In this document: positions 1 through 64,000 of the stretch, piece after piece
Layout of the letters: each line of letters opens with the position of its first letter
How positions within the stretch are numbered: the stretch's first letter is position 1
DNA from: Minisyncoccota bacterium
GTDB lineage: Bacteria > Patescibacteriota > Minisyncoccia > Phycocordibacterales > UBA9973
DNA length: 64,000 nucleotides
Assembly: GCA_041648595.1 (NCBI GenBank)
Contig: JBAZOQ010000003.1
Coordinates: 1,042 to 65,041, forward strand
Reading direction: 5' to 3'
Notes under the pieces: generated by a model
What the model was told of the DNA's origin: nothing
Databases searched by the model: none
The model's input: only the letters and a program-made list of their open reading frames with translations
Program-made: the position numbers and the translations under genes

Positions 1-1
1 G

Positions 2-226
2 GAATATTCTTTAATTGTTGATGGATCTGCAGTTGTTGTCACTAAAGATGCACCATCTATGAAAGAAAGAGTAATACACGTCAGCAAAGGTTCTTGTATT
101 AGGACACCAAAAGGTGTCAGCCATACAATACATGCAATTACCAATCTAACAGTAGTAGCTATGCTCACCAAACCTTGGGATGATTGCAAGACTCCTATTA
201 TTAGAGAAAATATTTTGAAGAAATAA
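2..226 (+). CDS. C-terminal fragment of a cupin-like sugar epimerase/ketoisomerase (5' end outside window)
   Basis: Open frame from window edge to TAA at 224-226 (…GVSHTIHAITN…ILKK*); directly precedes sugar-modifying genes; family assignment is weak. Confidence 0.3.
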   Translation, partial: EYSLIVDGSAVVVTKDAPSMKERVIHVSKGSCIRTPKGVSHTIHAITNLTVVAMLTKPWDDCKTPIIRENILKK

Positions 227-227
227 A

Positions 228-947
228 ATGACTACAATAGGCCTTTTTGGTGCAAATGGATTTGTAGGCAAAAAATTGTATACTTCATTAATTAAAAAAG
301 GATACACTGTCTTTCCTATTACTCGTGACAATTATTCTGAAAATATAGGAAAGTTTTACGATATTGTAATAAATGGAGCTATGCCCTCTCAAAGATTTTC
401 AGCAGAAACTAACCCTGAAAAAGATTTTAAAGAAACCGTTCAAAAAACTGCAGATATATTCTATAACTGTACTTTTAATAAATTTATTCAAATTAGTACC
501 ATTTCAGCTAGATGCCAATTAAATACTATATATGGAAGACATAAACTTACAGCAGAAAATATATGCAACTGTAATAATAATCTAATAATACGCCTCACTT
601 CTATGTTTGGTAATGATTTAGAAAAAGGAGCATTAATAGATATATTAAAAGGTCAAAAAGTTTTTGTCGACAAAGAAAGCAAATATAGTTTTGCTGATAT
701 TAATTTTGTAGCTGATTATATAGCGTCCAATCTAGACAAAAGTGGTATATTGGAAGTTGGTGCACACAATTCTGTAAAATTAATAGATATTGCAAATTAT
801 CTTGAAACTTCTGTAGAATTTAATGGCCCTTTAGATATACAAGAAGTAGAGAATATAGATCCAGATTTGCCTGATGCTAAAGAAGTTTTCAAATTTATTG
901 ATAATTACAAAATAAATTTTAAAAATGCAAAAAACAAAAATAACTAA
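228..947 (+). CDS. NAD(P)-dependent sugar epimerase/4-ketoreductase (extended SDR, RmlD-like)
   Basis: N-terminal Rossmann GxxGxxG (GANGFVGKKL), YxxxK catalytic pair (YGRHK); 239 aa. Confidence 0.55.
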   Translation: MTTIGLFGANGFVGKKLYTSLIKKGYTVFPITRDNYSENIGKFYDIVINGAMPSQRFSAETNPEKDFKETVQKTADIFYNCTFNKFIQISTISARCQLNTIYGRHKLTAENICNCNNNLIIRLTSMFGNDLEKGALIDILKGQKVFVDKESKYSFADINFVADYIASNLDKSGILEVGAHNSVKLIDIANYLETSVEFNGPLDIQEVENIDPDLPDAKEVFKFIDNYKINFKNAKNKNN

Positions 948-2175
948 ATGTAGATTTTGTGGAAATCCTTTTCTTGTTCCATGTATTAACCTTGGTAGTC
1001 AATATTTATCTTCAATCTTCCCTAAAAATATTTCCTATCGTAAAAATATTAAAAAACAACCACTAAATTTAGTTTTGTGTAAAAAAAATAAAAATAGTTG
1101 TGGTGTTTTACAACTAAGCCATTCTTTTAATATGTCAAAAATGTATGAAGAGTATCCATTTACTAGCTCTACGAACTCTTCTATGCCCAAAATTTTAAAA
1201 GACGTGCTCGATAGTGCTCTCTCTTATGTTGATTTAAAAGAAAAAGATTTGATTTTAGATATCGGTGGAAATGATGGAACCTTATTGTCATATTTAAAAA
1301 ACACAAAATGTGATTTACTTTGTATTGACCCTGCGCAAAACATAAAACCAATTTTTACTTCAAAAAAATTTAAAATAATTACAGATTATTTTAACGAAAA
1401 AGTTTATAAATCCGCAACAAAGAAAAAAGCAAAAATAATTTTCAGTATTGCTATGTTTTATCATTTATACGATCCAATCAAATTTTCAAAAGAAATAGAA
1501 GCTTGTTTGTCCGATGATGGTATCTGGGTAATTCAAATGGCCTATCTTCCAACTATGATTAAAACAAATATGTATGACAATGTTGTACACGAGCATGTAG
1601 GATATTACGCAATAGATAATATGCACTGGATTATGGAAAAAGTTGGTCTAGAAATTTTTGATGTAACGTTAAATGACACTTATGGTGGAAGTTTTAGATT
1701 GTTTATAAAAAAGAAAGGATGTCTAAAATATCCCAAATCTAAACGTTATAATAAAGAATTGAAAAACGAAAAAAAACTCCAAATTTATAATCCAGTAACC
1801 TATAAAAAATTCATGAAACGAGTAGAAAAAACGCGTATAGACTTACTTTCTTTGTGTAAAAAAATTAAATCAGAGGGTAAAAGCATTTGGATTTATGGTG
1901 CCTCTACTAAAGGTAATACTATTCTTCAGTATTGTGGAATAACAAAAGAATTGATAGAAGCCGCAGCTGATGCTAATCCCTTTAAGTTTGAAAAATATAT
2001 TATAGGGTCTAATATACTAATCAAAAAAGAAACAGAAATGCGTTTAACAAAACCAGATTATTTGCTCGCATTACCTTATAGTTTTATAAATGCATTTATT
2101 AAACGTGAAGCTAAACTAGTTAAAGATGGTACTAAATTTATTATTCCTCTACCAAAAGTAAAAATTATTAAATAA
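925..2175 (+). CDS. SAM-dependent sugar C-methyltransferase-like protein (N-terminal Zn-binding domain + methyltransferase)
   Basis: N-terminal CRFCGNPF…LGSQYLSS (Cys cluster typical of TylCIII-type C-methyltransferases), SAM motif I LDIGGNDG; overlaps upstream gene by 23 nt (operon). Confidence 0.55.
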   Translation: MQKTKITKCRFCGNPFLVPCINLGSQYLSSIFPKNISYRKNIKKQPLNLVLCKKNKNSCGVLQLSHSFNMSKMYEEYPFTSSTNSSMPKILKDVLDSALSYVDLKEKDLILDIGGNDGTLLSYLKNTKCDLLCIDPAQNIKPIFTSKKFKIITDYFNEKVYKSATKKKAKIIFSIAMFYHLYDPIKFSKEIEACLSDDGIWVIQMAYLPTMIKTNMYDNVVHEHVGYYAIDNMHWIMEKVGLEIFDVTLNDTYGGSFRLFIKKKGCLKYPKSKRYNKELKNEKKLQIYNPVTYKKFMKRVEKTRIDLLSLCKKIKSEGKSIWIYGASTKGNTILQYCGITKELIEAAADANPFKFEKYIIGSNILIKKETEMRLTKPDYLLALPYSFINAFIKREAKLVKDGTKFIIPLPKVKIIK

Positions 2176-2177
2176 AA

Positions 2178-3731
2178 ATGAAAAGCAAAATTTTTAAAAT
2201 CTCAATAATAATATTATTTATATCTTTTTTTATTTTATTGAACTGGAATTCTTTTTCTGCTCCATTTGAACGCGATGAAGGTGAATATGCCTACTCAGCT
2301 TGGTTACTTCGTACTGGAGGCACACCATATCAAGATTCTTTCTTACAAAAACCACCTTTAATTATTTATACTTATCTCATAGGACAAATGATGAACCCAT
2401 TAGCAGTTTGGCCTCCAAGAATGTTAGCCTCTATTTTTATATTTATAACAGCAATTTTAATTTATCTAATCGCGAAAAAAGAATGGGGAGAAATAGCTGG
2501 TGTATTTTCAGCTTTTTTGTTTTTACCAATGGTTGGATTCCCTGTTTTGGCTCCATTTGCTGCTAATACTGAAAAATTTATGATTTTACCAATGATCGGA
2601 GTATTAGCTCTTTTTGTTTATTTTAAAAATAGTTTAAAATCGTGGCCATATATTTTAACAGGAATACTTTCTTCAATAGCAATTTTTTATAAACCAATAT
2701 CTTTACCAGTAATTATTTTTATAAATATTTTTTGGTTATTTAAACTTTATAAATCTTACGAAAATCCTAAAATATCCTTATTGGTCAAGCCTTTTTTACT
2801 ACTTGGAGGTTCAACGATATTAACAAGTATAATAATACTGCTTCCATTTTTTAAAGTCTTGCATAGTTTTTTTCAAGAAGTTTTTACTTTTAATCTTTTC
2901 TATGCCAGTACTTTTGATAATCCATTGGGTAATTTTATAAATTATTTAAGTAAATTTTTTCACTATTGGTGGGTTTTGTTATTTCTTTTATTTGGTTTAC
3001 TTTTTGAAAAACCTAAAAATATTTTATATTATTTTCTATTACTAACAATTTCTTTATTAACTGTATTCTCATCTCCTATTGGACTTGGACATTATTATTT
3101 AATGATAATGCCATTCCTGGCTTTACTTTGTGGGACTTTATTTAACTCTATTTTAGAATCATTATCTTTAAATAATAAACAAAAGAAAATAAGCATAATT
3201 ATTATTTTACCTATAATCCTTTTTATAATACTATTTCCTTTTAAAGAACAATTCTCGCTAAATCCACAAAAACTCTCTGAATGGGTTTATGGAACTGCTA
3301 ACCCTTTTGGTGAATCACAAGAAGTAGCTAACCATTTAGCTCTAATTACCAATAAAAATGATTATGTTTTTGTAGCTGGATCAGAGCCACAAATTTATTA
3401 TTATGCTCAACGAAAAAGTCCAACTCGTTTTGTAATTACCTATCCCCTCAATCTCCCAACTCCCTTCAGGGAACAATTTCAAAGTGAATTAGTTAATGAT
3501 CTTCAAAAAACTCCACCACAAGCAATAATTATTTCTCAAAGATTATATAGTGGTCTTTGGAATGAAGGAAGTCCTCAAATTTTTATAAACTATTTTAATA
3601 ATTTTACTTCACAAAATTATAAAATTGTGGGAGGATATGTTTGGGATAGTTCGGATAATGGTCATTGGCAAGAAATACTAAATGATAAATCAAAACAAAA
3701 TGCTAGTTTGTTATTATTAATAAAAAAATAA
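2178..3731 (+). CDS. GT-C fold membrane glycosyltransferase (PMT/ArnT-like, GT39/GT83-like)
   Basis: ~12 predicted TM helices, acidic first-loop motif (FERDEGEY), large C-terminal soluble domain; starts 3 nt after previous stop. Confidence 0.5.
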   Translation: MKSKIFKISIIILFISFFILLNWNSFSAPFERDEGEYAYSAWLLRTGGTPYQDSFLQKPPLIIYTYLIGQMMNPLAVWPPRMLASIFIFITAILIYLIAKKEWGEIAGVFSAFLFLPMVGFPVLAPFAANTEKFMILPMIGVLALFVYFKNSLKSWPYILTGILSSIAIFYKPISLPVIIFINIFWLFKLYKSYENPKISLLVKPFLLLGGSTILTSIIILLPFFKVLHSFFQEVFTFNLFYASTFDNPLGNFINYLSKFFHYWWVLLFLLFGLLFEKPKNILYYFLLLTISLLTVFSSPIGLGHYYLMIMPFLALLCGTLFNSILESLSLNNKQKKISIIIILPIILFIILFPFKEQFSLNPQKLSEWVYGTANPFGESQEVANHLALITNKNDYVFVAGSEPQIYYYAQRKSPTRFVITYPLNLPTPFREQFQSELVNDLQKTPPQAIIISQRLYSGLWNEGSPQIFINYFNNFTSQNYKIVGGYVWDSSDNGHWQEILNDKSKQNASLLLLIKK

Positions 3732-5408
3732 ATGGAAGAACAAATAGAAGAACATACACCTTATTTAGATAAATATAAACCTTTCTTTTGGATACTTGGA
3801 ATTGGCTTTTTATTATATCTTCCTACTTTATTTTTTAACTTTACATACTTAGATGACAACAACTTAATATTAGAAAATCAATATTTTCTATCAAATATAT
3901 CAAATATATTTCAATCTTTTTCAATTGATGTATTCCACATTTTCAATTCTTCAGCCTTTTATTATAGGCCTCTTTTAACTATTTCATTTATTTTTGATTA
4001 TCAAATAGGAGGAACAAATCCTTTTATGTATCATTTTAGTAATATACTTTTACATATTATCTCTTCTTATTTAATTTTTATATTTTTAACTAAATTAAAT
4101 TACAAAAAAACTTTATCATTTCTATTTTCAATTATTTTTCTAGTACACCCTGTTCTAACTCAAGCTGTTTCTTGGATCCCAGGGAGGAATGATTCTATGC
4201 TAGCAGTTTTTGCTCTTGCTACATTTATATTTTTTATAAAATACATAAAGGAAGAAAAAATAAGTAATCTTATTTGGAGTTTATTATTTTTTGGATTATC
4301 TATTTTTACAAAAGAATCAGGCATAGTAATATTTCCTATAATTCTTTTCTATTTATTATTTATTTTTAAAGAAAAGAAACTTTCATTAAATAAATTTTAT
4401 TTTTTCTTTGGATCAACCATTCTTCTCGGCATTTGGGCTATGTCTAGACATTTTGTACTTAAAGATTCACCTTCTCTTGGTATTGTAGAAATGTTTAAAT
4501 CTATATATTTTAATTTTCCTGCTGTCATACAATTTGCAGGAAAGATATTTTTACCATTTAATTTAAGTGTTCTACCAATTATAGAAGATACTACATTTTT
4601 ATATGGAATAATTTCCATAATTTTATTGACTATAATACTTTTTATTACAAAAACAAAACGTTGGGTTTATATTTTATTTGGAGTTATTTGGTTCTTTGCA
4701 TTTTTATTACCTTCTTTTATACGTCCAAATTCTACATTAGTGGCTGATTTTATAGAACACAGACTTTACGTACCAATAATTGGTATTTTTATATTATTAC
4801 TTGAAACTAATTTCATAAAAAATATTGATTTTAAGAAAAAAACTCATTTAATAATTATAAGCTCTGTACTTATTTTATTTAGTACAATAACGATCACATA
4901 TAGTTTTAATTTTAGTAATAGGTTAGCATTCTGGAATAATGCTGCAAAAAATTCCCCTCACTACCCTCTTGCTCATAGAAATCTAGGTGCTATGGAATAT
5001 TTGGACGGCAACATGGATAATGCAGAAAAAGAATTTAAAATTGCTTTGGAGCTAAACTCGCAAGAAGAAATGGCACACAATAATTTAGGCCTCATATATG
5101 CCAGTCAAAATAAATCAATAGAAGCTGAAGAAGAATATAAAAAAGAATTAGAAAATAATCCATATTATGATAACGCATATTTTAATTTAGGATTATTATA
5201 TTGGCAACAAAAAAAATACGATGAAGCAAAAATCAATTGGGAAAAAACTCTAGAAATTAACCCAAACTATACAGATGCTTTTAATGCACTAATGTTGTAT
5301 CACTATGAACAGAAAAATTATAAAGAAATGACTCTTTATGCAAATGAACTTTATAAAAGAGGAGTACAAATCCCAGCTGAAATAATAGAAATTATAAAAA
5401 CTCAGTAA
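3732..5408 (+). CDS. Multi-pass membrane protein with C-terminal TPR repeats (TMTC/PMT-like putative glycosyltransferase)
   Basis: N-terminal TM bundle with YLDDNN loop, C-terminal TPR-like repeats (NLG…Y…A…); start abuts previous stop. Confidence 0.5.
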   Translation: MEEQIEEHTPYLDKYKPFFWILGIGFLLYLPTLFFNFTYLDDNNLILENQYFLSNISNIFQSFSIDVFHIFNSSAFYYRPLLTISFIFDYQIGGTNPFMYHFSNILLHIISSYLIFIFLTKLNYKKTLSFLFSIIFLVHPVLTQAVSWIPGRNDSMLAVFALATFIFFIKYIKEEKISNLIWSLLFFGLSIFTKESGIVIFPIILFYLLFIFKEKKLSLNKFYFFFGSTILLGIWAMSRHFVLKDSPSLGIVEMFKSIYFNFPAVIQFAGKIFLPFNLSVLPIIEDTTFLYGIISIILLTIILFITKTKRWVYILFGVIWFFAFLLPSFIRPNSTLVADFIEHRLYVPIIGIFILLLETNFIKNIDFKKKTHLIIISSVLILFSTITITYSFNFSNRLAFWNNAAKNSPHYPLAHRNLGAMEYLDGNMDNAEKEFKIALELNSQEEMAHNNLGLIYASQNKSIEAEEEYKKELENNPYYDNAYFNLGLLYWQQKKYDEAKINWEKTLEINPNYTDAFNALMLYHYEQKNYKEMTLYANELYKRGVQIPAEIIEIIKTQ

Positions 5409-5420
5409 AAAATAAAAATT

Positions 5421-5497
5421 AGTGCTTTCTGCAACATACGCTACTTAAAGCTAGTATATTGTTTCCAGGTTGATATGCGAGTTGCAAGAAAGCAACT
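5421..5497. repeat. Repeat family F1 copy 1: conserved core CATACGCTACTTAAAG…GTTGATATGCGAG enclosed by 14-bp inverted repeats; A-run before, T-run after (bidirectional terminator-like)
   Basis: Direct sequence comparison with copies at 9861-9955 and 56612-56678; lies between convergent genes. Confidence 0.6.
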
Positions 5498-5502
5498 AAT
5501 TT

Positions 5503-7191
5503 TTATTTTTTCTTATTAATACAAGCTTTTATAAAAGCTGTAAAAAGAGGATGTGGTGCTAAAGGACGAGCTAAAAACTCTGGATGAAATTGTGTACCAA
5601 GAAAAAATGGATGTTTACTTTTTGGAAGCTCTGCTATCTCCATCAAATGCCCATCTGGAGACCTACCTGAGAACACAAGCCCTTTTGCTTCAAGTAAAGC
5701 TATAAATGCTGTATTCACCTCATAACGATGACGATGCCTTTCTGTTATAAGAGTCGGCCCTTTTTGAAAATTTAAGAACCGACCTAAAGGAGAGGAAACA
5801 TAGGCATTTTTGGCTATGGTATTGTCACGCAAAACTGCTTTATATTCTCCTAAACGCATAGACCCACCATATAAATTATTTTTTAATACTTCTTTTTGTG
5901 ATTCCATCACATCTATTACCATATTTTTAGAATTTGGATTTACTTCTCTTGTATTAGCATCTTTCAATCCTAAAATATTTCGTGCATATTCTATCACCAT
6001 CATCTGCATACCATAACAAAGACCAAAATAAGGAATCTTGTTTTCACGAGCATATTTTATAACATTCAAATTTCCTTCCACACCACGAGAACCAAAACCT
6101 CCAGGAATAATAATACCATCATATTTTTTTAGTTCTTTTAATTTACCTGAATTTTTTTCAAAATCAACAGAACTAAGCCATGTCATAACTGGTTTTCTAT
6201 TTTGTCCAAAACTTGAATATTTTATTGCTTCAATTACAGATAAGTAAGAATCAGATAAAATATAATCCCCCGTTTCAAAATATTTCCCTATCATCGCTAT
6301 TTTTATTTTATCTTTACCATTGTGCGCATGCTTAGCAAAATTTTTCCATTTTCCCCAAGCTTTTTGATCTGGTTTTTTAGAAACAATATTTAAAATATCA
6401 CAAATCTTATCTGAAAGTTTTTCTTTTTCAAAATTTAATGGAATATCATAGATACTATCAACATCTGGAGCAGATATAACTTTATTGACTGGCATATTAC
6501 AAAAAAGTGAAATTTTTTCTTTTCTTTTATTGTCAAGAGGTGCGCTAGCTCTAGCTATCAATATATCAGGTTGAATACCTGAAGCATTGAGCGTCCTCAC
6601 TGCATGTTGAGTTGGCTTAGTTTTCATTTCACCAATTTTTTGTGGAGTCGGTAAATAAGACACCATAACAAAAACGACATCTTTAGGTGAAGAAAGTTTC
6701 ATCATTCTAGCTGCTTCTAGAAAAAGCATATTTTGATATTCTCCAACAGTACCTCCTATTTCAATAACCACAACATCAGCTAAAGCATTCTTTCCTGCCT
6801 CTTTGATACGTCCTATAACTTCAAGAGGAATATGCGGAACGACTTCAACACATTTACCTTTATATTCTAAATTTCTTTCTTTTTCTATAACTGTTTTATA
6901 AACTCGGCCTGTCGTCATATAATTTATTCGAGTCAAATCTATATCCAAAAATCTTTCATAATTTCCCATATCTTGATCTGTTTCATCGCCATCTTTAAGT
7001 ACAAAAACTTCCCCATGTTCTGTGGGGTTCATTGTACCAGCATCAATATTTATATATGGATCAATTTTAATAGAAGTAACTTTCAATCCACGATTTTTTA
7101 AAATAAGCCCTAGAGATGATGAAGTAATGCCTTTTCCGACTCCAGAAATAACTCCCCCTATAACAAAAATATATTTAGTCTGTTTTACCAT
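5503..7191 (-). CDS. pyrG: CTP synthase
   Basis: N-terminal IFVTGGVISGVGKGI-type motif (IFVIGGVISGVGKGITSSS), C-terminal glutamine amidotransferase domain; 562 aa. Confidence 0.93.
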   Translation of the reverse strand: MVKQTKYIFVIGGVISGVGKGITSSSLGLILKNRGLKVTSIKIDPYINIDAGTMNPTEHGEVFVLKDGDETDQDMGNYERFLDIDLTRINYMTTGRVYKTVIEKERNLEYKGKCVEVVPHIPLEVIGRIKEAGKNALADVVVIEIGGTVGEYQNMLFLEAARMMKLSSPKDVVFVMVSYLPTPQKIGEMKTKPTQHAVRTLNASGIQPDILIARASAPLDNKRKEKISLFCNMPVNKVISAPDVDSIYDIPLNFEKEKLSDKICDILNIVSKKPDQKAWGKWKNFAKHAHNGKDKIKIAMIGKYFETGDYILSDSYLSVIEAIKYSSFGQNRKPVMTWLSSVDFEKNSGKLKELKKYDGIIIPGGFGSRGVEGNLNVIKYARENKIPYFGLCYGMQMMVIEYARNILGLKDANTREVNPNSKNMVIDVMESQKEVLKNNLYGGSMRLGEYKAVLRDNTIAKNAYVSSPLGRFLNFQKGPTLITERHRHRYEVNTAFIALLEAKGLVFSGRSPDGHLMEIAELPKSKHPFFLGTQFHPEFLARPLAPHPLFTAFIKACINKKK

Positions 7192-7202
7192 ATTAATTAT
7201 TT

Positions 7203-7272
7203 ATCCGCCTAAATTTTTTAATTTTTTCTAATTTATTGTTTATCTTTATTTTTGTGAAAAATTTTGGTGGAT
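7203..7272. repeat. Repeat family F2 copy 1: ATCCGCCTAAATTTT…(~40 nt)…AAATTTTGGTGGATT imperfect inverted-repeat hairpin
   Basis: Same ends found at 20765-20871 and 63224-63306; variable centre. Confidence 0.6.
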
Positions 7273-8195
7273 TACTTGTTTAAATATTTTCTAGTCGCAA
7301 TAAAACTAGAAATCATTGAAAGAATAACACCTGATAATAAAATAATCATGGAAATCTGAAATAAATTTGAAACATAATAATCATACATATTAAGTCCTAA
7401 AAAGTTAGTCATCTTATTTCCAAGATAAACAGTAACTGGCCAAAAAATTATCAATGTTAAAATAGTCGCAATAATGCCATAAATCGCACCTTCTACCATA
7501 AAAGGTCCACTGACACGTGACTTGCTTGCCCCCACTAAACGCATTACACCTATCTCTTCTTTTGAAATAAAAATAGCTAACCGAATTGTATTAAATGTAA
7601 TAATTATAGAAATAATTATTAAAATTAATGTAATTAAAAAACCTAATCTTTGTGCACCAGATATTATATTATTTAAACGATCTATAACTATCTTATTCTG
7701 ATTATAATTTACTTTATCTATAATAGAAGTAGACCCTAGTACTAATGCACTGTCTCCTTTTAAAAAATTCGCAATACTTTCATATTGAGAAACCTCTCGT
7801 GCTTTCACATTCAAATATCCCCCAAGTGGATTAGAATTTATCTCATCTAATGCAGCAATCGTAGGATAATCATTCTCATGACGTGAACGGAAAAGTTTCA
7901 AAGCTTCTTCTGCACTAACATAAGAAACTTTTTCTACTTCTGGTAAATCCTCCAGAGATTCTTTCAAAGAATTTATTTTAATTTCTGGTGCATCTACAAC
8001 AAAATAAATCGTTACATCAACTTTATCTTTTATTTGGTTAAGTGAAGAATGGAGTACTGCATTCAATAATATAATCGTAGTAATAACGGAGAGAGTAATG
8101 GTGACGACTAATACAGCAGCCCAAGAAATAATTCCACTTCTAGCAAAATTTACAAACCCAGCTTTTATAATTCTTTTTAAGTCAATCATTACCAT
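7272..8195 (-). CDS. ftsX: Cell division ABC transporter permease FtsX
   Basis: 307 aa, N-terminal TM, periplasmic domain, three C-terminal TMs; directly downstream of ftsE. Confidence 0.8.
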   Translation of the reverse strand: MVMIDLKRIIKAGFVNFARSGIISWAAVLVVTITLSVITTIILLNAVLHSSLNQIKDKVDVTIYFVVDAPEIKINSLKESLEDLPEVEKVSYVSAEEALKLFRSRHENDYPTIAALDEINSNPLGGYLNVKAREVSQYESIANFLKGDSALVLGSTSIIDKVNYNQNKIVIDRLNNIISGAQRLGFLITLILIIISIIITFNTIRLAIFISKEEIGVMRLVGASKSRVSGPFMVEGAIYGIIATILTLIIFWPVTVYLGNKMTNFLGLNMYDYYVSNLFQISMIILLSGVILSMISSFIATRKYLNK

Positions 8196-8230
8196 ATATT
8201 TATATTATATCACAACTTAAATCCACCTTT

Positions 8231-8923
8231 TTATACAGTATATTTACCATCTTTATCATCTCTAATAATCTTACCTTTTTCCATTGTAATCACTCTTTTC
8301 CCAATAGAATCAATGACGCCACGATTGTGAGTAGTCAAAATGACAGTTGTACCAAGATCATTTATTTTTTTCAAAATCTGAACTATTTCATATGTATTAA
8401 TCGCATCTAAATTCCCAGTAGGTTCATCTGCAATAATAAGTTCAGGCTGATTTATGATAGCTCGTGCTATAGCGAGACGTTGCTGTTCTCCTCCTGACAT
8501 TTGATTAGGAAAATGAAACATCTTTGCACTTAGATCAACAAGCTCGAGTACATGAGGAACATCGCTTTCTATTTCTTCATTTGTTTTGCCGACAGCTTCC
8601 ATAGCAAAAGCAATATTTTCGTACGCAGTTTTATTATTTAATAATTTAAAATCTTGAAAAACTACACCAATGCGTCTTCTCAACTTAGTTAATTCATTAT
8701 TTTTTATTTTAAATATATTTATTGACTCAAAAAAAACTGTTCCTTTAGTTGGAACTTCATCTCCTAAAATCATTTTAACGAGAGTCGTTTTACCTGCACC
8801 AGAATGTCCAACAATAGAAACAAATTCTCCTGACGTGATAGTCAAAGTAATATCGTCTAAAACAACAGAATCCTTTACAGACTTTTTATTATAAACTTTT
8901 GAAACATTATTAAAATAAATCAT
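8231..8923 (-). CDS. ftsE: Cell division ABC transporter ATP-binding protein FtsE
   Basis: Walker A GHSGAGKTT, ABC signature LSGGEQQR, Walker B IIADEPTGNLD. Confidence 0.85.
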   Translation of the reverse strand: MIYFNNVSKVYNKKSVKDSVVLDDITLTITSGEFVSIVGHSGAGKTTLVKMILGDEVPTKGTVFFESINIFKIKNNELTKLRRRIGVVFQDFKLLNNKTAYENIAFAMEAVGKTNEEIESDVPHVLELVDLSAKMFHFPNQMSGGEQQRLAIARAIINQPELIIADEPTGNLDAINTYEIVQILKKINDLGTTVILTTHNRGVIDSIGKRVITMEKGKIIRDDKDGKYTV

Positions 8924-8938
8924 CTCTCTTCTATCTTA

Positions 8939-9832
8939 TCACAAATTCTTTTCTGCCTCAATGAATATATCTAACTCCCCATTTAAGACCGAATTAATAT
9001 CATTAGTTTCTACCCCCGTACGATGATCTTTTACCATTTTATATGGATGTAATACATAAGAACGAATCTGACTACCCCATTCTATTTCTGTTCCTTTACT
9101 TATTTTCATACTTTCTTCAACTGTCTTTTTTTCTTCTTGCGCTTTTTTAAATATCTTAGCTAAAAGTATAGACATAGCTCTTTCTTTATTCTGTTCTTGA
9201 GAACGTTCGCCTGTAGCATGAACAGAAATATTGATTGGTATATGAATGATTCTCACTGCTGTCTCTCTTTTATTAACATTTTGACCTCCAGGACCACCCG
9301 AACGACTATACTCTATTTTCAAATCATTAGGAGAAATATGAAAATCTTTTTCTTCTAATTTTGAAAATTTTGGCAATACCTCAACTAAAGAGAAAGAAGT
9401 ATGTCTCAATTTTTTTGCATTAAATGGTGAGATGCGAACTAAACGATGCACACCAGATTCATTTCGAAGCATTCCGTAAGGACCCTGGCCGGACGCCTGG
9501 CGTCCGGTTATTTCAAAAGAAACATTCCTATATCCACCATCATCATTTTTATTTTCATGAATAAAAAAAATCCCCCAATTTTTTTTATCAGCATACTTCA
9601 TATACATATTCAAAAGCATATGTGAAAAATCTTCAGCATCGTCTCCTCCTGCACCAGATATTATATTAATTATTGCATTACCTTTATCATACTTACCTAA
9701 ACCTTCTTTCTTATCTTTAAGTTCTGAAATTTTTTTTAATGTTTCTTGTGCTTTATTTTTGTCATTCCAAAAATCTATCTTCTGCGTTTCTGCTTCTAGT
9801 TCTGTTATTTCTTTTTCTAAATTATTTTCCAT
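8939..9832 (-). CDS. prfB: Peptide chain release factor 2 (short form, no programmed frameshift visible)
   Basis: GGQ motif (SGGPGGQNVNK), RF2-type SPF tripeptide (SPFNAKKLRHTSF); 297 aa continuous ORF. Confidence 0.8.
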   Translation of the reverse strand: MENNLEKEITELEAETQKIDFWNDKNKAQETLKKISELKDKKEGLGKYDKGNAIINIISGAGGDDAEDFSHMLLNMYMKYADKKNWGIFFIHENKNDDGGYRNVSFEITGRQASGQGPYGMLRNESGVHRLVRISPFNAKKLRHTSFSLVEVLPKFSKLEEKDFHISPNDLKIEYSRSGGPGGQNVNKRETAVRIIHIPINISVHATGERSQEQNKERAMSILLAKIFKKAQEEKKTVEESMKISKGTEIEWGSQIRSYVLHPYKMVKDHRTGVETNDINSVLNGELDIFIEAEKNL

Positions 9833-9860
9833 ACATTAAATTATGATATATTTTTAAAAA

Positions 9861-9955
9861 AACACAAAGCAATACTTTCTTTGACATACGCTACTTAAAG
9901 ATACTTAATGACGTCAAGTTCGAGTGCGAGTCATAAGAAAGTATTGCTTTGTGTT
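9861..9955. repeat. Repeat family F1 copy 2: 21-bp perfect inverted repeat enclosing CATACGCTACTTAAAG…GTTCGAGTGCGAG; A-run/T-run flanks
   Basis: aacacaaagcaatactttct…agaaagtattgctttgtgtt stem read directly; lies between tRNA-Thr and prfB start. Confidence 0.6.
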
Positions 9956-9966
9956 TTTTTTGCATG

Positions 9967-10039
9967 AGCCGCTGGAAAGACTTGCACTTTCGACCCTCAA
10001 TTTACGAAATTGATGCTCTACTGCCTGAGCTACAGCGGC
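9967..10039 (-). tRNA. tRNA-Thr (anticodon CGU)
   Basis: Manual fold of the reverse complement: acceptor GCCGCTG/CAGCGGC, D arm GCTC-AGGCAGTA-GAGC, anticodon loop TTCGTAA, T arm GAAAG-TGCAAGT-CTTTC; no encoded CCA. Confidence 0.75.
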
Positions 10040-10046
10040 TTATTAA

Positions 10047-10083
10047 ATAAACACAAAATATTTTGTATTTATTCCTACTAGAG
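10047..10083. repeat. Repeat family F4 copy 1: palindromic AATAAACACAAAATATTTTGTATTTATT + CCTACTAGAG, adjacent to tRNA-Thr(CGU)
   Basis: Near-identical 38-nt sequence at 20041-20089 next to tRNA-Thr(GGU). Confidence 0.55.
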
Positions 10084-10349
10084 TCCCTCTTAAACAATAC
10101 TAAAACTTACTTTATCAAAAATTAAGCAAAAAAGCTAAATATAAATCTCGTTTAGGAGTGAATTATCATTATTGACCAGAATGGCACTATCTGTGTTCCT
10201 AGAGCTTTCTAGGACATCAAGAAGCACATTGGCAGCAGAATGTGCTGTATCCTCGGGTGCAGGCTCGGTGGGCTCTTGGGGGCTTGGTGGAATAGAGTTT
10301 TCTTCGGGAGTTGGGTTTTGGGTTGTGTTTTGGTTGTCGGGCATAAAAA

Positions 10350-10826
10350 TTACTTATCATTAATATATCTAACTTCATTTGAAATCATTTTTTTTGCTTT
10401 AAAATCTTCTCCGAAACTTTTAGGGAGAACGCGGATATTGTCTGCCGGATTTACCCAAACTATTTCAGCAATTTCGTGAGCGTGAGAACGAGCAAGTTTT
10501 TCAGTATTCAAATAATCTTTTCCATTTTTTATCTCAAAGAAAAATTCAATATATTGCTTGCCGTCCGTTTGTGTAAAATTGTTTATATAAAGCAGTTTAC
10601 CTATTTCTGGTTTTACTCCCAACTCTTCAATTATTTCCCGAGACAAACATTCTTTTATATCTTCTCCCCATTCTAAATGACCACCCGGAAGCGCAGCAAA
10701 GCTTGTATCATGAGGATGTCGCACGGCTAAAAGTTTTCCTTCGTGTAAAATAATCGCTCGAACTTTGATAATAATTTTCTTTTCGTTTTCCATAAGTTTA
10801 TTATAACACCTCATAACTCCTGCCAA
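10350..10826 (-). CDS. NUDIX hydrolase
   Basis: Nudix box GGHLEWGEDIKECLSREIIEELGV; close paralog of 40046..40492. Confidence 0.75.
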   Translation of the reverse strand: MAGVMRCYNKLMENEKKIIIKVRAIILHEGKLLAVRHPHDTSFAALPGGHLEWGEDIKECLSREIIEELGVKPEIGKLLYINNFTQTDGKQYIEFFFEIKNGKDYLNTEKLARSHAHEIAEIVWVNPADNIRVLPKSFGEDFKAKKMISNEVRYINDK

Positions 10827-10876
10827 GGTTCATGAGCTTCGTCATATCTAGCCTAGTTTCATCCATATTATTTATA

Positions 10877-11272
10877 TTAAAATAAATGTTTATACTGGGG
10901 ATAATTACTTTTTATAAATTTTTTCCACTCTCCAGTTTCTTTATTGCTACTAGATAAATCCGTCTTACCATATACTAACAAAATAGCCACAAACTTGTCT
11001 TTCTTGTGCCAAGCCACAATACACCTATTCCCCGACGTTTTTGCTGATTCTTTTGAATTTACTATTCTAAATTTAGTTTTTACTATTTTTATAATATCAG
11101 CATCAACCATTGTTTCTGCCCTATCGGTGAGCAAAAGATTATCAATACGTTCAAGTTCAGCGATAATAGCACGCAATGTAACATCCCAATATTTATTGTA
11201 TTTCTTCTCAAAACTTTTTATGAAGTGCTTTTCTGTAAAAGCTTCAATTCTTACAAAATAATTGCTCTCCAT
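10877..11272 (-). CDS. Hypothetical protein, 4 nt downstream of the XRE–Panacea gene (candidate toxin partner)
   Basis: 131 aa, no recognisable motif; position only. Confidence 0.3.
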   Translation of the reverse strand: MESNYFVRIEAFTEKHFIKSFEKKYNKYWDVTLRAIIAELERIDNLLLTDRAETMVDADIIKIVKTKFRIVNSKESAKTSGNRCIVAWHKKDKFVAILLVYGKTDLSSSNKETGEWKKFIKSNYPQYKHLF

Positions 11273-11275
11273 AAA

Positions 11276-11968
11276 TTAATATACTAAACCTGGATCCTCT
11301 TGAGTAATAAGTTCGTAAGGAATGAGTTCATTTTCTCTACATAAAAAATATGGCAATTGATTGTGTGTGAAGTTTACAATTTCTTGTGTTTTTTTACCTT
11401 TCCACTTTTCTGTGATTTTTTTCATTAAAGATTTTTCTTCGGTGGAAATTGTTTGAATTTTCTCATTCTTATTACTCTCCAATTCGCTTACCAAAAAACA
11501 TTCTTTACCATTTTCATTTTTATGATCAATATGAATTTTTCCATCAGACTCAAGCTCGTCTAGGGCACGAAAGAATACATCCGGAACAGGACCATAAGCA
11601 ATTTTTCTATATTGCATTCCGCTCATACTCTCTAAGTGGTCATAGAACCAAGCAAAATCTGTCAAGTAAAGTAATTTTGCAAGTTTTGTCTTGGGAATTT
11701 TTCCATCACTAGATACATTCATCCGGAGAAACGAGAGTATCATATGTTTATACTTTTGAAGATTGGAAATATTTCCTGACGATAATTCATCAACACCAAT
11801 TCCAAAAAGCGTGGCAAGTTTTTTCGCTTCATCCAAACTAAGTTCTTGCTTGCCAGCCTCAATAGAGCTATATGTTGGTCGCGAAACCCCTATCGCTTTT
11901 GCAATTTGCTCTTGACTTAATCCGTTATTTTTTCTTAACTCTTTAATTTTTTCTATATACTTAATCAT
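11276..11968 (-). CDS. XRE-family HTH regulator fused to a Panacea/DUF4065-like C-terminal domain (ORF track gives 12070; likely true start is M at 11968)
   Basis: HTH: LSQEQIAKAIGVSRPTYSSIEAG; C-terminal KLAKLLYLTDFAWFYD…YGPVPDVF resembles DUF4065; 40-bp perfect palindrome centred on the 11968 ATG. Confidence 0.55.
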   Translation of the reverse strand: MIKYIEKIKELRKNNGLSQEQIAKAIGVSRPTYSSIEAGKQELSLDEAKKLATLFGIGVDELSSGNISNLQKYKHMILSFLRMNVSSDGKIPKTKLAKLLYLTDFAWFYDHLESMSGMQYRKIAYGPVPDVFFRALDELESDGKIHIDHKNENGKECFLVSELESNKNEKIQTISTEEKSLMKKITEKWKGKKTQEIVNFTHNQLPYFLCRENELIPYELITQEDPGLVY

Positions 11969-11980
11969 ATGATTAAGTAT
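11941..11980. promoter_or_regulatory. 40-bp perfect palindrome ttttctatatacttaatcat|atgattaagtatatagaaaa overlapping the start codon of the XRE regulator (candidate autoregulatory operator)
   Basis: Read directly; the second half is the exact reverse complement of the first. Confidence 0.5.
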
Positions 11981-12054
11981 ATAGAAAACTTGTAAAAAAG
12001 TCAAGCAAAAACTGTTGATAACTTGACATATAAAAAGATATAATGCCAACTTTT

Positions 12055-12147
12055 TTACAACTCTTGCCAAAGTTCATGAGCTTCGTCAACATCTAGTCCA
12101 GTTTCGTCCATAAGTTCTTGAAGTTCCTCCGCTTCGTCTTTACTCAT
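12055..12147 (-). CDS. Small acidic ORF (30 aa, MSKDEAEELQELMDETGLDVDEAHELWQEL) with strong SD AGGAGGAT
   Basis: Hand translation; the sequence encoding its C-terminal half (repeat F5, 12065-12111) has a degenerate, frameshifted copy at 10821-10865. Confidence 0.4.
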   Translation of the reverse strand: MSKDEAEELQELMDETGLDVDEAHELWQEL

Positions 12148-12215
12148 ATCCTCCTCTGAAGTTTATCCGTCCTCTGGCGGGCTTTTTCGAATACTTCGTC
12201 GTCCATAATAAAATA

Positions 12216-12515
12216 TTATGTAAATAGTTTTCCCGATGTATTCGCTAATGTTACTTTTGCTAACTGACATATTTCATCAATGGATGCGCCATTTTCTTTT
12301 AGCCCATAAAAATGATTTTCACCAAGCAGTATATACTCCCAAACCCTATCCATTCTGTCCTCGGAATTTAATTTGTTTATTCTTTGAACCCAATCAAGTG
12401 TTGCCAGTTGTTTTTGTTTAACATTTGGATCATGTAAATCTTTATCAGACTTTGTTTCAATGATATACATTTTTTCTGAAGTTTTCACAATAAAGTCGGG
12501 GCTATATAAAGACAA
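12216..12515 (-). pseudogene. Stand-alone PD-(D/E)xK nuclease-domain fragment homologous to the C-terminus of the adjacent Res subunit (likely remnant)
   Basis: YSPDFIVKTSEKMYIIETK… aligns with Res C-terminus FYPDYLVKLTGGRLGLFEVK…; only 99 aa, no helicase part. Confidence 0.4.
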
Positions 12516-12608
12516 AAACCCATCTGTCCTTATATAAACTAAATGAGCAAAATTATGATAATACTCATTGACTTATACCAACCGCTTGGTATACTACTTA
12601 AAGTATCG

Positions 12609-12647
12609 AAAAAGGGGCGTCGACCGTTAGGACGATGGCCCTTTTTC
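12609..12647. terminator. GC-rich hairpin flanked by A-run and T-run (bidirectional rho-independent terminator) after res
   Basis: aaaaaggggcgtcg…cgatggccctttttc. Confidence 0.55.
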
Positions 12648-12711
12648 ATTTGGTAATTCATCTTTATTTTCCAATACTTCTCCATTGTCTTTTTCAACAA
12701 AAACATTAAAA

Positions 12712-15063
12712 TTATAACTTCAAAACTTCCCATTCATCCCAATTGCCACGCTCGCATTTTCCCCAATCAAAAATCTTGTTATCATTAATTAGCCATATGT
12801 GATTTTTTTGTATAACAATACCGCCAAATAATTTTTTATTTTTTTGACCTGTCATATATTTTTGCAAAGCTTCAGCTTTGGCTTTGGTGTAGGTTTTTCC
12901 ATCACGATCGCCAGCATCCTTAACTTCAAACAAACCAAGACGACCACCAGTCAATTTAACTAAGTAGTCGGGATAAAAAGTATAAATGCTGTTTTGATAT
13001 TCATACTTAACGCCAAAATAATCCTGCTTGTTTTCACCATTTTTCCACCACCAATCAATTTTTGAAGCATTGGTGTTTAAAAAAGTTTCAAACTCTCTTT
13101 CTGGATTAGACCGATCAGTATTTAAATAGCACGGCTCGTAAGCATAATTTTTAACCTTAATTATTTCGTCGGTATATTCATTATAGAATTGCTCGTTTTG
13201 AAGTTCAAAAGAATATTTTTGCTCACTTTCTTCAACACGCTTGCGGACTTCATTTTCTTTGACTATTACATATTCGCTAATAGCTTTTGACAGTATATGT
13301 TCAAATACAATTCTGTTTTTATTATTCAAAAATATTTTTTGGGTTAATAGAGACGGGTCAGGCCAATTTTCAGCATCAAGATTATTATTAAACCAAAGAT
13401 AAATAGCCGTTTTAACAGCTGGAACAGAACGCTTAACATTTTTAAACGATCCTAAATTATTTTTAATAACTTGTTCAAATAAAATCTGTAATTCATCAGT
13501 CGCGACATTTAATCTAGCCCAAGCATCGGGATTTACTTTTCCCTCGATCTGATCGAAACTTTTTACATCAAGAGATGTGTCAGCAATTAATTCTTGTTGG
13601 TACTTTTTAATATCAAGATTAATGTCTTTATTTTCAACTGCTTTTATATTTTCTTTAAGTTTTCCATTTTTAGTAATGCCAAAATACGCATTCGCTGTCT
13701 TTTCAAATACTGGCACAAAACTTGAAGTAATGTCGCCATAATCAGCACGAGCTTTATAGTATGATTCAATTTTAATAGGTTTGTATTTCTTAATGCGAGT
13801 TGCTTTGAGATGTTTAATAATATTTGGATTGTATTCTTCTTTTTTAACTGAAATTGACAGTAAGTTGGTATAAATATAACCCTTATTTAAAATTTCATTA
13901 TCATAATGTTTTTGTTCTGGCATTCTCAAAATACGACCAACAGTTTGTATTTCAAAAACAATGTTGTGTGTCTCTCGGAATTTAACCAAAATGTGAGCCC
14001 GAGGACAATCCCAGCCGGTATCAATGGCTTGTTTGAAAATTAAAAATTCAATTTCATTGTTCGGTTCGGAAATCCAATCAATCAGCTCTGATTTTTGTTC
14101 GGCTAACCAAACAGCAAGTTTGCCATTGCCATGTCCATCTTTTCGTTCAGTGATATTTTTACTAGCTAAAAACTTCTTAATCGCTTCAATTTTTTGCTCA
14201 CCGGCTTCGGCTGTTGGAATTTGCACCAAAACTAGAGGATTTATATTTGAACCTTCTTTTTTAAACGCTTTCAAAAGCTCAAGTCGCTTTTGAAAGGATG
14301 CTTCTAACACAGCTGTCTCTGAATCTTCTTCTAATTTTGCAATTTTTTCTATATCTTCATTAATTATCAATTCTTTTTTTATCATTCCTTCCTCAATTAC
14401 ATCTTTAGAATTTACTTTCACAAAACCTGCTTTGGTTTCAAACAACTGAGCCACAGTCGGTATTAATTTTGGCGTAGCGCTCATTTCCATAACAAGATCA
14501 GCCGAAATAATCTGTCGTAATTCTTGAGCTCTTTCGCTAGTAGCATTTGTGTGACTTTCATCAATAATCAAAATTATTTTTCTCTGTTGTTCTCTGGTTT
14601 TTTCCAATACATCACGGAAATTTAATTTTTCGCCATCTTTCATTAAAAGCACTTTCCATTCGCCAGTCTTACTGTCTTTGCTTCGCAATTTTTCCCAATT
14701 AGCCACCACAACTTCATTTTTAACAATTCTCTCTCGTCCACCTGAAAATTCTTCCTCAGCTAAAGTAACCCGAGGAAATCCAGCAAAAACTTTTTCCAAA
14801 GAGTGCTTGCTCTGCAAATGCAGTTCGCCTTTGCCAATACTCATCCACACGAAACAAATATCGTCATTGGGAAGTTCTTTGATAAGTCCTTCAATAAATT
14901 TAGCAGTCATGATAGTTTTACCCGAACCGGTAGGAGCTTGAAAAACCAAGGCTTCGCCCGGTCCGTCAAAATTTAACAACTTAACGGCAGTTTCAATCAA
15001 CTGATCAACGGCTTTTTCTTGATATGGTTTAAGATTAATATTCATAAATTTGTTTATAGACAT
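12712..15063 (-). CDS. res: Type III restriction enzyme Res subunit (SF2 helicase + C-terminal PD-(D/E)xK endonuclease)
   Basis: Walker A QAPTGSGKT, DEAH-like IIDESH, C-terminal PD…EVK; overlaps mod by 29 nt. Confidence 0.85.
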   Translation of the reverse strand: MSINKFMNINLKPYQEKAVDQLIETAVKLLNFDGPGEALVFQAPTGSGKTIMTAKFIEGLIKELPNDDICFVWMSIGKGELHLQSKHSLEKVFAGFPRVTLAEEEFSGGRERIVKNEVVVANWEKLRSKDSKTGEWKVLLMKDGEKLNFRDVLEKTREQQRKIILIIDESHTNATSERAQELRQIISADLVMEMSATPKLIPTVAQLFETKAGFVKVNSKDVIEEGMIKKELIINEDIEKIAKLEEDSETAVLEASFQKRLELLKAFKKEGSNINPLVLVQIPTAEAGEQKIEAIKKFLASKNITERKDGHGNGKLAVWLAEQKSELIDWISEPNNEIEFLIFKQAIDTGWDCPRAHILVKFRETHNIVFEIQTVGRILRMPEQKHYDNEILNKGYIYTNLLSISVKKEEYNPNIIKHLKATRIKKYKPIKIESYYKARADYGDITSSFVPVFEKTANAYFGITKNGKLKENIKAVENKDINLDIKKYQQELIADTSLDVKSFDQIEGKVNPDAWARLNVATDELQILFEQVIKNNLGSFKNVKRSVPAVKTAIYLWFNNNLDAENWPDPSLLTQKIFLNNKNRIVFEHILSKAISEYVIVKENEVRKRVEESEQKYSFELQNEQFYNEYTDEIIKVKNYAYEPCYLNTDRSNPEREFETFLNTNASKIDWWWKNGENKQDYFGVKYEYQNSIYTFYPDYLVKLTGGRLGLFEVKDAGDRDGKTYTKAKAEALQKYMTGQKNKKLFGGIVIQKNHIWLINDNKIFDWGKCERGNWDEWEVLKL

Positions 15064-16651
15064 CTAATATTTTTTGCGGTATAGGTTCTAAAGAAACATT
15101 TTTCCAGCCAATAAAATCGCTTTTATCCAAACCAAGCGGGTCAAGAGTAAAACAATAAAAGATTTTCTCGCCGTCAATTTTATTTAACTCTTTTTTAAGT
15201 TCAGATAAAGTTTTATGTTCTAAGGCATAATATACTGCCAAAGTTTTGTCGCCTTGTTGGAAAATACGATAATCATTTGTTTTTTTAATCTCGTCAAAAA
15301 TGCCTTCTCGCAAGCAAAGCATTTCTGTACATTCTTTTGTTATGCGAATTTTGAAATCGTCTTTATTGGAAGCGTTTTTAATGAATTTAGTTTTGAAATA
15401 TTTTAAATTAGATTTTATTTTTTTTAAACGAGGATATAAATATCCATCAATTATATTCCCGTTTCCATTTTCTTTGTTATAAGTACACAAAATAAATTGT
15501 CTATTTCCTTTATCGTTTTCGTTCACTAATGAAGTAGCAACACCAGTTGTTCCAGAACCGGCAAAAAAATCTAAAATAATCCCGTTTTTATTTGGATGTA
15601 ATTTAAGTATTCTTTTTATTAAAGATAAAGGTTTTTGTGATAAAAAATTTACATATTCATCAGAACTACCTTGTAATGGTTTTATTTCTTCATCTATCCA
15701 TATATCTGACACTAACACCCCTTCTCTATCAGACAAATATTGTTTCTTTGAAAATCGTCCATTTTTTGAAGTAAAAATTAAACCTTCCTTGTCCCAATTT
15801 TCTAATTTTTGAAGTGAATAGAGCCATGGCGCTAATCTACCTTTAAATTTAACCCTTTTTCTATTTTCTGTTCTTTGTGACCCTTGTGCTTCTAACTCTA
15901 TTAATCTAAATTTTCCTTTGTCATCACTATAGCTATAAGGTTTTAACGATTTTTCATCAAAAGAACGATAAATATTATTTATTTTTAATTGGTTAATATT
16001 TTTTGCAAAAAACAAAACATATTCGTGTTGGTTCCCAAGTTCTGACGCTTGGGCTTTAGGGCTATTCGTTTTTTTCCATATTATTATATTGACAAAATTG
16101 TTCTCTCCAAAAATTTCATTCATTAATAATTTTAATTGAGCCAATTCAATAGAATCAATAGAAACTAAAATTATTCCATTTTCATTTAATAAATTTTTTG
16201 CTAGTTTTAATCGCTTACTCATAAATGAAAGCCACTTACTATGACGATAGGCATCCTCTTTGTCTACATAATTATCATCATAAACAAAGTCTTTATTCCC
16301 AGTATTATATGGCGGATCAATGTAAATAACATCAATCTTGCCTTGGTGGGTAAAATTTAAAACTGACAATGCATGATAATTATCACCCTCAATTAAAATA
16401 TTTACCGGTTTATCATTTTTGTCTTTTATTTCTTTACCTTTAATTTCTTTCAAAACTGGCAAGGCATTTTCGGCATCTTTTTCAAATTGTTCTTTGACTT
16501 TTTCCTCATCCCAAATAAGCCCATACTTTTTACGAGATTCGAGTTTTTCAACAATTTTAAGAAGTTCTTCTTTGTTAAGTTTTGAATAATCCTTGCTCAT
16601 TAAAATTTTGTTTATGGCTAGAGGTACTTGTATTATTTTGAATAATATCAC
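15035..16651 (-). CDS. mod: Type III restriction–modification Mod subunit (N6-adenine DNA methyltransferase)
   Basis: DPPY motif (IYIDPPYNTG), SAM motif FFAGSGTTG; mod-before-res order. Confidence 0.85.
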   Translation of the reverse strand: MILFKIIQVPLAINKILMSKDYSKLNKEELLKIVEKLESRKKYGLIWDEEKVKEQFEKDAENALPVLKEIKGKEIKDKNDKPVNILIEGDNYHALSVLNFTHQGKIDVIYIDPPYNTGNKDFVYDDNYVDKEDAYRHSKWLSFMSKRLKLAKNLLNENGIILVSIDSIELAQLKLLMNEIFGENNFVNIIIWKKTNSPKAQASELGNQHEYVLFFAKNINQLKINNIYRSFDEKSLKPYSYSDDKGKFRLIELEAQGSQRTENRKRVKFKGRLAPWLYSLQKLENWDKEGLIFTSKNGRFSKKQYLSDREGVLVSDIWIDEEIKPLQGSSDEYVNFLSQKPLSLIKRILKLHPNKNGIILDFFAGSGTTGVATSLVNENDKGNRQFILCTYNKENGNGNIIDGYLYPRLKKIKSNLKYFKTKFIKNASNKDDFKIRITKECTEMLCLREGIFDEIKKTNDYRIFQQGDKTLAVYYALEHKTLSELKKELNKIDGEKIFYCFTLDPLGLDKSDFIGWKNVSLEPIPQKILDVYKQIYEY

Positions 16652-17114
16652 AATTCCAACCTCTTGCCTGACAAAAAGTTATAAGCGGGATTTCTTTTAC
16701 ATCTGCGATTATTTTAAAAGTTTTTCCCCTCTCTTCTAAATCAAGGGCGGATGATGCAACTGCCAATTGGTCTCCTTGTAAATTACTATTGGAAAAAGTT
16801 TGAGTAAACTGTGAAATTGCATTTGTACTATTATAACGAGTTATATCATTATATAAATTATCTTTTTGAAAACCTGTAGTTTTTGTGAATGGATTATCAA
16901 TATTGTACTCACAACCTGTGTGAGGATTCATTAATGGCGAAAACTCAACAAAACCAGTTATTGACGGCTCATCAAAAGAATAACATTCTGCTTTCGCAGT
17001 ATATCCAAGAGACTCATTATGTTCTGGAATATAAACTTTCCAAGCTTGAGGTGAGCCTAGTGTTGTACATGCTGTAAAATTTTTATCTATCTGTGCCTGT
17101 ATCATACCAACCAT
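16575..17114 (-). CDS. Hypothetical protein (start uncertain; ORF overlaps mod start by 77 nt)
   Basis: 179-aa ORF, no motif recognised. Confidence 0.3.
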   Translation of the reverse strand: MVGMIQAQIDKNFTACTTLGSPQAWKVYIPEHNESLGYTAKAECYSFDEPSITGFVEFSPLMNPHTGCEYNIDNPFTKTTGFQKDNLYNDITRYNSTNAISQFTQTFSNSNLQGDQLAVASSALDLEERGKTFKIIADVKEIPLITFCQARGWNCDIIQNNTSTSSHKQNFNEQGLFKT

Positions 17115-17149
17115 CTTAGCACATTTTTCTTTAAAAACAAAGAGTGAAA

Positions 17150-17560
17150 TTATTTCTTTTGTGGTTTTTCTGGTTGCTTTCGACTGGTAATAAATGCTGT
17201 CGCAAGCATAGCAAGACCGGCAAGTGAAAGCCCCCCACCGAAAATAGGAAACCCTCGCAAGGCAGTGTAAACTCCGGCAATAATTACAGCCATAACAATA
17301 ATAAAACCAAAAATCACACCAAGTAAAGATTTAGTATTATCTGTTTTAATGACGGACTTTTCAATGCTCTGACGGTGTTTTACCTGTCCATCCCATTCTT
17401 CAAAAATTATCTTTGCAGAACCAGGATATATTTTTTCATACCGCTCCATAATTTCAGGAGGCGGAACAGGACCAGAGAACATTTCCCCTTTTTGTATAAC
17501 AATTTGATGATTATTATTTAAATTACCCTGCGATTGAGGTTTGTTTTGATTTGTGTTCAT
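17150..17560 (-). CDS. Hypothetical membrane protein (C-terminal 2 TM)
   Basis: Gln/Asn-rich N-terminus, two C-terminal hydrophobic helices. Confidence 0.35.
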   Translation of the reverse strand: MNTNQNKPQSQGNLNNNHQIVIQKGEMFSGPVPPPEIMERYEKIYPGSAKIIFEEWDGQVKHRQSIEKSVIKTDNTKSLLGVIFGFIIVMAVIIAGVYTALRGFPIFGGGLSLAGLAMLATAFITSRKQPEKPQKK

Positions 17561-17765
17561 AATTTTTCATTGCATTCCATAAATCATTACCTATCACTCT
17601 CCAATCCTCATGAAGAGAATTAATATCAGCTTCTTTCTCATTTAAATCATAATTATACCTAGACTGATTTGGCGATAAATCAACAATAGAAGCTATCCCA
17701 TCCACAAAAGATGGTTCTTTCTTGAAGAGTCTAAAAGTACCTTCATTCATGATAATTGTTCCCAT
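17523..17765 (-). CDS. Hypothetical small protein (80 aa) immediately downstream of the ClpP-fold protease
   Basis: ORF only. Confidence 0.25.
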   Translation of the reverse strand: MGTIIMNEGTFRLFKKEPSFVDGIASIVDLSPNQSRYNYDLNEKEADINSLHEDWRVIGNDLWNAMKNYEHKSKQTSIAG

Positions 17766-17791
17766 ATCTTTATATTAACATTATTGATAAT

Positions 17792-18811
17792 TTATTTCCA
17801 TCCCTGCCCAACTACTCGCATCGCGACTTGATCTTGCGGAATTTGAACGCCATTTTGTTGTGGAACCATAACTTGCTGACGACGAAATTCTATTTTTAAA
17901 TTAAATGCTTTTGAAAGTACATCACTTTCTACAAACGCCACTTTATAGTCTTTGATATTTTGGCTTGCATTAGCTCCAAGTTCGTTTTCAGGATTCCAAA
18001 TAGTATTTTGCAATTCCATTTCTTTTGCATATTCTGAGTATAAATCAGACATCAAATTTGAAAGTTCTAAATCGGCATCAACAACTGATTTAACACCAAG
18101 CTCTTCTTTTGCTTCTTTCCTGCCAATAAAATACATATGAGAATAAAGTTTTTCAGTAAAAAATTCTACAATTTTTTCAATTTCTTCTTCTTTTATTTTA
18201 TCTTTATGGCTCTTTAATAATCTTTTTGCCAATAACCGGATAAGATTATGAGTACGATTTACATTTCCCAAAGCAAGCGGATGAATTTGCGGATTGGCTT
18301 CCACAAATTTATTAAATATTTTAGTTAAGTCCTCATCGCTTTTTATCCCGAATTTATTTTTTGCTAAATCAAAATATGCGATAACATCTTCAACAGAAAT
18401 TGGAATTTTATTTTGCGGGTTAGTTGGGTCTGCTGGATTAAAAACATTTGCAGTTGAAGGGTCAATCGGAGAAATTTCCGACAAATCGCTCATTACAATT
18501 TCATCGGCACCCAAGGCGATCATGGTTCCAGCGCTGTGTGCCTTGTAAGGCACAAGTACAGAAAAAGTATCACAATATTCACGAATCATTGAAACCAAAC
18601 GCCATGGAACCATTGTGTCGCCCCCTGCGGTATAAAGAAAAAGGTCAATTTTAGTAGTTTTTCCAATTTTACGAAGTTGCTCGCTAATAATCGGAATTAT
18701 ATCCATAGCTACACGAGCATTAACTGGTCCTTGTCTGTCGCTTGTTATATAAGTAATGACTTTTGACCCTCTTTTTTCTTCAATTTTTTTGATTAGTTCT
18801 ATTTTTGACAT
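17792..18811 (-). CDS. ClpP-fold serine protease of the SDH (serine dehydrogenase proteinase)/S49-like family
   Basis: …LFLYTAGGDTMVPWRLVSMIR…AHSAGTMIALGADEIVMS… resembles ClpP/SppA crotonase-fold active-site region; 339 aa. Confidence 0.55.
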   Translation of the reverse strand: MSKIELIKKIEEKRGSKVITYITSDRQGPVNARVAMDIIPIISEQLRKIGKTTKIDLFLYTAGGDTMVPWRLVSMIREYCDTFSVLVPYKAHSAGTMIALGADEIVMSDLSEISPIDPSTANVFNPADPTNPQNKIPISVEDVIAYFDLAKNKFGIKSDEDLTKIFNKFVEANPQIHPLALGNVNRTHNLIRLLAKRLLKSHKDKIKEEEIEKIVEFFTEKLYSHMYFIGRKEAKEELGVKSVVDADLELSNLMSDLYSEYAKEMELQNTIWNPENELGANASQNIKDYKVAFVESDVLSKAFNLKIEFRRQQVMVPQQNGVQIPQDQVAMRVVGQGWK

Positions 18812-18851
18812 ATTTTAATTATAGCATATTTTTGATAAAAATTCATCTTTT

Positions 18852-18978
18852 TTATTTCAAAAGTTCACTACTAGAAATTCCCAATGCTTTAGAAATTTTT
18901 TCCAAAGTCGAAAGAGTTGGATTCATGCAACCATTTTCAATATTACTTATATAAAATCCTGTTTCTATTTTGTTCATA
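18852..18978 (-). CDS. Small XRE-like HTH ORF (41 aa) starting 1 nt after the fic stop
   Basis: Hand translation MNKIETGFYISNIENGCMNPTLSTLEKISKALGISSSELLK; below the ORF-track size cutoff. Confidence 0.35.
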
Positions 18979-19866
18979 TTATTTCTTTTTGTTTTCTACT
19001 CCAATTTTCCATACATCTTTTTCTAAAAAAGCTTCGATAGTTTGACGTTTTGCTTTATTTATTAAATTCGAATGAGAAAAACTATACTCTTTGGCATAGT
19101 CAGACAAATTTATAATTGTTTTATTTTCTAAATATGCAAGGCGTCTATGGTAACTGTTTGTAAGTGCCTTTGCGACAATAGTTTCCATAATTTTTGTACC
19201 GCCCTTCGTTTGAAATTCTTTAAAGGCATCGTAATACATTGCCCTATCAATAAATTTAATGTTTATGGATACATAGCCACTACGCATTAAAAGATAATTG
19301 TTCAAGACACGTCCAATACGACCATTCCCGTCACAAAATGGATGCACATATTCAAAACCTAAATGAAATTTAGCAATCCTCTTTATTATAGAATCTCTAG
19401 TATTTGAATTATATTCTGTCAGAACTTTTTGTAAACGATCAGTAACTTCTAATGGATTCGGTGCAACATAATCACCTACCCGCACCCATTCATTTTCTTT
19501 TCTAAATCTTCCGGCTATATCATCACGAATATTTAAAATAAGCATTTTATGCAGAGACAAAATAATATCAAAATTTAATTCACTTTCTTTTGACTTGTTT
19601 TCTATATATGCCACCACACGAGCAAGATTTTTAGCTTCAAAAATTTCTCTCTCTGATATATACCTGTCAAGTTCTATTTGAAGTAAAATCTTGTCAGTTT
19701 CTTCAAGTGAAAGAGTGCTATTTTCGATAGCATTTGAGTTGTACACCTGATCAGAAACTTCCGCTTCTGTAAGTATCTTCAAAAGAGACTCTTTACCAAC
19801 GATAGCCTTGTAGTATCTTTCCCGTAAATTTTGTATATTTTTGTATATTTTAAACGTATTTGCCAT
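18979..19866 (-). CDS. Fic/Doc family protein
   Basis: Canonical Fic motif HPFCDGNGRIGR. Confidence 0.85.
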   Translation of the reverse strand: MANTFKIYKNIQNLRERYYKAIVGKESLLKILTEAEVSDQVYNSNAIENSTLSLEETDKILLQIELDRYISEREIFEAKNLARVVAYIENKSKESELNFDIILSLHKMLILNIRDDIAGRFRKENEWVRVGDYVAPNPLEVTDRLQKVLTEYNSNTRDSIIKRIAKFHLGFEYVHPFCDGNGRIGRVLNNYLLMRSGYVSINIKFIDRAMYYDAFKEFQTKGGTKIMETIVAKALTNSYHRRLAYLENKTIINLSDYAKEYSFSHSNLINKAKRQTIEAFLEKDVWKIGVENKKK

Positions 19867-20040
19867 ATTTCTATTATACTTGTCTTAACGATAAAGTCAA
19901 CCAATATCGTTAAAATATAAGAAAAAACATTAGTTTTAACGATTTTGACCTACAATCCCAAAAAAAACTCTTCCCGCTGGCAGAATTTAAAATCTCGCCA
20001 AAAGACATAACTAAAATAGGTTCTAGCTGATTTTAATAAG

Positions 20041-20089
20041 GACTCTAGTGGAATAAATACAAAATATTTTGTGTTTATTCCTACTAGAG
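20041..20089. repeat. Repeat family F4 copy 2 (extended hairpin ctctagtgg-AATAAATACAAAATATTTTGTGTTTATT-cctactagag) at the 3' side of tRNA-Thr(GGU)
   Basis: Direct comparison with 10047-10083. Confidence 0.55.
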
Positions 20090-20160
20090 CCGTTAATTGG
20101 ATTTGCACCAATGACCTTCGTCTTACCAAGACGATGCTCTACTACCTGAGCTATAACGGC
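20088..20160 (-). tRNA. tRNA-Thr (anticodon GGU)
   Basis: Manual fold: acceptor GCCGTTA/TAACGGC, D arm GCTC-AGGTAGTA-GAGC, anticodon loop TTGGTAA, T arm ATTGG-TGCAAAT-CCAAT. Confidence 0.75.
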
Positions 20161-20313
20161 ATACCAAGTTATAATAATTTATCCCTACACCTTTTACAAG
20201 TGAAAGGTGTGGGGATTTATTTTTATCTATTTTGCAAAAAAATTTCAAATAAAAATGCCCAGAAATAACCTGGACATTTTTATTATTTACCTAAAGAAAA
20301 ATAATCTCAAAAT

Positions 20314-20766
20314 TTAATTAACTTTAATTCCCTTTTTCTCTTTATTAACAGTAGCAACTTTTGTGACTATTTTTACTTTTTGTGCAGTTAAAATATTTGT
20401 CGCTTTATCAAAAGTCCCAACTACAATTACCTTCTGACCAACAACTAAATCAGATGCAGTAACTATTTTTCCATTTTTATTATATATTGTTCCAACATCT
20501 GTTTTAACTTCTACAGAAGATGTCGTCTTAGCTTTTTTATTTTTCACATCCATTGTAAAACCTGTACTATTTACAGCAGACACGATTCCGACCCTATTAT
20601 GTTGTTTTTTTGATTCTATTTTTTTCTTATCTTTATTTTGTTTTTGATAGGTTTGCTGTACTTTTTTAATACCTAAATCTTGAGGTGAAAAAGCAAAAAC
20701 AGAAGAACCTCCAACTAATAATGACAATGCAAGTGCTCCAGTTACTATTCGTTTTTTATATTTCAT
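20314..20766 (-). CDS. Secreted hypothetical protein (signal peptide, Lys-rich)
   Basis: N-terminal MKYKKRIVTGALALSLLVGGSSVFA signal-like region. Confidence 0.4.
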   Translation of the reverse strand: MKYKKRIVTGALALSLLVGGSSVFAFSPQDLGIKKVQQTYQKQNKDKKKIESKKQHNRVGIVSAVNSTGFTMDVKNKKAKTTSSVEVKTDVGTIYNKNGKIVTASDLVVGQKVIVVGTFDKATNILTAQKVKIVTKVATVNKEKKGIKVN

Positions 20767-20871
20767 CCGCCTAAATTTTATACCAAACTTACTTATCTTT
20801 TAAAGATTATACAGTTGATATAATTGTTAATTAATTTATAATGTCTTCCCTGCCAAAAATTTTGGTGGATT
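20765..20871. repeat. Repeat family F2 copy 2
   Basis: ATCCGCCTAAATTTT…AAATTTTGGTGGATT ends shared with 7203-7272 and 63224-63306. Confidence 0.6.
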
Positions 20872-20950
20872 CATATATTCATTATAATACTAATCATAAA
20901 TGAAATCTTCATGAAGTCTAAATCCCCCTACCCCATGGGTAGGGGAGAAA

Positions 20951-22336
20951 CTAAATTTTATCCAACAAAACTATAAAACTAAAAACACCAAAAAATATAA
21001 AAATAATGGCTATAATAATCTTTCGTACTAAGGTAGGACGAAAAACTTTTGGCAAACTTCTATGATTAAGCCAAGAAACAAAAAACAAATGCACAAACAT
21101 CGCAAATGCATTAATAACAGCACCCAACACTATCAAGGTCTTCGGTTCATAAACATTAAACAAAAATAAAATTATACCAAAAGCAATTTGTGCCCAAACA
21201 AAAGAATAATATATTTTAGAAAGATTAATTTTGGCACTTTCCTTTCCATCTAATTTTCTAATAGCAAAATTTTCTGACATTATTCTAGAAGTCGAATCCA
21301 TCACCCCTAATTGTGTTTGAAATAACATAAGAGAGACCATTACTAAAAATAAAGTACCAACAAAAGGAAATACCATTCCACCAATTACAACACCTTCATT
21401 TATCACAAAATTAATTCCTTCAGTATTGCCAGCTAAACCATGAGTCGTGGCGTAAGATAAAAGCATAAGAAAGATCATCGAAATAGAACCTAAAAACCAA
21501 AACACAAAAGCGTGTTCAATACTTATCAATCTCCACCATTTTTTAAAACGATTTACATCCTCTACTGTAACAGCACAATCAGTTCCATCTAAAATAATTT
21601 CTTTCTCCTCTTTTTTTGAAAATAAACCAGCAATTTTCTGTGAATAAATTCCCATACCATAACCTTTTTCTTTTATATAAATAGACTGTGTTAAATTTAA
21701 ATTTCCACCAGCACCAGAATAAGCAAAAGCAGCGAGAAATGTGGCAATACTTATTCCTTTTGGTAAAAACCAAAAACCTTCCCCATTCCCTATCATTCCA
21801 TTAAACAATGCTGTCCAATCTGTTTTTGTGGCCAAAAAAACAGCCAATAAAAATATAAATGGAACCCCAATTGAAATAATAACTTTAGTCAGACGCTCCA
21901 TCATCCCATAAACTGTCTTACCCATACTTAAAATCAAACCAATAAATAACAAGAACAAAATAGCAATCCATTTAAAATTTTCTATACCAAGAACGCTAGC
22001 AAAAACTTTAGCAGAAGCAGCGATGATTCCAGGTAAACCAAAACCAATAAAAGTAGAAACAATAAACCAATAAACTGCTGGTTTAAATAATTTATAAATT
22101 CCTACAAAAACACTTTCTCCTTTCACTAAGGCATAACGTTCAATCTCCATATTCATAAAATACTGAAAAGTTATCCCCAGTATTGCTCCCCAGGCAATAC
22201 CTAAGCCATAATTAGCAGTCAAATATGGCCATAAAATAACTTCTCCTGAGCCGAGACCAAGAGCAAGAATAATAAAACTCGGACCAATAAGTTTCTTCAA
22301 GGATATAGGTTCCGGAAATTCTCTTAACTCTTTCAT
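20951..22336 (-). CDS. Nramp-related membrane transporter (divergent; lacks the canonical DPGN metal-site motif)
   Basis: 461 aa, ~11 TM; TM1–TM3 spacing resembles MntH (GPxxxxAxGxGxG…YGxxxxWxxLL…Q…); GSGEV where Nramps have DPGN. Confidence 0.45.
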   Translation of the reverse strand: MKELREFPEPISLKKLIGPSFIILALGLGSGEVILWPYLTANYGLGIAWGAILGITFQYFMNMEIERYALVKGESVFVGIYKLFKPAVYWFIVSTFIGFGLPGIIAASAKVFASVLGIENFKWIAILFLLFIGLILSMGKTVYGMMERLTKVIISIGVPFIFLLAVFLATKTDWTALFNGMIGNGEGFWFLPKGISIATFLAAFAYSGAGGNLNLTQSIYIKEKGYGMGIYSQKIAGLFSKKEEKEIILDGTDCAVTVEDVNRFKKWWRLISIEHAFVFWFLGSISMIFLMLLSYATTHGLAGNTEGINFVINEGVVIGGMVFPFVGTLFLVMVSLMLFQTQLGVMDSTSRIMSENFAIRKLDGKESAKINLSKIYYSFVWAQIAFGIILFLFNVYEPKTLIVLGAVINAFAMFVHLFFVSWLNHRSLPKVFRPTLVRKIIIAIIFIFFGVFSFIVLLDKI

Positions 22337-22410
22337 ATTTTAATAATACCATAATTTTGGTGTCTGACAGAATCCAAAAGAGCCTTATGAAATAAAGCTA
22401 AAATATCGAT

Positions 22411-22475
22411 GCGCGGACTAGTGGACGAAGTGGGAACTGCAATTCGTAATCATAATGGTTATATTCATATACCAA
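22411..22475. repeat. Repeat family F3 copy A (GCGCGGACTAGTGGACG-AAGTGGGAACTGC…CATAATGGTTATATTCATACC) in the 5' region of the Nramp-like gene
   Basis: Copies at 24773-24858 and 25689-25752. Confidence 0.55.
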
Positions 22476-22570
22476 ATCTTAATAAAGCAATAGTGTAGTA
22501 ATGGTTTGATTTAGTATTATCGAAAAAAACAGACCATCATTTCTGACGGTCTGTTTTGAAACTATTTTAT

Positions 22571-23398
22571 CTAGTTTCCACTCCCACTATTGTCATCGTC
22601 GTCGCCATCTTCGTCTTCGTCTTCGTCATCTTCCCCATCGTTATCATCATCCTCGTCTTCGTCGTCGTCTTCCCCATCATTGTCGTCATCGTCATCACTA
22701 TCATTATCCTTTCCGTCATCGTCAGTATCGTGAGGTCGTAAATCACTTCTGTCTTCTTTACCATCATTATCATCGTCATGATCGCGTGTATCTCTTATGC
22801 CATCATTGTCAAAATCATCATCATGGTCATCAGTAACATCAGGAATGCCGTCTCCGTCATCATCAGTATCAGTAACATCAGGAATGCCGTCATTGTCATG
22901 ATCTTTTGATTTACCTAATTCATTCACATCTAAAATACCATCATTATCATCATCAGCATCCTCAACATCTAAAATACCATCATGATCAAAATCTACTGCT
23001 GCTTGAACTCCTTTTTGTCTCCACTCACGCACTATACTTGCATTAATAACAAAAGCCCCGTCTGAAGAAATTGAACCCAACACTCCCACAAAATCTCCAT
23101 CTTGCAAATCAGCAATAACACCACCCACACTCATCAATTTTGTTGTTATAGATATTTTTATCTCCCAACTACCTCCCCAACTTTTTACCTTTATTGAATC
23201 AGTACCTGGAGTTCCGACAACGATACCCCGCATAAGCACATTACCCTTAGGGCCAATGTTTACAATCATCGGACTTGCATTCCCAGATGAAAGTGACCCT
23301 GGGCCGGAGTTAATAGATTGCGCAAATACCTCCATCCCCACAAATCCCAAAACAATAAAAATCGAAGCTGTCAAACCAAACTTTAAATATTTTTTCAT
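22571..23398 (-). CDS. Secreted acidic protein with thrombospondin type-3-like Ca-binding Asp repeats
   Basis: Signal peptide; repeated DxDxDGIxDxxD units (DTDDDGDGIPDVTDD…), poly-D/E C-terminus. Confidence 0.5.
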   Translation of the reverse strand: MKKYLKFGLTASIFIVLGFVGMEVFAQSINSGPGSLSSGNASPMIVNIGPKGNVLMRGIVVGTPGTDSIKVKSWGGSWEIKISITTKLMSVGGVIADLQDGDFVGVLGSISSDGAFVINASIVREWRQKGVQAAVDFDHDGILDVEDADDDNDGILDVNELGKSKDHDNDGIPDVTDTDDDGDGIPDVTDDHDDDFDNDGIRDTRDHDDDNDGKEDRSDLRPHDTDDDGKDNDSDDDDDNDGEDDDEDEDDDNDGEDDEDEDEDGDDDDNSGSGN

Positions 23399-23509
23399 AA
23401 TTTTATAATTAAACTAATAATACTTACTAACAAACACATTAATAATAATCTCATTCATGACACACAACCTACTTAAAGTATATCACAGTTTAAATCCAAT
23501 ACACCCGTA

Positions 23510-24584
23510 TGTACAGTTAACCATATGGGGTGACACTTAAGGTAGAATTGGGGTGACAAAGGTTAATCATCTTTAATCATCTTAATTTAAAAGGCGAAAG
23601 CTTAAAAACATTATATGGCAAACAAGAATCAAGGTGCATCGTATCCAAGCAAAGTAAGAGCAAAATGGTATTTCTTGGTAGAGAAAGCAGGTAAAAGCAT
23701 CAATGAAGTTTGTAGAATGTATATGATATCAAGAAAAACATATTACAAATGGAGAAAGAAAGATTTAGGAGATAGAATATATATTCCTAGGAAAGAACAT
23801 CCACAAACTAAAATTAAAGGAGAAGTAAAGATATTCATTTGCGAAGAAAAATTAAGAATTAATTATGGTCCAAGAAAAATGAAATTACTTGTTAAAAGAA
23901 GATTTGATTTAGATATTTCAACTACTATCATTTACAAACTCTACAAAAAGAAGGGATTAATCAGAAGACCACAAAAGAAACTTCCTTGGTATAAACCAAT
24001 TAAAGAAGCTGTAATACCTAAAGTTCCAGGTGATGTTGTGCAAATGGATGCTAAATATATCTGGGAGGACAATACACGCAAATATCAAAGAACATTCATT
24101 GATATTTATACAGGATTTCAATTTGCAACAGTAACTAGCACCATGACAGCTGAAGATACAATTAACGCGTTTCTTGAAGCAGAAGTTAATTTCCAATTTA
24201 AAATTCTTGGAATCCAAACAGATAATGGAAGTGAGAATCGAGGAGAATTTCATCAATATATTGGCAGGTGTGGAATTGCTCATTACTTCATACCAAAATC
24301 TTCACCACAGTGGGATGGAGCAGTAGAGAGAGCACACGGAGTAATTGATCAAGAGTATTATCTTAATCCGACACGAACATGGAAAAGTTTAGAAGAATAT
24401 TTACACTTTTATAATTATGAAAGAATCCATTTAGGAAAATATTTAAATGGTATGATACCGGTCGAGAAACTTAATTATTATTTATCCACAGTGTCACCCT
24501 TGAAGGTTAACTAAACATTAAAGATGATTAACCTTTGTCACCCCAATTCTACCTTAAGTGTCACCCCATATGGTTAACTGTACA
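23510..24584 (+). mobile_element. Insertion sequence (IS481-like), ~1.07 kb, with 58-bp perfect (≈67-bp near-perfect) terminal inverted repeats
   Basis: IRL 23511-23568 is the exact reverse complement of IRR 24526-24583, each with two GGGGTGACA subrepeats; single DDE transposase inside. Confidence 0.8.
23615..24514 (+). CDS. DDE transposase (rve/integrase core with N-terminal HTH; IS481-family-like)
   Basis: D (VQMD), D (TDNGSEN) and E (ERAHG) catalytic-triad context. Confidence 0.8.
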   Translation: MANKNQGASYPSKVRAKWYFLVEKAGKSINEVCRMYMISRKTYYKWRKKDLGDRIYIPRKEHPQTKIKGEVKIFICEEKLRINYGPRKMKLLVKRRFDLDISTTIIYKLYKKKGLIRRPQKKLPWYKPIKEAVIPKVPGDVVQMDAKYIWEDNTRKYQRTFIDIYTGFQFATVTSTMTAEDTINAFLEAEVNFQFKILGIQTDNGSENRGEFHQYIGRCGIAHYFIPKSSPQWDGAVERAHGVIDQEYYLNPTRTWKSLEEYLHFYNYERIHLGKYLNGMIPVEKLNYYLSTVSPLKVN

Positions 24585-24772
24585 ACATATTGTGCGTTTT
24601 CTAAAACATATTTTGTAGTATTTAATATATTAAGAGGGTCTTCTTTCAATATTTCTAACTTCATAATTTTATTATATCAGTTCCACCGTCCAATAAGCCA
24701 GCAAAAAAAACCTCTTCGGTGGGAACTAAAAAGCCCTTATACAGTAACAATATTTTGGTAAAATTTTGCTTA

Positions 24773-24858
24773 GCGCGACTTAGTGGACGCCTGTCCGTCC
24801 TTTGGCGGGAAGTGGGAACTGCTATACGAGAGCATAATGGGTATATATTCATACCAAA
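24773..24858. repeat. Repeat family F3 copy B (carries a 20-nt hairpin insertion cctgtccgtcctttggcggg)
   Basis: Alignment to copies A and C. Confidence 0.5.
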
Positions 24859-24864
24859 ATTAAC

Positions 24865-25614
24865 TTAATTCTTTTGTAATAAAATTTTTAATGATTGAAA
24901 ATTTTTATTCTTCGCTATAATTTGTTCAATATACTTTCCATTTTTCCAATAAACTTTATACGCGTTAGCAGTATTTTTAGAACTAATAATACGGTAATTT
25001 TTATCAACGACTTCAATTGAACAACAATTATCTACCGCAATTGCTATACCTGGCGTCTTTTTCATTAACTTTCTCAAATCAAATTTTCTGTCTTCTTCGA
25101 TATCATAATGAGGACAATACAAAGCATTAACAAAACCAAGACCGCTTACTCGTATTAAATCAGCTTTCGGATTATGAAATCTTCTAGAATCAGAACTACC
25201 GTATTTGAACCAACATATTGCACCAGCACTTACACCAGAAAATACTACGTTTTTATCTACCACTTTTTTGAGAATCTTGTCTAAACCTTCCTTTTTCCAG
25301 GCATTTATCATTTTAAGAGTATTTCCCCCACCAACATAAATAATATCTGAATTAAAAACCTTTTTTTCTATCTCCTTTTTAGATATTTTTTTATCAAGCA
25401 ATAGAAGAGTTTCAACTTGGCAATTAAGTTTTTTACCAAAATATTTTTTCACAACATTTATATAACCTTCTGAATCAGAACTTGCGGTTGGAATAAAAAG
25501 AACTCTAGGTTTTATTTTTCCAGATAAACTAATAGTTTCTTTATCAATTTTAACTGTTTCAATTTTAAATCCTGGTCTTCCAATCTCACCTCCTCCAATT
25601 GCTACTATTTTCAT
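24865..25614 (-). CDS. Peptidase S51 family (dipeptidase E / cyanophycinase-like)
   Basis: GGGNT…SGVSAGAICW nucleophile-elbow region typical of PepE-like class I glutamine-amidotransferase-fold peptidases. Confidence 0.6.
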   Translation of the reverse strand: MKIVAIGGGEIGRPGFKIETVKIDKETISLSGKIKPRVLFIPTASSDSEGYINVVKKYFGKKLNCQVETLLLLDKKISKKEIEKKVFNSDIIYVGGGNTLKMINAWKKEGLDKILKKVVDKNVVFSGVSAGAICWFKYGSSDSRRFHNPKADLIRVSGLGFVNALYCPHYDIEEDRKFDLRKLMKKTPGIAIAVDNCCSIEVVDKNYRIISSKNTANAYKVYWKNGKYIEQIIAKNKNFQSLKILLQKN

Positions 25615-25688
25615 ATTTTTATTATATCAGTTCTTCGTCCAATACACCTGTAGCAAAAAAGAACCATATTTCTATGGCTCTTTTTCAA

Positions 25689-25752
25689 TGCGCGGCTTAG
25701 TGAACAACGTTAGAACCGACATAAAGAATCATAAGGGCTATGTATATATACC
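25689..25752. repeat. Repeat family F3 copy C (more diverged)
   Basis: GCGCGGCTTAGTGAACAACG…CATAAGGGCTATGTATAT. Confidence 0.45.
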
Positions 25753-26059
25753 TGACTTGAGGTCGTATAAAGGAACTGAAGTAAAACGGATCGAAAACAT
25801 TGTAGATTCTGAAATCCTTAATCCCCTTTCAATGATACCAGAATTCGGAGAATCTAAAAAGTAACGTGCTTTTACCCTACACCCCTATGACACTATATCT
25901 CTGCAAAAATACCGCCAGCCATGCACAATTAGAGACGAACTCGGATTATTCCGACCCCCTTGTCATATGGGGATACAGCTACAAAAATACCCCATCTTAT
26001 GTATAGAGTCTGCTACTCGACATTAATCACTAAAATACCCCTATTTATAATGGTTTTAG

Positions 26060-26356
26060 CTATAAAGTAAGGTTAAATAATGCAATTATGCTTCCTATAA
26101 AAGCAATAGAAGAGATAAGAACTAAAAGATAAGCTAAAAAGGTAGTAATGGTTAACGGATGGAAAATAAAAAATTTCTTTTGATCAACTACAGATGTTTT
26201 TTTAATATACCTAATGCCTAGATAAACCGAACATAGAAAGAAGAATATATACGTAGTTATCCATGTAGTTGTGGTAAAAAAGAAAGGGAAAATCCCAGGG
26301 TTAAGTATTAATGCGCCTCCTGCAATAAAGAATATAGCTGAGAAGATTAAATTCAT
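26060..26356 (-). CDS. Small hypothetical membrane protein
   Basis: 98 aa, three hydrophobic helices. Confidence 0.3.
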   Translation of the reverse strand: MNLIFSAIFFIAGGALILNPGIFPFFFTTTTWITTYIFFFLCSVYLGIRYIKKTSVVDQKKFFIFHPLTITTFLAYLLVLISSIAFIGSIIALFNLTL

Positions 26357-26383
26357 TTTGTTATTTTAATTGTTCATGTGTTT

Positions 26384-26713
26384 TTAATTATTTGATAATG
26401 CTTTTGCTTCGTTGTACCTCTCTATTGCCTTCGTACATTTATTGTCCACCCAAAACTGATATCTTGCCTTGTTCCAGTCTCCTAGTGTCGCTCCTGGATG
26501 ATTGTCGTAGAAGTCATTAGTCCATTTATTCATATCTACCATTTTCTCATTAAATCCTGCATCCGTGTCAGCGTAATCATCAGGACACATTGAGAGCTTG
26601 TTTGGTACAGGGCCATAGTGGAAATATAAGATAGCACAGAGAGTGATAAATATAACTGGTATTGAATATTTAATTGTCTTTTGGATTATTGCTTTCATTC
26701 TTATCATATTCAA
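26384..26713 (-). CDS. Small hypothetical protein with N-terminal TM
   Basis: 109 aa ORF. Confidence 0.3.
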   Translation of the reverse strand: MNMIRMKAIIQKTIKYSIPVIFITLCAILYFHYGPVPNKLSMCPDDYADTDAGFNEKMVDMNKWTNDFYDNHPGATLGDWNKARYQFWVDNKCTKAIERYNEAKALSNN

Positions 26714-27195
26714 ACTAACTTCTTTGTCTCTTTATCATAATAAAACATTGAAATGTCATTCTCTCGCAAAAAAGCTCCATAATTATACTCTAGCTGTTCT
26801 GAAGAAGAACCAATCCCTCCGTAATGTTTATCGACAAGAAAAGAAACATAGGTGTGAACCATTTCTTTAAGCTTGCCACCCTCAGGTGAATTCATAAAAT
26901 TAGGAATATTTTTTAGTTCTTCTTTGTCTTTTGTAAGTATAAATTTAAAACAATCATTGCTAAGAACAATGACATTCATTGGATTTATTCCTCCTCTCAT
27001 GCCAGGAAGTGTTTCTTTAATATAATCTTCAATAGCGTTAAGATGTCTTTTTAAAAATACTCGAGCATTTATTGCTATTTCTTTATCTATCTTTTCTTTT
27101 TTATCGATAGATTTATCAGCAGAATTTCCCATAGCTATAAAAAATGCAAAGAAAACAACAATAACGATTATGACTGCAAATAAATTTGTTAACAT
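26710..27195 (-). CDS. Hypothetical protein with N-terminal TM anchor
   Basis: 161 aa; overlaps the downstream ORF by 4 nt. Confidence 0.3.
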   Translation of the reverse strand: MLTNLFAVIIVIVVFFAFFIAMGNSADKSIDKKEKIDKEIAINARVFLKRHLNAIEDYIKETLPGMRGGINPMNVIVLSNDCFKFILTKDKEELKNIPNFMNSPEGGKLKEMVHTYVSFLVDKHYGGIGSSSEQLEYNYGAFLRENDISMFYYDKETKKLV

Positions 27196-27408
27196 AAATA
27201 ATTAATTTTTAGCTAATAATTTCTATCACAAACTTATAACCTAAAAGGAGAGGACGTGGAATAAAAAATGATAAGCCTAATCTGGCTAGTGAAATTTAAA
27301 TATATAGTTCCTTCAAATATTATTCGAATTAATACTTGAATGTTATTAAATCTAGATTAATAACAACATCCCCTCTTTACAAGTTACAAATTTGAACGCA
27401 AAAATCCC

Positions 27409-27497
27409 TCTACCAGGTAGACCCGAAGGTCCTATGTCAGTTTCCCGACATAACGCGAACAGCGACCCTGATAAAGGGATTACTACGCTGTTCGCGA
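27409..27497 (+). ncRNA. Candidate structured RNA: four consecutive hairpins in a 660-bp ORF-free divergent intergenic region (identity unknown, strand uncertain)
   Basis: ctaccaggtag; gaccCGAAggtc; atgtcagtttcccgacat; gcgaacagcg-[ccctgataaaggg…]-cgctgttcgc (10-bp perfect stem with nested hairpin). Confidence 0.3.
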
Positions 27498-27856
27498 TTT
27501 TACTAGCGCCATGCAAATATAAATATTTGTTTAGGCTCTTATTAAGTTTTACTCACTTTACAATTATACCATCTAGCTATTAAAACAAACAATGGCCTCA
27601 AAAGCTGTAATTTTTTTGAGAAATTTTTTTAGCCTTTGGTTTTTAGAATCCAAGATTTAACCAAAAAACACAAATGGGTACGTTTCTCTAGTACTACTAC
27701 CATATTCAATTTCCAAATAGACAACCCCCCTATCTCACTATTTTTAATACTCAATTATAAATATTTAAAAACTATTTAAGTGAAGCAAATTATTAATAAC
27801 AAAAATGCTTCACAACATGTTGGTCGGCATGAATTATTAATTAATCATTTAACGTT

Positions 27857-28180
27857 ATGAAATCAATAAAAGAGATATTAGAAGGTCCCGAGATAAGCAA
27901 TTTTTCGGGAAGCGATAAAACCCGTTCCATCGTAGAATCTGAAATTATTTCTCGATGGGGTAAAAGTGAATTGAAGAACTATGATCCATTAAGGTCAACT
28001 CTCACAGCAAAAACTTGGATTATGAAATTCGGGATGATTCCAAAGAAGGGCGAAAAAGCAATAAGATCATTTGTTGTATTAGAAACACGTGATACAAGAG
28101 ATCCAACGAAAGTTATTAAACGCATAAAGAGTGTCTATCTCTTCCATTATAGGCAGGTCACTGAATTAGCTAAAAGATAA
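27857..28180 (+). CDS. Hypothetical protein
   Basis: 107 aa ORF. Confidence 0.3.
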   Translation: MKSIKEILEGPEISNFSGSDKTRSIVESEIISRWGKSELKNYDPLRSTLTAKTWIMKFGMIPKKGEKAIRSFVVLETRDTRDPTKVIKRIKSVYLFHYRQVTELAKR

Positions 28181-28367
28181 CATGAAGAAAATAAATACGA
28201 TAAGTTATCAAAATAGACACGGGACTAGAAATATCAGACCCACCGCTCCAAAGCTAATGCTAGCTAATTTCTATCTGAAAAACATTTCGGGGTTTGATAT
28301 TTCAAGCAAAGTAAGTGTCGAGTACTTACCTAACAAAATCATTATAAATAAAATCTAATTAAACATT

Positions 28368-28952
28368 ATGAATCAAAATTATAAAAATGAGATCCCTTCT
28401 ACCTACAAAAGAGAAAGGTTAAATCCTATTCAAGAAGAGATAGCTAAGAACGTCGGAACTTATAATCTCACTGCTGTAATAGAAGAAGACAAGGAAACAC
28501 TTTCAAAGCTTAAGAATATTCCAAACTCAATCTGTTTCCTTTGCACCTTAAAAATTGGAAATGAAGTAATAGGAATAGGTCGTGGAAGTGCAAACTTAAA
28601 CCGTATGAATCGTGGGATCGAAAGAGGCGTTAGGTATAGTTTCGGAAATTCCATCGTCGATTCCGTCGTTAGAGGAATTAAGAATCTTGATGCTTTATAT
28701 TTCAACACAATAAATAAACCTGAAAATAAAATTCAGGAAGAAGTTGATCTTGAAGGTCGAGATTCTCCAGCTTTCTTTGGTGAAGATGATATGCCACAAA
28801 TTGCAACGGAAAAACAGTTAAATTTTGCAAAGAAATTAATAGCAAATTGTGGCGATAATGAGAAAGAACAATATCTTGAACAAATATCTTCACCTTACTT
28901 CAGCAAATTCCAATGCTCTGAGCTTATCCAAAAGCTTATGCCAGTAAGATAA
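28368..28952 (+). CDS. Hypothetical protein
   Basis: 194 aa ORF. Confidence 0.3.
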   Translation: MNQNYKNEIPSTYKRERLNPIQEEIAKNVGTYNLTAVIEEDKETLSKLKNIPNSICFLCTLKIGNEVIGIGRGSANLNRMNRGIERGVRYSFGNSIVDSVVRGIKNLDALYFNTINKPENKIQEEVDLEGRDSPAFFGEDDMPQIATEKQLNFAKKLIANCGDNEKEQYLEQISSPYFSKFQCSELIQKLMPVR

Positions 28953-28976
28953 ATTATTAACCTAATATAAAAAATT

Positions 28977-29201
28977 ATGAACACAACAGCTAGTTTGGAA
29001 ACTCCCCGACATAGTTTCTTCTTAGAAGATACAGATGAGCCAGGAATGGCAACAAGCTATCAAAAGAGAACTATCTACCGTCTTTTGTGTGAAAACATGG
29101 AGGACGGAGAAAGCAGAGAGATAAATATTAACCAAATTCCTTATGTCTCAAAAGACGAAGCTACTCTTTGGATTAAAGAGTTGGAGAATTCAATTTGGTA
29201 G
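28977..29201 (+). CDS. Hypothetical small protein
   Basis: 74 aa ORF followed by a hairpin terminator. Confidence 0.3.
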   Translation: MNTTASLETPRHSFFLEDTDEPGMATSYQKRTIYRLLCENMEDGESREININQIPYVSKDEATLWIKELENSIW

Positions 29202-29215
29202 AATAGACAACATTC

Positions 29216-29247
29216 AAAGGTGGTCCTTAACTGGTCCACCTTTTTTG
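29216..29247 (+). terminator. Rho-independent terminator (ggtggtcc-ttaact-ggtccacc + T-run)
   Basis: Read directly. Confidence 0.55.
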
Positions 29248-29401
29248 TTGTTATTTTAGCTCTTCGTCTATCTTTGCTTTTATTTTAATTATTACACTAT
29301 CTATGTCATACGCAGGATAATCTTCTCCCGCTTGAGCTATTTGTTGACTTACCATATCATTGTATATTTCCCACAAAAACTTGATTGTTTCTTTATTCAT
29401 T

Positions 29402-30454
29402 TTATTTTAAATTTTTAAGTTTATTTTTAACTTCATCTTCTCTTATTTGAACAAGGGGAGATTTAAAGTAATAAGCACTAACCTCTTCTAAATTACCCGA
29501 TATTCCTTTATTTAAAGCTAATTTCATGTATCTAACAACATCAACAATACATCCAGCACTATTAGGACTATCTTCAACAGACAATTTAAGATCAAGTTCA
29601 AAAGGTACATCACCAAACTGAGTGCCTTTCACATTAATATAACAAATCTTATTATCTTTTAAATGACTAACAAAATCTGATGGTCCTATCCTCGTAGAAA
29701 TTTTCTCTCCTTCATCAAGATTAGAAACAACTGCTTGTGTTTTTGATATTCTTTTACTTTCTAAACGAGACTTATTTAGCATATTTCTAAAATCAGTATT
29801 ACCACCTATGTTTAATTGATATGTATTATCTATTTTAAAACCCCTGTCTTGCATTAACCTAGTAATTATTCTGTGAAGAATAGTAGCCCCAACTTGAGAT
29901 TTTATATCATCTCCCGCACAAGGTAAACCTTTTTCCTTAAATTTATCTATCCAAGCTTTATCCGAACATATAAATTCTGGAATTGCATTTATAAAACCAA
30001 CACCAGCTTCTAACGCAGATTCTGCATAAAATCTAGCCGCCTTGGCACTGCCAACAGGTAAATAACATACAACCATTTCTGCTTTTGAATTCTTTAAAAT
30101 CTCAACAATATTGGATGTTTCTTGATTGTCGTCGATAAGAAAATATTCTCCCATTGTATTAGAAATTCCATCTAAAACATTTCCTTTATTTACTACTACA
30201 TCCTTATGGGGTATATCAGAAAACTTTTTTGTACAATTTGGCTCAGAAAATATTGCTTCTGATAAATCTTTCCCAACCTTCCTCTTATCAACATCAAAAG
30301 CGGCCACGACTTCTATATCACTCACACGATAACCTCCTATTGTCTCATTTATTAAGCCATTTTTATTATTTAAATCCTTATAAAATTCAATACCCTGAAC
30401 TAAAGAACTTGCACAATTACCTACCCCTACTATAGCTATTTTTATTTTTTCCAT
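29402..30454 (-). CDS. ino1: myo-Inositol-1-phosphate synthase (bacterial/archaeal short type)
   Basis: N-terminal IAIVGVGNCASSLVQGIEFY matches the conserved MIPS NAD-binding signature; 350 aa. Confidence 0.85.
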   Translation of the reverse strand: MEKIKIAIVGVGNCASSLVQGIEFYKDLNNKNGLINETIGGYRVSDIEVVAAFDVDKRKVGKDLSEAIFSEPNCTKKFSDIPHKDVVVNKGNVLDGISNTMGEYFLIDDNQETSNIVEILKNSKAEMVVCYLPVGSAKAARFYAESALEAGVGFINAIPEFICSDKAWIDKFKEKGLPCAGDDIKSQVGATILHRIITRLMQDRGFKIDNTYQLNIGGNTDFRNMLNKSRLESKRISKTQAVVSNLDEGEKISTRIGPSDFVSHLKDNKICYINVKGTQFGDVPFELDLKLSVEDSPNSAGCIVDVVRYMKLALNKGISGNLEEVSAYYFKSPLVQIREDEVKNKLKNLK

Positions 30455-31382
30455 ATAATTTTTTAATTAAAACATTAATTCCATCTAGTTTCTTTGACTT
30501 TTTGTAAATTTTGCTGATTTGCAAACTGGTTAAATCCTTATTAAAACTTAAGTTAAACCTTAAAATATCTCTTAATGTAGCATACTGCTCAAACTCTTGG
30601 AAATCAAGCACTTTACCACTTGAAATTTCTTTATAAATTTTAGGGAAAACAGTAACAGGGTTTTGTTGTAATAAATGCAATTTATCTATTTCATTAAATA
30701 ACCATTGAATGAATTTTAAATAATCAGAAAAAGATAGATAAATTCTAATCTTGTTAATAAAAATCAACAATAAATTAAATCCTGTAAAATAACGTTTTTC
30801 TTTATCAGATTTTTTAGCATGAATTTCATCCTTTCTCCTAAACTCAAACCACTTTCCATCTTTACGGTACAAAGGTGGTGTAAAATCATTGTAAATAAGT
30901 TTACCCCTAGAATCTATAAAAAAATTATCTGGATTAGGATCGATAGAACATATTAATTGATTAAGATATAAATTACGTCTAGAACTTGTTAGTTCTATTA
31001 TCGACTTAGAAATAGCTTTAAAATATTTTACTTTCTGAGTAGTTGTTTTAATTTCAACCACTTTCCCTTTTGGAAAATATTCTGTTATTAATAAAATGGT
31101 ATTTTGTTTTATATTAATTTCAGTAAGAAAAATTTTAGGCAAACCTATCACTCTTAAATGTTTTTTTAAAAGATTATAGAAAACATGTAGGTTTTTTTCT
31201 AAAGTAATTAACTGTTGAGTAGATAAATTATATTGCTTACCAACTTTTCTAACTACATAGTATTTACTATGCCATCTATATAAAGATGCTTCATTGTGAA
31301 TACCTCTACTATTAGAATTAAGTTTTTTTATTAACTTTCCCTTATTTATGACTATTTGTATGTCTTTTTGATTATTTCTCAT
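30417..31382 (-). CDS. Hypothetical protein (possibly kinase-like fold)
   Basis: 321 aa; overlaps ino1 by 38 nt; no firm motif. Confidence 0.3.
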   Translation of the reverse strand: MRNNQKDIQIVINKGKLIKKLNSNSRGIHNEASLYRWHSKYYVVRKVGKQYNLSTQQLITLEKNLHVFYNLLKKHLRVIGLPKIFLTEINIKQNTILLITEYFPKGKVVEIKTTTQKVKYFKAISKSIIELTSSRRNLYLNQLICSIDPNPDNFFIDSRGKLIYNDFTPPLYRKDGKWFEFRRKDEIHAKKSDKEKRYFTGFNLLLIFINKIRIYLSFSDYLKFIQWLFNEIDKLHLLQQNPVTVFPKIYKEISSGKVLDFQEFEQYATLRDILRFNLSFNKDLTSLQISKIYKKSKKLDGINVLIKKLYGKNKNSYSRGR

Positions 31383-32427
31383 CTACAATTGGCTTTATAA
31401 TATCACCTAGCTTTTCCAAAGAAATAAAGGTAACGCCGTTTGATTCTCTTAAAGCTCCTACAACTTTTACTTTGTCACCAGTTTGAATAAAATCTTTTAA
31501 AGACCAAATTCCAGTAACAACATCTATTTTCTGATTCTCACTTTCTATAGAAAAAACTCTTGGTAAATTTGAAGAAAGTGAAGTATCAAGCGCTGTACCT
31601 TCTATGGAAATATCGTGTATCTTTTTAGAACCAACAACTATTGGTATTTTTTTATTAGGATCATTAGATGGCAAAGCACAGTTAAGTGAAAGCTTAATCC
31701 CAGGATTCAGCATATAACGCCTACGTCTAGTAAACATAATTTTTGCTTCTGCTTCAGTAAGGTTGAATTTCTTCATATAATACTCAACATACTTCTCAAA
31801 CCTTGATGTATCACCAAAATCAATACCTATTTTATTTCTTAGATTTTCATCCCTTTCTAGAGATTCAACCACCCGTTGCAAATCATTTGGACCATAAATT
31901 ATTAAATCTATATCAGGCTTATTGGAATAAGTAAAATCTTTCATAAACCGAGAGCCAAATAATCCAAAATCTACATTTTTAAATTCCGACATTAAACGCA
32001 TTAAGGATTCTGTGTCTTCTGGTTTACCATGTTCTAAAAATAGCTTAAGATTGTCTCTCCCTCGTAGTATTTGAGTATTATTCTCGAAGGGCATAGCTAA
32101 AAAGCTTAATTCTGACGAAGGATCATAAACAACATAATAATTCATTTCTTCTGAACTTGAAGCTGCTTCTATCCCCTCCTTATATCCATATAACTTTTTT
32201 TTCCACTGCTCAGGTCCATGACTTTTAAAATAAGTTATTGCAGTAGGAATCCTGATAGTTGATTCTTGCCCTTTTTCATTAACCACTTCACAAACAAAAT
32301 TATCCTGAACAAAGCCAATTCGTTCTATATCTTTTTCAATATGAATTAAAGCATCATAAGGACGTGGATCGTCTTCTTTCTGTTCCCTAACTTTATCAAC
32401 GAAGAATTTAGGTGTTTCCTGGGGCAT
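31372..32427 (-). CDS. Nucleotidyltransferase-domain protein (Pol-beta superfamily)
   Basis: GS…DID motif (FGLFGSRFMKDFTYSNKPDIDLIIY). Confidence 0.5.
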   Translation of the reverse strand: MPQETPKFFVDKVREQKEDDPRPYDALIHIEKDIERIGFVQDNFVCEVVNEKGQESTIRIPTAITYFKSHGPEQWKKKLYGYKEGIEAASSSEEMNYYVVYDPSSELSFLAMPFENNTQILRGRDNLKLFLEHGKPEDTESLMRLMSEFKNVDFGLFGSRFMKDFTYSNKPDIDLIIYGPNDLQRVVESLERDENLRNKIGIDFGDTSRFEKYVEYYMKKFNLTEAEAKIMFTRRRRYMLNPGIKLSLNCALPSNDPNKKIPIVVGSKKIHDISIEGTALDTSLSSNLPRVFSIESENQKIDVVTGIWSLKDFIQTGDKVKVVGALRESNGVTFISLEKLGDIIKPIVDEK

Positions 32428-32430
32428 ATT

Positions 32431-33414
32431 TTAAATATTATCTAAATTTATAACAAGTCCATTCAAACCAATTAGTTTTGTATCTTTACTAGTTGATTCT
32501 TTAATAAACTCATTTACTTTTTGTGGGTATTCAGGACCCAAACATCCATGAGGATTAAAATGCTCAAAAAGACCAAGTTTGACTTTTGAATCGCGCAAAA
32601 CTTCTACAGCATCAGATACAGTAGAGTGATAAAAATTATGCTTAGTATATTTTCTAAACTCCACATCATGTAAATTAAAAACCAACAAATCAATTTCACT
32701 GAAAACTTTCTTTAATCTTTCATTAAAAGTTCCTGGTCCTTCTATTTCTTTTTTATCTGCAATCTTCTCCAATGCTGATAGTTCTCTGCCGTCAGCAGTC
32801 TTATATGTTGCATTAAAACCAGTGTCTCCAGTATATCCAACTTTTAATCCATTTAAATCTAGAACGAAACCAAAAGATCCACCAATTGAATGTACAACCT
32901 CTATGGGCTTAAGTTTAATATTGTTACCTAAATTTATTTCTTCTGCCTTATTAAGCACGGTAAGTTTATTATCACTTGATGGAGAGAAGTGATATTGACC
33001 AATAACTTTTTCATCTAAAGTATTTTGTGACATCAAAACATTCAACCCAGAATTCTCACGATAAGAAGCCATTTCAGCAATTAAATCAGCATCATTACTA
33101 TGATCAATATGAGCGTGAGAAATAAATAGAGTGTTGGTGCGAGCTAAATTTACACCAATTCTTTCCGCTCTTTCTAGTATGTTGATTCCAGGATCAACCA
33201 TCATTTCTAAATCGTTGTATTTAATATAGAACCCAGACCATAAAGGCTTTAAGGCACTATTCCACTTATAGTCAGGATTAAATTGTCTACCCAAAAAAGC
33301 TATAAAATTACCTTCTATCTTATGGGGCATTTCTCCGAGTTCTTTTCTGAGAGTATTAGATACATCTCTTGCTTCTTTTGATAGTTGTTTTAACTCAGTG
33401 AAATCAATAGGCAT
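32431..33414 (-). CDS. Metallo-beta-lactamase fold hydrolase
   Basis: HxHxDH motif (SHAHIDHSND). Confidence 0.65.
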   Translation of the reverse strand: MPIDFTELKQLSKEARDVSNTLRKELGEMPHKIEGNFIAFLGRQFNPDYKWNSALKPLWSGFYIKYNDLEMMVDPGINILERAERIGVNLARTNTLFISHAHIDHSNDADLIAEMASYRENSGLNVLMSQNTLDEKVIGQYHFSPSSDNKLTVLNKAEEINLGNNIKLKPIEVVHSIGGSFGFVLDLNGLKVGYTGDTGFNATYKTADGRELSALEKIADKKEIEGPGTFNERLKKVFSEIDLLVFNLHDVEFRKYTKHNFYHSTVSDAVEVLRDSKVKLGLFEHFNPHGCLGPEYPQKVNEFIKESTSKDTKLIGLNGLVINLDNI

Positions 33415-33421
33415 AAATTTT

Positions 33422-34066
33422 TTATTTTATATTAAGGTTAATAGCTATATCTTCTAACATTTTGTTGATTATTGCAACTAAAGATTTGGAATTATCTAAT
33501 AAATAAACTGTCGGAAAATTCATTTCTTCCTTTAAAATTTCATCAACTTTTAATAAATTAATAAATTCTTTGTCAGAAACATTACGTGGATTTCTTGTAT
33601 CACTATTTTTTAATTGTTTCCTATACTTTTTTGGATCGGTAACTAGAATATGAAATTGAATTATTTGATTATTTAAGTAACGAGTCAACAACTGAACACC
33701 TTCTATAATACAAGAAACACCACCTGCATTATACTTTTTAATCATGAAATTAATCACTTTACTTATAATTAAAGATTGCTTTTGTAAATCAATAACACTA
33801 AGGGGAGAAAAGTAATTATTCATCTTTAGAAAATCTTTATTTTTTGGTTCCATTGAAATCAATGTCTTCACTATCGCACCCAACCCAATACGTTGTTTTA
33901 TTTCTAAAATATTCGACAGGTGAAAAGCAAGAGTGGTTTTTCCCACACCATTAATACCAGAGATTACAATAATTAACGGACGCTCTCCATTTTTTATATG
34001 TTTTTTAATTTTATTCGCTAAATTATAATTTATTTTTTCCATAAACTGAGCTAAAAAGTTTCTCAA
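33422..34066 (-). CDS. P-loop NTPase / small-molecule kinase-like protein
   Basis: Walker A ISGINGVGKTT. Confidence 0.5.
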   Translation of the reverse strand: MRNFLAQFMEKINYNLANKIKKHIKNGERPLIIVISGINGVGKTTLAFHLSNILEIKQRIGLGAIVKTLISMEPKNKDFLKMNNYFSPLSVIDLQKQSLIISKVINFMIKKYNAGGVSCIIEGVQLLTRYLNNQIIQFHILVTDPKKYRKQLKNSDTRNPRNVSDKEFINLLKVDEILKEEMNFPTVYLLDNSKSLVAIINKMLEDIAINLNIK

Positions 34067-35225
34067 CTTTTTTTATTTGTTTATTTAATTCGAATTCGTT
34101 TTTGACAACGGAGTATGCATTTTTCACTAAACGATCTCTCAATTTTCGATCTTTGTAAAGTAGATTAATAGATGAAGCAAGTTTCTTGGGATTTTTAATT
34201 GGCACCAATAAACCCGTTTTATTATGTTTAACTACTTCATTAACTCCTGGAATATTTGTAGCCAAAACTGGCTTCTTCATAGACATTCCCTCTAATAAAA
34301 CTATACCTAATCCTTCAGAATACGAAGGCAATACCATCATATCAGAAAGCGCATAAACCTTTGGCATATCTTCAATAAGAAATTCATCCACCTTTATCTT
34401 AACATTATTTTCTATCTTTAGTTCCTTAATAAGCTTTAAAACAAGTTTACTAAATTTATCATTTGTAGAAAGGTTGCTTGTTGGTATTAAAAGTTTAATA
34501 TTTGGAATTGTTGTTTTCTTTAACATACTAACTGCTTTTAAAATATCTAAAATTCCTTTTCTTTCAATCAATCTAACAGGACAAAGAACAATAAAATCCT
34601 CGTCGTTAAAACCATACCCTTTCCTGTTTATTTTTATTTCAAAAGAAAACTTTTTCATATCTACGCCATAATAAATATGGTGAGCATTTTTCACTTTTTC
34701 ATCAATATTCTTTTTTACTGTATTTAAATAATTATTACTACAAGCTAAATAAGCATCAAAAGATCTTTGTTTAAAAATAAATCTTGCTATAGATAGTTCA
34801 AACTCCAAATTTCCAGGCCAAATACCAACAAGCTTATTTACATCCAACTCTGGAGTAGAATGATAGCTAAAAATATGTTTAGCTCGTAAACCATCTTTAA
34901 TCATAGAAATTAACAAACAAGGAATATAACCATTTGAATAAATAATATCAGGATCAAACTTTTTTAAAACTGTAAATGATTCTATCAATAAGTCCCGAAA
35001 GGGGGCTTTCATTTTTATTGCTTCGCGAAAAAGAGGCATTCTAATAACCTTAAAATAAGATGATTTATAGTCTTTAATTCTTAATTTTAAAGAATCAGGA
35101 ACTTCCCCCGTCAAAACTAAAACTTCATGTCCCAACTTACCCAACCCGACAGCTAGGTTATATTGATACGTTTGGGCTCCCCCTATAATAGGCGGAAAAC
35201 TATGAGCGTAAATACAAATTTTCAT
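34023..35225 (-). CDS. Glycosyltransferase family 4 (GT-B, group 1)
   Basis: N-terminal HSFPPIIGGAQ…, C-terminal EGLGIVLLEGMSMKKPVLATNIPG (E-X7-E region). Confidence 0.8.
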   Translation of the reverse strand: MKICIYAHSFPPIIGGAQTYQYNLAVGLGKLGHEVLVLTGEVPDSLKLRIKDYKSSYFKVIRMPLFREAIKMKAPFRDLLIESFTVLKKFDPDIIYSNGYIPCLLISMIKDGLRAKHIFSYHSTPELDVNKLVGIWPGNLEFELSIARFIFKQRSFDAYLACSNNYLNTVKKNIDEKVKNAHHIYYGVDMKKFSFEIKINRKGYGFNDEDFIVLCPVRLIERKGILDILKAVSMLKKTTIPNIKLLIPTSNLSTNDKFSKLVLKLIKELKIENNVKIKVDEFLIEDMPKVYALSDMMVLPSYSEGLGIVLLEGMSMKKPVLATNIPGVNEVVKHNKTGLLVPIKNPKKLASSINLLYKDRKLRDRLVKNAYSVVKNEFELNKQIKKVEKLFSSVYGKNKL

Positions 35226-35284
35226 ATCTTTATTAAAACGTCGTTAGTTACTTAATAATTTATCCATGTTTTTACTAAAAATTT

Positions 35285-36193
35285 TTAATCTTTTACCCAA
35301 AAATCACTCGGTAGGGATTTTATAAAATTAAAAACTTTTGATAAATATTCCAACAAGCCAGGATATTCTAATACATCTTCCAATAATTTAGTTTGTTCTG
35401 AATTTATAGAATCTGGTAAAAATTCTTTATCCACCCCATTTATATTTGTAGTAAAAATTTGTCTTTTAGGATCAAATTTTACAAATTGAATCACCTCTTC
35501 ATCTCTTGTATTTAATATTTTTAATTCACGAGGTACTTGTATAAAATGTTTAGTTAATTGCTGGCACCACTCAACACCTAATGGATGAATATCAAATAAT
35601 CTTTCTCTGCGTTTATTTTTTTGTGGATTATACGCTTTCTGAATAAATTTAGCACCTTCAACGCTTGCTATTTCAGAATTCCAATCCTTATAAACAGAAG
35701 ATACTCCTGGGATAACTGGTACTGGTTTAGAAAATTTCCAACTTGGCTCTAAAACAAATACTTTTAAACCATTGGATTCATTGGCATACATTGGAGTAAT
35801 ATGCCTAAATTTTAAAAACTCAGCTTGTCGTTTAGTATAATCTTTTTCTTCTGGAAACCTCCCAATAATTGTCGTAGGTACTCCAATGTCTGCTAACATT
35901 TTTTGACACAATATAGCAAAATCAACACAATTGCCAGATTTTTCACTTTGAATAAAATCAGGGCTTTCATAATCCCATTTTTCCAATAACTTCACACTAC
36001 CAGACGGATCAGTCTGGGTTTCATTTGCCAAATCTGCAAGTTTCCCAAAATGAGAAAAGGTATTAAAACGATAATCTTCTGAAATCCGTAACAAAACTTC
36101 AGATATTTTCCTGAGTTGAGATTCTAAATTTTCTCTATCAATTTGTAGGAATTGCTTATCTATGTTTATAACTCTTTCAGGTCCTTTTTCCAT
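35285..36193 (-). CDS. Hypothetical protein
   Basis: 302 aa ORF in operon. Confidence 0.3.
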   Translation of the reverse strand: MEKGPERVINIDKQFLQIDRENLESQLRKISEVLLRISEDYRFNTFSHFGKLADLANETQTDPSGSVKLLEKWDYESPDFIQSEKSGNCVDFAILCQKMLADIGVPTTIIGRFPEEKDYTKRQAEFLKFRHITPMYANESNGLKVFVLEPSWKFSKPVPVIPGVSSVYKDWNSEIASVEGAKFIQKAYNPQKNKRRERLFDIHPLGVEWCQQLTKHFIQVPRELKILNTRDEEVIQFVKFDPKRQIFTTNINGVDKEFLPDSINSEQTKLLEDVLEYPGLLEYLSKVFNFIKSLPSDFWVKD

Positions 36194-36202
36194 AGTTAAA
36201 AA

Positions 36203-37252
36203 TTATTTTAAAGTATTATTAAAAATTCCAGATTTAGCTATAAAATGTTTGTTTTGTAATATCCATTCATACATAGTTTTTATCCCTTGTTTGGGAGTAA
36301 TACATGGAACCCAATTAAAATCTTTTTTAGCAGATGAAATATCTGAAATATAAACTTTCTGATCTGCCAACCGCCAAGGCTTTAATTTATAACCAAACTT
36401 TTTACCAGAAATACTTTTTAAAATTTCAAAAAACTCTAAAATCGAAACCGCAGATTTTAAGCCCCCGCCAATTGTATAAGCTTTCCCTCTTGTTTTTTTA
36501 ATATTTTTGAAAGCTAGATCAAAAGCATTTACTAAATCATCAATATGTAATACATCTCTAACCTGCTTACCATTGCCATATAAAGTTAAAGGGTGATTAA
36601 AAACCAAAGAACTAATAAACCAAGCAAGCCATCCTTGCCCCTCTATACCAAATTGTCGAGAACCATAAATACATGACTGTCTAAAAACTATAGTATTTAA
36701 TTTATAAATTCTTGCATAATCTAAAACATATTGATCCCCGCATCCCTTTGAGCATCCATATGGACTACAAAAATCTAATGGTTGTTTTTCAGAAATACCT
36801 TTTATGTTTTTAAAAACATATTTACTTTTTTCTTCTCGGATAGGTATATCAGCTAATTCTCCCATTACTTTATTTGTACTAGAATAAATTAAAGAGGCTT
36901 TCGGCGCTCCACTTCTCATTGCTTCTAGCACATTGAAGGTTCCCAGAGCATTTATTTCAAAATCTTCTTTTGGATTTATGATTGATCCAGTTACTGTCGT
37001 TTGAGCTGCTAAATGTAAAATTAAATCTGGTTTAAATTCTTTAAAAACCTTAGCCAAAGAATCCCCGTTTCTAATATCTATTTTCTTAAAAGAAAATTTA
37101 CCTTTAAGTGTTCGTAGCCACTTTAAATTTTGTTCAGAACCAACTCTACTTAAATTATCTACCGCAAGAACTTGATAGTGTTTATTAAGGTAATATTCAG
37201 CGACGTTTGCACCAATAAAGCCACAACCACCAGTGATGAGAATTTTATTCAT
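36203..37252 (-). CDS. NAD-dependent sugar epimerase/dehydratase (extended SDR)
   Basis: GGCGFIGANV Rossmann motif, YxxxK (YGCSK). Confidence 0.8.
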   Translation of the reverse strand: MNKILITGGCGFIGANVAEYYLNKHYQVLAVDNLSRVGSEQNLKWLRTLKGKFSFKKIDIRNGDSLAKVFKEFKPDLILHLAAQTTVTGSIINPKEDFEINALGTFNVLEAMRSGAPKASLIYSSTNKVMGELADIPIREEKSKYVFKNIKGISEKQPLDFCSPYGCSKGCGDQYVLDYARIYKLNTIVFRQSCIYGSRQFGIEGQGWLAWFISSLVFNHPLTLYGNGKQVRDVLHIDDLVNAFDLAFKNIKKTRGKAYTIGGGLKSAVSILEFFEILKSISGKKFGYKLKPWRLADQKVYISDISSAKKDFNWVPCITPKQGIKTMYEWILQNKHFIAKSGIFNNTLK

Positions 37253-37292
37253 ATATTCTTGTATTTAACCATTTTTTATGAATAAAATCAAT

Positions 37293-37751
37293 TTAAGTGG
37301 CAATATAAACCTCCAACTTTTCAATAATACCATGATCTTTCTTCCCTCTTGTATTAATACGATATCCGTCTTTTACACTAAATCTATATGCTTTCAAAAA
37401 ACTCTTTGGTGTTAAAGTAAGAGTATCTCTGTTTTTATACTGAACCAACTCTAAAAAATCATTAATTATTTTATCTCTTATTAATATATTTTTTGAAGCA
37501 AACCCAACCTTCTTACCCTCAAACTCAAATTCATGTTCTTTTTCGTTGATTAAAGAAAATCCCCTAGATTCAAAAAGATTTTTAAATTCTTCCCATCTAT
37601 CATTAACAAACTCATCTTCTATTAAAAGATCAATGTCTTCAAAATCCTTAAAATTACCAAGATAATTAGCCACACCAAACGAACCATAAATTACTGGTTT
37701 TATATTTAACTCTTTTAGTATTTCTAAAATTTTAGATAAAAATTCATTCAT
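37293..37751 (-). CDS. Minimal nucleotidyltransferase-fold protein
   Basis: YGSFGVANYLGNFKDFEDIDLLI (GS…DxD). Confidence 0.45.
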   Translation of the reverse strand: MNEFLSKILEILKELNIKPVIYGSFGVANYLGNFKDFEDIDLLIEDEFVNDRWEEFKNLFESRGFSLINEKEHEFEFEGKKVGFASKNILIRDKIINDFLELVQYKNRDTLTLTPKSFLKAYRFSVKDGYRINTRGKKDHGIIEKLEVYIAT

Positions 37752-37777
37752 AAATTATCTTTTTATAGTTGTTGTGA

Positions 37778-38269
37778 TTATTTTTTAAATTCATTAAACA
37801 CCATAATATCTCTTAGTGAGCTATCTTGCGGCACCTTTTTATATTCTGCCTTAATTCTTTTCAAGGCTGTTTCTATTTTTATTTCTATCGGTTTCGTTCC
37901 GACATTCAATTCTGCATCAGTAAGTTTCAATTTTTTCTGCCTACCTTTTGTTTTTGCCATATAGTATGTTATGTGTAAAACATATTCTTTTCTAATATTT
38001 TCTATGAAACCAATACATTTTATATTATTAATTTCATAGCCTGTTTCTTCTAATATTTCACGTTTTATCGCCTTGATATTGCTTTCATTCTTCTCCACAG
38101 TTCCACCAGGCAATTTTAATATATGCTTTATTCCATAACCATCTTCTTCTATGCAAACTAACGTATCCTTGTCTTTATAAATTAAACCTCTAACTTTCTT
38201 ACGAATTGAAAGTTTAGCTATCTTCTCTCTAAAAAAATTATGTTCATTTATAATTCCAATTTTTTTCAT
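37778..38269 (-). CDS. NUDIX hydrolase
   Basis: Nudix box GGTVEKNESNIKAIKREILEETGYE. Confidence 0.75.
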   Translation of the reverse strand: MKKIGIINEHNFFREKIAKLSIRKKVRGLIYKDKDTLVCIEEDGYGIKHILKLPGGTVEKNESNIKAIKREILEETGYEINNIKCIGFIENIRKEYVLHITYYMAKTKGRQKKLKLTDAELNVGTKPIEIKIETALKRIKAEYKKVPQDSSLRDIMVFNEFKK

Positions 38270-38730
38270 ATAATATTTTTTAACTCAGACAATGTTTCTA
38301 TTATAAAAGTCGGAATACCAGTTTCATCATTGGGTAATTCATTAGCAAAAGGTCCAGCTTGTAGCCAAGCTGTCGGGTGACCATTTTTATTTCCATATTT
38401 AATACTTTTTACTATTCTGTCATCCACAAATAATATTTCGTCTCTTGATACATTTATTTTTTTTACTAAGTTGTCCAACATCTCATCTTTTTCTTTAACG
38501 TCAGACACTTCTAGCATATCAAGATATCTACCCAACGATGAATTTTCTATTTGTTTTTTTCTTTCTTCTACGCTATCTCCAGTGAGGGGTCGCGCCAAAG
38601 AAGCAACGCACATTTTATAACCTTTTTGTTTGCAATATAATAAAACATCTTCTGAATCAGAAATTTCTTTTTTATTATCAACATCATATAAAGTTCTTCC
38701 CCAATCAAAAATTATTGCTTTTATATTCAT
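38266..38730 (-). CDS. HAD-like hydrolase (degenerate motif I)
   Basis: N-terminal IIFDWGRTLYD, later LFVDDR. Confidence 0.4.
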   Translation of the reverse strand: MNIKAIIFDWGRTLYDVDNKKEISDSEDVLLYCKQKGYKMCVASLARPLTGDSVEERKKQIENSSLGRYLDMLEVSDVKEKDEMLDNLVKKINVSRDEILFVDDRIVKSIKYGNKNGHPTAWLQAGPFANELPNDETGIPTFIIETLSELKNII

Positions 38731-38735
38731 AGAAT

Positions 38736-39623
38736 TTAAAATAATTCCTTAAACATTTTGTATCCCTTCTTAAACTTACCACGTCCTCCTTGAAATGGGG
38801 AAATCATTGTCCAAAGAGGGATTCTTTTATAATACATCATTGACCGTTTTAAAAAATCTTTGTCTTTATGACCTTTGTAATTTTTATACACTTCTAGGGT
38901 AAATTTCTCTCCATAATCCCACATTTCAGTAAAATCTCTCGCTGGATCATCTATTTTTCTATCAGAAAAATCTATAATCCCTGAAATATATTTTTTATTT
39001 TTTCCCAGAAGTATGTGTTTGGAATAAAGATCGTTATGCATAAGCACTTTTTGGGGAAATTTTAAATAATTTTTAAATTCTTTTAAATAGTCATTTATCA
39101 AAAGCTGATCTTTTTTTGAAACTCTTGGAAAAATGTATTTATTTGTGTTGATTATTAACTCTTTATATTGTTTTTGGCTATTTACTTTTTTGATATCAAA
39201 TCGTTCGGCAACCTTAAGGGGGGTTTCATGCAAAGAAGAAAGAAGGTCCGCAATTTGTTTAGCAAGCGTATGTTTTGCTTTAGTGGACACCAACTTAAAC
39301 ACTTTTTTCCTTAACTGTATTCCGGGAATCAGAGAATACCCAGCAAAACTTTTATCTTTTGCAATATAAGTATATTGAGGAATAGAAATACTAACTTTTT
39401 CCTTTAAATACTCAAGCAGGAGTATTTCTTTTTTTAATGCCTTTAAATATTGCTTGGCTCTAGGAAAACGAAAAACATATTTATTATCCAAAATAATTAC
39501 ATAATGATCCCATCCTTCTATATTATGCTCCACCTTGTCCCATTTTAGATTAGGAAATTCTTTGTGTATTTTGTTTAATAATTTTCTTTTTTCCATAATT
39601 TTTTTTATTTTAAAAACACCCAT
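38736..39623 (-). CDS. Aminoglycoside-phosphotransferase/choline-kinase-family small-molecule kinase
   Basis: Catalytic-loop HNDLYSKHILL and IIDFSD (APH Brenner/DFG-like motifs). Confidence 0.65.
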   Translation of the reverse strand: MGVFKIKKIMEKRKLLNKIHKEFPNLKWDKVEHNIEGWDHYVIILDNKYVFRFPRAKQYLKALKKEILLLEYLKEKVSISIPQYTYIAKDKSFAGYSLIPGIQLRKKVFKLVSTKAKHTLAKQIADLLSSLHETPLKVAERFDIKKVNSQKQYKELIINTNKYIFPRVSKKDQLLINDYLKEFKNYLKFPQKVLMHNDLYSKHILLGKNKKYISGIIDFSDRKIDDPARDFTEMWDYGEKFTLEVYKNYKGHKDKDFLKRSMMYYKRIPLWTMISPFQGGRGKFKKGYKMFKELF

Positions 39624-40042
39624 TTCTTCATTAATTTTCTTGCTTCTTCTGTAAATTTATTTGGGTCTAGATTATATTTAGAAGCAATAAATTTCAATTT
39701 CTCAATTTTTTTTGGATTACGAACTTCTTTTAATTTTACATTCTTATCAATTTTTCTTCCTAAAACTCTATAAAATCCATAACGTAAAGAATATTTTGGA
39801 AACATATACAAAAGTCCTACATAAAAATTAGTTTTACTGAGTGGAAATTCTATATCGGTATGCCCAGACCAGTGTGCTCTAGTGTAAGTATAGGCGACAT
39901 CCGATAATTCACTCCATTTATTTATTAACCCCTCCGCTTCTTCAAGTTCTCGCAGTTCTTCCAAAACATCGGCTTGATGCCAATAATAATCTTTTATTGG
40001 CATGTCTAAAATTGAATGCCATTTGTTAATAATTGTTTTCAT
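39605..40042 (-). CDS. Hypothetical protein
   Basis: 145 aa ORF overlapping the downstream gene by 19 nt. Confidence 0.3.
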   Translation of the reverse strand: MKTIINKWHSILDMPIKDYYWHQADVLEELRELEEAEGLINKWSELSDVAYTYTRAHWSGHTDIEFPLSKTNFYVGLLYMFPKYSLRYGFYRVLGRKIDKNVKLKEVRNPKKIEKLKFIASKYNLDPNKFTEEARKLMKKWVFLK

Positions 40043-40045
40043 ATT

Positions 40046-40492
40046 TTAATTGTGTATATCTATATATCTAACTTTATCAGAGATAATATTTCCTTTTTTA
40101 AAATCTTCCCATAAACCATTGGGTTTGATGGGCGTTGTCCCAGCAGGCTCCAACCAACACACTTCTGCAATTTCATGTGCATGTGTAGTTTTAAGATGCC
40201 CGATATTTAAATAATCTTTTCCATTAGTAATTTCAAAGAAAAATTCAACAGACTGTCTTATCTCTCCATCCATAAAATTATTTATATAAAGCAATCTCCC
40301 AATTTCAGGAATAACCCCAAGCTCTTCAACCATTTCACGCCTTAAACATTCTTTTATATCTTCTTTCCACTCAACATGCCCACCAGGCAAAGCACAAAAA
40401 CTCGTGTCATGTGGATGCTTCACACCCAAAAGCTTACCTTCATAAATAATAATACCCCTTGTTCTAACAACAAATTTTTTATCTTTTTCCAT
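40046..40492 (-). CDS. NUDIX hydrolase (paralog of 10350..10826)
   Basis: GGHVEWKEDIKECLRREMVEELGV; near-collinear similarity to the island NUDIX. Confidence 0.75.
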   Translation of the reverse strand: MEKDKKFVVRTRGIIIYEGKLLGVKHPHDTSFCALPGGHVEWKEDIKECLRREMVEELGVIPEIGRLLYINNFMDGEIRQSVEFFFEITNGKDYLNIGHLKTTHAHEIAEVCWLEPAGTTPIKPNGLWEDFKKGNIISDKVRYIDIHN

Positions 40493-40496
40493 AAAA

Positions 40497-42044
40497 TTAT
40501 TTCTTTTCTTTAGGAGAAACCTCGTCGTCCCCTCCTTCTAATAATTCTAACCCTTTCACTGGACCAAAAGCGTTATTACCTAATTTCCCTTGTATTGATC
40601 CTACAATATTTGCAGTTCCAATAAATATTTTTTCCACTTGCGCATCTCTAACTTTCCAAGATTTTTCAAAAGCTACCCTTTCCTTTGTAATTTGATCTTT
40701 CATTTCTTTATAAGTTTCAACCATTGATTCAACTTGCTGTCTAAATTCATGACTAGTTACATATCCATATAATGTTTCAGCTAAAGTTCCTTGTTTTTCA
40801 GCTTGTGCATTAACTAAAGCAACCTCCAACAGCTGTCTCCTTAATACATGTGAGACAGAGATAGCTAAGGATGGTTTACAAATCCAAACTCCATCCTTAT
40901 TTCCGAAACCTGAAACAGCTTCATCTGGTAATACCATACTTACAATAACTGGAATATGTGCAGCCTCAGCTCTTAAATTTACTTTCAATTTAGGAATCCA
41001 ATCCTTGCCCCAATTTTGCACCCTTTTAGATTCCCATAGTATCACTCCACAAACCTTTCCCGAATTTGATCTTACTTTTTGTCTTACATCTGCCCCCTTA
41101 ACTCCTTTTCCGACTGGTTCGATAATATCTTGCGGAAATGCCTCCTTTAAACTAGCCTCTAGGTCCAATTCTTGCACCTCTCCTTGAAGTTGTTGCGATC
41201 CTTGTTCTGCTTTCCTTTTTGCATCATTTAACTGAGTAATCAAGTCAGCCATTTTCTTTTCACTTTCAAGTTCACGGAAATGATATTCGTCACCTATACG
41301 CTTACTTACTTCATTTTCAATTTTACCCTTTTCTTCTGAAATTTTCCTAGCGACTTCAAGCTCTTGAGTTTTCATTTTTTCATCCAACTCTCTTTCTTTA
41401 TTTAATAGAGATAACTCACGTTTCTGAGCCTCCTTTAGCTTTGCATTTTTTTCTGCAACTTGTTCTTCTAATATTTTTTTTTCTGCTTCTTTCTCTTTTT
41501 CAACATCTTCTAATTTTTTCTGTAATTTTATTGTATCAGTTCCATTTTGTTTAATGGCACGAGTAAAAGCCTCTTCTTCTATACCCTTACGCTCAGCATC
41601 AATTATTTTAGCCTTTTCCAATTCAAAACCCTTTCTCTCTTCTTCAAGTTTTTTTCTTTCCGCGCGAGCCTCAAGAGATTCAGCAGTTGCTTTTTCTAAT
41701 TTCTTATCCTTCTCTTTCATCTGATCCTCTAAAAGTTTAATTTCAGCAGCAGTTTGTTTTTCAGCGGCCACTTGTGCATCTTTCCATAATGCCCTTTTTT
41801 CTATTACAATTTTTTCCGCTACCTTCTTATTTATTTCACTTTGGGCATTTTTCTGCGATTCCTCCAGTTTTGCTTTTTCTTCTGCTATTTCTTTTTTCTC
41901 TTTTGCCATTTCAGCTTCTTTAAGCTTATTCTCTTCACTAATTTCTTTTTTTAGGTTTTCTTCAATTTGATGTGTCAATACATCATCAATTGATATTGCT
42001 GCTTTGCAGTTGGGGCATATAATATTTTTTGTGTCGTTTTTCAT
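40497..42044 (-). CDS. Zn-ribbon + long coiled-coil protein (DUF2130-like architecture)
   Basis: N-terminal CPNCKAAISIDD, ~250 aa E/K-rich coiled coil, conserved C-terminal globular domain. Confidence 0.45.
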   Translation of the reverse strand: MKNDTKNIICPNCKAAISIDDVLTHQIEENLKKEISEENKLKEAEMAKEKKEIAEEKAKLEESQKNAQSEINKKVAEKIVIEKRALWKDAQVAAEKQTAAEIKLLEDQMKEKDKKLEKATAESLEARAERKKLEEERKGFELEKAKIIDAERKGIEEEAFTRAIKQNGTDTIKLQKKLEDVEKEKEAEKKILEEQVAEKNAKLKEAQKRELSLLNKERELDEKMKTQELEVARKISEEKGKIENEVSKRIGDEYHFRELESEKKMADLITQLNDAKRKAEQGSQQLQGEVQELDLEASLKEAFPQDIIEPVGKGVKGADVRQKVRSNSGKVCGVILWESKRVQNWGKDWIPKLKVNLRAEAAHIPVIVSMVLPDEAVSGFGNKDGVWICKPSLAISVSHVLRRQLLEVALVNAQAEKQGTLAETLYGYVTSHEFRQQVESMVETYKEMKDQITKERVAFEKSWKVRDAQVEKIFIGTANIVGSIQGKLGNNAFGPVKGLELLEGGDDEVSPKEKK

Positions 42045-42070
42045 ATTTTTTTATTTTATAAATAATTTTT

Positions 42071-45000
42071 TTAAACAGATTTTGTCCCCCTACAATATGG
42101 AAATTTTGAACAACCATAAAACTGTCCTCTTTTACCTTTTCGAAGAATCATTTTTGAACCACAACGCGGACAATCTTTATCAGAAAGAATTGGTGCTGGT
42201 TTATTGTCTCTATAATTCCTAGATAAACTTTTACAAGGCTTACAAAAACGTCCATAACCACGAATTAAAGTTGGGTCTTTAAAATCAACCAAATCTCTTA
42301 TTTCATGACATTTTGGACACTCTTTTTTTTCTCCATTTTGTAGCCCTTGAATGGTGTTTTGAATACCATTCAATACAGAATTATTTGATGAACGATAATT
42401 TTTTAATAAACTAGTAATTCTTTCATTTAGTGTTATAACAGGGTTAGATCCAATGTTAAATTTATTAATTCGTAAGAATTTATACCCATAACTTTCTAAA
42501 ACTTTCTGACGATACACATCATCTTCGGAATAATAATCTGCATAATTAAACTCATTCACTTGATCAATATCACTAAAATGTTCTGTAAATCCATCATATT
42601 CAATGATAATCTTGTGCTCATTTTGATTTTCATCCTTGTACACGAGCAAGAAATCAACTTTATAATGAGGATGTTTGTAGGTTCGATCAAGTTGCTTAAG
42701 ATACTTTCCAATTTCAAATTGTGGAAAAAACTCAATACTCTCTTTATTATTCTTCCAAAAATCAGTGTCATAAAACCACTTTAAAACCCTCGGTTCCATT
42801 TTTGAGTTTTGGTCCACCTCAGAAACTTCATGTTCTTTCTTTGCTTCCTCTAAAATAAAATTATAATGTCTTAAAGCATCACCAATTGAGCCATTAAATT
42901 TATCAAGTGATTTACTCAGCACAAAATGTATAGTTTCTTTTGCACGACTAAATCCAACATTGAGACGCTGAACTTTTATCTTTCCATCTTCTTCACTATC
43001 AATACTATTAAAATCTTTTATAAAAACACCCCACAATCGATCAGAGTTTTCACTAGCAACCATTGAATAGTAAATTATATCTCGTTCCTCTCCCTGACAA
43101 GTATCAAATGTCATTATCTTTAATTTTAGATTTTCAAAATAAAAATCTCGCTCAGGTAGTTTGCTAATTGCCTCCATAAGTAATTTTTGCTGATTGGTAT
43201 GAGGTGTAATTATACCAACACTTTGGGTTATGTTATTCTCGTGTAATATCTTTAATTGCTTAATGATAAAATCAATCTCGGCTCTATTACTATTTGCAAC
43301 TGGTTCATCCTTTCCGTCATAGTCAACAAAACTAAATTTAATAACATCGTCAATTTTTTTACCTCTAATCTTCATCACTTGAAGGCTGTCTTGATAAAAA
43401 TACTTATTTGAATAAGAAATAATTTCTTTATATCCACGAAAGTGTTTTAGGAGTTGTGTGTTGTAATTTGTTATAAATTCAAAAAACTCAAGTATTGAGG
43501 TCTTAATATCAAATTTCCCAAGCTTTACCATTTTAGAATCTTCTTCAGATACCTGATCACGAAATACTTGTGCTAAAGAATTTAAATATTCCCGATTTGT
43601 TTCAGATCGAGCTTGTGCTGCTTTAATGTTACTAAACTGTTTTCTATCACCAAGAATAAGGACTTTCTTTGCTCTGATCAAAGCTGGAAAGGCTTGTGCG
43701 ATACTTACCTGCGAGGCTTCATCAATAATAACCAAATCAAACAATCCTGCATGTAATGGAATATATTCTGCATAATCTCTAATACCAGCTAATATACAAG
43801 GAAAAGCCTCTTTAAGTTTAAGAAATTGTTCCTTTGGAAATTTCATTTTATTTTTAATAACTTCTCTTAGGGTTTCTGCATCTGCTTTGTTGTTATTATA
43901 GAAATTAATGAGACGACTATCTAAAACATGAGTGACTTGTGTAGTAACTAAGGTTTCTAACTCTTTCTTTTGCCCCACATAACTTAAAGTTGGAATTGCC
44001 CCAAATTTAGAAACCAAAGAATTTTTTAAGATTGCGTAACGTGTTGCTTTATCAAAATCTAAGCTAGTCATAGTGACAAGTCTACTATTCAACATGTCTG
44101 AAAAATTTCCTTTTGAGATTTTTAACTTCTCTATTGAATTAGGGTAAGAATCGAATTCTGGGACAAGTGACAAGAAATCTTTTTCAACAGAGGATATTTT
44201 TTCTTTGTTTTCAGTAAAATCATTGCCAGTTGAAATTAGTTGGGAAAGAACTGAAATATGATCAACCTCCAAATGTGAAATAGTTTTCGTTTGATCTTTT
44301 AAGGCATTATAATAATCACAAATCTCTACAACTCGCTTAATATCATTTATATTTTCATGAGGATTTTGAAAATCTGCTAATGGAAATAGTTCTTTAAAAG
44401 AGTTATTTAAAACCTGAAGCTTGGAACCTCTAAATAAGTATCCAAAAATAGGCATCTTAGCCTCTTCGTAAAAACGAGACCATTTTTTAAGCTCACCTAA
44501 ATCTTTATGAGAAAAAACTTTAAAATGAGATAGTGCTTTAAAATCATGATTAAACCTAAGAGATACATCCTGTGTAATTTGATAAAAAGCTGTAAGAATA
44601 CTGAGTATTTCAAAAAACATATCCATACTTTTTAATGCTTTCAACTCTAAATTTAATATTCTTGAAAGAGAATCATTTTTAATGATATCTGGCAAAGATA
44701 AAAGTAAGGATCTTAAGTCATCAAAAAAGATAACTGCATTCTCGTTCTCAGATAGTTCATCTATATCAAAATCATATTCTTTAGAAGAATAAAATTCTTC
44801 TAAACCACAGAATTCATTAATTTCCTGTAAATCAATACTAGAATATGCTAAAGTTTCAGCTTCAATATCTTCTTTTAATGAATTTGAAATCTTTAAAATG
44901 TTTTCTTCAATAGCTAAATAATCTTTTTGAACTGCATGATGATGGGTTTTTATTTTTTCAATTGATGACTTTGCAAGAATCTGCCCATAAGTATTACCAG

Positions 45001-46723
45001 TCTTTCCAAGTCTCAAGATTGGATTTTGAAAGACTTCCCCATCATCAAGACGACGAACCCTATTCATAGTCTCGGTTATTTTATCTTCAACAACATCAAG
45101 AGCTTCCTTTTTATCAGAAAGAACAAGTACTGACTGATTCTTTAAAATTGCATCAAAAATAATTGCAGTAATTGTATGACTTTTACCAGTACCAGGTGGA
45201 CCCTCTACTGTTATATATTTACAACCTTCTTTTTTTATCGCTGATAAAATCTGAATCTGTTCGCTATTAAGCGGAATTGGGCTTTCGGAAACAAGTCTGT
45301 CGGGGGTTGATGTATCGTCCCATTCTTTTGTTACTTCAGGACTTACAGAAATAGGGTTTTTATGAATAAAATCATCAACTAATGTATTAAATATCTCAGC
45401 AAGTTCTCCGTCACCAGAGCTAAGCTGTTGCAATATTTCTTCATAGTCATTTACAAGGGCTTCGTCTGATTTATCAAACAATGAAAGATAAACTGAATTA
45501 GACGTTCTAACATTTAAGCTTTTTGCTTGTTGGTGATCCTTTGAGTCAAGATCGATATTTTTGTTAAGTCCAAAAAGATTTGTAATTTCATTAAGAATTT
45601 TTTCAAGTATACTATTAGCATTATCTGTCTCTTTAGATAAATAGATTATACGTTCAGTGATGCTTTTAAGACTACCTTTTGTACCTGTTTCCTTATTGTA
45701 TTCTTGCACAATAAACTCAATAGCTTTCTTGTTTATATATATCTGAGAATCAAATTCAATATAAAATACATCGTTATCTCTTCTGAGAGAGAAAGGTGTA
45801 TAAAAAATTGGATATTTTACTTTATTAAAACTAATGTCGCAGAAATAAAGATAAAATTCTTGTTTATCTAAAATTGCTCTGTTTTTATCAATCTCAAAAA
45901 GCTCACTGAATAAATCTCCAACTTGAAATGATTCAAAAAAACTTGTAATTGTATTTTTTGTATCACCCAAGTCTATAACTGATTTAAGTTCTTTTTGAAT
46001 ATTAATCTTCTGTTTAGAAACTAAAACTTTCAATAACTCAGAAACTTTATTCTCGATAAGATTCAAGAAAATTTCAGTCAATTCCTCTTCCATTAAAAAA
46101 ATATCATTCTCGTCACCTATACCAAGATTTTCAATAGATTTTTCAATACTGCCAACAAACGGAAGAACTAAAAAAGTTTTGATGTGTAATGAAGCTGCTT
46201 CAAGAGTTACAGATAAAGCCTTATCATATTCTTTTGAATAAAGAGCAACAGATTTTTCCAAGTCGTCTGTTATGGCGTTAATTAATTCATTTATTTGAGA
46301 ATTTTGGATTTTACCAACCTGTAAAGTTATAAGATCTAAAAGATTTTTTGGAAGATCGCTACGATATACCCCTTTACTTATTGTGCTTAATAAACTTTTA
46401 TTAAAACCGTGAGTAATTAACTTCCAAATTTCTTTTGTAAAAGATGGATATTTTGAAAGATTTATACCAACAAGCAAATTGTCATTGGTCCTATATTTAA
46501 CTGATCGTTTTGGATTTTTTCTCTTATGAAAATCGGTTTCAAGAAAATCCATGAAATATTTAGCAACTTCTTTAACAAAAGCAAGATTACCAATAACACT
46601 AGCTTCTGTCGTATTATTTTCTTGAGTATCAGTTTTCATATTATAACATTTGATATTAAACTCTAAAAAGTATAGCATTTTAGGCTTCATTTTGAAAGTG
46701 ATTTTTGAATAGTATTTTCCCAT
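42071..46723 (-). CDS. Giant SF1 (Upf1/DNA2-like) helicase fused to a DUF559/Vsr-like restriction-endonuclease-fold domain and C-terminal C4 topoisomerase-type zinc ribbons
   Basis: Walker A GPPGTGKSHT, Walker B VIIDEASQV, C-terminal …HKIIIEYDGFTEHF… (E-x-DG-x-x-H nuclease-like), CPKCHE…CKPC and CPRCGSKM…GCSKFPYCRG zinc ribbons; 1550 aa. Confidence 0.7.
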   Translation of the reverse strand: MGKYYSKITFKMKPKMLYFLEFNIKCYNMKTDTQENNTTEASVIGNLAFVKEVAKYFMDFLETDFHKRKNPKRSVKYRTNDNLLVGINLSKYPSFTKEIWKLITHGFNKSLLSTISKGVYRSDLPKNLLDLITLQVGKIQNSQINELINAITDDLEKSVALYSKEYDKALSVTLEAASLHIKTFLVLPFVGSIEKSIENLGIGDENDIFLMEEELTEIFLNLIENKVSELLKVLVSKQKINIQKELKSVIDLGDTKNTITSFFESFQVGDLFSELFEIDKNRAILDKQEFYLYFCDISFNKVKYPIFYTPFSLRRDNDVFYIEFDSQIYINKKAIEFIVQEYNKETGTKGSLKSITERIIYLSKETDNANSILEKILNEITNLFGLNKNIDLDSKDHQQAKSLNVRTSNSVYLSLFDKSDEALVNDYEEILQQLSSGDGELAEIFNTLVDDFIHKNPISVSPEVTKEWDDTSTPDRLVSESPIPLNSEQIQILSAIKKEGCKYITVEGPPGTGKSHTITAIIFDAILKNQSVLVLSDKKEALDVVEDKITETMNRVRRLDDGEVFQNPILRLGKTGNTYGQILAKSSIEKIKTHHHAVQKDYLAIEENILKISNSLKEDIEAETLAYSSIDLQEINEFCGLEEFYSSKEYDFDIDELSENENAVIFFDDLRSLLLSLPDIIKNDSLSRILNLELKALKSMDMFFEILSILTAFYQITQDVSLRFNHDFKALSHFKVFSHKDLGELKKWSRFYEEAKMPIFGYLFRGSKLQVLNNSFKELFPLADFQNPHENINDIKRVVEICDYYNALKDQTKTISHLEVDHISVLSQLISTGNDFTENKEKISSVEKDFLSLVPEFDSYPNSIEKLKISKGNFSDMLNSRLVTMTSLDFDKATRYAILKNSLVSKFGAIPTLSYVGQKKELETLVTTQVTHVLDSRLINFYNNNKADAETLREVIKNKMKFPKEQFLKLKEAFPCILAGIRDYAEYIPLHAGLFDLVIIDEASQVSIAQAFPALIRAKKVLILGDRKQFSNIKAAQARSETNREYLNSLAQVFRDQVSEEDSKMVKLGKFDIKTSILEFFEFITNYNTQLLKHFRGYKEIISYSNKYFYQDSLQVMKIRGKKIDDVIKFSFVDYDGKDEPVANSNRAEIDFIIKQLKILHENNITQSVGIITPHTNQQKLLMEAISKLPERDFYFENLKLKIMTFDTCQGEERDIIYYSMVASENSDRLWGVFIKDFNSIDSEEDGKIKVQRLNVGFSRAKETIHFVLSKSLDKFNGSIGDALRHYNFILEEAKKEHEVSEVDQNSKMEPRVLKWFYDTDFWKNNKESIEFFPQFEIGKYLKQLDRTYKHPHYKVDFLLVYKDENQNEHKIIIEYDGFTEHFSDIDQVNEFNYADYYSEDDVYRQKVLESYGYKFLRINKFNIGSNPVITLNERITSLLKNYRSSNNSVLNGIQNTIQGLQNGEKKECPKCHEIRDLVDFKDPTLIRGYGRFCKPCKSLSRNYRDNKPAPILSDKDCPRCGSKMILRKGKRGQFYGCSKFPYCRGTKSV

Positions 46724-46745
46724 TAAAAATAGTAAAATATGTCAA

Positions 46746-47561
46746 ATGCCAGAATTAACCGATATTACAGAGATAGATATATACAAAGAACCAATATATA
46801 GATTGTGTGATTTTTTATTACAAAAAAAGTATTCAACTGAGGGAAGAGGTCTTAACAGACCTTTCTCTTTTCGTGTTAATGAATTAGCTAACATTTTTGA
46901 ACATAGTGGTAACGAAGAAGAAGAAATGAAAAAAATCAAAACTGAATTATACGGATTAAGCACTGAAACTATTATGACCGAAAATGGAAAACAAAATGTT
47001 ATTGAAATACTCAATTTTGAAACTCTAGAATTATTTTTAGAAAACTTTAGAAATAATGTTGAAGTAAGAATTGGATGCACTAGTAAAAATTTGGAAATAT
47101 ATCAAAAAGAACTTAGAAAACGCACTGAAGCACTAAAAAGAAAATTGGGAGCTGTTTCAGTTGTTGCTATTACAAATGGTGGAGCTTCAATCTCTATTGG
47201 AGAAAAAACAATGGAGACATATAGAAGAAGTCTTCGCCTTCTTCCAATTGCACCATATCTTATACTTCTACTTGCGGGTGAAAGTATCCGACTTCCAAGA
47301 AGATTAATATCCATAGATTCTTTTTGCAAGAAATATCATACAGGAGATGCTGACTATAAAAGAGGTGATCCAGTTGATATTAATTTTCTTCAAAAAATCC
47401 TTACATATATCAGATATGGTTCTGGCTGGGAATCAGAAACACTTATTAAAAGAAAAGCAATTCTTGATTCATTAAATGGTCTAAATACAAAATCTCGCTT
47501 AGAAGAAAATTTTGAAACTGATATTTTTTCAGTAGAAAATAACGTTCGGTGGATTCTATAA
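46746..47561 (+). CDS. Hypothetical protein (first gene of the plus-strand integrated block)
   Basis: 271 aa ORF. Confidence 0.3.
   Translation: MPELTDITEIDIYKEPIYRLCDFLLQKKYSTEGRGLNRPFSFRVNELANIFEHSGNEEEEMKKIKTELYGLSTETIMTENGKQNVIEILNFETLELFLENFRNNVEVRIGCTSKNLEIYQKELRKRTEALKRKLGAVSVVAITNGGASISIGEKTMETYRRSLRLLPIAPYLILLLAGESIRLPRRLISIDSFCKKYHTGDADYKRGDPVDINFLQKILTYIRYGSGWESETLIKRKAILDSLNGLNTKSRLEENFETDIFSVENNVRWIL

Positions 47562-64000: not shown

Follow-up and report, generated by a model that had tools for sequence, protein, structure and literature searches.

What is the sequence that recurs three times, on each occasion within a long hairpin wedged between genes, in a stretch of DNA from a Minisyncoccota bacterium, and why has it been kept there? 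The stretch, hereafter called the window, comprises 64,000 nt (assembly GCA_041648595.1, contig JBAZOQ010000003.1, positions 1,042-65,041, forward strand) and is a low-GC segment of the chromosome of a Paceibacterota/Nomurabacteria-like CPR bacterium, whose named database relatives belong to Ca. Paceibacterota, Pacebacteria or Nomurabacteria. Its genes include pyrG, a release-factor gene, ftsEX, gatCA, htpX, lemA, and four tRNAs. The genomes of CPR bacteria (Patescibacteria) are very small, with closely packed genes, and repeats and regulatory RNA are believed to be scarce in them. A literature search for such an element in the CPR/Nomurabacteria group found no description.

The repeat family, designated F1, has three copies in the window, all in the same orientation: c1 at approximately 5407-5511, c2 at 9856-9960, and c3 at 56595-56694. 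A preliminary description, made from the letters of the window, had reported three copies, and all of them are present at or around the places that it gave. However, it had taken a conserved core of about 50 nt as the unit, with stems of 14-21 bp, whereas the repeated unit is the entire imperfect palindrome of approximately 100-105 nt, composed of two arms of 26-29 nt each and an asymmetric, comparatively G+C-rich centre of about 45 nt. The arms are AU-rich, are part of the repeated sequence, and terminate in A- and T-runs, which bears out the flanking runs described earlier. On the plus strand, the 5′ arm, centre and 3′ arm occupy approximately 5407-5435, 5436-5480 and 5481-5511 in c1 (a variant subtype), 9856-9885, 9886-9929 and 9930-9960 in c2, and 56595-56620, 56621-56664 and 56665-56691 in c3. 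The 26-nt arms of c2 are 100% complementary and form the longest perfect inverted repeat of the window; the stem of c3 is the most degraded of the copies (21 of 29 pairs are Watson-Crick). F1 is non-coding, with no ORF conserved across its copies. No solo arms were found elsewhere in the window, and an extension of its contig by approximately 9 kb (L247) contains no additional copy.

Exact matches to the 16-mer CATACGCTACTTAAAG lie at 5435 and 9885, and a match with a single mismatch lies at 56620; when up to three mismatches are allowed, 0.62 chance matches are expected, and the observed count was reached in 0 of 100 shuffles. Another match, at 52715, sits within the coding region of a recombinase and was discarded as chance. 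The 3′ motif of the preliminary description, read as GTTnGAnTGC, fits c2 and c3 but not c1, which reads GTTGATATGC. The shorter motif CTACTTAAAGTAT had been placed at 12586 and 23469; it is exact at 23469, but its other exact site is 12594, and 0.24 occurrences with at most one mismatch are expected by chance in the window. Both sites were rejected as members of F1, as they come without the rest of the element or a comparable hairpin. As a separate observation, a strong promoter-like site at approximately 12570-12650 on the plus strand (TTGACT-N16-TGgTATACT) contains CTACTTAAAGTAT and is directly followed by the hairpin GAAAAAGGGGC...GGCCCTTTTTC; judging from its sequence, it could be a tiny sRNA of about 50 nt or an orphan promoter-terminator pair.

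The three copies occupy different genic settings. c1 lies between two convergent genes, namely a PMT_2/TPR glycosyltransferase-like gene on the plus strand (3732-5408), which ends at c1, and pyrG (CTP synthase; 5503-7191, minus strand), which ends inside it: the A-run of c1 is flush with the stop codon of the former (5406-5408), and the stop codon of pyrG (5503-5505) falls within the T-rich arm. On the gene strand (minus), c2 follows tRNA-Thr(CGU) (9966-10039, minus strand), the transcription unit directly upstream, after 5 nt and ends 23 nt before the ATG of the release-factor gene (PCRF/RF-1 domain; 8939-9832, minus strand) directly downstream. c3 overlaps the stop codon of an htpX-like M48 peptidase gene (56687-57586, minus strand), which lies upstream on the gene strand, and ends 37 nt before the ATG (56557) of the downstream gatC (56285-56557, minus strand), with TGCTATAAT located 6 nt before that ATG. 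The release-factor gene is short (297 aa, with the PCRF profile matched only from position 95), and its relatives are likewise short (291-351 aa).

Copies of F1 also occur in related genomes. An exact-motif scan of 185,579 species genomes gave one true match, in Ca. Nomurabacteria nzgw486 (L078), and approximately 100 others that were due to chance, while the same scan of JGI metagenomes gave seven matches and three true contigs (L107, L109 and L113); none was found in the viral contigs and the phage and plasmid collections scanned. A covariance model (R1), built from seven F1 copies and run over approximately 127 kb, added four copies in L107 and L109 and found nothing else above noise. The resulting 11 copies score 81-116 bits (three in the window, one in L078, three in L107, three in L109, and one in L113) and represent seven independent loci in five genomes, eight of the copies being located in four Nomurabacteria/Paceibacterota genomes other than that of the window. 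L107 and L240 both derive from Ca. Nomurabacteria GW2011_GWE1_32_28, and L242 is the region of the L113 copy; expressed as density, there are three copies in approximately 74 kb of the window genome, three in the 21.7 kb of L240, and one in the 20.8 kb of L242. The L078 copy is located just upstream of a release-factor gene orthologous to the 8939-9832 gene of the window.

In the 11-copy alignment, the arm consensus is AAAATATAAAATAGTACTTTTTTCGAC ... GTCGTGAAAAAGTAGCTATTTTATATTTT, and invariant columns make up approximately 40% of the arms vs 45% of the centre, whose consensus reads ATACGCT..AAGATA..TAATGAnnTCA..GTT..GTGCG. The look of variable stems around a conserved core derives mainly from the diverged outer stem of c2. 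Over the 29 predicted pairs, 93.4% of the cells of the 11 copies are paired, compared to 42-54% when the partners are slid. Compensatory (double) changes occur at 10 of 26 stem pairs, with 26 double-change cells observed vs 7.2 in shuffles, none of which (0 of 500) attains the observed number. The preliminary description had made its family depend on further copies and on covariation supporting a conserved structure: both were found, the former as the eight copies detected with the covariance model in other genomes, the latter in the stem. In the centre, no covariation was detected either by an all-against-all column test or for the named inner helix. The stem may extend further (CGC/GCG plus ACU/AGU), but this part, at 86% paired, does no better than shuffles (116 of 500 reach it), and folds in the gene sense repeatedly lengthen the stem via CGCACU/AGU(A)GCG. 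One or two conserved bulged bases are present on one arm only, and in the variant subtype (c1 and the L113 copy) the middle of the centre is different. Folding z-scores range from -4.4 to -9.4 on both strands for every tested copy except c3, whose scores are not significant (-0.3 on the plus strand and -1.7 on the minus strand). Mismatches in the 317 stem cells comprise 13 G.T (eight of which are at one conserved position), 11 A.C, and 10 others; picking the functional strand from wobble pairs fails with such balanced counts, and the balance of mismatch types agrees with an element that acts on both strands or as DNA.

Comparison of gene junctions indicates how F1 came to its sites. In L240/L107 and in L109, the three consecutive gaps between yceG, RNase T, mnmA and mgtC are approximately 120 nt long and contain one F1 copy each, whereas the same gaps in the relative L241 measure 7-18 nt, with no R1 match in L241, and two comparable gaps in the P0124 contig (10-28 nt) are empty. 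Similarly, the spacing between fmt and hpf is 103 nt, including an F1 copy, in L242/L113, whereas these genes overlap by 4 nt in relatives with Fmt identities of 80% and 88%. Thus, at four junctions one lineage carries F1 where relatives have an empty site (gaps of 7-28 nt, or stop codons that overlap), and this pattern of filled and empty sites identifies F1 as a MITE/REP-like insertion that was gained and is patchily distributed. Of five lineages, two have a copy upstream of the release-factor gene: the release factor of nzgw486 is just 75% identical to that of the window, yet an F1 copy is found at the same place, whereas no copy was detected in the 77 kb searched of L114-L119, whose release factors are 79-81% identical to that of the window. 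c1 and the L113 copy are 94% identical at non-orthologous loci, and the L078 copy is closer to c3 than to its positional counterpart c2 (79 vs 76% overall, and in the arms too), although its centre is nearer to c2 than to c3. Such gain, loss and patchy distribution is the pattern of a mobile or proliferating repeat. No unambiguous target-site duplication was recognized at the AT-rich junctions (A/T runs, stop codons) of the compared genomes, which are strongly diverged. A transposase with matching ends was not found in the window, whose only insertion sequence (23510-24584) has unrelated inverted repeats of 68 bp, and neither Y1/RAYT nor integron integrase was detected among the 40 window ORFs scanned; the only recombinases of the window are the rve transposase, with its unrelated ends, and a serine recombinase.

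Several other repeats and elements were noticed alongside F1. The insertion sequence at 23510-24584 is complete: its 1,075 bp include an HTH+rve transposase (23615-24514) and are bounded by perfect terminal inverted repeats of 68 bp. A link of F1 to it via CTACTTAAAGTAT at 23469 was rejected, since the motif lies outside the insertion sequence and the ends of the latter are unrelated. A 50-nt direct repeat (GAAGTGGGAACTGC..CATAATGG..TATACCAAA) has three intergenic copies around the insertion sequence (22427-22476, 24809-24858 and 25706-25755). The plus-strand gene block at 46746-53551, within an otherwise minus-strand region, adjoins tRNA-Asp/tRNA-Met (53512-53706) and encodes an AAA_25 protein, a fragment of a Pol-beta thumb, and a large serine recombinase, the last of which ends where the tRNA genes lie; it looks like an integrated element. 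Two NUDIX hydrolase genes (10363-10802 and 40062-40501) are intragenomic paralogues with 72-74% DNA identity over approximately 440 nt. In L118, one of the relatives lacking F1, a different long AU-rich hairpin (7556-7652; 25-nt arms and a GC-rich 35-nt apex) occupies the same position upstream of the release-factor gene, but it is single-copy in 18.5 kb and was rejected as a second repeat family. Another repeat family, a leader of approximately 70-130 nt, is present in the window at 7190-7285, 20755-20886 and 63233-63303 (minus strand), as well as in L113 at 152-263 and 2179-2307, upstream of unrelated genes (pyrG, ORF 20314-20766 and an ftsW-like gene at 62013-63158 in the window; def and hpf in L113). 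Its ribosome-binding region AAAATTTAGGCGGAT(G) can pair with the upstream ATCCACCAAAATTTTT, and it looks like a conserved leader that may sequester the ribosome-binding site.

F1 fits exactly into the space between a stop codon (or a tRNA) and the -10 box of the next gene, a TATAAT-like box that comes after the element, 6-8 nt ahead of the downstream ATG. In either direction, the hairpin is succeeded by a T-rich tail. At five of five co-directional loci, gene direction is the reverse of the CATACGC reading; given p of about 0.06, three adjacent loci, and seven independent loci in all, this orientation bias is only suggestive. Both copies of the variant subtype (c1 and the L113 copy) lie between convergent genes. 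As a more general observation, TATAAT or TGnTATAAT only 6-8 nt before the ATG, without an obvious Shine-Dalgarno sequence, is found in many genes (such as those at 56557 and 9832 of the window, at 1151 of L078, and in the 7547 and 9458 region of L240), and suggests that leaderless mRNAs may be common in these genomes.

The element is also well preserved. Between L107 and L109, copies that occupy the same site share 79-92% identity, while the flanking genes show 69-84% nucleotide identity and 51-64% identity at four-fold degenerate sites; F1 has therefore been kept at least as well as coding DNA. The centre alone is 70-96% identical between species, vs the same 51-64% at four-fold sites, and between the window and nzgw486 the corresponding values are 89% and 51%.

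Considering these features, we find it moderately probable that F1 is a mobile palindromic intergenic repeat that has been retained as a bidirectional terminator or insulator hairpin. In some Nomurabacteria/Paceibacterota (CPR) genomes it has spread by insertion at places where very little space separates the genes, and transcription of either strand would produce a long hairpin followed by a U-run, and this hairpin would separate an upstream gene or tRNA from a downstream gene having its own -10 box just past F1. On the gene strand, the element would need no promoter of its own: after the upstream stop codon or tRNA, the transcript would fold and end in the T-run. The symmetry of A-run, hairpin and T-run is that of bidirectional terminators. 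The repeat family, its hairpin with compensatory changes and its insertion are established by the comparisons above; we infer both termination by F1 and its mode of mobilisation, as well as any role of the conserved centre.

Among the options raised in the preliminary description, a REP/BIME-like element or a terminator is thus favoured by the dispersal of F1, the compensatory changes in its stem, the filled and empty sites, its intergenic position, and its A/T-run ends, but in neither case in the canonical form: neither the GTAG head of REP/BIME, nor a RAYT gene among the 40 window ORFs scanned, nor the short GC-rich stem and 3-8-nt loop of a canonical intrinsic terminator was found. With its AU-rich stem and a loop of approximately 45 nt, F1 is non-canonical as an intrinsic terminator. 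A consensus terminator scan did not call it, detecting only a 6-bp sub-hairpin inside c1 at 5480-5497, and other genes in the window use short GC-rich terminators (for example, at approximately 20920-20945). Conservation of the centre without covariation is not explained by a plain terminator. A bolder proposal, to which we give a rather small probability, is that the asymmetric centre of about 45 nt functions as a module recognized by a protein or by the machinery copying the element, in which case F1 would represent a new class of insulator RNA/DNA under purifying selection.

Different explanations give another weight to the same observations. F1 may be a selected cis-acting RNA module in the intergenic region or 3′-UTR of the gene-sense transcript, its mobility being secondary; candidate roles are an RNase III-type processing or stability hairpin and a conserved apical domain that binds a protein. 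The identity of the centre, which exceeds that of four-fold degenerate sites, the conserved bulged bases on one arm, the uniform orientation relative to genes at the five co-directional loci, and the repeated gene-sense extension of the stem all agree with such a module, and a duplex of 26-29 bp suffices for RNase III. However, the centre lacks covariation, its inner helix is matched by many shuffles, the wobble counts pick no strand, the distribution is patchy with empty sites in the closest relatives, the flanking genes share no common function, and no Rfam family matches; on balance we consider this explanation unlikely. A free-standing gene is considerably harder to accommodate. Each copy would then be an independent sRNA gene read in the CATACGC orientation, whose body and terminator are both formed by the hairpin. 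In favour of this, the CATACGC strand has a stable hairpin with a T-run after it, and one stem position has a conserved U.G and another U-A/U.G, which are readable on this strand only. Yet the coding region of the neighbouring gene begins 5-40 nt upstream in this orientation, which leaves no space for a promoter; no conserved promoter is present and a promoter scan finds none, three copies occur within 2 kb in L240, and A.C mismatches, which speak for the opposite strand, are equally numerous. The small structured RNA envisaged in the preliminary description is, as a gene of its own, therefore highly improbable. The likeness of its 3′ half to a tRNA T-arm did not hold up either: ARAGORN and Rfam revealed no tRNA-like feature, and the T-loop positions read TTCGA in c2 and TTGAT, TTAGA, TTGGA or TTCGT in other copies, without a flanking 5-bp stem. 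Rfam 15 gave no family at the gathering threshold for F1 in the whole window, nor in permissive scans of c1 and c2, which returned only sub-threshold, generic long hairpins (plant miRNA precursors and plastid 3′ UTRs) on both strands. Elsewhere in the window, a LOOT RNA (RF03000) was recognized at 27419-27537 on the minus strand with 67.9 bits, above its gathering score.

Two further explanations were weighed. F1 could be a single-stranded hairpin site for a strand-specific recombinase or HUH enzyme (attC-like or IS200/IS605/REP-RAYT-like), with an orientation set by the direction of replication instead of transcription. This would account for extrahelical bases restricted to one arm of an imperfect palindrome, for the one absolute orientation of all window copies (including c1 between convergent genes), for balanced mismatch types, which are expected of DNA rather than of one RNA strand, and for precise insertion between genes. 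We nevertheless regard it as quite improbable, considering that AAC/GTT core sites are absent from the stem base, that no IntI, Y1 or RAYT gene is present in the window, and that F1 is much longer than REP or IS200 hairpins. Alternatively, F1 might be a terminator-plus-promoter cassette, in which read-through RNA folds into the complete hairpin and terminates, and the loop contains a gene-strand promoter (TTGACG-N18-TAGCGT) that restarts transcription for the downstream gene. A cassette of this type would explain the orientation bias, the conservation without covariation, and the tolerated insertion in operon-like gene strings, and TTGACG is present in c2 and in two of the L109 copies (L109b and L109c). 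But in other copies the -35 hexamer decays to CTGATT, CTGGCG or CTGGAA, the -10 TAGCGT agrees at just three of six positions and fails in a consensus scan, and better TATAAT boxes lie downstream of F1, which makes this explanation very unlikely indeed. More generally, a nested or upstream sigma-70 promoter was rejected, as the scan made no call and the hexamers are not conserved.

To date, several families of intergenic palindromes have been described in bacteria with which F1, as the mobile hairpin that we favour, can be compared. Correia/NEMIS elements of Neisseria and ERIC/IRU elements of enterobacteria are MITE-like, non-coding intergenic palindromes of about 100-150 bp with long inverted-repeat arms, which are co-transcribed as long hairpins and are reported to affect termination, processing or stability. 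F1 resembles them in its size, non-coding nature, long arms, dispersal between genes, and filled/empty sites, but shows no sequence similarity to them, has few copies (about one per 7-25 kb sampled), has no identified target-site duplication or partner transposase, varies compensatorily in its arms, and resides in a CPR host. REP/BIME elements (REPIN) measure 20-40 nt, share a conserved GTAG head, are present in hundreds of copies together with RAYT transposases, and have been linked to termination, mRNA stability, and hairpin-based single-strand recognition; like F1 they are imperfect palindromes after genes, also between convergent ones, whereas F1 is approximately 100 nt long, has an asymmetric 45-nt centre, and lacks both the GTAG head and a RAYT gene in the window. 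Canonical terminators have 5-14 GC-rich pairs and a loop of 3-8 nt and are not repeated sequences. F1 shares with bidirectional intrinsic terminators the order of A-run, hairpin and T-run and the location between convergent genes or transcription units, but differs from the canonical form in its 26-29 AU-rich pairs, its conserved centre, and its absence from the consensus calls. Integron attC sites and Vibrio cholerae repeats are imperfect palindromes of approximately 60-140 bp with RYYYAAC/GTTRRRY core sites at the stem base. They resemble F1 as palindromes between genes with a single orientation and extrahelical bases on one strand, whereas the stem bases of F1 are A/T runs, no tyrosine/integron integrase is present in the window, and the flanking genes are housekeeping genes rather than cassettes. 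With regard to MITEs, F1 is a non-coding sequence well within the approximate limit of 500 bp, with terminal inverted repeats, dispersed copies, and filled and empty sites, but no parent insertion sequence with matching ends was found within the window. Judging by these likenesses, F1 belongs in kind with the intergenic palindromes of the Correia/ERIC/REP type.

For genome annotation, the F1 hairpins call for caution, since they overlap stop codons and may be mistaken for sRNA genes. If the centre is indeed a recognition module, F1 would be a structured, orientation-specific insulator that can be dropped between tightly packed CPR genes, and not a decaying selfish repeat. Being wedged between stop codons and the next promoter and yet conserved, F1 would show how CPR bacteria gain transcription-unit boundaries, and would offer a handle on terminator architecture and the organisation of gene units in uncultivated bacteria.

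Follow-up and report, generated by a model that had tools for sequence, protein, structure and literature searches.

A defence-gene insertion bordered by matching hairpins in a tRNA-Thr hotspot of Paceibacteria

Introduction

Integrative islands that target tRNA genes are bordered by attL and attR repeats, which usually include the 3' end of the tRNA, and the cis-mobilizable elements (CIMEs) of Streptococcus have kept their att sites and are missing the integrase. A second group, the pdif modules and IMEX elements, is Xer-dependent, with IMEX elements located at the terminus. Recombination can also proceed via a folded single-stranded DNA hairpin, as it does at integron attC sites and for the CTX phage. 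At the Pseudomonas aeruginosa sites cDHS1 and cDHS2, 29-47% of sites carry no detectable mobility gene (PMC10250203).

Here we describe a 10-kb block of 13 minus-strand genes bracketed by tRNA-Thr(CGU) and tRNA-Thr(GGU) in a 64-kb stretch of Minisyncoccota DNA (hereafter, the window), to which all hairpin counts, skew and composition values given for this genome refer. In common with tRNA-targeting islands and CIMEs, the block is inserted directly 3' of a tRNA, has flanking repeats and foreign composition, and carries accessory cargo. Unlike in those elements, the repeat is a palindromic spacer hairpin and not the tRNA 3' end, and, in a further departure from tRNA-targeting islands, neither an integrase or integrase remnant in the block nor a cognate element sharing its att site came to light. 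The locus also resembles cDHS1 and cDHS2, in that the site is set by conserved flanking core genes, including tRNA or tmRNA, content and size vary widely, and fills are mosaics of short defence cassettes (PMC10250203). It differs from them in that the site is a gap within a tandem tRNA-Thr pair of ultra-small CPR genomes, that the variation is seen between species and genera rather than between strains of one species, that most fills in relatives are not defence-related, and that the present fill has matching hairpins at its ends.

Results

The block and its boundaries

A first-pass annotation, made from the sequence alone, had placed a block of about 10 kb between two tRNA-Thr genes, and ARAGORN and Rfam agree on both. 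The downstream boundary gene, tRNA-Thr(CGU), occupies 9966..10039 (minus strand; ARAGORN cgt; Rfam 61.6 bits) and the upstream boundary gene, tRNA-Thr(GGU), occupies 20087..20160 (minus strand; ARAGORN ggt; Rfam 65.4 bits). Folding places a large terminator-like hairpin 3' of tRNA-Thr(CGU), at 9856-9960, followed by prfB. Since both junctions are spanned in independent assemblies from other samples (L001, L002, L101 and L102, at 99.55-100% identity), the arrangement is not an assembly artefact. The island is present in all three sampled populations, among which no empty-site strain was found, and the element now appears to be fixed in the sampled population.

As the annotation had also stated, there is no integrase between the tRNA genes: Pfam, PADLOC and NCBIfam detect no integrase or recombinase domain in any of the 13 ORFs. 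A hidden recombinase gene is excluded because the intergenic DNA, less than 0.7 kb in total, is too short to hold one. The nearest recombinases, that of an IS (rve) at 23615-24514 and a large serine recombinase at 51926-53551, which is carried on a further element, lie outside the island, and no tyrosine recombinase is present in the 64-kb window.

The gap between the tRNA-Thr genes is an insertion hotspot

The tRNA-Thr(GGU)/tRNA-Thr(CGU) tandem lies upstream of prfB in 40 related Paceibacteria (CPR) genomes, a count that comprises the relatives with both tRNA-Thr genes on the same strand. In 26 of the 40 the two genes are neighbours, separated by a spacer of 5-284 nt that in several cases is a hairpin; in the other 14 the gap is filled with 464-5858 nt (0.46-5.9 kb). 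The cargo of these filled gaps is unrelated between genomes and includes Smr, ice-binding-like proteins with sortase, PemK/MazF, PIF1, GIY-YIG, radical SAM and large-serine-recombinase fragments. Only some of it is defence-like or selfish (MazF, PIF1, GIY-YIG, HNH-like), other fills being surface-related or metabolic. With 26 of 40 gaps near-empty and 14 of 40 holding unrelated cargo, the gap is a lineage-wide insertion hotspot, in which the present fill is the largest seen. The segment is therefore an insertion in a conserved Paceibacteria hotspot, present here and absent from the same site in relatives, while the same site holds different content in different genomes.

In searches of the prfB loci of 80 relatives, the only homologues of island genes were of the NUDIX gene, together with a weak 24% match to Mod in one genome (L019), and the possibility that the intervening genes are syntenic core genes, part of what the first-pass annotation had said would overturn its view, is rejected. 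Its framing as an island stood as far as the insertion is concerned and proved too narrow in extent: the hotspot is clade-wide, and the island is one compartment of a non-syntenic zone of about 43 kb that runs from 10.0 to 53.5 kb, reaches tRNA-Asp, and takes in the IS and the element with the large serine recombinase.

Gene content

Pfam, PADLOC and NCBIfam bear out the first-pass gene list, with matches to NUDIX, XRE with SocA_Panacea, a C-terminal fragment of a Type III Res, ResIII, a Type III N6_N4 methylase, DUF2335, an SDH Clp-fold protease, a truncated HTH and Fic, and the defence-type character proposed for the block holds, since bona fide defence and addiction modules are carried. The defence content of the window comprises a Type III restriction-modification system, a SoFic-like Fic protein, a Panacea toxin-antitoxin pair and PADLOC candidates. 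All of the genes described below are on the minus strand.

Adjacent to the CGU border are a proline-rich ORF of 69 aa without a family match in Pfam or NCBIfam (10135..10344), whose gene call is also made in the independent assembly L001, and a NUDIX hydrolase (10350..10826; Pfam) that is PADLOC candidate PDC-S07. The NUDIX gene has a paralogue at 40046-40525 (about 72% DNA identity) and, in relative L038, a homologue (77% aa identity) between tRNA-Asp and tRNA-Thr(GGU).

The next two genes form the Panacea pair. The first in transcriptional order (11276..11968) encodes a 230-aa antitoxin/repressor with XRE-HTH and SocA_Panacea domains (Pfam SocA_Panacea 1e-13; also PADLOC and NCBIfam), and an 84-nt imperfect palindrome at 11928-12011 overlaps its start and promoter. 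Its partner, a 131-aa protein (10877..11272), begins 3 nt downstream, and the two genes, always adjacent in five other contexts, recur as a fixed pair beside varying restriction-modification or Abi genes. Homologues of the 131-aa protein, at 65-92% identity, occur in many CPR lineages. Its AlphaFold2 model (pLDDT 86) has as its top Foldseek PDB matches RelE (1wmi_A; E 2e-4, TM 0.79), HigB2 and YoeB, and on this modelled structure the partner is predicted to adopt the RelE/HigB fold. PanA toxin-antitoxin systems consist of an XRE-HTH plus SocA_Panacea antitoxin in a two-gene operon with a small toxin, in defence neighbourhoods (PMC8832971, PMC10440598). The present pair resembles them, with an XRE-HTH plus SocA_Panacea protein directly beside a small predicted toxin, and it is a predicted instance of a Panacea antitoxin adjoining a toxin in a conserved bicistron. 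It differs in that the partner belongs to a 131-aa family that has no Pfam model and is very highly conserved in CPR, its putative RelE/HigB fold being assigned solely by structure prediction.

Upstream of an acidic mini-ORF of 30 aa, read from the sequence and of uncertain coding status (12055..12147), lie the Type III genes. The restriction subunit Res (783 aa; 12712..15063; Pfam ResIII 9e-19, PADLOC REase_III 5e-20) and the methyltransferase Mod (15035..16651; Pfam N6_N4_Mtase 2e-42, PADLOC MTase_III 2e-77) are encoded by adjacent genes that overlap by 29 nt in one operon, and together make up a Type III restriction-modification system. A strain with 99.55% identity elsewhere carries a divergent allele of the central target-recognition region of Mod (~15410-16197). 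A separate 99-aa ORF (12216..12515) is the remnant of a second Type III Res gene, of which the C-terminal nuclease part is left (PADLOC REase_III profile positions 786-849 of 871); it also has a weak TnsA-like match in Pfam.

The remaining genes encode a 179-aa protein without a family match in Pfam, PADLOC or NCBIfam (16575..17114), a DUF2335 membrane protein of 136 aa (17150..17560; Pfam 6e-10), an 80-aa protein without a family match in Pfam or NCBIfam (17523..17765), and an SDH-type Clp-fold serine protease of 339 aa (17792..18811; Pfam, NCBIfam and homologue search). The protease gene is portable on its own: copies with 75-94% identity lie in unrelated surroundings in other genomes of the CPR. 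A 41-aa HTH_3 fragment (18852..18977) is truncated to Pfam profile positions 25-55 of 55. Last before the GGU border is a Fic protein (18979..19866; Pfam, PADLOC), which has the active-site motif HPFCDGNGRIGR and an N-terminal SNAIEN inhibitory motif and matches the SoFic and PDC-S04 profiles; a strong promoter-like site lies by its gene at 19900-19873.

Composition and mosaic structure

The first-pass annotation had suggested comparing the composition of the block with that of its flanks, and the comparison bore it out. GC3 is 0.244 in island genes versus 0.169 in syntenic genes (Mann-Whitney p=3e-5) and the tetranucleotide distance of the island is modestly raised; its composition is thus foreign. 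The toxin and the protease have database relatives at 90-94% identity that lie in other contexts, whereas the nearest relative of PrfB is at 82%. The island is mosaic and conforms to no single type of mobile genetic element. Its modules, each portable independently of the others, are the SoFic-like Fic protein, the SDH Clp-fold protease together with small partners, the Type III restriction-modification system, whose specificity domain varies between strains, the stump of a second res gene, the Panacea antitoxin with its predicted RelE/HigB-fold toxin, and NUDIX. The mosaic character shows in the separate recurrence of the toxin-antitoxin pair and of the protease in unrelated contexts, in the divergent Mod allele and in the two gene stumps (the 99-aa Res and 41-aa HTH fragments). 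A native block of syntenic core genes with a chance repeat might be imagined from the co-orientation of all genes with their neighbours and from an overall GC (0.323) near that of the flanks (0.29-0.31). We reject it as having virtually no probability, since the tRNA genes are adjacent in most relatives, syntenic homologues are lacking, GC3 is shifted as above and shuffling yields no such repeat.

Matching hairpins at the two borders

A 38-nt repeat, identical at 36 of 38 positions, links 10046-10083 with 20052-20089. It has only two copies in the 64 kb, one per island border, and none is expected (100 shuffles). Copy 1 (attR-like; 10046..10083), defined by sequence, repeat search and fold, consists of a 28-nt palindromic core plus CCTACTAGAG and lies 6 nt upstream of tRNA-Thr(CGU); just a 13-bp AU core stem remains (RNA dG -12.1 kcal/mol). 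Past it, the resemblance to the other junction is weaker and inverted, and reaches ~10094-10115. Copy 2 (attL-like; 20041..20091), defined in the same way, is the full hairpin, with a 23-bp stem (RNA dG -25.5 kcal/mol, z -8.2) whose base takes in the final nucleotides of tRNA-Thr(GGU), the 38-nt repeat beginning directly after the tRNA. The core has an 11-6-11 architecture with a central AATATT that is itself palindromic.

The first-pass annotation had called these att-like direct repeats. A repeat does stand at both borders, and its cores are related in the way that att sites would be (see below); the word "direct", however, cannot be demonstrated from the sequence, because the 28-nt core is palindromic and orientation is ambiguous. 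For the same reason the copies align both directly (38 nt, two mismatches) and inverted (41-49 nt, one indel). No empty site, circular junction or cognate recombinase was found.

When the two junctions are aligned locally, the inverted orientation comes out best (score 88 versus 66 direct). Together with a 49-nt inverted match and the exact reverse complementarity of the core of copy 1 to that of copy 2, this longer, higher-scoring alignment could speak for a foldback or transposon-like element with terminal inverted repeats (TIRs) of ~41-70 bp (10046-10115 versus 20079-20012) and a transposase acting in trans. Such an element is quite improbable. The island has no transposase and no target-site duplication (outer flanks TTATTA versus CCTACT), extension beyond 41 nt gains only a marginal score in AT-rich DNA, and the bulged A is in the same arm of both copies, contradicting simple inversion. 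In addition, the interior of the putative right TIR is complementary to the 10-nt CTCTAGTAGG that lies outside it; unless this stretch belongs to the site, that would be a coincidence of ~4^-9.

A second alternative is that the gap was filled, or its content exchanged, through homologous recombination within the conserved flanking sequence (the tRNA genes and prfB), with the hairpins belonging to a species-specific terminator or REP-like family that ends two transcription units. Both copies are indeed at ends of transcription units. Membership of a REP-like or terminator family is plausible because the genome has at least one other dispersed intergenic hairpin family (three copies in 64 kb, one directly after tRNA-Thr(CGU)). 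Furthermore, the island lacks a recombinase, and this mode has already been proposed for recombinase-less hotspots. Terminal repeats are absent from the 14 other filled gaps and so are not general to the Thr-Thr hotspot. We nevertheless consider a homologous swap unlikely: the edges of the non-syntenic block coincide exactly with the sole two copies in 64 kb, the window's other two tRNAs and other unit ends carry different hairpins, and the copies are 95-98% identical, against an average of 78% in the other family. A swap would also leave unaccounted for the reciprocity of the cores and the complementary island-internal flanks, to which we turn now.

The cores are reciprocal chimeras

On the minus strand, the core at the GGU side has C7 and A22 and that at the CGU side has T7 and G22. 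Exchanging the core halves yields two perfect palindromes, so the imperfect cores seen today (C·A and T·G) each join one half from either palindrome. This reciprocal chimerism fits a single crossover between an attB spacer hairpin and an attP hairpin. When folded, the rebuilt attP forms a long hairpin that leaves a single base extrahelical and whose stem extends into both island-internal flanks (-24.2 kcal/mol, z -11.5). In the same fold comparison the rebuilt attB has -14.2 and the extant copies -14.9 and -7.2; the rebuilt spacer, at 44 nt, agrees with the spacer sizes of relatives. The crossover model requires no extra mutation, and an inverted-copy model requires an indel that chanced to recreate the bulged A.

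We propose that the DNA came in through a single reciprocal crossover of the Campbell type, located centrally in the 38-nt identity block. The attB partner would have been the 44-nt palindromic inter-tRNA spacer hairpin, its perfect core having C:G, and the attP partner a longer hairpin on a circular incoming element, its perfect core having T:A. The two present imperfect hairpins would then be the resulting attL and attR, and the recombinase would have acted in trans or have since been lost. Today the hairpins would set the island operons apart from the tRNAs as transcription terminators or insulators. Neither a circular junction nor a cognate recombinase was found, and the predicted perfect palindromes with the right flanks were not found in JGI metagenome contigs or IMG/VR.

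Core positions 7 and 22 bound the inferred crossover, which places it centrally or close to the centre. This is in keeping with a further alternative, capture of the module by a host enzyme at a tyrosine-recombinase core site (Xer/dif-like IMEX, pdif type or folded hairpin) with the 28-nt 11-6-11 palindromes as the sites. As in pdif and IMEX elements, two 28-bp 11-6-11 sites with mutually inverted arm order flank a recombinase-less toxin-antitoxin and restriction-modification module. The long hairpin of the rebuilt attP, with its extrahelical base, also counts in favour. Unlike pdif and IMEX elements, the island is neither plasmid-borne nor at the replication terminus; the GC skew does not switch at 10-20 kb, which excludes a terminus dif. 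Known dif sites bear no clear similarity to this one, and the window is devoid of an Xer or other tyrosine recombinase gene. Whereas relatives normally share conserved Xer sites, the 28-mer is absent from the loci of 80 relatives and from 241 million metagenome contigs. The central AATATT is moreover palindromic, and there are two sites only, in no array. Capture of this kind thus has a very slim chance of being correct.

Discussion

Genomic islands of this kind are well known, and the segment is a clear case of one. Our preferred account, which we hold to be moderately probable as a whole, joins two statements: that the 10-kb defence island was acquired horizontally and has no recombinase of its own, and that it arose by one crossover between the hairpins.

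A bolder version of this account sees in the island a cassette without a recombinase that is still mobilised in trans, or was until recently: a long palindromic attP, possibly folded as single-stranded DNA, would be recombined with the palindromic spacer hairpin by a host tyrosine (Xer-like) recombinase. We regard this as doubtful. Hairpin-att mobility in trans has, to our knowledge, not been described for CPR bacteria and, if true, it would amount to a lox/dif-style capture system for defence genes in these organisms.

Results

The island lies between two minus-strand tRNA-Thr genes on which ARAGORN and Rfam agree, tRNA-Thr(CGU) at 9966-10039 and tRNA-Thr(GGU) at 20087-20160, and a border repeat, AATAAAYACAAAATATTTTGTRTTTATTCCTACTAGAG, occurs at both ends (10046-10083 and 20052-20089; identity 36/38). 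The first-pass annotation had described these bounds, the lack of an integrase between them and a defence-type gene list (NUDIX, XRE-Panacea, Type III res/mod, ClpP-fold protease and Fic among others), and each description is borne out: gene calls and domain searches agree with the list, and none of the 13 ORFs, all on the minus strand and closely packed, carries a recombinase domain. An Rfam search at E<=1 over 9.7-20.4 kb returned the tRNAs only, plus sub-threshold chance matches on the hairpins. Both junctions are spanned by independent assemblies from three other samples at 99.55-100% identity; therefore, the arrangement is real. Same-species strains, reached through exact-protein look-ups of flank genes, all carry the island.

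Judged by PrfB, the window belongs to Paceibacteria/Nomurabacteria-like CPR bacteria: identity to the nearest species representatives is 75-76%, and the best match among 5.8 billion protein clusters reaches 82%. A tRNA scan of 80 related prfB loci revealed a conserved order of tRNA-Met/Asp, a gap, tRNA-Thr(GGU), tRNA-Thr(CGU) and prfB-ftsE-ftsX-pyrG, with both tRNA-Thr genes on one strand in 40 of the 80. Adjacency of these genes elsewhere was a check set beforehand, and in 26 of the 40 loci the spacer is indeed 5-284 nt (median about 48). These short spacers are frequently hairpins of unrelated sequence. The remaining 14 measure 464-5858 nt, and their fills, unrelated to one another and to the window, include Smr, ice-binding-like proteins with sortase, PemK/MazF, PIF1 helicase, GIY-YIG, radical SAM and ferric-reductase-like proteins, PurL with LysRS, and fragments of large serine recombinases (in the relatives' loci L011 and, from sequence inspection only, L022). 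As the tRNAs are adjacent elsewhere and 14 of 40 gaps are filled, the Thr-Thr gap is a hotspot at which insertions recur, and the window's fill exceeds all those seen in the 40 loci. No terminal repeats of at least 13 nt were found in the 14 filled gaps. A search for a closer relative with an empty site found none; the species with the 82% PrfB has no tRNAs upstream of prfB. Separately, four relatives (L028, L031, L073 and L069) share a highly structured, GC-rich Thr-Thr spacer of 150-280 nt with common motifs (GGGGTCGGGGAAA...CCCCGTGGAGGAA...CCGTGGGTTTCC), possibly an unannotated small RNA transcribed together with the tRNAs.

The island genes are not syntenic core genes of the clade, the finding that would have spoken against an island: in relatives' prfB loci, homologues were found for the NUDIX gene alone, besides a single weak (24%) Mod match in L019. 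One relative has a NUDIX homologue (77%) in its Asp-Thr gap, and the window itself a paralogue at 40.0-40.5 kb. Composition also marks the island as foreign, with a mean GC3 of 0.244 vs 0.169 for the window's syntenic genes (p=3e-5). The island is a mosaic, and its modules turn up separately in other genomes. The SDH-type protease has homologues 75-94% identical in unrelated contexts, and the 131-aa gene (10877-11272, minus strand) has more than 500 at 65-92%. These identities exceed the 82% of PrfB, which points to exchange of both genes between lineages. IMG/VR scans found no relatives of the protease or of the 131-aa family. Two gene stumps, a 99-aa Res C-terminus and a 41-aa HTH fragment, lie within the island, and a divergent allele replaces some 790 nt of the target-recognition region of Mod (window ~15410-16197; L001:1-936 and L101:13671-13832 in two same-species assemblies) in a 99.55%-identical strain, which suggests that restriction specificity switches within the population. 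The stumps and the swapped Mod allele fit a turnover that is still going on.

In the loci inspected, the 131-aa gene is always directly downstream of a 230-aa XRE-Panacea gene (here 11276-11968, minus strand), in neighbourhoods that vary and are rich in RM, Abi or NERD genes. Its AlphaFold2 model (pLDDT 86) matches RelE, HigB2 and YoeB structures, and profile searches gave weak HigB-2 matches. RelE/HigB toxins are ribosome-dependent mRNases, and the modelled fold makes this the most likely role of the 131-aa protein, as the toxin of a Panacea toxin-antitoxin pair (family background in PMC8832971). An 84-nt imperfect palindrome, about 84% self-complementary, overlaps the XRE-Panacea promoter and start (11928-12011) and is probably an autoregulatory operator.

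The GGU-side repeat sits within a full hairpin (20041-20091; 23-bp stem, RNA dG -25.5 kcal/mol, z -8.2), the base of which takes in the last nucleotides of tRNA-Thr(GGU). The CGU-side copy, 6 nt upstream of tRNA-Thr(CGU), retains just a 13-bp AU stem (dG -12.1). Since the hairpin core is a 28-nt 11-6-11 palindrome, two alignments of the pair are possible, one direct (38 nt) and one inverted (41-49 nt). The earlier proposal of att-like direct repeats thus holds in part: copies occur at both ends in a reciprocal-chimera pattern, but they are palindromic and local alignment of the junctions scores higher inverted (88) than direct (66), with little score gained past 41 nt in AT-rich DNA. In minus-strand orientation, the stem of the GGU-side core is mismatched at C7 / A22, and the CGU-side core has T7 / G22. 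Both copies share the 5' arm CTCTAGTAGG and its bulged A unchanged, and their island-internal flanks are complementary to one another. All hairpin copies are identical among same-species strains, with no polymorphism (flipping) seen between them.

A single reciprocal crossover of two perfect palindromes, falling between core positions 7 and 22, would explain all these features. One partner would be a chromosomal 44-nt spacer, CTCTAGTAGG-AATAAACACAAAATATTTTGTGTTTATT-TAATAA, and the other a long hairpin carried by the element, GGGACTCTAGTAGG-AATAAATACAAAATATTTTGTATTTATT-CCACTAGAGTCCTT..., predicting an empty-site junction ...CAATTAACGGCTCTAGTAGGAATAAACACAAAATATTTTGTGTTTATTTAATAAGCCGCTGTAGC... 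and a circle junction ...GTTTAAGAGGGACTCTAGTAGGAATAAATACAAAATATTTTGTATTTATTCCACTAGAGTCCTTATTAAAATCAGC... The rebuilt sites fold far better than the extant ones (-24.2, z -11.5, and -14.2 kcal/mol vs -14.9 and -7.2), and the rebuilt spacer is about as long as Thr-Thr spacers typically are in relatives. Such a crossover accounts for the core mismatches, the shared bulged arm and the complementary flanks without extra mutation. Reading the hairpins as inverted copies, as the alignment scores would have it, requires one indel that by chance recreated the bulge, and leaves the pairing of the chromosomal flank with the element interior a coincidence. On this comparison of sequences we favour, by inference, borders that would be att-like scars of a Campbell-type insertion. 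Searches for the empty site, the circle junction and a cognate enzyme found none, and no plasmid or phage matched the island by megablast. The core AAAYACAAAATATTTTGTRTTT, scanned in JGI metagenome contigs and IMG/VR, gave 16 + 1 matches, all unrelated perfect palindromes with other flanks and none from this organism, and a fuzzy search of the fetched loci for the core or outer arm returned same-species contigs only.

That the border hairpins are instead members of an ordinary terminator family is an explanation kept alive by a second, unrelated dispersed hairpin family in the same genome. The 38-nt repeat itself has no third copy in the 64 kb with <=3 mismatches allowed (expectation 0, 100 shuffles). 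The second family (5407-5500, 9856-9960 and 56592-56690) comprises long intergenic hairpins with a conserved loop of ~60 nt (CATACGCTACTTAAAG..TAATGAC.TCAAGTT.GA.TGCGAGT) and covarying A/T-rich stems; tRNA-Thr(CGU) and prfB have one of the copies between them (dG -45.5 kcal/mol, z -9.5). The family is species-specific, matches no Rfam family and was absent from the 80 relatives' loci. Cumulative GC skew does not turn at 10-20 kb, and a dif/terminus site at the island was rejected on that ground.

Between tRNA-Thr(GGU) and tRNA-Asp (20161-53511) the DNA is non-syntenic as well; therefore, the island is a single compartment within a larger plasticity zone of ~43 kb that is interspersed with tRNA genes. 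This Asp-Thr gap measures 33 kb in the window, whereas relatives have roughly 0.3-9 kb there. Its genes have no syntenic counterparts in relatives' prfB loci (3 have weak non-syntenic matches), and mean GC3 is 0.222 vs 0.169 for the core. It holds an insertion sequence (23510-24584) with an rve-family transposase (23615-24514) and perfect 68-nt inverted repeats (23510-23577, 24517-24584), found in the ERZ27249422 strain too, as well as sugar-modification genes, two more NUDIX genes and an APH. A minus-strand LOOT RNA match (RF03000; 27419-27537; 67.9 bits vs a gathering threshold of 46.4) lies among small unannotated genes. A minus-strand pair, DUF2130 and a 1550-aa SF1 helicase with MTES_1575-type nuclease and Top1 zinc ribbon (40497-46723), may be a further defence module; the third NUDIX gene (40046-40492) is immediately downstream. 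A plus-strand module (46746-53551; GC3 0.31, skew reversed) is probably an integrated element. Besides two paralogous genes of 96 and 97 aa and a Pol-beta-like fragment, it encodes an AAA_25 protein (49450-51477) and a large serine recombinase of 541 aa (51926-53551), the 3' end of which overlaps tRNA-Asp; no partial tRNA-Asp duplicate bounding the element was found. Large serine recombinases, which also lie near tRNA genes in several relatives, are this clade's usual integrators, and no tie between the window's enzyme and the border hairpins is seen.

Discussion

The genomes of CPR/Patescibacteria are tiny, and to our knowledge little is known of how these bacteria acquire and exchange immunity genes. 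The defence island described here occupies a CPR hotspot, is well documented and comes with a testable prediction of its entry; otherwise it is an ordinary genomic island. It resembles a derivative of a tRNA-associated integrative island without recombinase: it lacks the integrase of a classical integrative island and has the defining features of neither an Xer/dif element nor a transposon. In behaviour, the Thr-Thr site is similar to the core defence hotspots of Pseudomonas, which have conserved tRNA/tmRNA flanks and variable mosaic content, often without a mobility gene (PMC10250203).

The exact, searchable empty-site and circular-junction predictions would settle how the island moved. For a widespread CPR toxin family without a Pfam model, the structure prediction supplies a fold and, from it, a likely activity. 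Finally, the conserved Met/Asp ... Thr-Thr cluster of tRNA genes that precedes prfB is a landing pad across Paceibacteria, which partly answers the question, raised in PMC10250203, of core defence hotspots beyond model Proteobacteria.

Follow-up and report, generated by a model that had tools for sequence, protein, structure and literature searches.

A putative PanAT-class toxin–antitoxin cassette of Patescibacteria with a RelE/HigB2-like partner gene and a conserved palindrome centred on the antitoxin start codon

Background

In Caulobacter crescentus, SocA serves as the adaptor that brings SocB to ClpXP; SocB is a toxin directed against the DNA polymerase clamp. The genes of restriction-modification (R-M) controller (C) proteins are commonly leaderless, and their operators, of roughly 35 bp, are bound by two dimers (PMC2632904). 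Pairs of a Panacea-containing antitoxin (PanA) and a toxin (PanT) have been collected in a census (Kurata et al. 2022, PNAS, PMC8832971, Dataset S1), whose entries already include, as cluster T14/pT15, a PanA with an HTH domain next to a HigB-2-like PanT. According to the same entries, HTH-PanA is common (343 cases), the T14-type pairs are marked "notest", and their hosts include a member of the CPR, Ca. Saccharimonas aalborgensis (TM7). As far as these entries go, the pairing of HTH-PanA with a HigB-2-like protein is a kind already catalogued.

Here we describe a locus of this kind from a Candidatus Paceibacterota (CPR/Patescibacteria) genome, analysed within a stretch of 64,000 nucleotides, hereafter "the window". 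With a probability of about 0.7, we read the region as a type II toxin–antitoxin cassette of the PanAT class that comprises a divergent RelE/HigB2-like toxin and is expressed from an autorepressed, leaderless operon. Its layout is that of type II modules: the gene for an antitoxin of DNA-binding type comes first, the toxin gene follows, and a palindromic site lies at the promoter.

The cassette, its distribution and its neighbourhood

The cassette consists of two genes on the minus strand and spans about 1.16 kb (window about 10877-12035):

11276 to 11968, minus strand: panA, antitoxin/regulator of 230 aa with an ATG start; XRE-type HTH, Panacea/DUF4065 domain and conserved C-terminal tail
11783 to 11947, minus strand: HTH domain of PanA, aa 8-62 (Pfam HTH_3, 6.2e-19)
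11357 to 11683, minus strand: Panacea domain of PanA, aa 96-204 (SocA_Panacea, PF13274, E 3.6e-14)
11279 to 11356, minus strand: C-terminal tail of PanA, aa 205-230, conserved, modelled with low confidence
10877 to 11272, minus strand: panT, putative toxin of 131 aa, very divergent, with a predicted RelE/ParE fold, HigB2-like

A first-pass annotation of the window had described the regulator as an XRE-HTH protein with a DUF4065-like C-terminal half, and the HMM search that it proposed bore this out. PF13274 matches PanA with 54.1 bits (Pfam cut-off 25.7) over profile positions 1-109 of 113, and the homologues of PanA share the precomputed SocA_Panacea domain. By the PF13274 threshold, PanA is classed as a member of the Panacea/DUF4065 (PanA-type) antitoxin family. 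A public protein from Ca. Paceibacterota (P0289), also of 230 aa, is identical to it. We preferred the ATG at 11968 to a TTG further upstream, which would give an ORF of 264 aa (to 12070), because the public calls have 230 aa and the extension would cross the conserved promoter.

The adjacent 131-aa ORF had been reported at the right coordinates, but the spacer between the two genes is 3 nt (TAA-TTT-ATG) rather than 4 nt. panT is in the same frame as panA, and its translation is probably coupled to that of the upstream gene. In every locus with upstream DNA panA lies directly upstream of panT (57/57 complete species-level pairs), and the two genes are a few nt apart or overlap by as much; the pair is strictly co-conserved, panT being the obligate partner of panA, and a relative of 36 % identity (P0271) has it as well. 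Nearly all hosts of the 57 loci are Patescibacteria, a genome scan with close homologues gave matches in CPR genomes only, and the family, for which PanT forms over 547 clusters at the 90 % identity level (163 at 50 %), is almost restricted to Paceibacterota and related CPR metagenome-assembled genomes. Cluster look-ups for 20 distant relatives returned Saccharimonadales as the sole organism name.

Nucleotide homology to other loci is confined to window positions 10877-12035, with its 5' limit at about 12030-12037 and no syntenic flank; on sequence grounds, the panA-panT cassette is a self-contained, horizontally mobile unit. In the window it is bracketed by two copies of a 54-nt direct repeat:

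12060 to 12113, minus strand: upstream copy (repeat search, z = 30), the 3' part of a 30-aa ORF, MSKDEAEELQELMDETGLDVDEAHELWQEL
10815 to 10867, minus strand: downstream degenerate copy, with a 1-nt deletion and some 5 substituted positions

The two copies are an apparent insertion scar. The flanking repeat is absent from the other homologous loci compared, and a target-site duplication was rejected as a general trait of the cassette, flanking repeats being found at the window locus only. We also rejected a conserved third gene: the small divergent ORFs found upstream fall into three unrelated families, each present in few loci.

The neighbours of the cassette are often restriction or defence genes. 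In the window, type III R-M genes mod and res adjoin it, res being upstream and a separate unit; elsewhere, among 150 neighbouring ORFs, ResIII (11) and SLFN-g3 helicase (8) recur, these being raw counts, and type I, IIG and IV R-M, GajB, DRT and Fic are also represented; GmrSD and AbiO/Nhi-like genes likewise occur next to the cassette at other loci. A role in abortive-infection defence against phages, in which the Panacea domain would detect some signal from the phage, would add to the toxin–antitoxin explanation rather than contradict it, and this recurrence of defence genes, the type III R-M of the window included, speaks in its favour, together with the sensor function that Ernits 2023 proposes for Panacea and an invariant loop, SMSGMQYRKIAYGPVPD, that is poorly modelled. 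However, toxin–antitoxin cassettes also gather in defence islands as insertion hot spots, the neighbour counts are raw ones, and a tblastn search of PLSDB and INPHARED found no plasmid or phage copy of the cassette. We regard the defence role as tentative and somewhat unlikely; read as a toxin–antitoxin module, the cassette may serve either phage defence or the stabilisation of the island.

A HigB2-like putative toxin

PanT has no match among the Pfam, NCBIfam or PADLOC models, in agreement with the earlier statement that the ORF lacks a recognisable domain. In particular, no Pfam RelE, HigB or ParE model picks it up, and PF06296 (RelE) is touched by just one of 79 PanT relatives (E 0.014). 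Its AF2 model (pLDDT 86.5) shows a beta-alpha-alpha-beta4 topology followed by C-terminal helices, i.e. the beta-alpha-alpha unit and antiparallel sheet of a RelE-type fold. In a Foldseek search the best match of the model is RelE 1wmi (E 2.2e-4, TMt 0.74, probability 1.0), E. coli RelE is also among the best, and the top 30 PDB matches are toxins of the RelE/ParE superfamily or their complexes (RelE, HigB, HigB2, YoeB, PfiT). The profile of 79 diverse PanT relatives has as its best PDB match V. cholerae HigB-2, a weak hit (E 0.027 over 41 residues) whose alignment rests on an SGxR…LLxYxK motif and pairs SaksSgnRcIv...LLvYsKnd with GkrGGsRIIy...LLtIYGKNE. A direct comparison with E. coli RelE by hhalign gave E 0.013 with a probability of only 3 %. 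Thus, PanT is assigned by its modelled fold and best profile match to the RelE/ParE superfamily, as a HigB2-like protein, although sequence support for this membership is weak at the values given and includes no match to a curated model. The first-pass proposal of a new toxin is not sustained; no new toxin type is involved.

In the hhalign comparison R83 of PanT falls on R61 of RelE and K65 on K54, and both are nearly invariant in the PanT family. Equivalents of E. coli RelE R81 and Y87 were not identified in PanT; the candidates Y101, K103 and E112 are conserved, but the alignment gives them no place, and the RNase active site is therefore only putative. In the alignment of 79 sequences, whose columns have a mean identity of 36 %, E112 never varies, and K23, K65, S76, S80, G81, R83, Y101, K103 and T113 hardly do. 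We consider that PanT most probably cleaves mRNA as an endonuclease dependent on the ribosome, and that it would arrest translation when freed from PanA.

A protein of this fold need not be an mRNA endonuclease: PanT might be a gyrase poison like ParE, or a non-toxic co-repressor or other partner of PanA. A ParE-like or non-catalytic role of this sort is possible, and it agrees with the matching of just two of the five RelE catalytic positions (K52, K54, R61, R81, Y87), with the two extra C-terminal helices of PanT, and with the statement of Ernits 2023 that members of the fold differ in target, RNA for some and gyrase for others. On the other hand, the nearest structures and the sole profile match are mRNases (RelE, HigB2, YoeB, HigB), not ParE, and the conserved PanT residues (E112 etc.) point to an enzyme, or else to an RNA-binding surface of precise shape; we consider the alternative unlikely.

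Promoter, start codon and palindrome

Upstream of panA, the following elements are recognised:

11976 to 11981, minus strand: -10 box TATACT, within the left palindrome arm, its end 7 nt before the panA ATG
11999 to 12004, minus strand: -35 box TTGACT, 17-nt spacer; GCTTGACT is nearly invariant across loci
12013 to 12030, minus strand: distal conserved element, TATGTCAAGTTATCAACA, just upstream of the -35 box; conservation of the cassette stops here on the 5' side
11949 to 11988, no strand assigned: perfect 20+20-bp palindrome and predicted operator, which takes in the -10 box and the predicted transcription start

Both genes would be read from one promoter of sigma-70 type, TTGACT-17-TATACT. 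The promoter pattern is present in 51/55 loci, and in 44 of these 51 the distance from the end of the -10 box to the ATG is 5-9 nt. An SD-like 4-mer occurs in 1/55 loci, and the panA of the window has no Shine-Dalgarno motif; together with the 7-nt distance between -10 box and ATG, this predicts a leaderless, autorepressed operon, in which the panA mRNA would start at the ATG itself. That the mirrored -10 box might drive divergent transcription was rejected, since the opposite strand, inspected by eye, offers no acceptable -35. The family consensus of the distal element, aTGTCAAnTnnTCGACa, is an imperfect palindrome of 16-18 bp, and in four loci (L004, L005, L006, L022) the element is a perfect one. 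In size it matches a classical operator for an HTH dimer, and it could be the real PanA site.

The 40-bp perfect palindrome that the first-pass annotation placed at the start codon of the regulator (11941-11980) is real, but it lies 8 nt away from that position. Its dyad axis falls between 11968 and 11969, so the right arm opens with the ATG of panA; this half also codes for PanA residues 1-7. The palindrome is unique in the window, where about 7.6e-7 such sites are expected from base composition and the second-longest perfect palindrome has arms of just 9 nt. In the homologous loci 82.8 % of the cells are paired and 11/20 pairs have changed on both sides, a level of covariation reached by 0/500 shuffles; positions ±5/6 and ±15/16 covary, while the ATATAC/GTATAT cores hardly vary. 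The start-codon palindrome is absent from the most distant subgroup (L047-L062), whose leader has 22-29 nt. A conserved, covarying element at the promoter is consistent with the autoregulation suggested earlier. We propose that the dyad, which extends from the -10 box over the start site into the gene as far as codon 7, is the autorepression operator for PanA dimers; its occupancy, possibly by two dimers or by a PanA-PanT complex, would exclude RNA polymerase.

The HTH domain does not follow the changes of the arms. The GVSRPTY motif is invariant across the 31 palindrome-bearing PanA sequences, and the flank of the recognition helix (...xAIExGKQ) is nearly so in the same set; over all 57 loci the recognition region is strongly conserved, not invariant. 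Since the helix does not vary among the 31 palindrome-bearing loci, we rejected co-evolution of operator and recognition helix; covariation of the operator beside an invariant helix is not what simple protein-DNA co-evolution predicts. This leads to a reading in which the palindrome acts not as an operator but as a nucleic-acid structure that hides the -10 box or the AUG and so gates expression; it would extrude as a cruciform when the DNA is supercoiled, or fold into a hairpin in read-through RNA or single-stranded DNA. Besides the covariation of the arms, it draws on the stability of the 40-mer as RNA (-19.7 kcal/mol), with the AUG within or beside the loop, and on the fact that perfect, AT-rich, loop-free palindromes are ideal for cruciform extrusion. 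However, with the conserved -10 box in the left arm and a predicted start at the ATG, the cassette's own transcript would hold the right arm only; the near-invariant cores are as protein contacts would give, and covariation could also arise neutrally, if template switching corrects one arm of a long palindrome after the other. Neither direction has a U-tract (T-run in the DNA), so the palindrome is no terminator, and this function was rejected. On balance, we find a purely structural role distinctly unlikely. An extension of the same reading, that the dyad is more than a repressor site and symmetry itself is selected in a structure-forming switch which gates the PanA cassette by DNA topology or strandedness, with Panacea as a sensing hub, was considered because the arms change together, the helix is invariant in palindrome-bearing loci and one half encodes PanA residues; if true, it would, together with the stronger conservation of PanA than of its toxin, describe a toxin–antitoxin or defence cassette gated in such situations as DNA uptake or attack by a phage, but we regard it as very doubtful.

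PanA and the neutralisation of PanT

The AF2 model of PanA has an overall pLDDT of 77.5, falling to 54-65 in the tail (aa 205-230, modelled as a monomer). Across the 57 loci the tail is the best conserved of four regions of the protein (mean column conservation 0.80), and the Panacea domain is among the two best-conserved parts. In type II modules the antitoxin is usually not the more conserved partner; here the conservation of PanA exceeds that of the toxin in 54/57 loci. The tail is a candidate toxin-binding segment, and PanA may neutralise PanT through it or through the Panacea domain.

RelE-type toxins are classically inhibited by a C-terminal segment of the antitoxin, which the conserved, disordered-looking tail of PanA could provide. 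The idea that PanA instead resembles SocA, being a proteolytic adaptor for an unstable toxin rather than a stoichiometric inhibitor, with the HTH serving transcription only, would fit the naming of the Panacea family after SocA (Pfam SocA_Panacea) and a PanA conserved for several interaction partners, but beside this tail and the PanA-PanT complexes reported by Kurata 2022 (PMC8832971), which point to direct neutralisation, it is most improbable.

Implications

The PanAT class gains a large, essentially CPR-specific family missed by the Pfam, NCBIfam and PADLOC models searched, with a toxin that can now be assigned to the RelE/HigB2 fold. What is mainly notable about the cassette is the conserved 40-bp palindromic site, a predicted control element, centred on the antitoxin start codon; the cassette offers neither a new toxin class nor a new principle. 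Some 45 loci at species level, in which the promoter is conserved, the geometry is that of a leaderless mRNA and the dyad covaries, form an unusually clean natural set for the study of HTH-Panacea autocontrol. The toxin–antitoxin and defence biology of Patescibacteria, with their small genomes and episymbiont life, is almost unexplored, and a cassette that recurs in restriction/defence islands is a reasonable first candidate for tests.

Comparison with known systems

As described in the census entries, the T14 pairs of PanAT share with the window pair the HTH + Panacea antitoxin, the antitoxin-toxin order, tight spacing or overlap, and CPR hosts. Their toxins, like the PanT of the window, are annotated as "hypothetical protein" and have V. 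cholerae HigB-2 as a remote best match. The likeness to T14 (e.g. WP_015641600.1, WP_129619247.1 and WP_123206275.1) is one of attributes listed in the census, and the census, being RefSeq-based, as far as its description goes, does not cover the CPR metagenome-assembled genomes that hold the window family. The passages searched in the PanAT papers make no mention of a start-codon palindrome combined with a leaderless promoter.

HigB2-HigA2 of V. cholerae, RelBE and YoeB-YefM have the predicted toxin fold and the SGxR...LLxYxK motif in common with PanT. HigA, like PanA, is an HTH antitoxin, with autoregulation through a palindromic operator, a trait predicted for PanA; PDB 8a0x shows the HigB2-HigA2 tetramer on operator DNA. 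In higBA the toxin gene usually comes first. Unlike HigB2-HigA2, the cassette of the window is antitoxin-first and has a Panacea domain in the antitoxin, and PanT differs from HigB2/RelE toxins in its greater length (131 aa), in 11 residues inserted into the sheet, and in two helices at the C terminus.

The HTH of PanA is closest to R-M controller proteins, a group that includes C.AhdI, C.PvuII and C.Esp1396I: it matches the PADLOC model Control_protein (5e-12) and, by Foldseek, C.AhdI 1y7y (38 % identity, TMt 0.81). The operons of C proteins have what is predicted for panA, i.e. an autoregulated promoter, a symmetric site of 35-40 bp for two dimers and a leaderless mRNA. However, C proteins are small (about 80 aa) and control a restriction endonuclease gene, whereas PanA has 230 aa and a Panacea domain and is followed by a RelE-like gene; the C-box lies about 18 nt upstream of the start, whereas the window dyad is centred on the start codon and has no GTG-centred double-box motif. 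We rejected PanA as an R-M controller on its size, the Panacea domain, the downstream gene, the separate upstream res and the site.

SocAB of Caulobacter crescentus shares with the window pair the Panacea/SocA domain, present in both SocA and PanA. The window pair differs from it in that the partner is RelE-like by its predicted fold and PanA possesses an HTH domain.

Gene pair, distribution and mobility

We assign a probability of about 0.7 to the reading of this locus as an autorepressed, leaderless PanA-PanT type II toxin-antitoxin cassette, with a RelE/HigB2-like toxin, inserted in a defence island. The HTH-Panacea gene, the adjacent 131-aa ORF and the palindrome described in the first-pass annotation are confirmed. 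The two genes are:

11968..11276, minus strand: panA, ATG start, 230 aa
11272..10877, minus strand: panT, 131-aa ORF, co-directional with panA

Between the panA stop codon TAA (11278-11276) and the panT ATG lie the bases TTT, which puts both genes in one reading frame and leaves a gap of 3 nt rather than the 4 nt first given. A longer, TTG-initiated panA ORF extends to 12070; this start was rejected because an identical protein (P0289, 'Candidatus Paceibacterota bacterium') is called as 230 aa in public gene calls, and because the extension crosses the conserved promoter.

When one genome per GTDB species was scanned, 60 loci were found to encode a homolog of the 131-aa protein, nearly all in Patescibacteria (Paceibacterota, Nomura-, Zambryski-, Campbell-, Adler-, Taylor-, Kaiser- and Andersenbacteria, as well as MAGs labelled Saccharibacteria). 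The tight linkage first noticed in the window holds throughout: an HTH-Panacea gene of ~230 aa lies directly upstream at every locus with upstream DNA (57 complete pairs), and P0271, a 36 %-identical relative, is likewise paired with such a gene. Nucleotide similarity between the window and the other loci is restricted to about 10877-12035, with flanks common to none, and no copy of the cassette was found in the plasmids and phages searched. By these comparisons panA-panT is an obligate, mobile two-gene module.

In the window, a 54-nt direct repeat (12060-12113 and 10815-10867, z = 30) stands on either side of the cassette. Its upstream copy forms the 3' part of a 30-aa ORF (12147..12055, MSKDEAEELQELMDETGLDVDEAHELWQEL); its downstream copy, with about 5 substitutions and a 1-nt deletion, is frameshifted and reaches into the start region of a NUDIX gene. 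No flanking repeats of this kind were found at other homologous loci, and we read the pair in the window as the scar of a local insertion that is not recent, rather than as a trait of the element itself.

Genomic neighborhood

The following features surround the cassette:

19866..18979, same strand as the cassette: Fic/DOC-family gene, a few kb upstream
18811..17792, same strand as the cassette: ClpP-like SDH protease gene, a few kb upstream
16651..15035: type III R-M mod, beside the cassette
15063..12712: type III R-M res, complete, 783 aa, beside the cassette
12515..12216, minus strand: orphan 99-aa ORF resembling the res C-terminus
10826..10350: NUDIX gene, downstream of the cassette

The Fic/DOC and SDH protease genes are further accessory or defence-type genes. 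The 99-aa ORF, just downstream of res, resembles type III restriction enzymes at their C-terminal end alone (PADLOC REase_III positions 786-849/871, E 8e-7); it could be what is left of a second res gene, or else a split C-terminus. At other loci, type I R-M, GmrSD, an EcoRI-like methylase or an SLFN-type helicase surrounds or adjoins the cassette. In 50 species, the 150 ORFs lying no more than 3 kb from the cassette belong most often to the families ResIII (11), SLFN-g3 helicase (8, of which 5 also with Peptidase_S24), type I, IIG and IV R-M, GajB, DRT, AbiO/Nhi-like, Fic and AAA_21. The cassette is thus, in qualitative terms, associated with defence islands. Its physiological role could be abortive-infection defence, which is compatible with the toxin-antitoxin reading; given this association we regard that role as possible, though not the likelier case.

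In seven or eight species a large SLFN-g3-helicase protein, often with a C-terminal Peptidase_S24, is encoded just upstream of the cassette (L001 2494-4815; also L006, L009, L015, L036, L040 and L051; mutual identity 39-79 %). It may be a linked defence gene or mark a common insertion hot spot.

Fold and conserved residues of PanT

As noted at first pass, the 131-aa protein has no recognisable domain: searches of Pfam, NCBIfam and PADLOC gave no match, and PHROG only a marginal one. Its family comprises >547 clusters at 90 % identity and 163 at 50 %; the 90 % clusters are all unnamed or 'hypothetical' (one bears an unrelated JGI label), and the organisms named among them are, with few exceptions, CPR lineages. 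An AF2 model built from 34 homologs (pLDDT 86.5, pTM 0.83) has a beta-alpha-alpha start, four strands and two C-terminal helices. Foldseek matched it in the PDB almost exclusively to RelE/ParE-superfamily toxins, including P. horikoshii RelE (1wmi; E 2.2e-4, probability 1.0, TMt 0.74), V. cholerae HigB2, PfiT, YoeB, E. coli RelE and several HigB proteins. A profile built from 79 diverse relatives (36 % mean column identity) had HigB-2 as its best PDB sequence match (E 0.027) and aligned the family's most conserved block, S-x-K-x-SGNR-x-I...LLVY-x-K, with GKRGGSRIIY...LLTIYGK of HigB-2. The RelE/ParE-type fold is solid at the level of the model, and the partner first proposed as a possible new toxin is better described as a divergent RelE/HigB2-type protein.

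E112 is invariant in the 79-relative alignment, and K23, K65, S76, S80, G81, R83, Y101, K103 and T113 are nearly so, a pattern suggestive of an active site or RNA-binding surface. In a weak hhalign alignment to E. coli RelE (probability 3 %) R83 falls on catalytic R61 and K65 on K54; no counterparts of RelE R81 and Y87 emerged, and PanT is therefore a putative RNase. A ParE-like or non-catalytic partner would share the superfamily fold; with HigB-2 as the best profile match, we consider it unlikely.

Promoter and start-codon palindrome

Alignment of the upstream regions revealed a strongly conserved arrangement, aTGTCAAnTnnTCGACa – (6-8 nt) – GCTTGACTTtTTTACA – N – TATACT – 7 nt – ATG. The window promoter, TTGACT-17-TATACT at 12004..11976, matches the consensus at 10/12 positions, and the pattern is present in 51 of 55 loci. 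Because 5-9 nt (most commonly 7 nt) separate the -10 box from the ATG in 44 loci and an SD-like 4-mer occurs in only one of the 55, the panA mRNA is predicted to be leaderless. The feature overlapping this start is:

11949-11988: perfect 20+20 palindrome, the panA ATG being the first three bases of its right arm

The 40-bp palindrome reported at first pass at 11941-11980 is real, its coordinates having been 8 nt off. Base composition predicts 7.6e-7 such palindromes in the window, where the second-longest perfect one has 9-nt arms. The dyad extends over the -10 box, the predicted start and the first seven codons. Most loci with a PanA that shares at least about 63 % identity with that of the window have it; the most distant subgroup (L047-L062) lacks it and has a leader of 22-29 nt.

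Covariation of the arms was assessed on an alignment of 31 loci with five measures and 500 shuffles. Complementary cells amount to 82.8 %, against 29-54 % with the partner shifted by 1-3 columns; both sides have changed in 11 of 20 pairs (48 cells), e.g. TTAATC/GATTAA, TTGTTC/GAACAA, TGGCTC/GAGCCA and GTGTATGCTTGCTC/GAGCATGCATACAC, and no shuffle matched the dyad on any measure. The ATATAC/GTATAT cores, about 11-12 bp off the axis, are nearly invariant, and the variable, covarying positions are +-5/6 and +-15/16. Loci with two extra codons after the ATG have the right arm 6 nt further downstream, with the -10-to-ATG distance still 7 nt. Since the PanA recognition helix (GVSRPTY motif and flanks) is constant across the 31 palindrome-bearing loci, protein-operator co-evolution does not account for the covariation; it might reflect selection on the symmetry as such, indirect readout, or neutral correction by template switching in a long palindrome. 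That the dyad works instead as a DNA or RNA structure would fit its covarying arms, but we rate this as rather improbable beside its use as a predicted operator through which the leaderless cassette would repress its own expression.

The distal element aTGTCAAnTnnTCGACa (12013-12030) occupies the same position in L001-L046, immediately upstream of the -35 box at the cassette 5' edge. It is a perfect palindrome in L004, L005, L006 and L022, and its TGTCAA is the reverse complement of TTGACA. With the size of a classical dimer operator, it is a candidate alternative or additional PanA site; the possibilities include a second operator, an UP-like element or a divergent promoter. Small divergent ORFs (71-77 aa, minus strand) lie upstream of panA in L001 (4944-5159), L066 (6934-7158) and L068 (1698-1931); they form three unrelated families, one of them DUF2188, each present in few species and absent from the window, and one family recurs in L013, L023, L039 and L041. 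A 17-nt inverted repeat (11985-12001 / 12049-12065, 88 % complementary, 47 nt apart), which may be due to chance, pairs the panA promoter spacer with the 3' end of the upstream 30-aa ORF.

Domains and conservation of PanA

Pfam assigns PanA residues 8-62 to HTH_3 (6.2e-19) and, in agreement with the first-pass proposal, residues 96-204 to SocA_Panacea/DUF4065 (3.6e-14; 54.1 bits against a gathering cut-off of 25.7). A role as SocA-like protease adaptor, suggested by the name of this domain, is very improbable. The PanA HTH is closest to restriction-modification controller proteins (PADLOC Control_protein, 5e-12; 38 % identity to C.AhdI, TMt 0.81).

The best-conserved regions are the Panacea domain and the C-terminal tail (aa 205-230). 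Block SMSGMQYRKIAYGPVPD (aa 114-130, window about 11579-11629) is almost invariant in close homologs, and its residues 117-127, with pLDDT below 50, are the least confident stretch of the AF2 monomer model (pLDDT 77.5). This loop and the tail are both conserved and poorly modelled, a pattern typical of partner-dependent segments, and the loop may be where the Panacea domain binds a ligand or partner. We infer that the toxin is held by the tail, the Panacea domain or both; in Ernits et al. 2023, other PanAs use both modes, and Panacea is proposed to be a sensor.

Median identity to the window is 73.5 % for PanA and 63.4 % for its partner, with PanA higher in 54 of 57 loci (L001-L062), the inverse of the pattern usual in type II modules. 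In L016 the toxin gene is directly followed by a second, distant PanA-like gene (2384-3049; 27 % identical to window PanA), which suggests PanA modules in tandem.

Comparison with known systems

Controller proteins occupy sites of ~35 bp as two dimers and are commonly encoded by leaderless genes (PMC2632904); they provide a useful working analogy for the PanA HTH and its dyad. PanAT systems were defined by Kurata et al. 2022 (PMC8832971), who report HTH N-terminal domains in 343 PanAs, along with ParE, RelE and HigB-like partners. Their PanT cluster T14 consists of hypothetical proteins (HHpred 99.7 % to HigB-2; order antitoxin-toxin, HTH-PanA; marked 'notest') from hosts that include Ca. Saccharimonas aalborgensis, a TM7, Ca. 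Cryosericum, Pedobacter and Flexibacter. The present analysis adds a fold for the 131-aa family, a view of how broad that family is, the limits of the cassette, and a conserved, predicted leaderless promoter that carries a covarying dyad; the system itself is well supported but expected, its regulatory detail being the one curious feature. T14 agrees with it in every attribute that can be compared and may be the same family; the window system is therefore a CPR-wide addition to the known PanAT kind.

Follow-up and report, generated by a model that had tools for sequence, protein, structure and literature searches.

We identified a conserved block of eight genes, g07 to g14, on the minus strand at 29402-37252 of the window, by which we mean the whole 64,000-nucleotide stretch of DNA that was analysed. 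The block was seen in about 15 independent Paceibacteria/Nomurabacteria loci, and it is carried by a few dozen CPR bacteria, which have tiny genomes. Its genes are inherited together, and its boundaries are sharp. Judged from sequence, they would form a self-contained, horizontally mobile Paceibacteria cassette, most likely for a soluble, variably decorated hexosyl-myo-inositol(-phosphate), a reading that we hold at slightly less than even confidence. The initial annotation had described a cluster linking myo-inositol-1-phosphate synthase (MIPS) to a GT4 glycosyltransferase and an epimerase in a reduced-genome organism, and this linkage was borne out across the CPR loci compared.

Table 1. Features of the minus-strand gene string and their assignments
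Feature	Position in window	Strand	Assignment
g01-g06	37293..40492	-	NUDIX, 145-aa hypothetical, APH(2'')-like kinase, small HAD, NUDIX, ANT(2'')-like mini-NTase
g07-g14	29402..37252	-	Cassette, in the order SDR epimerase, NAT-fold, GT4, P-loop kinase, MBL, Pol-beta NTase, PKL kinase, MIPS
g07	36203..37252	-	CDP-tyvelose 2-epimerase-like SDR (NDP-hexose C2-epimerase); first gene of cassette
g08	35285..36193	-	Arylamine N-acetyltransferase-fold, Cys-His-(Glu) triad; accessory, variant A only
g09	34023..35225	-	GT4 retaining glycosyltransferase, nearest BshA-type, small-molecule acceptors
g10	33422..34042	-	P-loop kinase, distantly 2-phosphoglycerate-kinase / APS-kinase / nucleoside-kinase-like
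g11	32431..33414	-	MBL-fold hydrolase, Lactamase_B_2 / RNase Z / Apyc1 branch
g12	31372..32427	-	Pol-beta-superfamily NTase, C-terminal OB fold, N-terminal domain poorly modelled
g13	30417..31382	-	PKL (APH/ABC1/Kdo-kinase-type) small-molecule kinase, new family
g14	29402..30454	-	Myo-inositol-1-phosphate (inositol-3-phosphate) synthase; last gene of cassette
49-aa ORF	29251..29400	-	Follows MIPS; no family match

The cassette lies within a longer minus-strand string at 29251-40492, in which we located 14 genes, separated by overlaps or gaps of 1-59 nt, and a 49-aa ORF. The initial annotation had listed these ORFs as co-directional, under a title that counted only twelve, and had treated them as one operon-sized functional unit. 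That unity was not confirmed: co-direction is general in the window, where 44 of 54 ORFs of at least 120 aa lie on the minus strand, and synteny is limited to g07-g14. Profile searches gave firm matches for both NUDIX genes and for the APH, SDR epimerase, GT4, MBL and MIPS genes, as annotated, with the HAD, mini-NTase and P-loop assignments weak or borderline. The string runs on upstream with equal tightness into a DUF2130 gene (4-nt gap) and then a gene for a 1550-aa helicase (26-nt gap); because these two abut the same string, packing is no proof of a functional unit. General co-direction and packing, and the fact that g01-g06, the DUF2130 gene and the helicase gene are equally tight yet not syntenic elsewhere, would fit unrelated genes packed by genome streamlining, without any functional unit. 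As an account of the cassette we find this improbable in the extreme, since block order and overlaps are kept in about 15 loci, at identities down to about 40-50% and in varied contexts, and three cassette families are essentially confined to the block. Synteny refuted streamlining for g07-g14; the reading stands for g01-g06.

The boundaries show in a 93%-identical relative (L089), which could be aligned with the window from the ATG of the g07 epimerase to the stop codon of the g14 MIPS gene. L089, L002, L003, L082, L093 and L088 carried g07-g14 in synteny at 42-96% identity, and L098, L091, L086, L087 and L092 carried the same block without g08. GT4 together with the P-loop kinase, MBL, NTase and PKL kinase forms the invariant heart of the cassette. 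The flanks differed at every locus, with IS elements next to the cassette in L093, L097, L101 and L005. All eight products were predicted to be soluble/cytoplasmic, none with a transmembrane segment, and defence-system models did not match the cassette core.

Genes g01-g06 are neighbours, not cassette members. Their two NUDIX genes, g01 and g05, matched at E 5e-14 and 1e-9 and the APH-like gene matched PF01636 (1.5e-16); the HAD match was weak, under the cut-offs, and that of the mini-NTase (PF10706) fell exactly at the cut-off. None of the six stood beside the cassette at the other loci, apart from homologues of g01 and g05 in L093 (2.5 kb upstream) and L091 (1.5 kb downstream), and the L089 sequence upstream of the epimerase is unrelated to the window. 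Orthologues of g07-g14 are not scattered but form a conserved block. The aminoglycoside-type tailoring proposed in the initial annotation was not upheld, as the APH-like, ANT-like, HAD and NUDIX genes all lie outside the conserved cassette. At the other end, tblastn across the loci found the 49-aa ORF only in the identical contig L001; past the MIPS stop codon L089 could not be aligned with the window, so that the ORF is not conserved despite the 93% identity. It is probably either no gene or strain-specific.

Gene g14 was assigned as MIPS (PF01658, 1e-30; TIGR03450, E 4.8e-127, full length; M. tuberculosis Ino1, 1GR0, E 8.8e-108). MIPS adjoins the cassette in 12 of the 15 informative loci. 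L087, L092 and L097 have no MIPS gene close to the cassette; in L088 the gene is inverted, and in L093 it has moved inside the module g10-g13, between MBL and NTase. The cluster is not built around MIPS, as had been thought; MIPS is its terminal and most dispensable member. Its absence from three loci was counted against the hexosyl-inositol reading, as was the fact that no transporter or regulator was conserved alongside the cassette across the compared loci.

The epimerase g07 is indeed an SDR epimerase (family match, E 1e-50), of a specific class, CDP-tyvelose-2-epimerase-like, that had been missed. Its best PDB matches, both full length, were TaTyvE (9RL0, E 1.7e-104) and StTyvE (1ORR, E 1.8e-93). 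We compared it with the motif set of TaTyvE, which converts CDP-glucose to CDP-mannose (PMC13098431). TNK at 126-128, Y165xxxK169 and GQGW at 205-208 are kept; the sugar-contact segment, VAM in TaTyvE, is TTV in g07 and in all cassette orthologues. The substrate may therefore differ from CDP-glucose or CDP-paratose, and the TTV segment was also counted against the hexosyl-inositol reading.

The glycosyltransferase g09 was found at every cassette locus. It matched Glycos_transf_1 (3e-37) and Glyco_transf_4 (3e-17) in Pfam, and its best PDB matches were the BshA structures 2JJM, 3MBO and 5D00 (E about 1e-19, full length). We rejected it as an MshA or BshA equivalog, because its scores of 69 versus 462 bits and 87 versus 274 bits were well under the cut-offs, a shortfall likewise counted against the hexosyl-inositol reading. 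At an independent locus in Moranbacteria (L007), consecutive genes encode an NTP_transferase, a GT4 37% identical to g09, a NUDIX protein and MIPS.

The slot between epimerase and GT4 carries lineage-specific tailoring enzymes: NAT-fold g08 in the window, a NodU/CmcH carbamoyltransferase in L101, and in variant B loci, where g08 is absent, an added His_Phos_1 histidine phosphatase and SAM methyltransferase. Variant A, the window included, has no phosphatase within the cassette. Searches of Pfam and NCBIfam with g08 gave no match, and 20 of 5.8 billion proteins belong to its family. With its AF2 model (pLDDT 91), the top 20 Foldseek hits in the PDB were all arylamine N-acyl/acetyltransferases (E 1.5e-7, TM 0.5-0.59), and C89, H131 and E149 are invariant in the family, so g08 is a probable acyltransferase. 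NAT-fold enzymes normally require an amine acceptor; the occurrence of one without any aminotransferase, and of variant A without a phosphatase, were further points counted against the hexosyl-inositol reading. The gene set lacks both an aminotransferase and an inositol dehydrogenase, and an aminocyclitol product is therefore not indicated.

The remaining four genes, g10-g13, form a module. For the P-loop kinase g10, orthologues backed a start at ATG 34042, the mechanical ORF opening at TTG 34066. Its family matches were weak (AAA_18; PRK04220, 4e-10, far under the cut-off), its profile matched APS kinase (2.4e-4), NRK1 and PezT in the PDB, and its Walker A motif, GxxGxGKTT, is invariant; homologues occur near MIPS in L005 and in two remote modules, L084 and L104. 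The MBL-fold protein g11 (PF12706, 1e-13) keeps an intact di-metal site with invariant ligands (HxHxDH at 100-105, H175, D197, H259/H263), always lies directly upstream of g12, including in L084 and L104, and is a probable phosphoesterase.

Two of the core genes represent new families. As judged from its sequence relatives, g12 belongs to a family of 33 members among 5.8 billion proteins. A Pfam search with g12 alone was empty; its initial label, NTase, held through a weak NTP_transf_2 match in 29 of 31 family members and through a GS...DxD motif (G158, S159, D172, D174) invariant across 72 remote relatives. Such relatives filled 161 representative clusters at E<=0.001; two of the four clusters sampled with a name or taxon were archaeal, annotated "predicted nucleotidyltransferase" or "hypothetical protein", and viral contigs yielded no relative. 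No Pol-beta NTase is known to make NDP-sugars from sugar-1-phosphates, which was counted against the hexosyl-inositol reading. The g13 family shows no variation in D166 or in the catalytic loop SIDPNPDNF (D148, N153); ABC1 matched weakly in 5 of 8 members, the match of its profile to protein kinases in the PDB (E 0.17) was not significant, and one of 45 family members (P0258) is a fusion with a His_Phos_1 phosphatase. Both g08 and g13 had been left as hypotheticals, which missed a NAT-fold enzyme and a PKL kinase; with g13 identified, the core has its own kinase and nucleotidyltransferase pair. L084 and L104 carry the module without MIPS, each with a GT9 gene and L104 with an SDR too, and the module therefore tracks the glycosyltransferase rather than inositol, which favours a role for it on the donor side.

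The profile of g12 was nearest Trf4 poly(A) polymerase (4.6e-4) and TUT7 in the PDB, followed by MntA and kanamycin NTase, and Foldseek matched its OB fold, of nucleic-acid-binding type, to RPA and LysRS anticodon-binding domains. The nearness of g12 to enzymes that tail RNA, to MntA and to aminoglycoside NTases, as well as its OB fold, was counted against the hexosyl-inositol reading. The Trf4, TUT7 and OB-fold matches, together with a match of g11 to the NCBIfam RNase Z model (E 1.4e-11, far under the cut-off) and with the GT4-family enzymes that glycosylate tRNA queuosine in animals, might suggest that MBL, NTase/OB and the two kinases act in end-processing, repair or modification of RNA (e.g. 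tRNA), with GT4, epimerase and MIPS glycosylating the target or acting separately. We consider this very unlikely: each of these resemblances is weak and goes no deeper than the superfamily, and an RNA-binding or RNA ligase partner is absent. A glycosyltransferase accompanies the module in every case, and an NDP-sugar epimerase and enzymes that tailor small molecules (carbamoyltransferase, NAT-like, methyltransferase, histidine phosphatase) do so in most.

Under the hexosyl-inositol reading, MIPS would convert glucose-6-phosphate to inositol-3-phosphate, the acceptor. Products of g10-g13 would make or recycle a nucleotide-sugar donor from hexose phosphate by the logic of NDP-heptose synthesis, in which anomeric phosphorylation gives a bisphosphate, the distal phosphate is removed and a nucleotidyl group is transferred. 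The TyvE-like enzyme would then invert the NDP-hexose at C2 (gluco to manno type), and GT4 would attach the hexose to inositol phosphate in the way that MshA attaches GlcNAc. The phosphatase of variant B may trim the product, which would also undergo acylation (NAT-like, in the window), carbamoylation or methylation, depending on lineage.

Inositol could instead be the activated group, g10-g13 turning MIPS-derived inositol phosphate into NDP-inositol through renewed phosphorylation, dephosphorylation and nucleotidyl transfer, the SDR epimerising it at the carbon adjacent to the linkage (myo to scyllo type) and GT transferring the cyclitol(-phosphate). GDP-valienol (acarbose, validamycin) and CDP-inositol (di-myo-inositol-phosphate synthesis) are models for such a route, and the gene set parallels NDP-heptose/NDP-cyclitol pathways (synthase, kinase, phosphatase, NTase, SDR epimerase, transferase); the position of MIPS inside the module in L093 and the non-standard substrate suggested by TTV for VAM point the same way. 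A retaining GT4, however, needs an oxocarbenium-like transition state that is impossible for a saturated cyclitol, and the pseudo-glycosyltransferases known so far come from other families and act on unsaturated cyclitols. In L084, L104, L087 and L092 the module has no MIPS with it, and a cytidylyltransferase could use the MIPS phosphate directly, leaving two kinases unexplained. We judge this route distinctly unlikely.

Unlikely, in our view, is an envelope-glycan precursor, for which unchanged chemistry would yield a hexosyl-inositol-phosphate or NDP-sugar that membrane enzymes with genes elsewhere would build into a wall polymer, an S-layer/protein glycan or the head group of a glycolipid. 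GT4 and GT9 are families typical of envelope glycan synthesis, and surface glycans often bear carbamoyl, acetyl and methyl groups. Downstream of the cassette lie UDP-xylose-synthase-like and UDP-glucose-dehydrogenase-like genes in L090, genes for a GT2 and an acetyltransferase in L088, and genes for secreted and sortase-like proteins in L003. Yet these flanks differ in every genome, the cassette products all lack transmembrane segments, and the genes conserved with the cassette include none for a polyprenyl-phosphate transferase, flippase, polymerase or other membrane protein.

The initial annotation saw no obvious known counterpart, and this held: membership tests of the eight-gene core against mycothiol, bacillithiol, DIP, PI/PIM and aminocyclitol pathways gave no end-to-end match, and our literature search found no paper describing the cassette. 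With TyvE enzymes (TaTyvE, StTyvE), g07 shares Thr-Tyr-Lys, the TNK segment and the closing-loop Gln, but CDP-3,6-dideoxyhexose genes (RfbF, G, H, I, S) are not near it. The DIP and PI pathways (IPCT/DIPPS, PI/PIP synthase, PimA) likewise have MIPS-derived inositol-3-phosphate and an NTase, whereas the cassette NTase is Pol-beta rather than IPCT family, and a CDP-alcohol phosphatidyltransferase or membrane protein is absent. As in cyclitol/aminoglycoside-type clusters (e.g. kasugamycin, streptomycin, acarbose), the product would be a cyclitol-sugar pseudo-disaccharide; APH and ANT enzymes share the PKL and Pol-beta folds, and O-carbamoyl (as TobZ), methyl and acyl tailoring recur, varying by lineage in the cassette. 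However, inositol dehydrogenase, aminotransferase and amidinotransferase are lacking, no transporter/resistance gene is conserved with the cassette, and the APH-/ANT-like genes lie outside it.

NDP-heptose synthesis (GmhA, HldA/HddA, GmhB, HldC/HddC, HldD, GT9) uses the same logical set of kinase, phosphoesterase, NTase, SDR and GT, and the remote modules L084 and L104 adjoin GT9. The folds all differ (PKL versus ribokinase/GHMP, MBL versus HAD, Pol-beta versus Rossmann-type cytidylyl-/adenylyltransferase), and the cassette lacks GmhA, has an extra P-loop kinase and has MIPS attached. Unlike mycothiol and bacillithiol synthesis, it has no LmbE-type deacetylase, cysteine ligase (MshC, BshC) or MshD, it probably uses a C2-epimerised CDP-type hexose as donor instead of UDP-GlcNAc, and it has four more invariant enzymes (two kinases, NTase, MBL). 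With the first steps of those pathways (Ino1 and MshA, or BshA) it shares an Ino1-type MIPS linked to a BshA-like retaining GT4, and the expected common chemistry would join an NDP-sugar to a small phosphorylated/acidic acceptor, followed in variant B by a phosphatase. The cassette thus probably encodes an uncharacterised pathway to what is probably a decorated sugar-inositol compound.

The minus-strand gene string that contains the gene for myo-inositol-1-phosphate synthase (MIPS) comprises 15 ORFs (g01-g15, numbered from the upstream end), of which the first 14 are 145-400 aa long and the last 49 aa, with adjacent ORFs either overlapping by at most 38 nt or separated by gaps of 1-59 nt. Profile searches of these ORFs showed that the domain labels in the initial annotation, a sequence-only reading that had described a twelve-gene operon centred on MIPS with aminoglycoside-type tailoring enzymes, were largely correct. 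The minus strand carries 44 of the 54 ORFs of at least 120 aa in the window, and the tight string runs on upstream of g01 into a DUF2130 gene (4-nt gap) and then the gene for a 1550-aa AAA_11/AAA_12 helicase (26-nt gap) with a C-terminal Top1-type zinc ribbon. Between 28.8 and 42.3 kb, promoter-like sites were fewer than in shuffled sequence and the terminator count was at chance level; such consensus scans carry no information in the 30% GC DNA here. Since packing, co-direction and these scans were all undiagnostic, we took the unit boundaries from comparative data. We also noted a hairpin (AAAGGTGG ... CCACCTTT) with a plus-strand T-run, located between a convergent gene and the end of the MIPS gene and 49-aa ORF, which is likely a terminator.

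Features of the window and of related contigs (window positions unless a locus is named)
Feature	Position	Strand	Assignment
g01-g15	29251-40492	-	gene string
g07-g14	29402-37252	-	cassette
g01	40046-40492	-	NUDIX
g02		-	hypothetical, 145 aa
g03		-	APH family (PF01636, 1.5e-16)
g04		-	small HAD, below cut-offs
g05		-	NUDIX
g06		-	ANT(2'')-like mini-NTase (21.0 bits, exactly the PF10706 cut-off; half of model covered)
g07		-	SDR epimerase/dehydratase
g08		-	302-aa hypothetical by family search
g09		-	GT4
g10		-	P-loop protein
g11		-	metallo-beta-lactamase fold (MBL)
g12		-	351 aa, no family match
g13		-	321 aa, weak ABC1 match
g14		-	MIPS (TIGR03450, E 4.8e-127)
g15		-	49 aa, no family match
DUF2130 and helicase genes	40497-46723	-	upstream pair
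Convergent gene	28977-29201	+	
Hairpin and T-run	~29215-29250		likely terminator
Recombinase-containing block	46746-53586		looks like integrated mobile element
AAA_25 protein gene	49450-51477		in block
Large serine recombinase gene	51926-53551		in block
tRNA-Asp	53512-53586	-	
LOOT RNA (RF03000)	27419-27537	-	
Island-like stretch	9966-29200		
tRNA-Thr genes	9966-10039; 20087-20160		
rve-type IS transposase gene	23615-24514		
Imperfect 50-nt repeats	22427; 24809; 25706		
Sugar-modification cluster	228-5408	+	
Carbamoyltransferase gene	L101:1178-2809		variant C
P0258 gene	L103:2595-4106		kinase-phosphatase fusion
Module in L084	L084:9032-13558		distant Patescibacteria
Module in L104	L104:260-6950		distant Patescibacteria
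Tandem NTase and kinase genes	L107:4931-8649		Caldarchaeales-annotated g12 relative

Scanning a genome collection with MIPS yielded 80 loci. When all window proteins were compared with these loci by tblastn, more than MIPS was matched only in two Nomurabacteria loci (L002 and L003), which share exactly g07-g14 with the window in the same order and with 56-84% identity. Homologues of g12, g08 and g13, the contigs encoding them and a metagenome scan provided further loci. In all, the gene context could be used at about 15 independent loci, and g07-g14 are kept together across these CPR genomes. In a 93%-identical relative (L089), nucleotide homology to the window extends from the start codon of g07 to the stop codon of g14, and g01-g06 are absent upstream. 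These comparisons indicate that the true unit is the eight-gene cassette g07-g14. By synteny, the cluster noticed initially is thus real, conserved and orphan, with eight genes rather than twelve to fifteen.

The gene content of the cassette varied between loci. Variant A (the window, L089, L002, L003, L082 and L093) encodes an epimerase, the arylamine N-acetyltransferase (NAT)-like g08, a GT4, a P-loop kinase, an MBL protein, a nucleotidyltransferase (NTase), a protein-kinase-like (PKL) kinase and MIPS; L088 has the same gene set, but g08 precedes the epimerase gene and MIPS is convergent. Variant B (L098, L091, L086, L087, L092 and L103) is without g08; here the PKL kinase gene is followed by genes for a His_Phos_1 phosphatase of 212 aa and, in antisense orientation, a SAM methyltransferase, neither of which has a homologue anywhere in the 64-kb window. 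In variant C (L101), a NodU/CmcH-type carbamoyltransferase gene sits exactly in the g08 slot, between the epimerase and GT4 genes, and an IS200-like transposase gene follows the cassette. All variants keep the GT4, P-loop kinase, MBL, NTase and PKL kinase, usually with the epimerase ahead. MIPS adjoins the cassette in 12 of the 15 informative loci, is missing nearby in the other three (L087, L092 and L097), and lies between the MBL and NTase genes in L093; it is thus peripheral rather than the centre of the cluster. The source organism is a CPR bacterium. The closest MIPS genes are from Candidatus Nomurabacteria metagenome-assembled genomes, and g13 shares 100% identity with a protein whose annotated source is Candidatus Paceibacterota.

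The cassette flanks are different in each genome, with IS elements directly beside the cassette in L093, L097 and L101 and beside the MIPS locus L005. None of g02, g03, g04 and g06 lies beside any other cassette locus. Homologues of the NUDIX genes g01 and g05 were loosely near the cassette in L093 and L091 only; L086 and L007 also have NUDIX genes close to the cassette or to MIPS, and these are unrelated to g01 and g05. g15 was matched only in a contig identical to the window. As far as synteny can tell, g01-g06 and g15 are neighbours of the cassette, not members. The APH, ANT, HAD and NUDIX genes behind the earlier aminoglycoside-type reading are bystanders. Family scores did not support g03 and g06 as aminoglycoside-modifying APH(2'') and ANT(2'') enzymes: g03 scored 100 bits against the APH(2'')-IIIa model (cut-off 625), g06 scored exactly at its cut-off over half of the model, and both lie outside the cassette. 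The upstream DUF2130 and helicase genes have no relation to the cassette and may form a pair with a role in defence or conflict. PADLOC matched no model to g06-g13 or g02, and the absence of matches on the core proteins rules out reading the cassette as a defence island; only the upstream DUF2130 protein matched, weakly, LmuB (E 2e-5). A g12 profile scan of viral contigs found no relatives.

Other parts of the window have features of their own. A plus-strand block encoding hypotheticals, an AAA_25 protein and a large serine recombinase has a GC content of 0.36, compared with about 0.30 elsewhere, and an inverted GC skew; the 3' end of the recombinase gene overlaps tRNA-Asp. Judging by its sequence, the block looks like a mobile element integrated at a tRNA gene, and we found no convincing att-type direct repeats around the tRNA-Asp and recombinase genes. 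A LOOT RNA (67.9 bits; gathering score 46.4) lies in a gene-poor stretch downstream of the cassette. Between two tRNA-Thr genes and the cassette, an island-like stretch encodes NUDIX, HTH/SocA_Panacea, ResIII helicase, Fic and peptidase S51 proteins, many short hypotheticals and an rve-type IS transposase, with imperfect repeats on both sides of the transposase gene and beyond. The separate sugar-modification cluster has genes for four proteins: a 239-aa RmlD-like protein, a 416-aa protein resembling NDP-hexose C-methyltransferases (Methyltransf_13/14), an unknown protein of 517 aa and a 558-aa PMT_2 membrane glycosyltransferase that carries TPR repeats.

The epimerase g07 matched TaTyvE (9RL0, E 1.7e-104) and StTyvE (1ORR, 1.8e-93) over its full length, and matched dTDP-glucose dehydratases and GalE far less well. 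TaTyvE interconverts CDP-glucose and CDP-mannose via oxidation and reduction at C2, and its signature comprises Thr124-Tyr164-Lys168, a TNK segment, a VAM segment and Gln205 (PMC13098431). g07 has T126-N127-K128, Y165xxxK169 and GQGW (205-208) with Q206; that is, the SDR Thr-Tyr-Lys triad, TNK and closing-loop Gln of a TyvE-like enzyme are all present. The VAM sugar-contact segment is absent, with TTV following HLA[AG]Q; TTV is kept in cassette orthologues, and L082 has TTL. For g08, searches found no sequence-family match, including none to PF00797, and 20 relatives among 5.8 billion proteins; its profile matched nothing in the PDB beyond superfamily-level or non-significant hits. Its predicted model (pLDDT 91) had arylamine N-acyl/acetyltransferases as its 20 best PDB matches without exception (lowest E 1.5e-7; TM 0.5-0.59). 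Residues C89, H131 and E149 are invariant, and from spacing alone E149 would be the third residue of a catalytic triad of the Cys-His-Asp type.

Among solved structures, the GT4 g09 is nearest to BshA enzymes, which it matches over its full length at E about 1e-19. It scored 86.8 bits against the BshA model TIGR03999 (cut-off 273.7) and 69.3 bits against the MshA model TIGR03449 (cut-off 462.5), with the C-terminal half alone aligned in the latter. g14 is a bona fide short-type MIPS: it matched TIGR03450 over its full length (424 bits, against an equivalog cut-off of 638) and M. tuberculosis Ino1 (1GR0) with an E value of 8.8e-108. In the Moranbacteria locus L007, a classical NTP_transferase gene is followed in a row by genes for a GT4 with 37% identity to g09, a NUDIX protein and MIPS, which ties the g09-type GT4 lineage to MIPS independently of the four-gene module g10-g13.

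Profiles of the module proteins g10-g13 retrieved nothing from the PDB beyond superfamily-level or non-significant matches. Relatives of the P-loop kinase g10 are generic (2-phosphoglycerate kinase, APS kinase, NRK1 and PezT). g11 is an MBL of the Lactamase_B_2/RNase Z/Apyc1 branch, with invariant metal ligands (H100, H102, D104, H105, H175, D197 and H259/H263). The g12 family contains 33 proteins, and NTP_transf_2 matched weakly in 29 of 31 members. Across 72 diverse relatives, S159, D172 and D174 of the hG[GS]-x(9-13)-DxD motif never vary, and conservation at G158 is at least 90%. Together with profile matches to Trf4, TUT7, MntA and kanamycin NTase, these residues place g12 in the Pol-beta nucleotidyltransferase superfamily. 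Its C-terminal domain was modelled as an OB fold (pLDDT 65), and the N-terminal 115 residues have no model. An exhaustive HMM search retrieved 161 representative clusters at E<=0.001, and most of the best 150 of these 161 are about 300-350 aa long; two of the four sampled clusters with a name or taxon are archaeal (annotated 'predicted nucleotidyltransferase' or 'hypothetical protein').

In g13, the catalytic-loop residues D148 and N153 and the metal-binding D166 are invariant, even in the 27%-identical L084 member; this DxxxxN motif with a downstream metal-binding Asp is that of PKL small-molecule kinases, of which g13 is a predicted member. Its Pfam (ABC1) and PDB matches were sub-threshold, and in hhalign comparisons with the window APH g03 and an archaeal Kdo-family kinase the catalytic loop alone aligned, not significantly. 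P0258 is a 503-aa natural fusion of a g13-type PKL kinase and a His_Phos_1 phosphatase, which supports the view that the two activities are functionally coupled in cassettes of variant B. In the distant Patescibacteria loci L084 and L104, the MBL, NTase, PKL kinase and P-loop kinase occur together (27-39% identity) and adjoin a GT9, without GT4 and MIPS; thus the module goes with a glycosyltransferase, not with inositol. L104 also has an SDR and an APH, and L084 carries a divergent GlmS-like, aminotransferase and NagB-like gene set alongside the module. A remote g12 relative, P0162 (640 aa), is fused to a polyprenyl synthetase. In L107, which encodes an archaeal (Caldarchaeales-annotated) relative of g12, two tandem g12-like NTase paralogues lie beside a 535-aa Kdo/WaaP-family kinase, so the pairing of NTase and PKL kinase may be ancient.

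The largest 19-residue Kyte-Doolittle mean in any cassette product was at most 1.45; none has a segment compatible with a transmembrane helix, and all are predicted to be soluble. We class the cassette as an inositol-glycoside-type biosynthetic cluster whose four-gene module and three protein families are undescribed. From the established block inheritance, enzyme classes, predicted solubility and variable tailoring slot, we infer its product and the roles of the four core enzymes. MIPS would supply inositol-3-phosphate as the acceptor, and the module would supply a nucleotide-hexose donor following the logic of the NDP-heptose route: an anomeric kinase would form a bisphosphate, the phosphoesterase would take off the distal phosphate and the nucleotidyltransferase would activate the sugar, with the second kinase feeding in sugar or nucleotide. 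The TyvE-like g07 would invert C2, and the GT4 would join the hexose to inositol phosphate by analogy with MshA, which couples GlcNAc to inositol phosphate. We preferred inositol as the acceptor over an NDP-inositol donor because a retaining GT4 needs an oxocarbenium-like transition state, which a saturated cyclitol cannot support, and because the module exists without MIPS. In variant B, the histidine phosphatase may trim the product, for which glucosyl-3-phosphoglycerate phosphatase is a precedent, and NAT-like, carbamoyl- or methyltransferases may decorate it by lineage. The product may be a free metabolite or an envelope precursor.

We consider it probable that g07-g14 work as a single biosynthetic unit whose product is an inositol-linked glycoside or glycoconjugate; the specific scheme as a whole is tentative, plausible and somewhat short of probable. 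It would require a Pol-beta NTase to make an NDP-sugar, for which we know of no precedent, and this counts against it. Variant A has no phosphatase within the cassette, the OB fold and RNA-tailing-like profile of g12 make a nucleic-acid target possible, and the NAT fold of g08 suggests an amine, yet no encoded enzyme installs one. A more far-reaching reading casts the module as a hitherto unrecognised, non-orthologous means of turning a sugar or cyclitol into an activated nucleotide derivative; with MIPS, the TyvE-like epimerase and GT4, it would yield a family of glycosyl-inositols whose decorations differ by lineage. Paceibacteria would thereby gain their first assigned specialised metabolites, encoded on a cassette that moves horizontally and possibly of use in their episymbiotic lifestyle; we regard this reading as unlikely.

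To our knowledge, CPR/Patescibacteria are thought to be minimal in biosynthetic capacity, with very few biosynthetic clusters assigned. Here, a compact mobile biosynthetic cassette, conserved and diversifying via tailoring enzymes, occurs in a lineage reputed to be almost without such capacity. By prediction, glucose-6-phosphate is channelled into inositol, and four dedicated enzymes consume ATP and NTP, so the product should repay this expense in a streamlined cell; candidate roles are those of a protectant, redox buffer, surface determinant or interaction molecule. Three cassette families (the NAT-fold enzyme, the NTase with an OB fold and the PKL kinase) have no Pfam models and could perform new chemistry, such as a Pol-beta-type enzyme in nucleotide-sugar or cyclitol activation. 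At 7.9 kb and with all products predicted soluble, the cassette is directly testable through heterologous expression.

The comparisons bear out the initial view that the cluster has no known counterpart: none of the mycothiol, bacillithiol, DIP/PI/PIM and aminocyclitol pathways matched it, and the literature searched gave no account of such a cluster, with nothing relevant on CPR MIPS operons, TyvE with inositol or MIPS/GT/NTase clusters. The cassette shares an Ino1-type MIPS with mycothiol synthesis, but g09 is far under the MshA cut-off. MshB (LmbE/PIG-L deacetylase), MshC (Cys ligase) and MshD were absent from the 15 ORFs, the cassette genes and the proteins scanned in other loci, and no BshB- or BshC-like genes were found; a mycothiol- or bacillithiol-like thiol pathway was ruled out by the missing deacetylase and Cys ligase and the sub-threshold GT4. 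No ORF had a Pfam match to a CDP-alcohol phosphatidyltransferase (DIPPS or PI/PIP synthase), which, with the absence of membrane proteins, rules out DIP or PI/PIM synthesis. Neither an inositol dehydrogenase nor an aminotransferase was present in the window cluster, the Pfam-annotated cassette-flanking genes or the scanned ORFs, so an inositol-derived aminocyclitol/aminoglycoside cluster is not indicated. Lic-type phospho-alcohol decoration (LicA/LicC/LicD/Pce) was rejected, as g12 has no LicD match and there is no cytidylyltransferase. Orthologues of the GmhA isomerase, ribokinase/GHMP kinase, HAD phosphatase and Rossmann-type NTase of the NDP-heptose pathway were not detected; the cassette is like this pathway in logic only, with every fold replaced.

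What the first reader, a model, noticed from the sequence alone, without database searches (positions are those of the whole stretch)
40497..46723. Two-gene module: Zn-ribbon/coiled-coil protein plus a 1550-aa SF1 helicase–endonuclease–zinc-ribbon giant (candidate uncharacterised defence system)
Two co-directional genes 27 nt apart, wedged between the inositol operon and an integrated element. The upstream one has a CPxC ribbon, a long E/K coiled coil and a conserved C-terminal domain. The downstream giant has a ~500-aa unknown N-terminus, then Upf1/DNA2-like Walker A/B, then a DUF559/Vsr-like nuclease-fold core (…IIIEYDGFTEHF…) and terminal topoisomerase-type C4 ribbons. Nuclease–helicase giants next to coiled-coil sensors are a recurring theme of anti-phage systems, but this particular pairing is not one I can name as characterised.
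Basis: partly seen in the sequence, partly recalled or inferred. Interest (0 to 1): 0.7.

Follow-up and report, generated by a model that had tools for sequence, protein, structure and literature searches.

The report
Hhe-like helicase-nuclease with DUF2130 partner
A mobile-element-borne giant helicase-nuclease, related in layout to the anti-phage protein Hhe, sits next to an optional second nuclease (DUF2130) that also turns up beside other ATP-driven restriction enzymes, so this is a probable but untested anti-phage module, not a wholly new kind of system.

Summary
Both genes are real and lie on the minus strand. The giant (probably 1522 aa, 46639..42071) is the upstream gene. The 515-aa DUF2130 protein follows 26 nt later.

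The giant has an unannotated 445-aa N-domain, an Upf1-like SF1 helicase core split by a hypervariable insert, a Vsr-fold nuclease and two C4 zinc ribbons. This matches the domain order of the anti-phage protein Hhe and the candidate PDC-S37, but it fails both family models.

The family is large and spread across phyla, with no conserved synteny. Its commonest neighbours are large serine recombinases (33 of 90 loci) and a small XRE repressor directly upstream. It is mobile-element or defence-island cargo, not housekeeping.

DUF2130 directly follows the giant in 6 of 56 evaluable loci (a seventh lies 283 nt downstream). These partners come from at least three DUF2130 subfamilies. Other loci carry DUF2779 or Cas4-like nucleases in that slot, and many carry nothing. 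DUF2130 also follows PDC-S37, type I and type III restriction genes, but short forms occur in repair and phage-replication contexts.

Verdict: a probable Hhe-like defence enzyme with a facultative accessory nuclease. It is a new variant of a known kind, of moderate interest, with function untested.

The parts
42071..46639 (-). Giant helicase-nuclease gene (1522 aa from M29; the open frame extends to 46723, giving 1550 aa)
   Evidence: ORF. The 100% identical database entry is 1522 aa and more than 1000 homologues are about 1520 aa. Alignment A1 has 72% mean column identity.
45305..46639 (-). N-terminal domain (residues 1-445), no Pfam family
44858..45271 (-). Helicase RecA1, first part, with Walker A GPPGTGKS (45179-45202)
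   Evidence: AAA_11 E 7e-17. Upf1, IGHMBP2 and Sen1 are the nearest solved chains. The motif is invariant in A1.
44000..44842 (-). Hypervariable insert in RecA1 (residues ~600-880)
   Evidence: Mean pairwise identity is about 0.3 here against 0.6-0.9 elsewhere in the protein.
42920..43822 (-). Helicase RecA1 second part plus RecA2 (motif II DEASQ at 43709-43723)
   Evidence: AAA_12 E 9e-21 and AAA_30. hhalign probability 99.9 to the PDC-S37 protein of L090 over residues 942-1392.
42440..42793 (-). Vsr-fold (DUF559/MTES_1575-like) endonuclease domain; invariant D1329, E1347, D1349, H1354
42080..42319 (-). Two C4 zinc ribbons (CPKC..CKPC; CPRC..CSKFPYC)
   Evidence: Zn_ribbon_Top1 E 3e-11 for the second ribbon. 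All eight cysteines are invariant. Positions.
42045..42070 (-). 26-nt spacer between the two genes
   Evidence: Coordinates. No terminator-like site on the minus strand.
40497..42044 (-). DUF2130 gene (515 aa): CPNC knuckle (42006-42017), E/K-rich helical region (~41175-41963), PD-(D/E)XK domain (40542-41270)
   Evidence: PF09903 E 1e-55. DUF2130 is classed in the PD-(D/E)XK superfamily with unknown function (PMC3424549). E292, D319 and E338-x-K340 are invariant across divergent partners and 31 homologues.
46746..53551 (+). Adjacent integrated element: unknown small genes, primase/helicase-like AAA_25 protein (49450-51477), large serine recombinase (51926-53551)
   Evidence: Pfam and PHROG hits. 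A serine recombinase is the commonest neighbour of the giant family (33 of 90 loci).
53512..53586 (-). tRNA-Asp, overlapped over 40 nt by the 3' end of the recombinase ORF; probable integration site
   Evidence: ARAGORN and Rfam. No direct repeat marking a left border was found.

Best explanation
The larger gene encodes a member of a large, horizontally mobile family of single-chain helicase-nucleases. Its parts are an unannotated N-domain, an SF1B (Upf1-like) motor split by a hypervariable insert, a Vsr-fold endonuclease and two zinc ribbons. The domain order matches the anti-phage protein Hhe and the PADLOC candidate PDC-S37.

It most likely acts as an ATP-driven anti-phage or anti-plasmid enzyme carried as cargo of the serine-recombinase element next to it. 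The following mechanism is inferred, not shown. The ribbons, the N-domain or the variable insert recognise foreign or aberrant nucleic acid. The motor translocates 5'->3'. The Vsr-type domain then cuts.

The downstream DUF2130 protein is a CxxC knuckle, a long helical region and a PD-(D/E)XK nuclease with an intact E..D..ExK signature. It is a facultative accessory nuclease. It is not needed by most family members. It has nevertheless been placed repeatedly just after ATP-dependent helicase-nucleases: this family, PDC-S37, and type I and type III restriction enzymes. It probably processes the DNA ends or structures these motors create, or acts as a second effector.
For: Architecture and catalytic motifs.

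Not housekeeping:
- Full-length identity of 53-60% in proteins that their sources label Patescibacteria, Syntrophaceae, Pedobacter and Aenigmarchaeota MAGs.
- No shared flanking genes among 89 loci.
- Three IMG/VR contigs carry it, one beside an integrase and a terminase.
- A Priestia plasmid carries a copy.

Neighbours:
- Serine recombinase in 33 of 90 loci.
- An XRE HTH of about 70 aa, 5-6 nt upstream, in 17-26 loci.
- HTH_17 and LexA-like regulators.
- Defence candidates PDC-S06, PDC-S48, a Ppl-like ATPase and an R-M methylase.

A hypervariable insert sits in an otherwise highly conserved protein.

Hhe is a single-gene helicase plus Vsr nuclease defence, and its nuclease mutant is inactive (bioRxiv 10.1101/2022.06.16.496414).

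DUF2130 link:
- Directly downstream in 6 of 56 evaluable loci, plus one at 283 nt and one upstream.
- Giants 86% identical to this one carry DUF2130 proteins less than 32% identical to this one.
- DUF2130 lies 13 nt after a true PDC-S37 protein.
- It lies inside or after type I R-M operons.
- It lies after an EcoP15I-like type III Res subunit.
- The same slot holds other PD-(D/E)XK nucleases: DUF2779, PDDEXK_1+RNase_H_2 and PDDEXK_1.
Against: - No functional data exist for any family member.
- The giant fails the Hhe, ProA and PDC-S37 models except over the helicase core.
- Very high conservation over 1500 aa is unusual for defence genes.
- About a third of evaluable loci (17 of 56) have no co-directional downstream gene at all.
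- The window copy lacks the usual upstream HTH.
- CPR genomes are compact, so short gaps are weak evidence of co-transcription. DUF2130 is followed 4 nt later by a NUDIX gene of an apparently metabolic cluster.
- Short DUF2130 forms lie in the core rpoC-rpsL..fusA region beside base-excision-repair genes. Others lie beside phage DNA polymerase I. The domain therefore has non-defence roles.
- The contexts sampled for DUF2130 are few and were not drawn at random.
Confidence: 0.5

Rival explanations
1. The two genes are independent. The giant is a stand-alone Hhe-like defence gene. DUF2130 is a general recombination/repair nuclease (RmuC-like) that merely lands in the same variable, mobile regions.
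For: - Most giant loci lack DUF2130.
- DUF2130 occurs in core-genome repair-like contexts.
- It occurs in phage replication modules next to DNA polymerase I.
- It occurs on rhizobial and Granulicella plasmids beside unrelated defence-like genes.
Against: - The same orientation and immediate downstream position recur with gaps of 4-28 nt in six loci.
- At least three DUF2130 subfamilies were acquired by near-identical giants.
- The same position recurs after PDC-S37 and after type I and type III restriction motors.
Confidence: 0.25
2. An obligate two-gene defence system, with a coiled-coil sensor plus a helicase-nuclease effector.
For: - Tight spacing with no terminator between the genes.
- The pair is conserved in the closest relatives L009 and L002.
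Against: - Only 6 of 56 evaluable loci have DUF2130 directly downstream, 7 counting one at 283 nt.
- Relatives at 78-85% identity (L008, L001, L082) lack it.
- The partner is swapped between subfamilies and for other nuclease families.
Confidence: 0.1
3. The giant serves the mobile element itself, in replication, recombination, transfer or addiction, rather than host defence.
For: - Strong association with serine recombinases, excisionase-like HTH_17 and LexA/XRE repressors.
- Very high sequence conservation.
- Two whole contigs of about 8.5 kb have terminal overlaps and could be circular.
Against: - It also occurs with only an HTH among metabolic genes (L005).
- The elements carrying it have their own replication genes (AAA_25 primase/helicase-like in the window).
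- The nearest characterised architecture is a defence protein.
- Neighbours are often other defence candidates.
Confidence: 0.15

Closest known systems
Hhe (single-gene anti-phage helicase plus Vsr endonuclease; NCBIfam NF042953, PADLOC PDLC02194)
   Same: Domain order: large N-domain, SF1 AAA_11/AAA_12 motor with a long insert in RecA1, then a Vsr-fold MTES_1575-type nuclease. It is a single large polypeptide found in variable regions.
   Different: - It scores only over the helicase core: 108 bits against a cut-off of 2000, and 72 bits in PADLOC.
- The N-domain is not recognised as DUF4011.
- The C-terminus has two zinc ribbons instead of DUF3320 (two wHTH).
- It is often preceded by an XRE gene and followed by a PD-(D/E)XK nuclease.
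PDC-S37 (PADLOC phage-defence candidate, untested)
   Same: Same architecture. 25% identity over RecA2 plus the nuclease (E 2e-21). A true PDC-S37 protein (L090) is also followed 13 nt later by a long-form DUF2130 that is 55% identical to the window's.
   Different: The window giant gives 143 bits (local) against 1235 bits (full length) for a true member. The N-domain and C-terminus differ.
Hachiman (HamA PD-(D/E)XK nuclease plus HamB helicase) and Gabija (GajA/GajB)
   Same: The logic is a helicase paired with a separate nuclease. In Hachiman the helicase senses DNA state and releases the nuclease (abstract of PMC12278908, as listed).
   Different: There is no sequence relation (no PADLOC hits). 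The helicase here already carries its own nuclease, and the partner is optional.
RmuC (coiled coil plus PD-(D/E)XK nuclease)
   Same: Same two-part build as the DUF2130 protein: an N-terminal long helical region and a C-terminal PD-(D/E)XK domain. That RmuC has this coiled-coil layout is my own recollection; the paper read here (PMC3424549) lists RmuC only as a PD-(D/E)XK family involved in DNA recombination.
   Different: It is a different Pfam family (no PF02646 hit). The function of both is poorly known.
PrrC anticodon nuclease embedded in the EcoprrI type I R-M locus (from my own knowledge, not tested here)
   Same: An accessory effector gene inserted within or beside an ATP-dependent restriction operon, as seen here for DUF2130 in HsdM-DUF2130-OLD-HsdS.
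   Different: PrrC is an RNase with an ABC-ATPase head. DUF2130 is a predicted DNase-type fold with no NTPase.

Membership tests
Hhe | Whole-protein match to the curated Hhe model | tested here: not met
   NF042953 gives 107.8 bits against a cut-off of 2000, covering profile positions 1238-1538 only. PADLOC Hhe gives 71.8 bits.
Hhe | N-terminal DUF4011 domain | tested here: inconclusive
   No PF13195 hit in the window protein or in six distant family members. hhalign against a DUF4011 N-terminus gives two weak collinear matches (E 0.015 and 0.28).
Hhe | SF1 AAA_11/AAA_12 motor followed by a Vsr-fold nuclease | tested here: met
Hhe | C-terminal DUF3320 (two wHTH) | tested here: not met
   No DUF3320 hit. 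Two C4 zinc ribbons are present instead.
Hhe | Protects against phage; nuclease residue required | not testable with these tools
   Known for E. coli Hhe only.
PDC-S37 | Full-length match to PDLC05009 | tested here: not met
   143 bits over 928-1194/1550, against 1234.8 bits over 10-1544 for L090.
Mokosh (MkoA/MkoC) | Helicase with a PLD nuclease (MkoC), or MkoA plus MkoB | tested here: not met
   The MkoC and MkoA hits cover only the helicase core. There is no PLD domain.
Upf1-like SF1B helicases | Walker A, motif II DEASQ and RecA2 motifs; nearest solved relatives Upf1, IGHMBP2 and Sen1 | tested here: met
DUF2130 (PF09903, PD-(D/E)XK clan) | Domain match above the gathering score | tested here: met
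   189 bits against 26.7.
DUF2130 (PF09903, PD-(D/E)XK clan) | Catalytic E..D..ExK signature | tested here: met
   E292, D319, E338 and K340 are invariant. Superfamily assignment from PMC3424549.
RmuC | PF02646 match | tested here: not met
   No hit. The resemblance is in layout only.
Hachiman / Gabija | HamA/HamB or GajA/GajB homology | tested here: not met
   No PADLOC hits to these models.
Large serine recombinase element (context) | Resolvase + Recombinase + Zn_ribbon_recom domains next to an att site | tested here: met
   Domains, PHROG integrase, overlap with tRNA-Asp. The left border was not found.

The most novel reading that the evidence does not exclude
Coiled-coil DUF2130 proteins are a general plug-in second nuclease for ATP-dependent restriction motors. 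They would dock onto type I HsdR, type III Res, Hhe/PDC-S37-type proteins and this new family, acting as a shared back-up or amplifying effector in the way PrrC relates to EcoprrI. That would give a first function to a domain with thousands of homologues.
Probability: 0.2. Interest if true: 0.7.

Novelty: new variant of a known kind. Interest (0 to 1): 0.5.

Why it matters
If the giant is a defence enzyme, it adds a large and unusually well-conserved branch to the Hhe-type helicase-nucleases. This branch has more than 1000 clusters at 90% identity, and its N-domain is found in 471 clusters at 50% identity. It is common in CPR bacteria and is also labelled in one DPANN archaeal MAG; few defence systems from such organisms have been tested.

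The sharply bounded hypervariable insert marks a likely specificity region. The repeated placement of DUF2130, DUF2779 and Cas4-like nucleases after such motors suggests a modular rule of motor plus exchangeable PD-(D/E)XK nuclease. It also gives the first testable functional lead for DUF2130. A homologue on a Priestia megaterium plasmid makes experiments feasible.

Tried and rejected
- The genome-contig scan with the single protein found only 4 loci. The metagenome scan with an alignment gave the usable sample.
- The context look-up for the Aenigmarchaeota homologue P0068 found nothing.
- A search for a small HTH upstream of the window's giant failed. The 112-aa minus-strand ORF 46742..47080 is a low-complexity antisense artefact of the plus-strand gene 46746..47561.
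- The search for att-type direct repeats to define the element's left border found nothing convincing.
- The promoter and terminator scan was not above shuffled expectation.
- DUF4011 homology of the N-domain could not be established.
- No solved structure is related to DUF2130 by sequence.
- Literature searches found nothing on DUF2130 function, on COG4487 or on PDC-S37.
- Rfam found nothing apart from the two tRNAs.
- Housekeeping RecD/Dna2 reading: rejected for lack of synteny and the patchy distribution.
- Mokosh membership: rejected, because there is no PLD domain.
Full report
**What is there.** The window has two minus-strand ORFs, 42071..46723 (1550 aa) and 40497..42044 (515 aa), separated by 26 nt. 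A 100% identical database protein from a Candidatus Paceibacterota MAG is 1522 aa, and the listed homologues are nearly all 1505-1530 aa. The start is therefore probably M29 at 46639. The 112-aa ORF just upstream on the same strand is a low-complexity antisense artefact of the plus-strand gene 46746..47561.

**Anatomy of the giant (1522-aa numbering).**
- Residues 1-445 have no Pfam family.
- The helicase is Upf1-like SF1B. It hits AAA_11 and AAA_12. Walker A GPPGTGKS is at 480-487 and DEASQ at 973-977. The nearest solved chains are Upf1, IGHMBP2, Sen1 and Dna2.
- RecA1 is split by an insert (~600-880). Its mean pairwise identity is about 0.3, against 0.6-0.9 in the rest of the protein.
- The C-terminus has two C4 ribbons, and the second hits Zn_ribbon_Top1.

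**Anatomy of the small protein.**
- A single CPNC knuckle is followed by about 260 aa of E/K-rich helix and a DUF2130 domain (E 1e-55).
- DUF2130 is classed in the PD-(D/E)XK superfamily with unknown function (PMC3424549).
- E292, D319, E338 and K340 are invariant in divergent partners and in 31 homologues. An active nuclease is therefore likely.

**The giant family.**
- More than 1000 clusters at 90% identity match. The 120 best listed cover at least 96% of the query (one covers 45%), mostly at 57-66% identity, in proteins that their sources label Patescibacteria, Syntrophaceae, Pedobacter and Aenigmarchaeota MAGs.
- The N-domain alone finds 471 representatives at 50% identity. Wherever the listed hits are full-length (1300-1715 aa) it lies at the N-terminus.
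- Distant members keep the helicase layout. Three of the six scanned, the shortest ones, lack the ribbon, and none hits DUF4011.
- A 1367-aa member sits on a Priestia megaterium plasmid.

**Context of the giant.** I fetched 89 related loci and clustered their neighbours.
- Apart from the giant, DUF2130 and the recombinase, only isolated weak matches of window genes occur in these loci. Synteny is therefore absent.
- The commonest neighbour is a large serine recombinase (33 of 90 loci, counting the window).
- Next comes an XRE-type HTH of about 70 aa, 5-6 nt upstream (17 loci by strict position, 26 by cluster). HTH_17 and LexA-like regulators also occur.
- The window copy has no such HTH. It does abut an element with a primase/helicase-like gene and a serine recombinase whose ORF ends inside tRNA-Asp.
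- One IMG/VR contig has the giant beside an integrase and a terminase.
- Other neighbours match the defence candidates PDC-S06 and PDC-S48, a Ppl/mad3-like ATPase and a methylase.
- This is the pattern of mobile-element or defence-island cargo, not of a housekeeping repair gene.

**Is the pair conserved?** Only in part.
- Among 56 loci with at least 1300 nt downstream, the gene directly after the giant is DUF2130 in 6. A seventh locus has it 283 nt away, and one has it upstream.
- In the same slot, 5 loci carry DUF2779, 4 carry PDDEXK_1+RNase_H_2, and 1 carries PDDEXK_1.
- Others carry a kinase, DnaJ, AAA_13 or a recombinase. In 17 loci there is no co-directional gene.
- Giants 86% identical to the window's (L003, L007) carry DUF2130 proteins less than 32% identical to the window's. 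Relatives at 78-85% identity (L008, L001, L082) carry none.
- The partner is therefore optional and was acquired several times. That argues against an obligate two-gene system and for a functional affinity.

**DUF2130 elsewhere.**
- A long form, 55% identical to the window's, lies 13 nt after a 1570-aa DUF4011/AAA_11/AAA_12/MTES_1575/DUF3320 protein. That protein is a full-length PDC-S37 member.
- Others lie directly after HsdM+HsdR, after a LexA/N6_Mtase/Methylase_S set, and inside HsdM-DUF2130-OLD-HsdS.
- In three IMG/VR contigs the order is large protein, DUF2130, AAA_13. The upstream protein identified in one of them (L130) is an EcoP15I-like type III Res subunit.
- In contrast, short forms lie in the rpoC-rpsL..fusA region, in one lineage beside HhH-GPD and AP-endonuclease genes. 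Others lie directly before phage DNA polymerase I.
- The domain is thus a general DNA nuclease that is often, but not only, recruited beside ATP-dependent restriction motors.

**Relation to known systems.**
- Hhe is a single-gene helicase plus Vsr-nuclease defence. Its nuclease mutant is inactive, and T7 DNA-metabolism genes appear to trigger it.
- The window giant shares Hhe's domain order but fails the Hhe, ProA and PDC-S37 models outside the helicase core.
- It lacks recognisable DUF4011 and DUF3320 domains, and it ends in zinc ribbons.
- I therefore file it as a new variant of the Hhe/PDC-S37 kind, not as a member.
- No paper in the library gives a function for DUF2130 or mentions PDC-S37.

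**Mechanism.**
- Shown: intact ATPase, Vsr-type and PD-(D/E)XK signatures; the mobile context; the variable insert; recurrent adjacency.
- Inferred: that the giant senses and cuts foreign nucleic acid using ATP; that the insert sets specificity; that DUF2130 acts on the products or as a second effector.
- None of this has been tested experimentally.

**Verdict.** The best reading is a probable Hhe-like defence enzyme with a facultative accessory nuclease (confidence 0.5). The rivals are independent genes (0.25), a function serving the element itself (0.15) and an obligate pair (0.1).

Noticed in passing
window 47870-48160 and 48182-48475 (+): Two tandem paralogous ORFs of about 96 aa (a 128-nt repeat at 73% identity) inside the serine-recombinase element. 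Neither has a Pfam or PHROG hit.
   Followed up: partly
window 53512-53586 (tRNA-Asp, -) and 51926-53551 (+): The serine recombinase ORF overlaps the 3' 40 nt of tRNA-Asp, which suggests integration into the tRNA. No repeat marking the element's left end was found, so it is unknown whether the giant and DUF2130 are inside the element.
   Followed up: partly
window 26384-26713 (-); L090/L091 12556-12870: A 109-aa protein with no Pfam family is 76% identical to a gene about 5 kb from the PDC-S37+DUF2130 pair of a Nomurabacteria genome. That gene lies next to an 84-aa protein with a faint Zn_ribbon_Top1 hit.
   Followed up: no
L020 (8581 bp) and L026 (8413 bp), whole contigs: Terminal direct overlaps of 46 and 96 nt suggest possible circular molecules. 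One would carry the giant plus a Ppl/mad3-like 1057-aa ATPase. The other would carry the giant plus a DPPY-motif methylase and a 281-aa ORF. No replication or integrase gene was seen.
   Followed up: partly
L007-L086 (metagenome contigs): Many contigs are only 5-6 kb, holding the giant with a few hundred bases on each side. This suggests assemblies break on both sides of the gene because the flanks vary or are repeated.
   Followed up: no
L101 vs L102, 1-2524: The same type I R-M/DUF2130 island carries HTH_3 plus an SF1/MTES_1575 giant in one sample and HTH_3 plus a PLD-SNF2 helicase at the same position in another. This looks like a cassette swap behind a shared small repressor.
   Followed up: partly
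L096-L100: Short DUF2130 genes (369-403 aa) sit in the conserved rpoC-rpsL-rpsG..fusA-tuf region of CPR genomes. In L098-L100 they lie beside an HhH-GPD glycosylase and an AP endonuclease; in L096/L097 they lie beside a hydrolase instead. Either way it is a housekeeping-like context.
   Followed up: partly
L110, L117, L128 (IMG/VR): In L110 and L128, DUF2130 directly precedes a family A DNA polymerase. In L117 it precedes an unidentified 682-aa gene at the same spacing. This implies a role in phage replication or recombination.
   Followed up: partly
L002 14585-18447; L129-L131: The order DUF2130 then AAA_13 (PDC-S06-type ATPase) recurs after two different motors, the giant and a type III Res subunit.
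   Followed up: partly
window 29402-40492 (-): A tight minus-strand run of NUDIX, an unknown gene, an APH kinase, HAD, NUDIX, a nucleotidyltransferase, an epimerase, GT4, an MBL hydrolase, a kinase-like gene and myo-inositol-1-phosphate synthase starts 4 nt after DUF2130. L003 also has a kinase plus NUDIX after its DUF2130, but these are not detectably homologous.
   Followed up: partly
L104 (Priestia megaterium plasmid NZ_CP065336.1, 22497-26600): A 1367-aa family member (36% identity) lies in a cultured host, next to a Y-family polymerase and a YolD-like gene. It is a practical starting point for experiments.
   Followed up: partly
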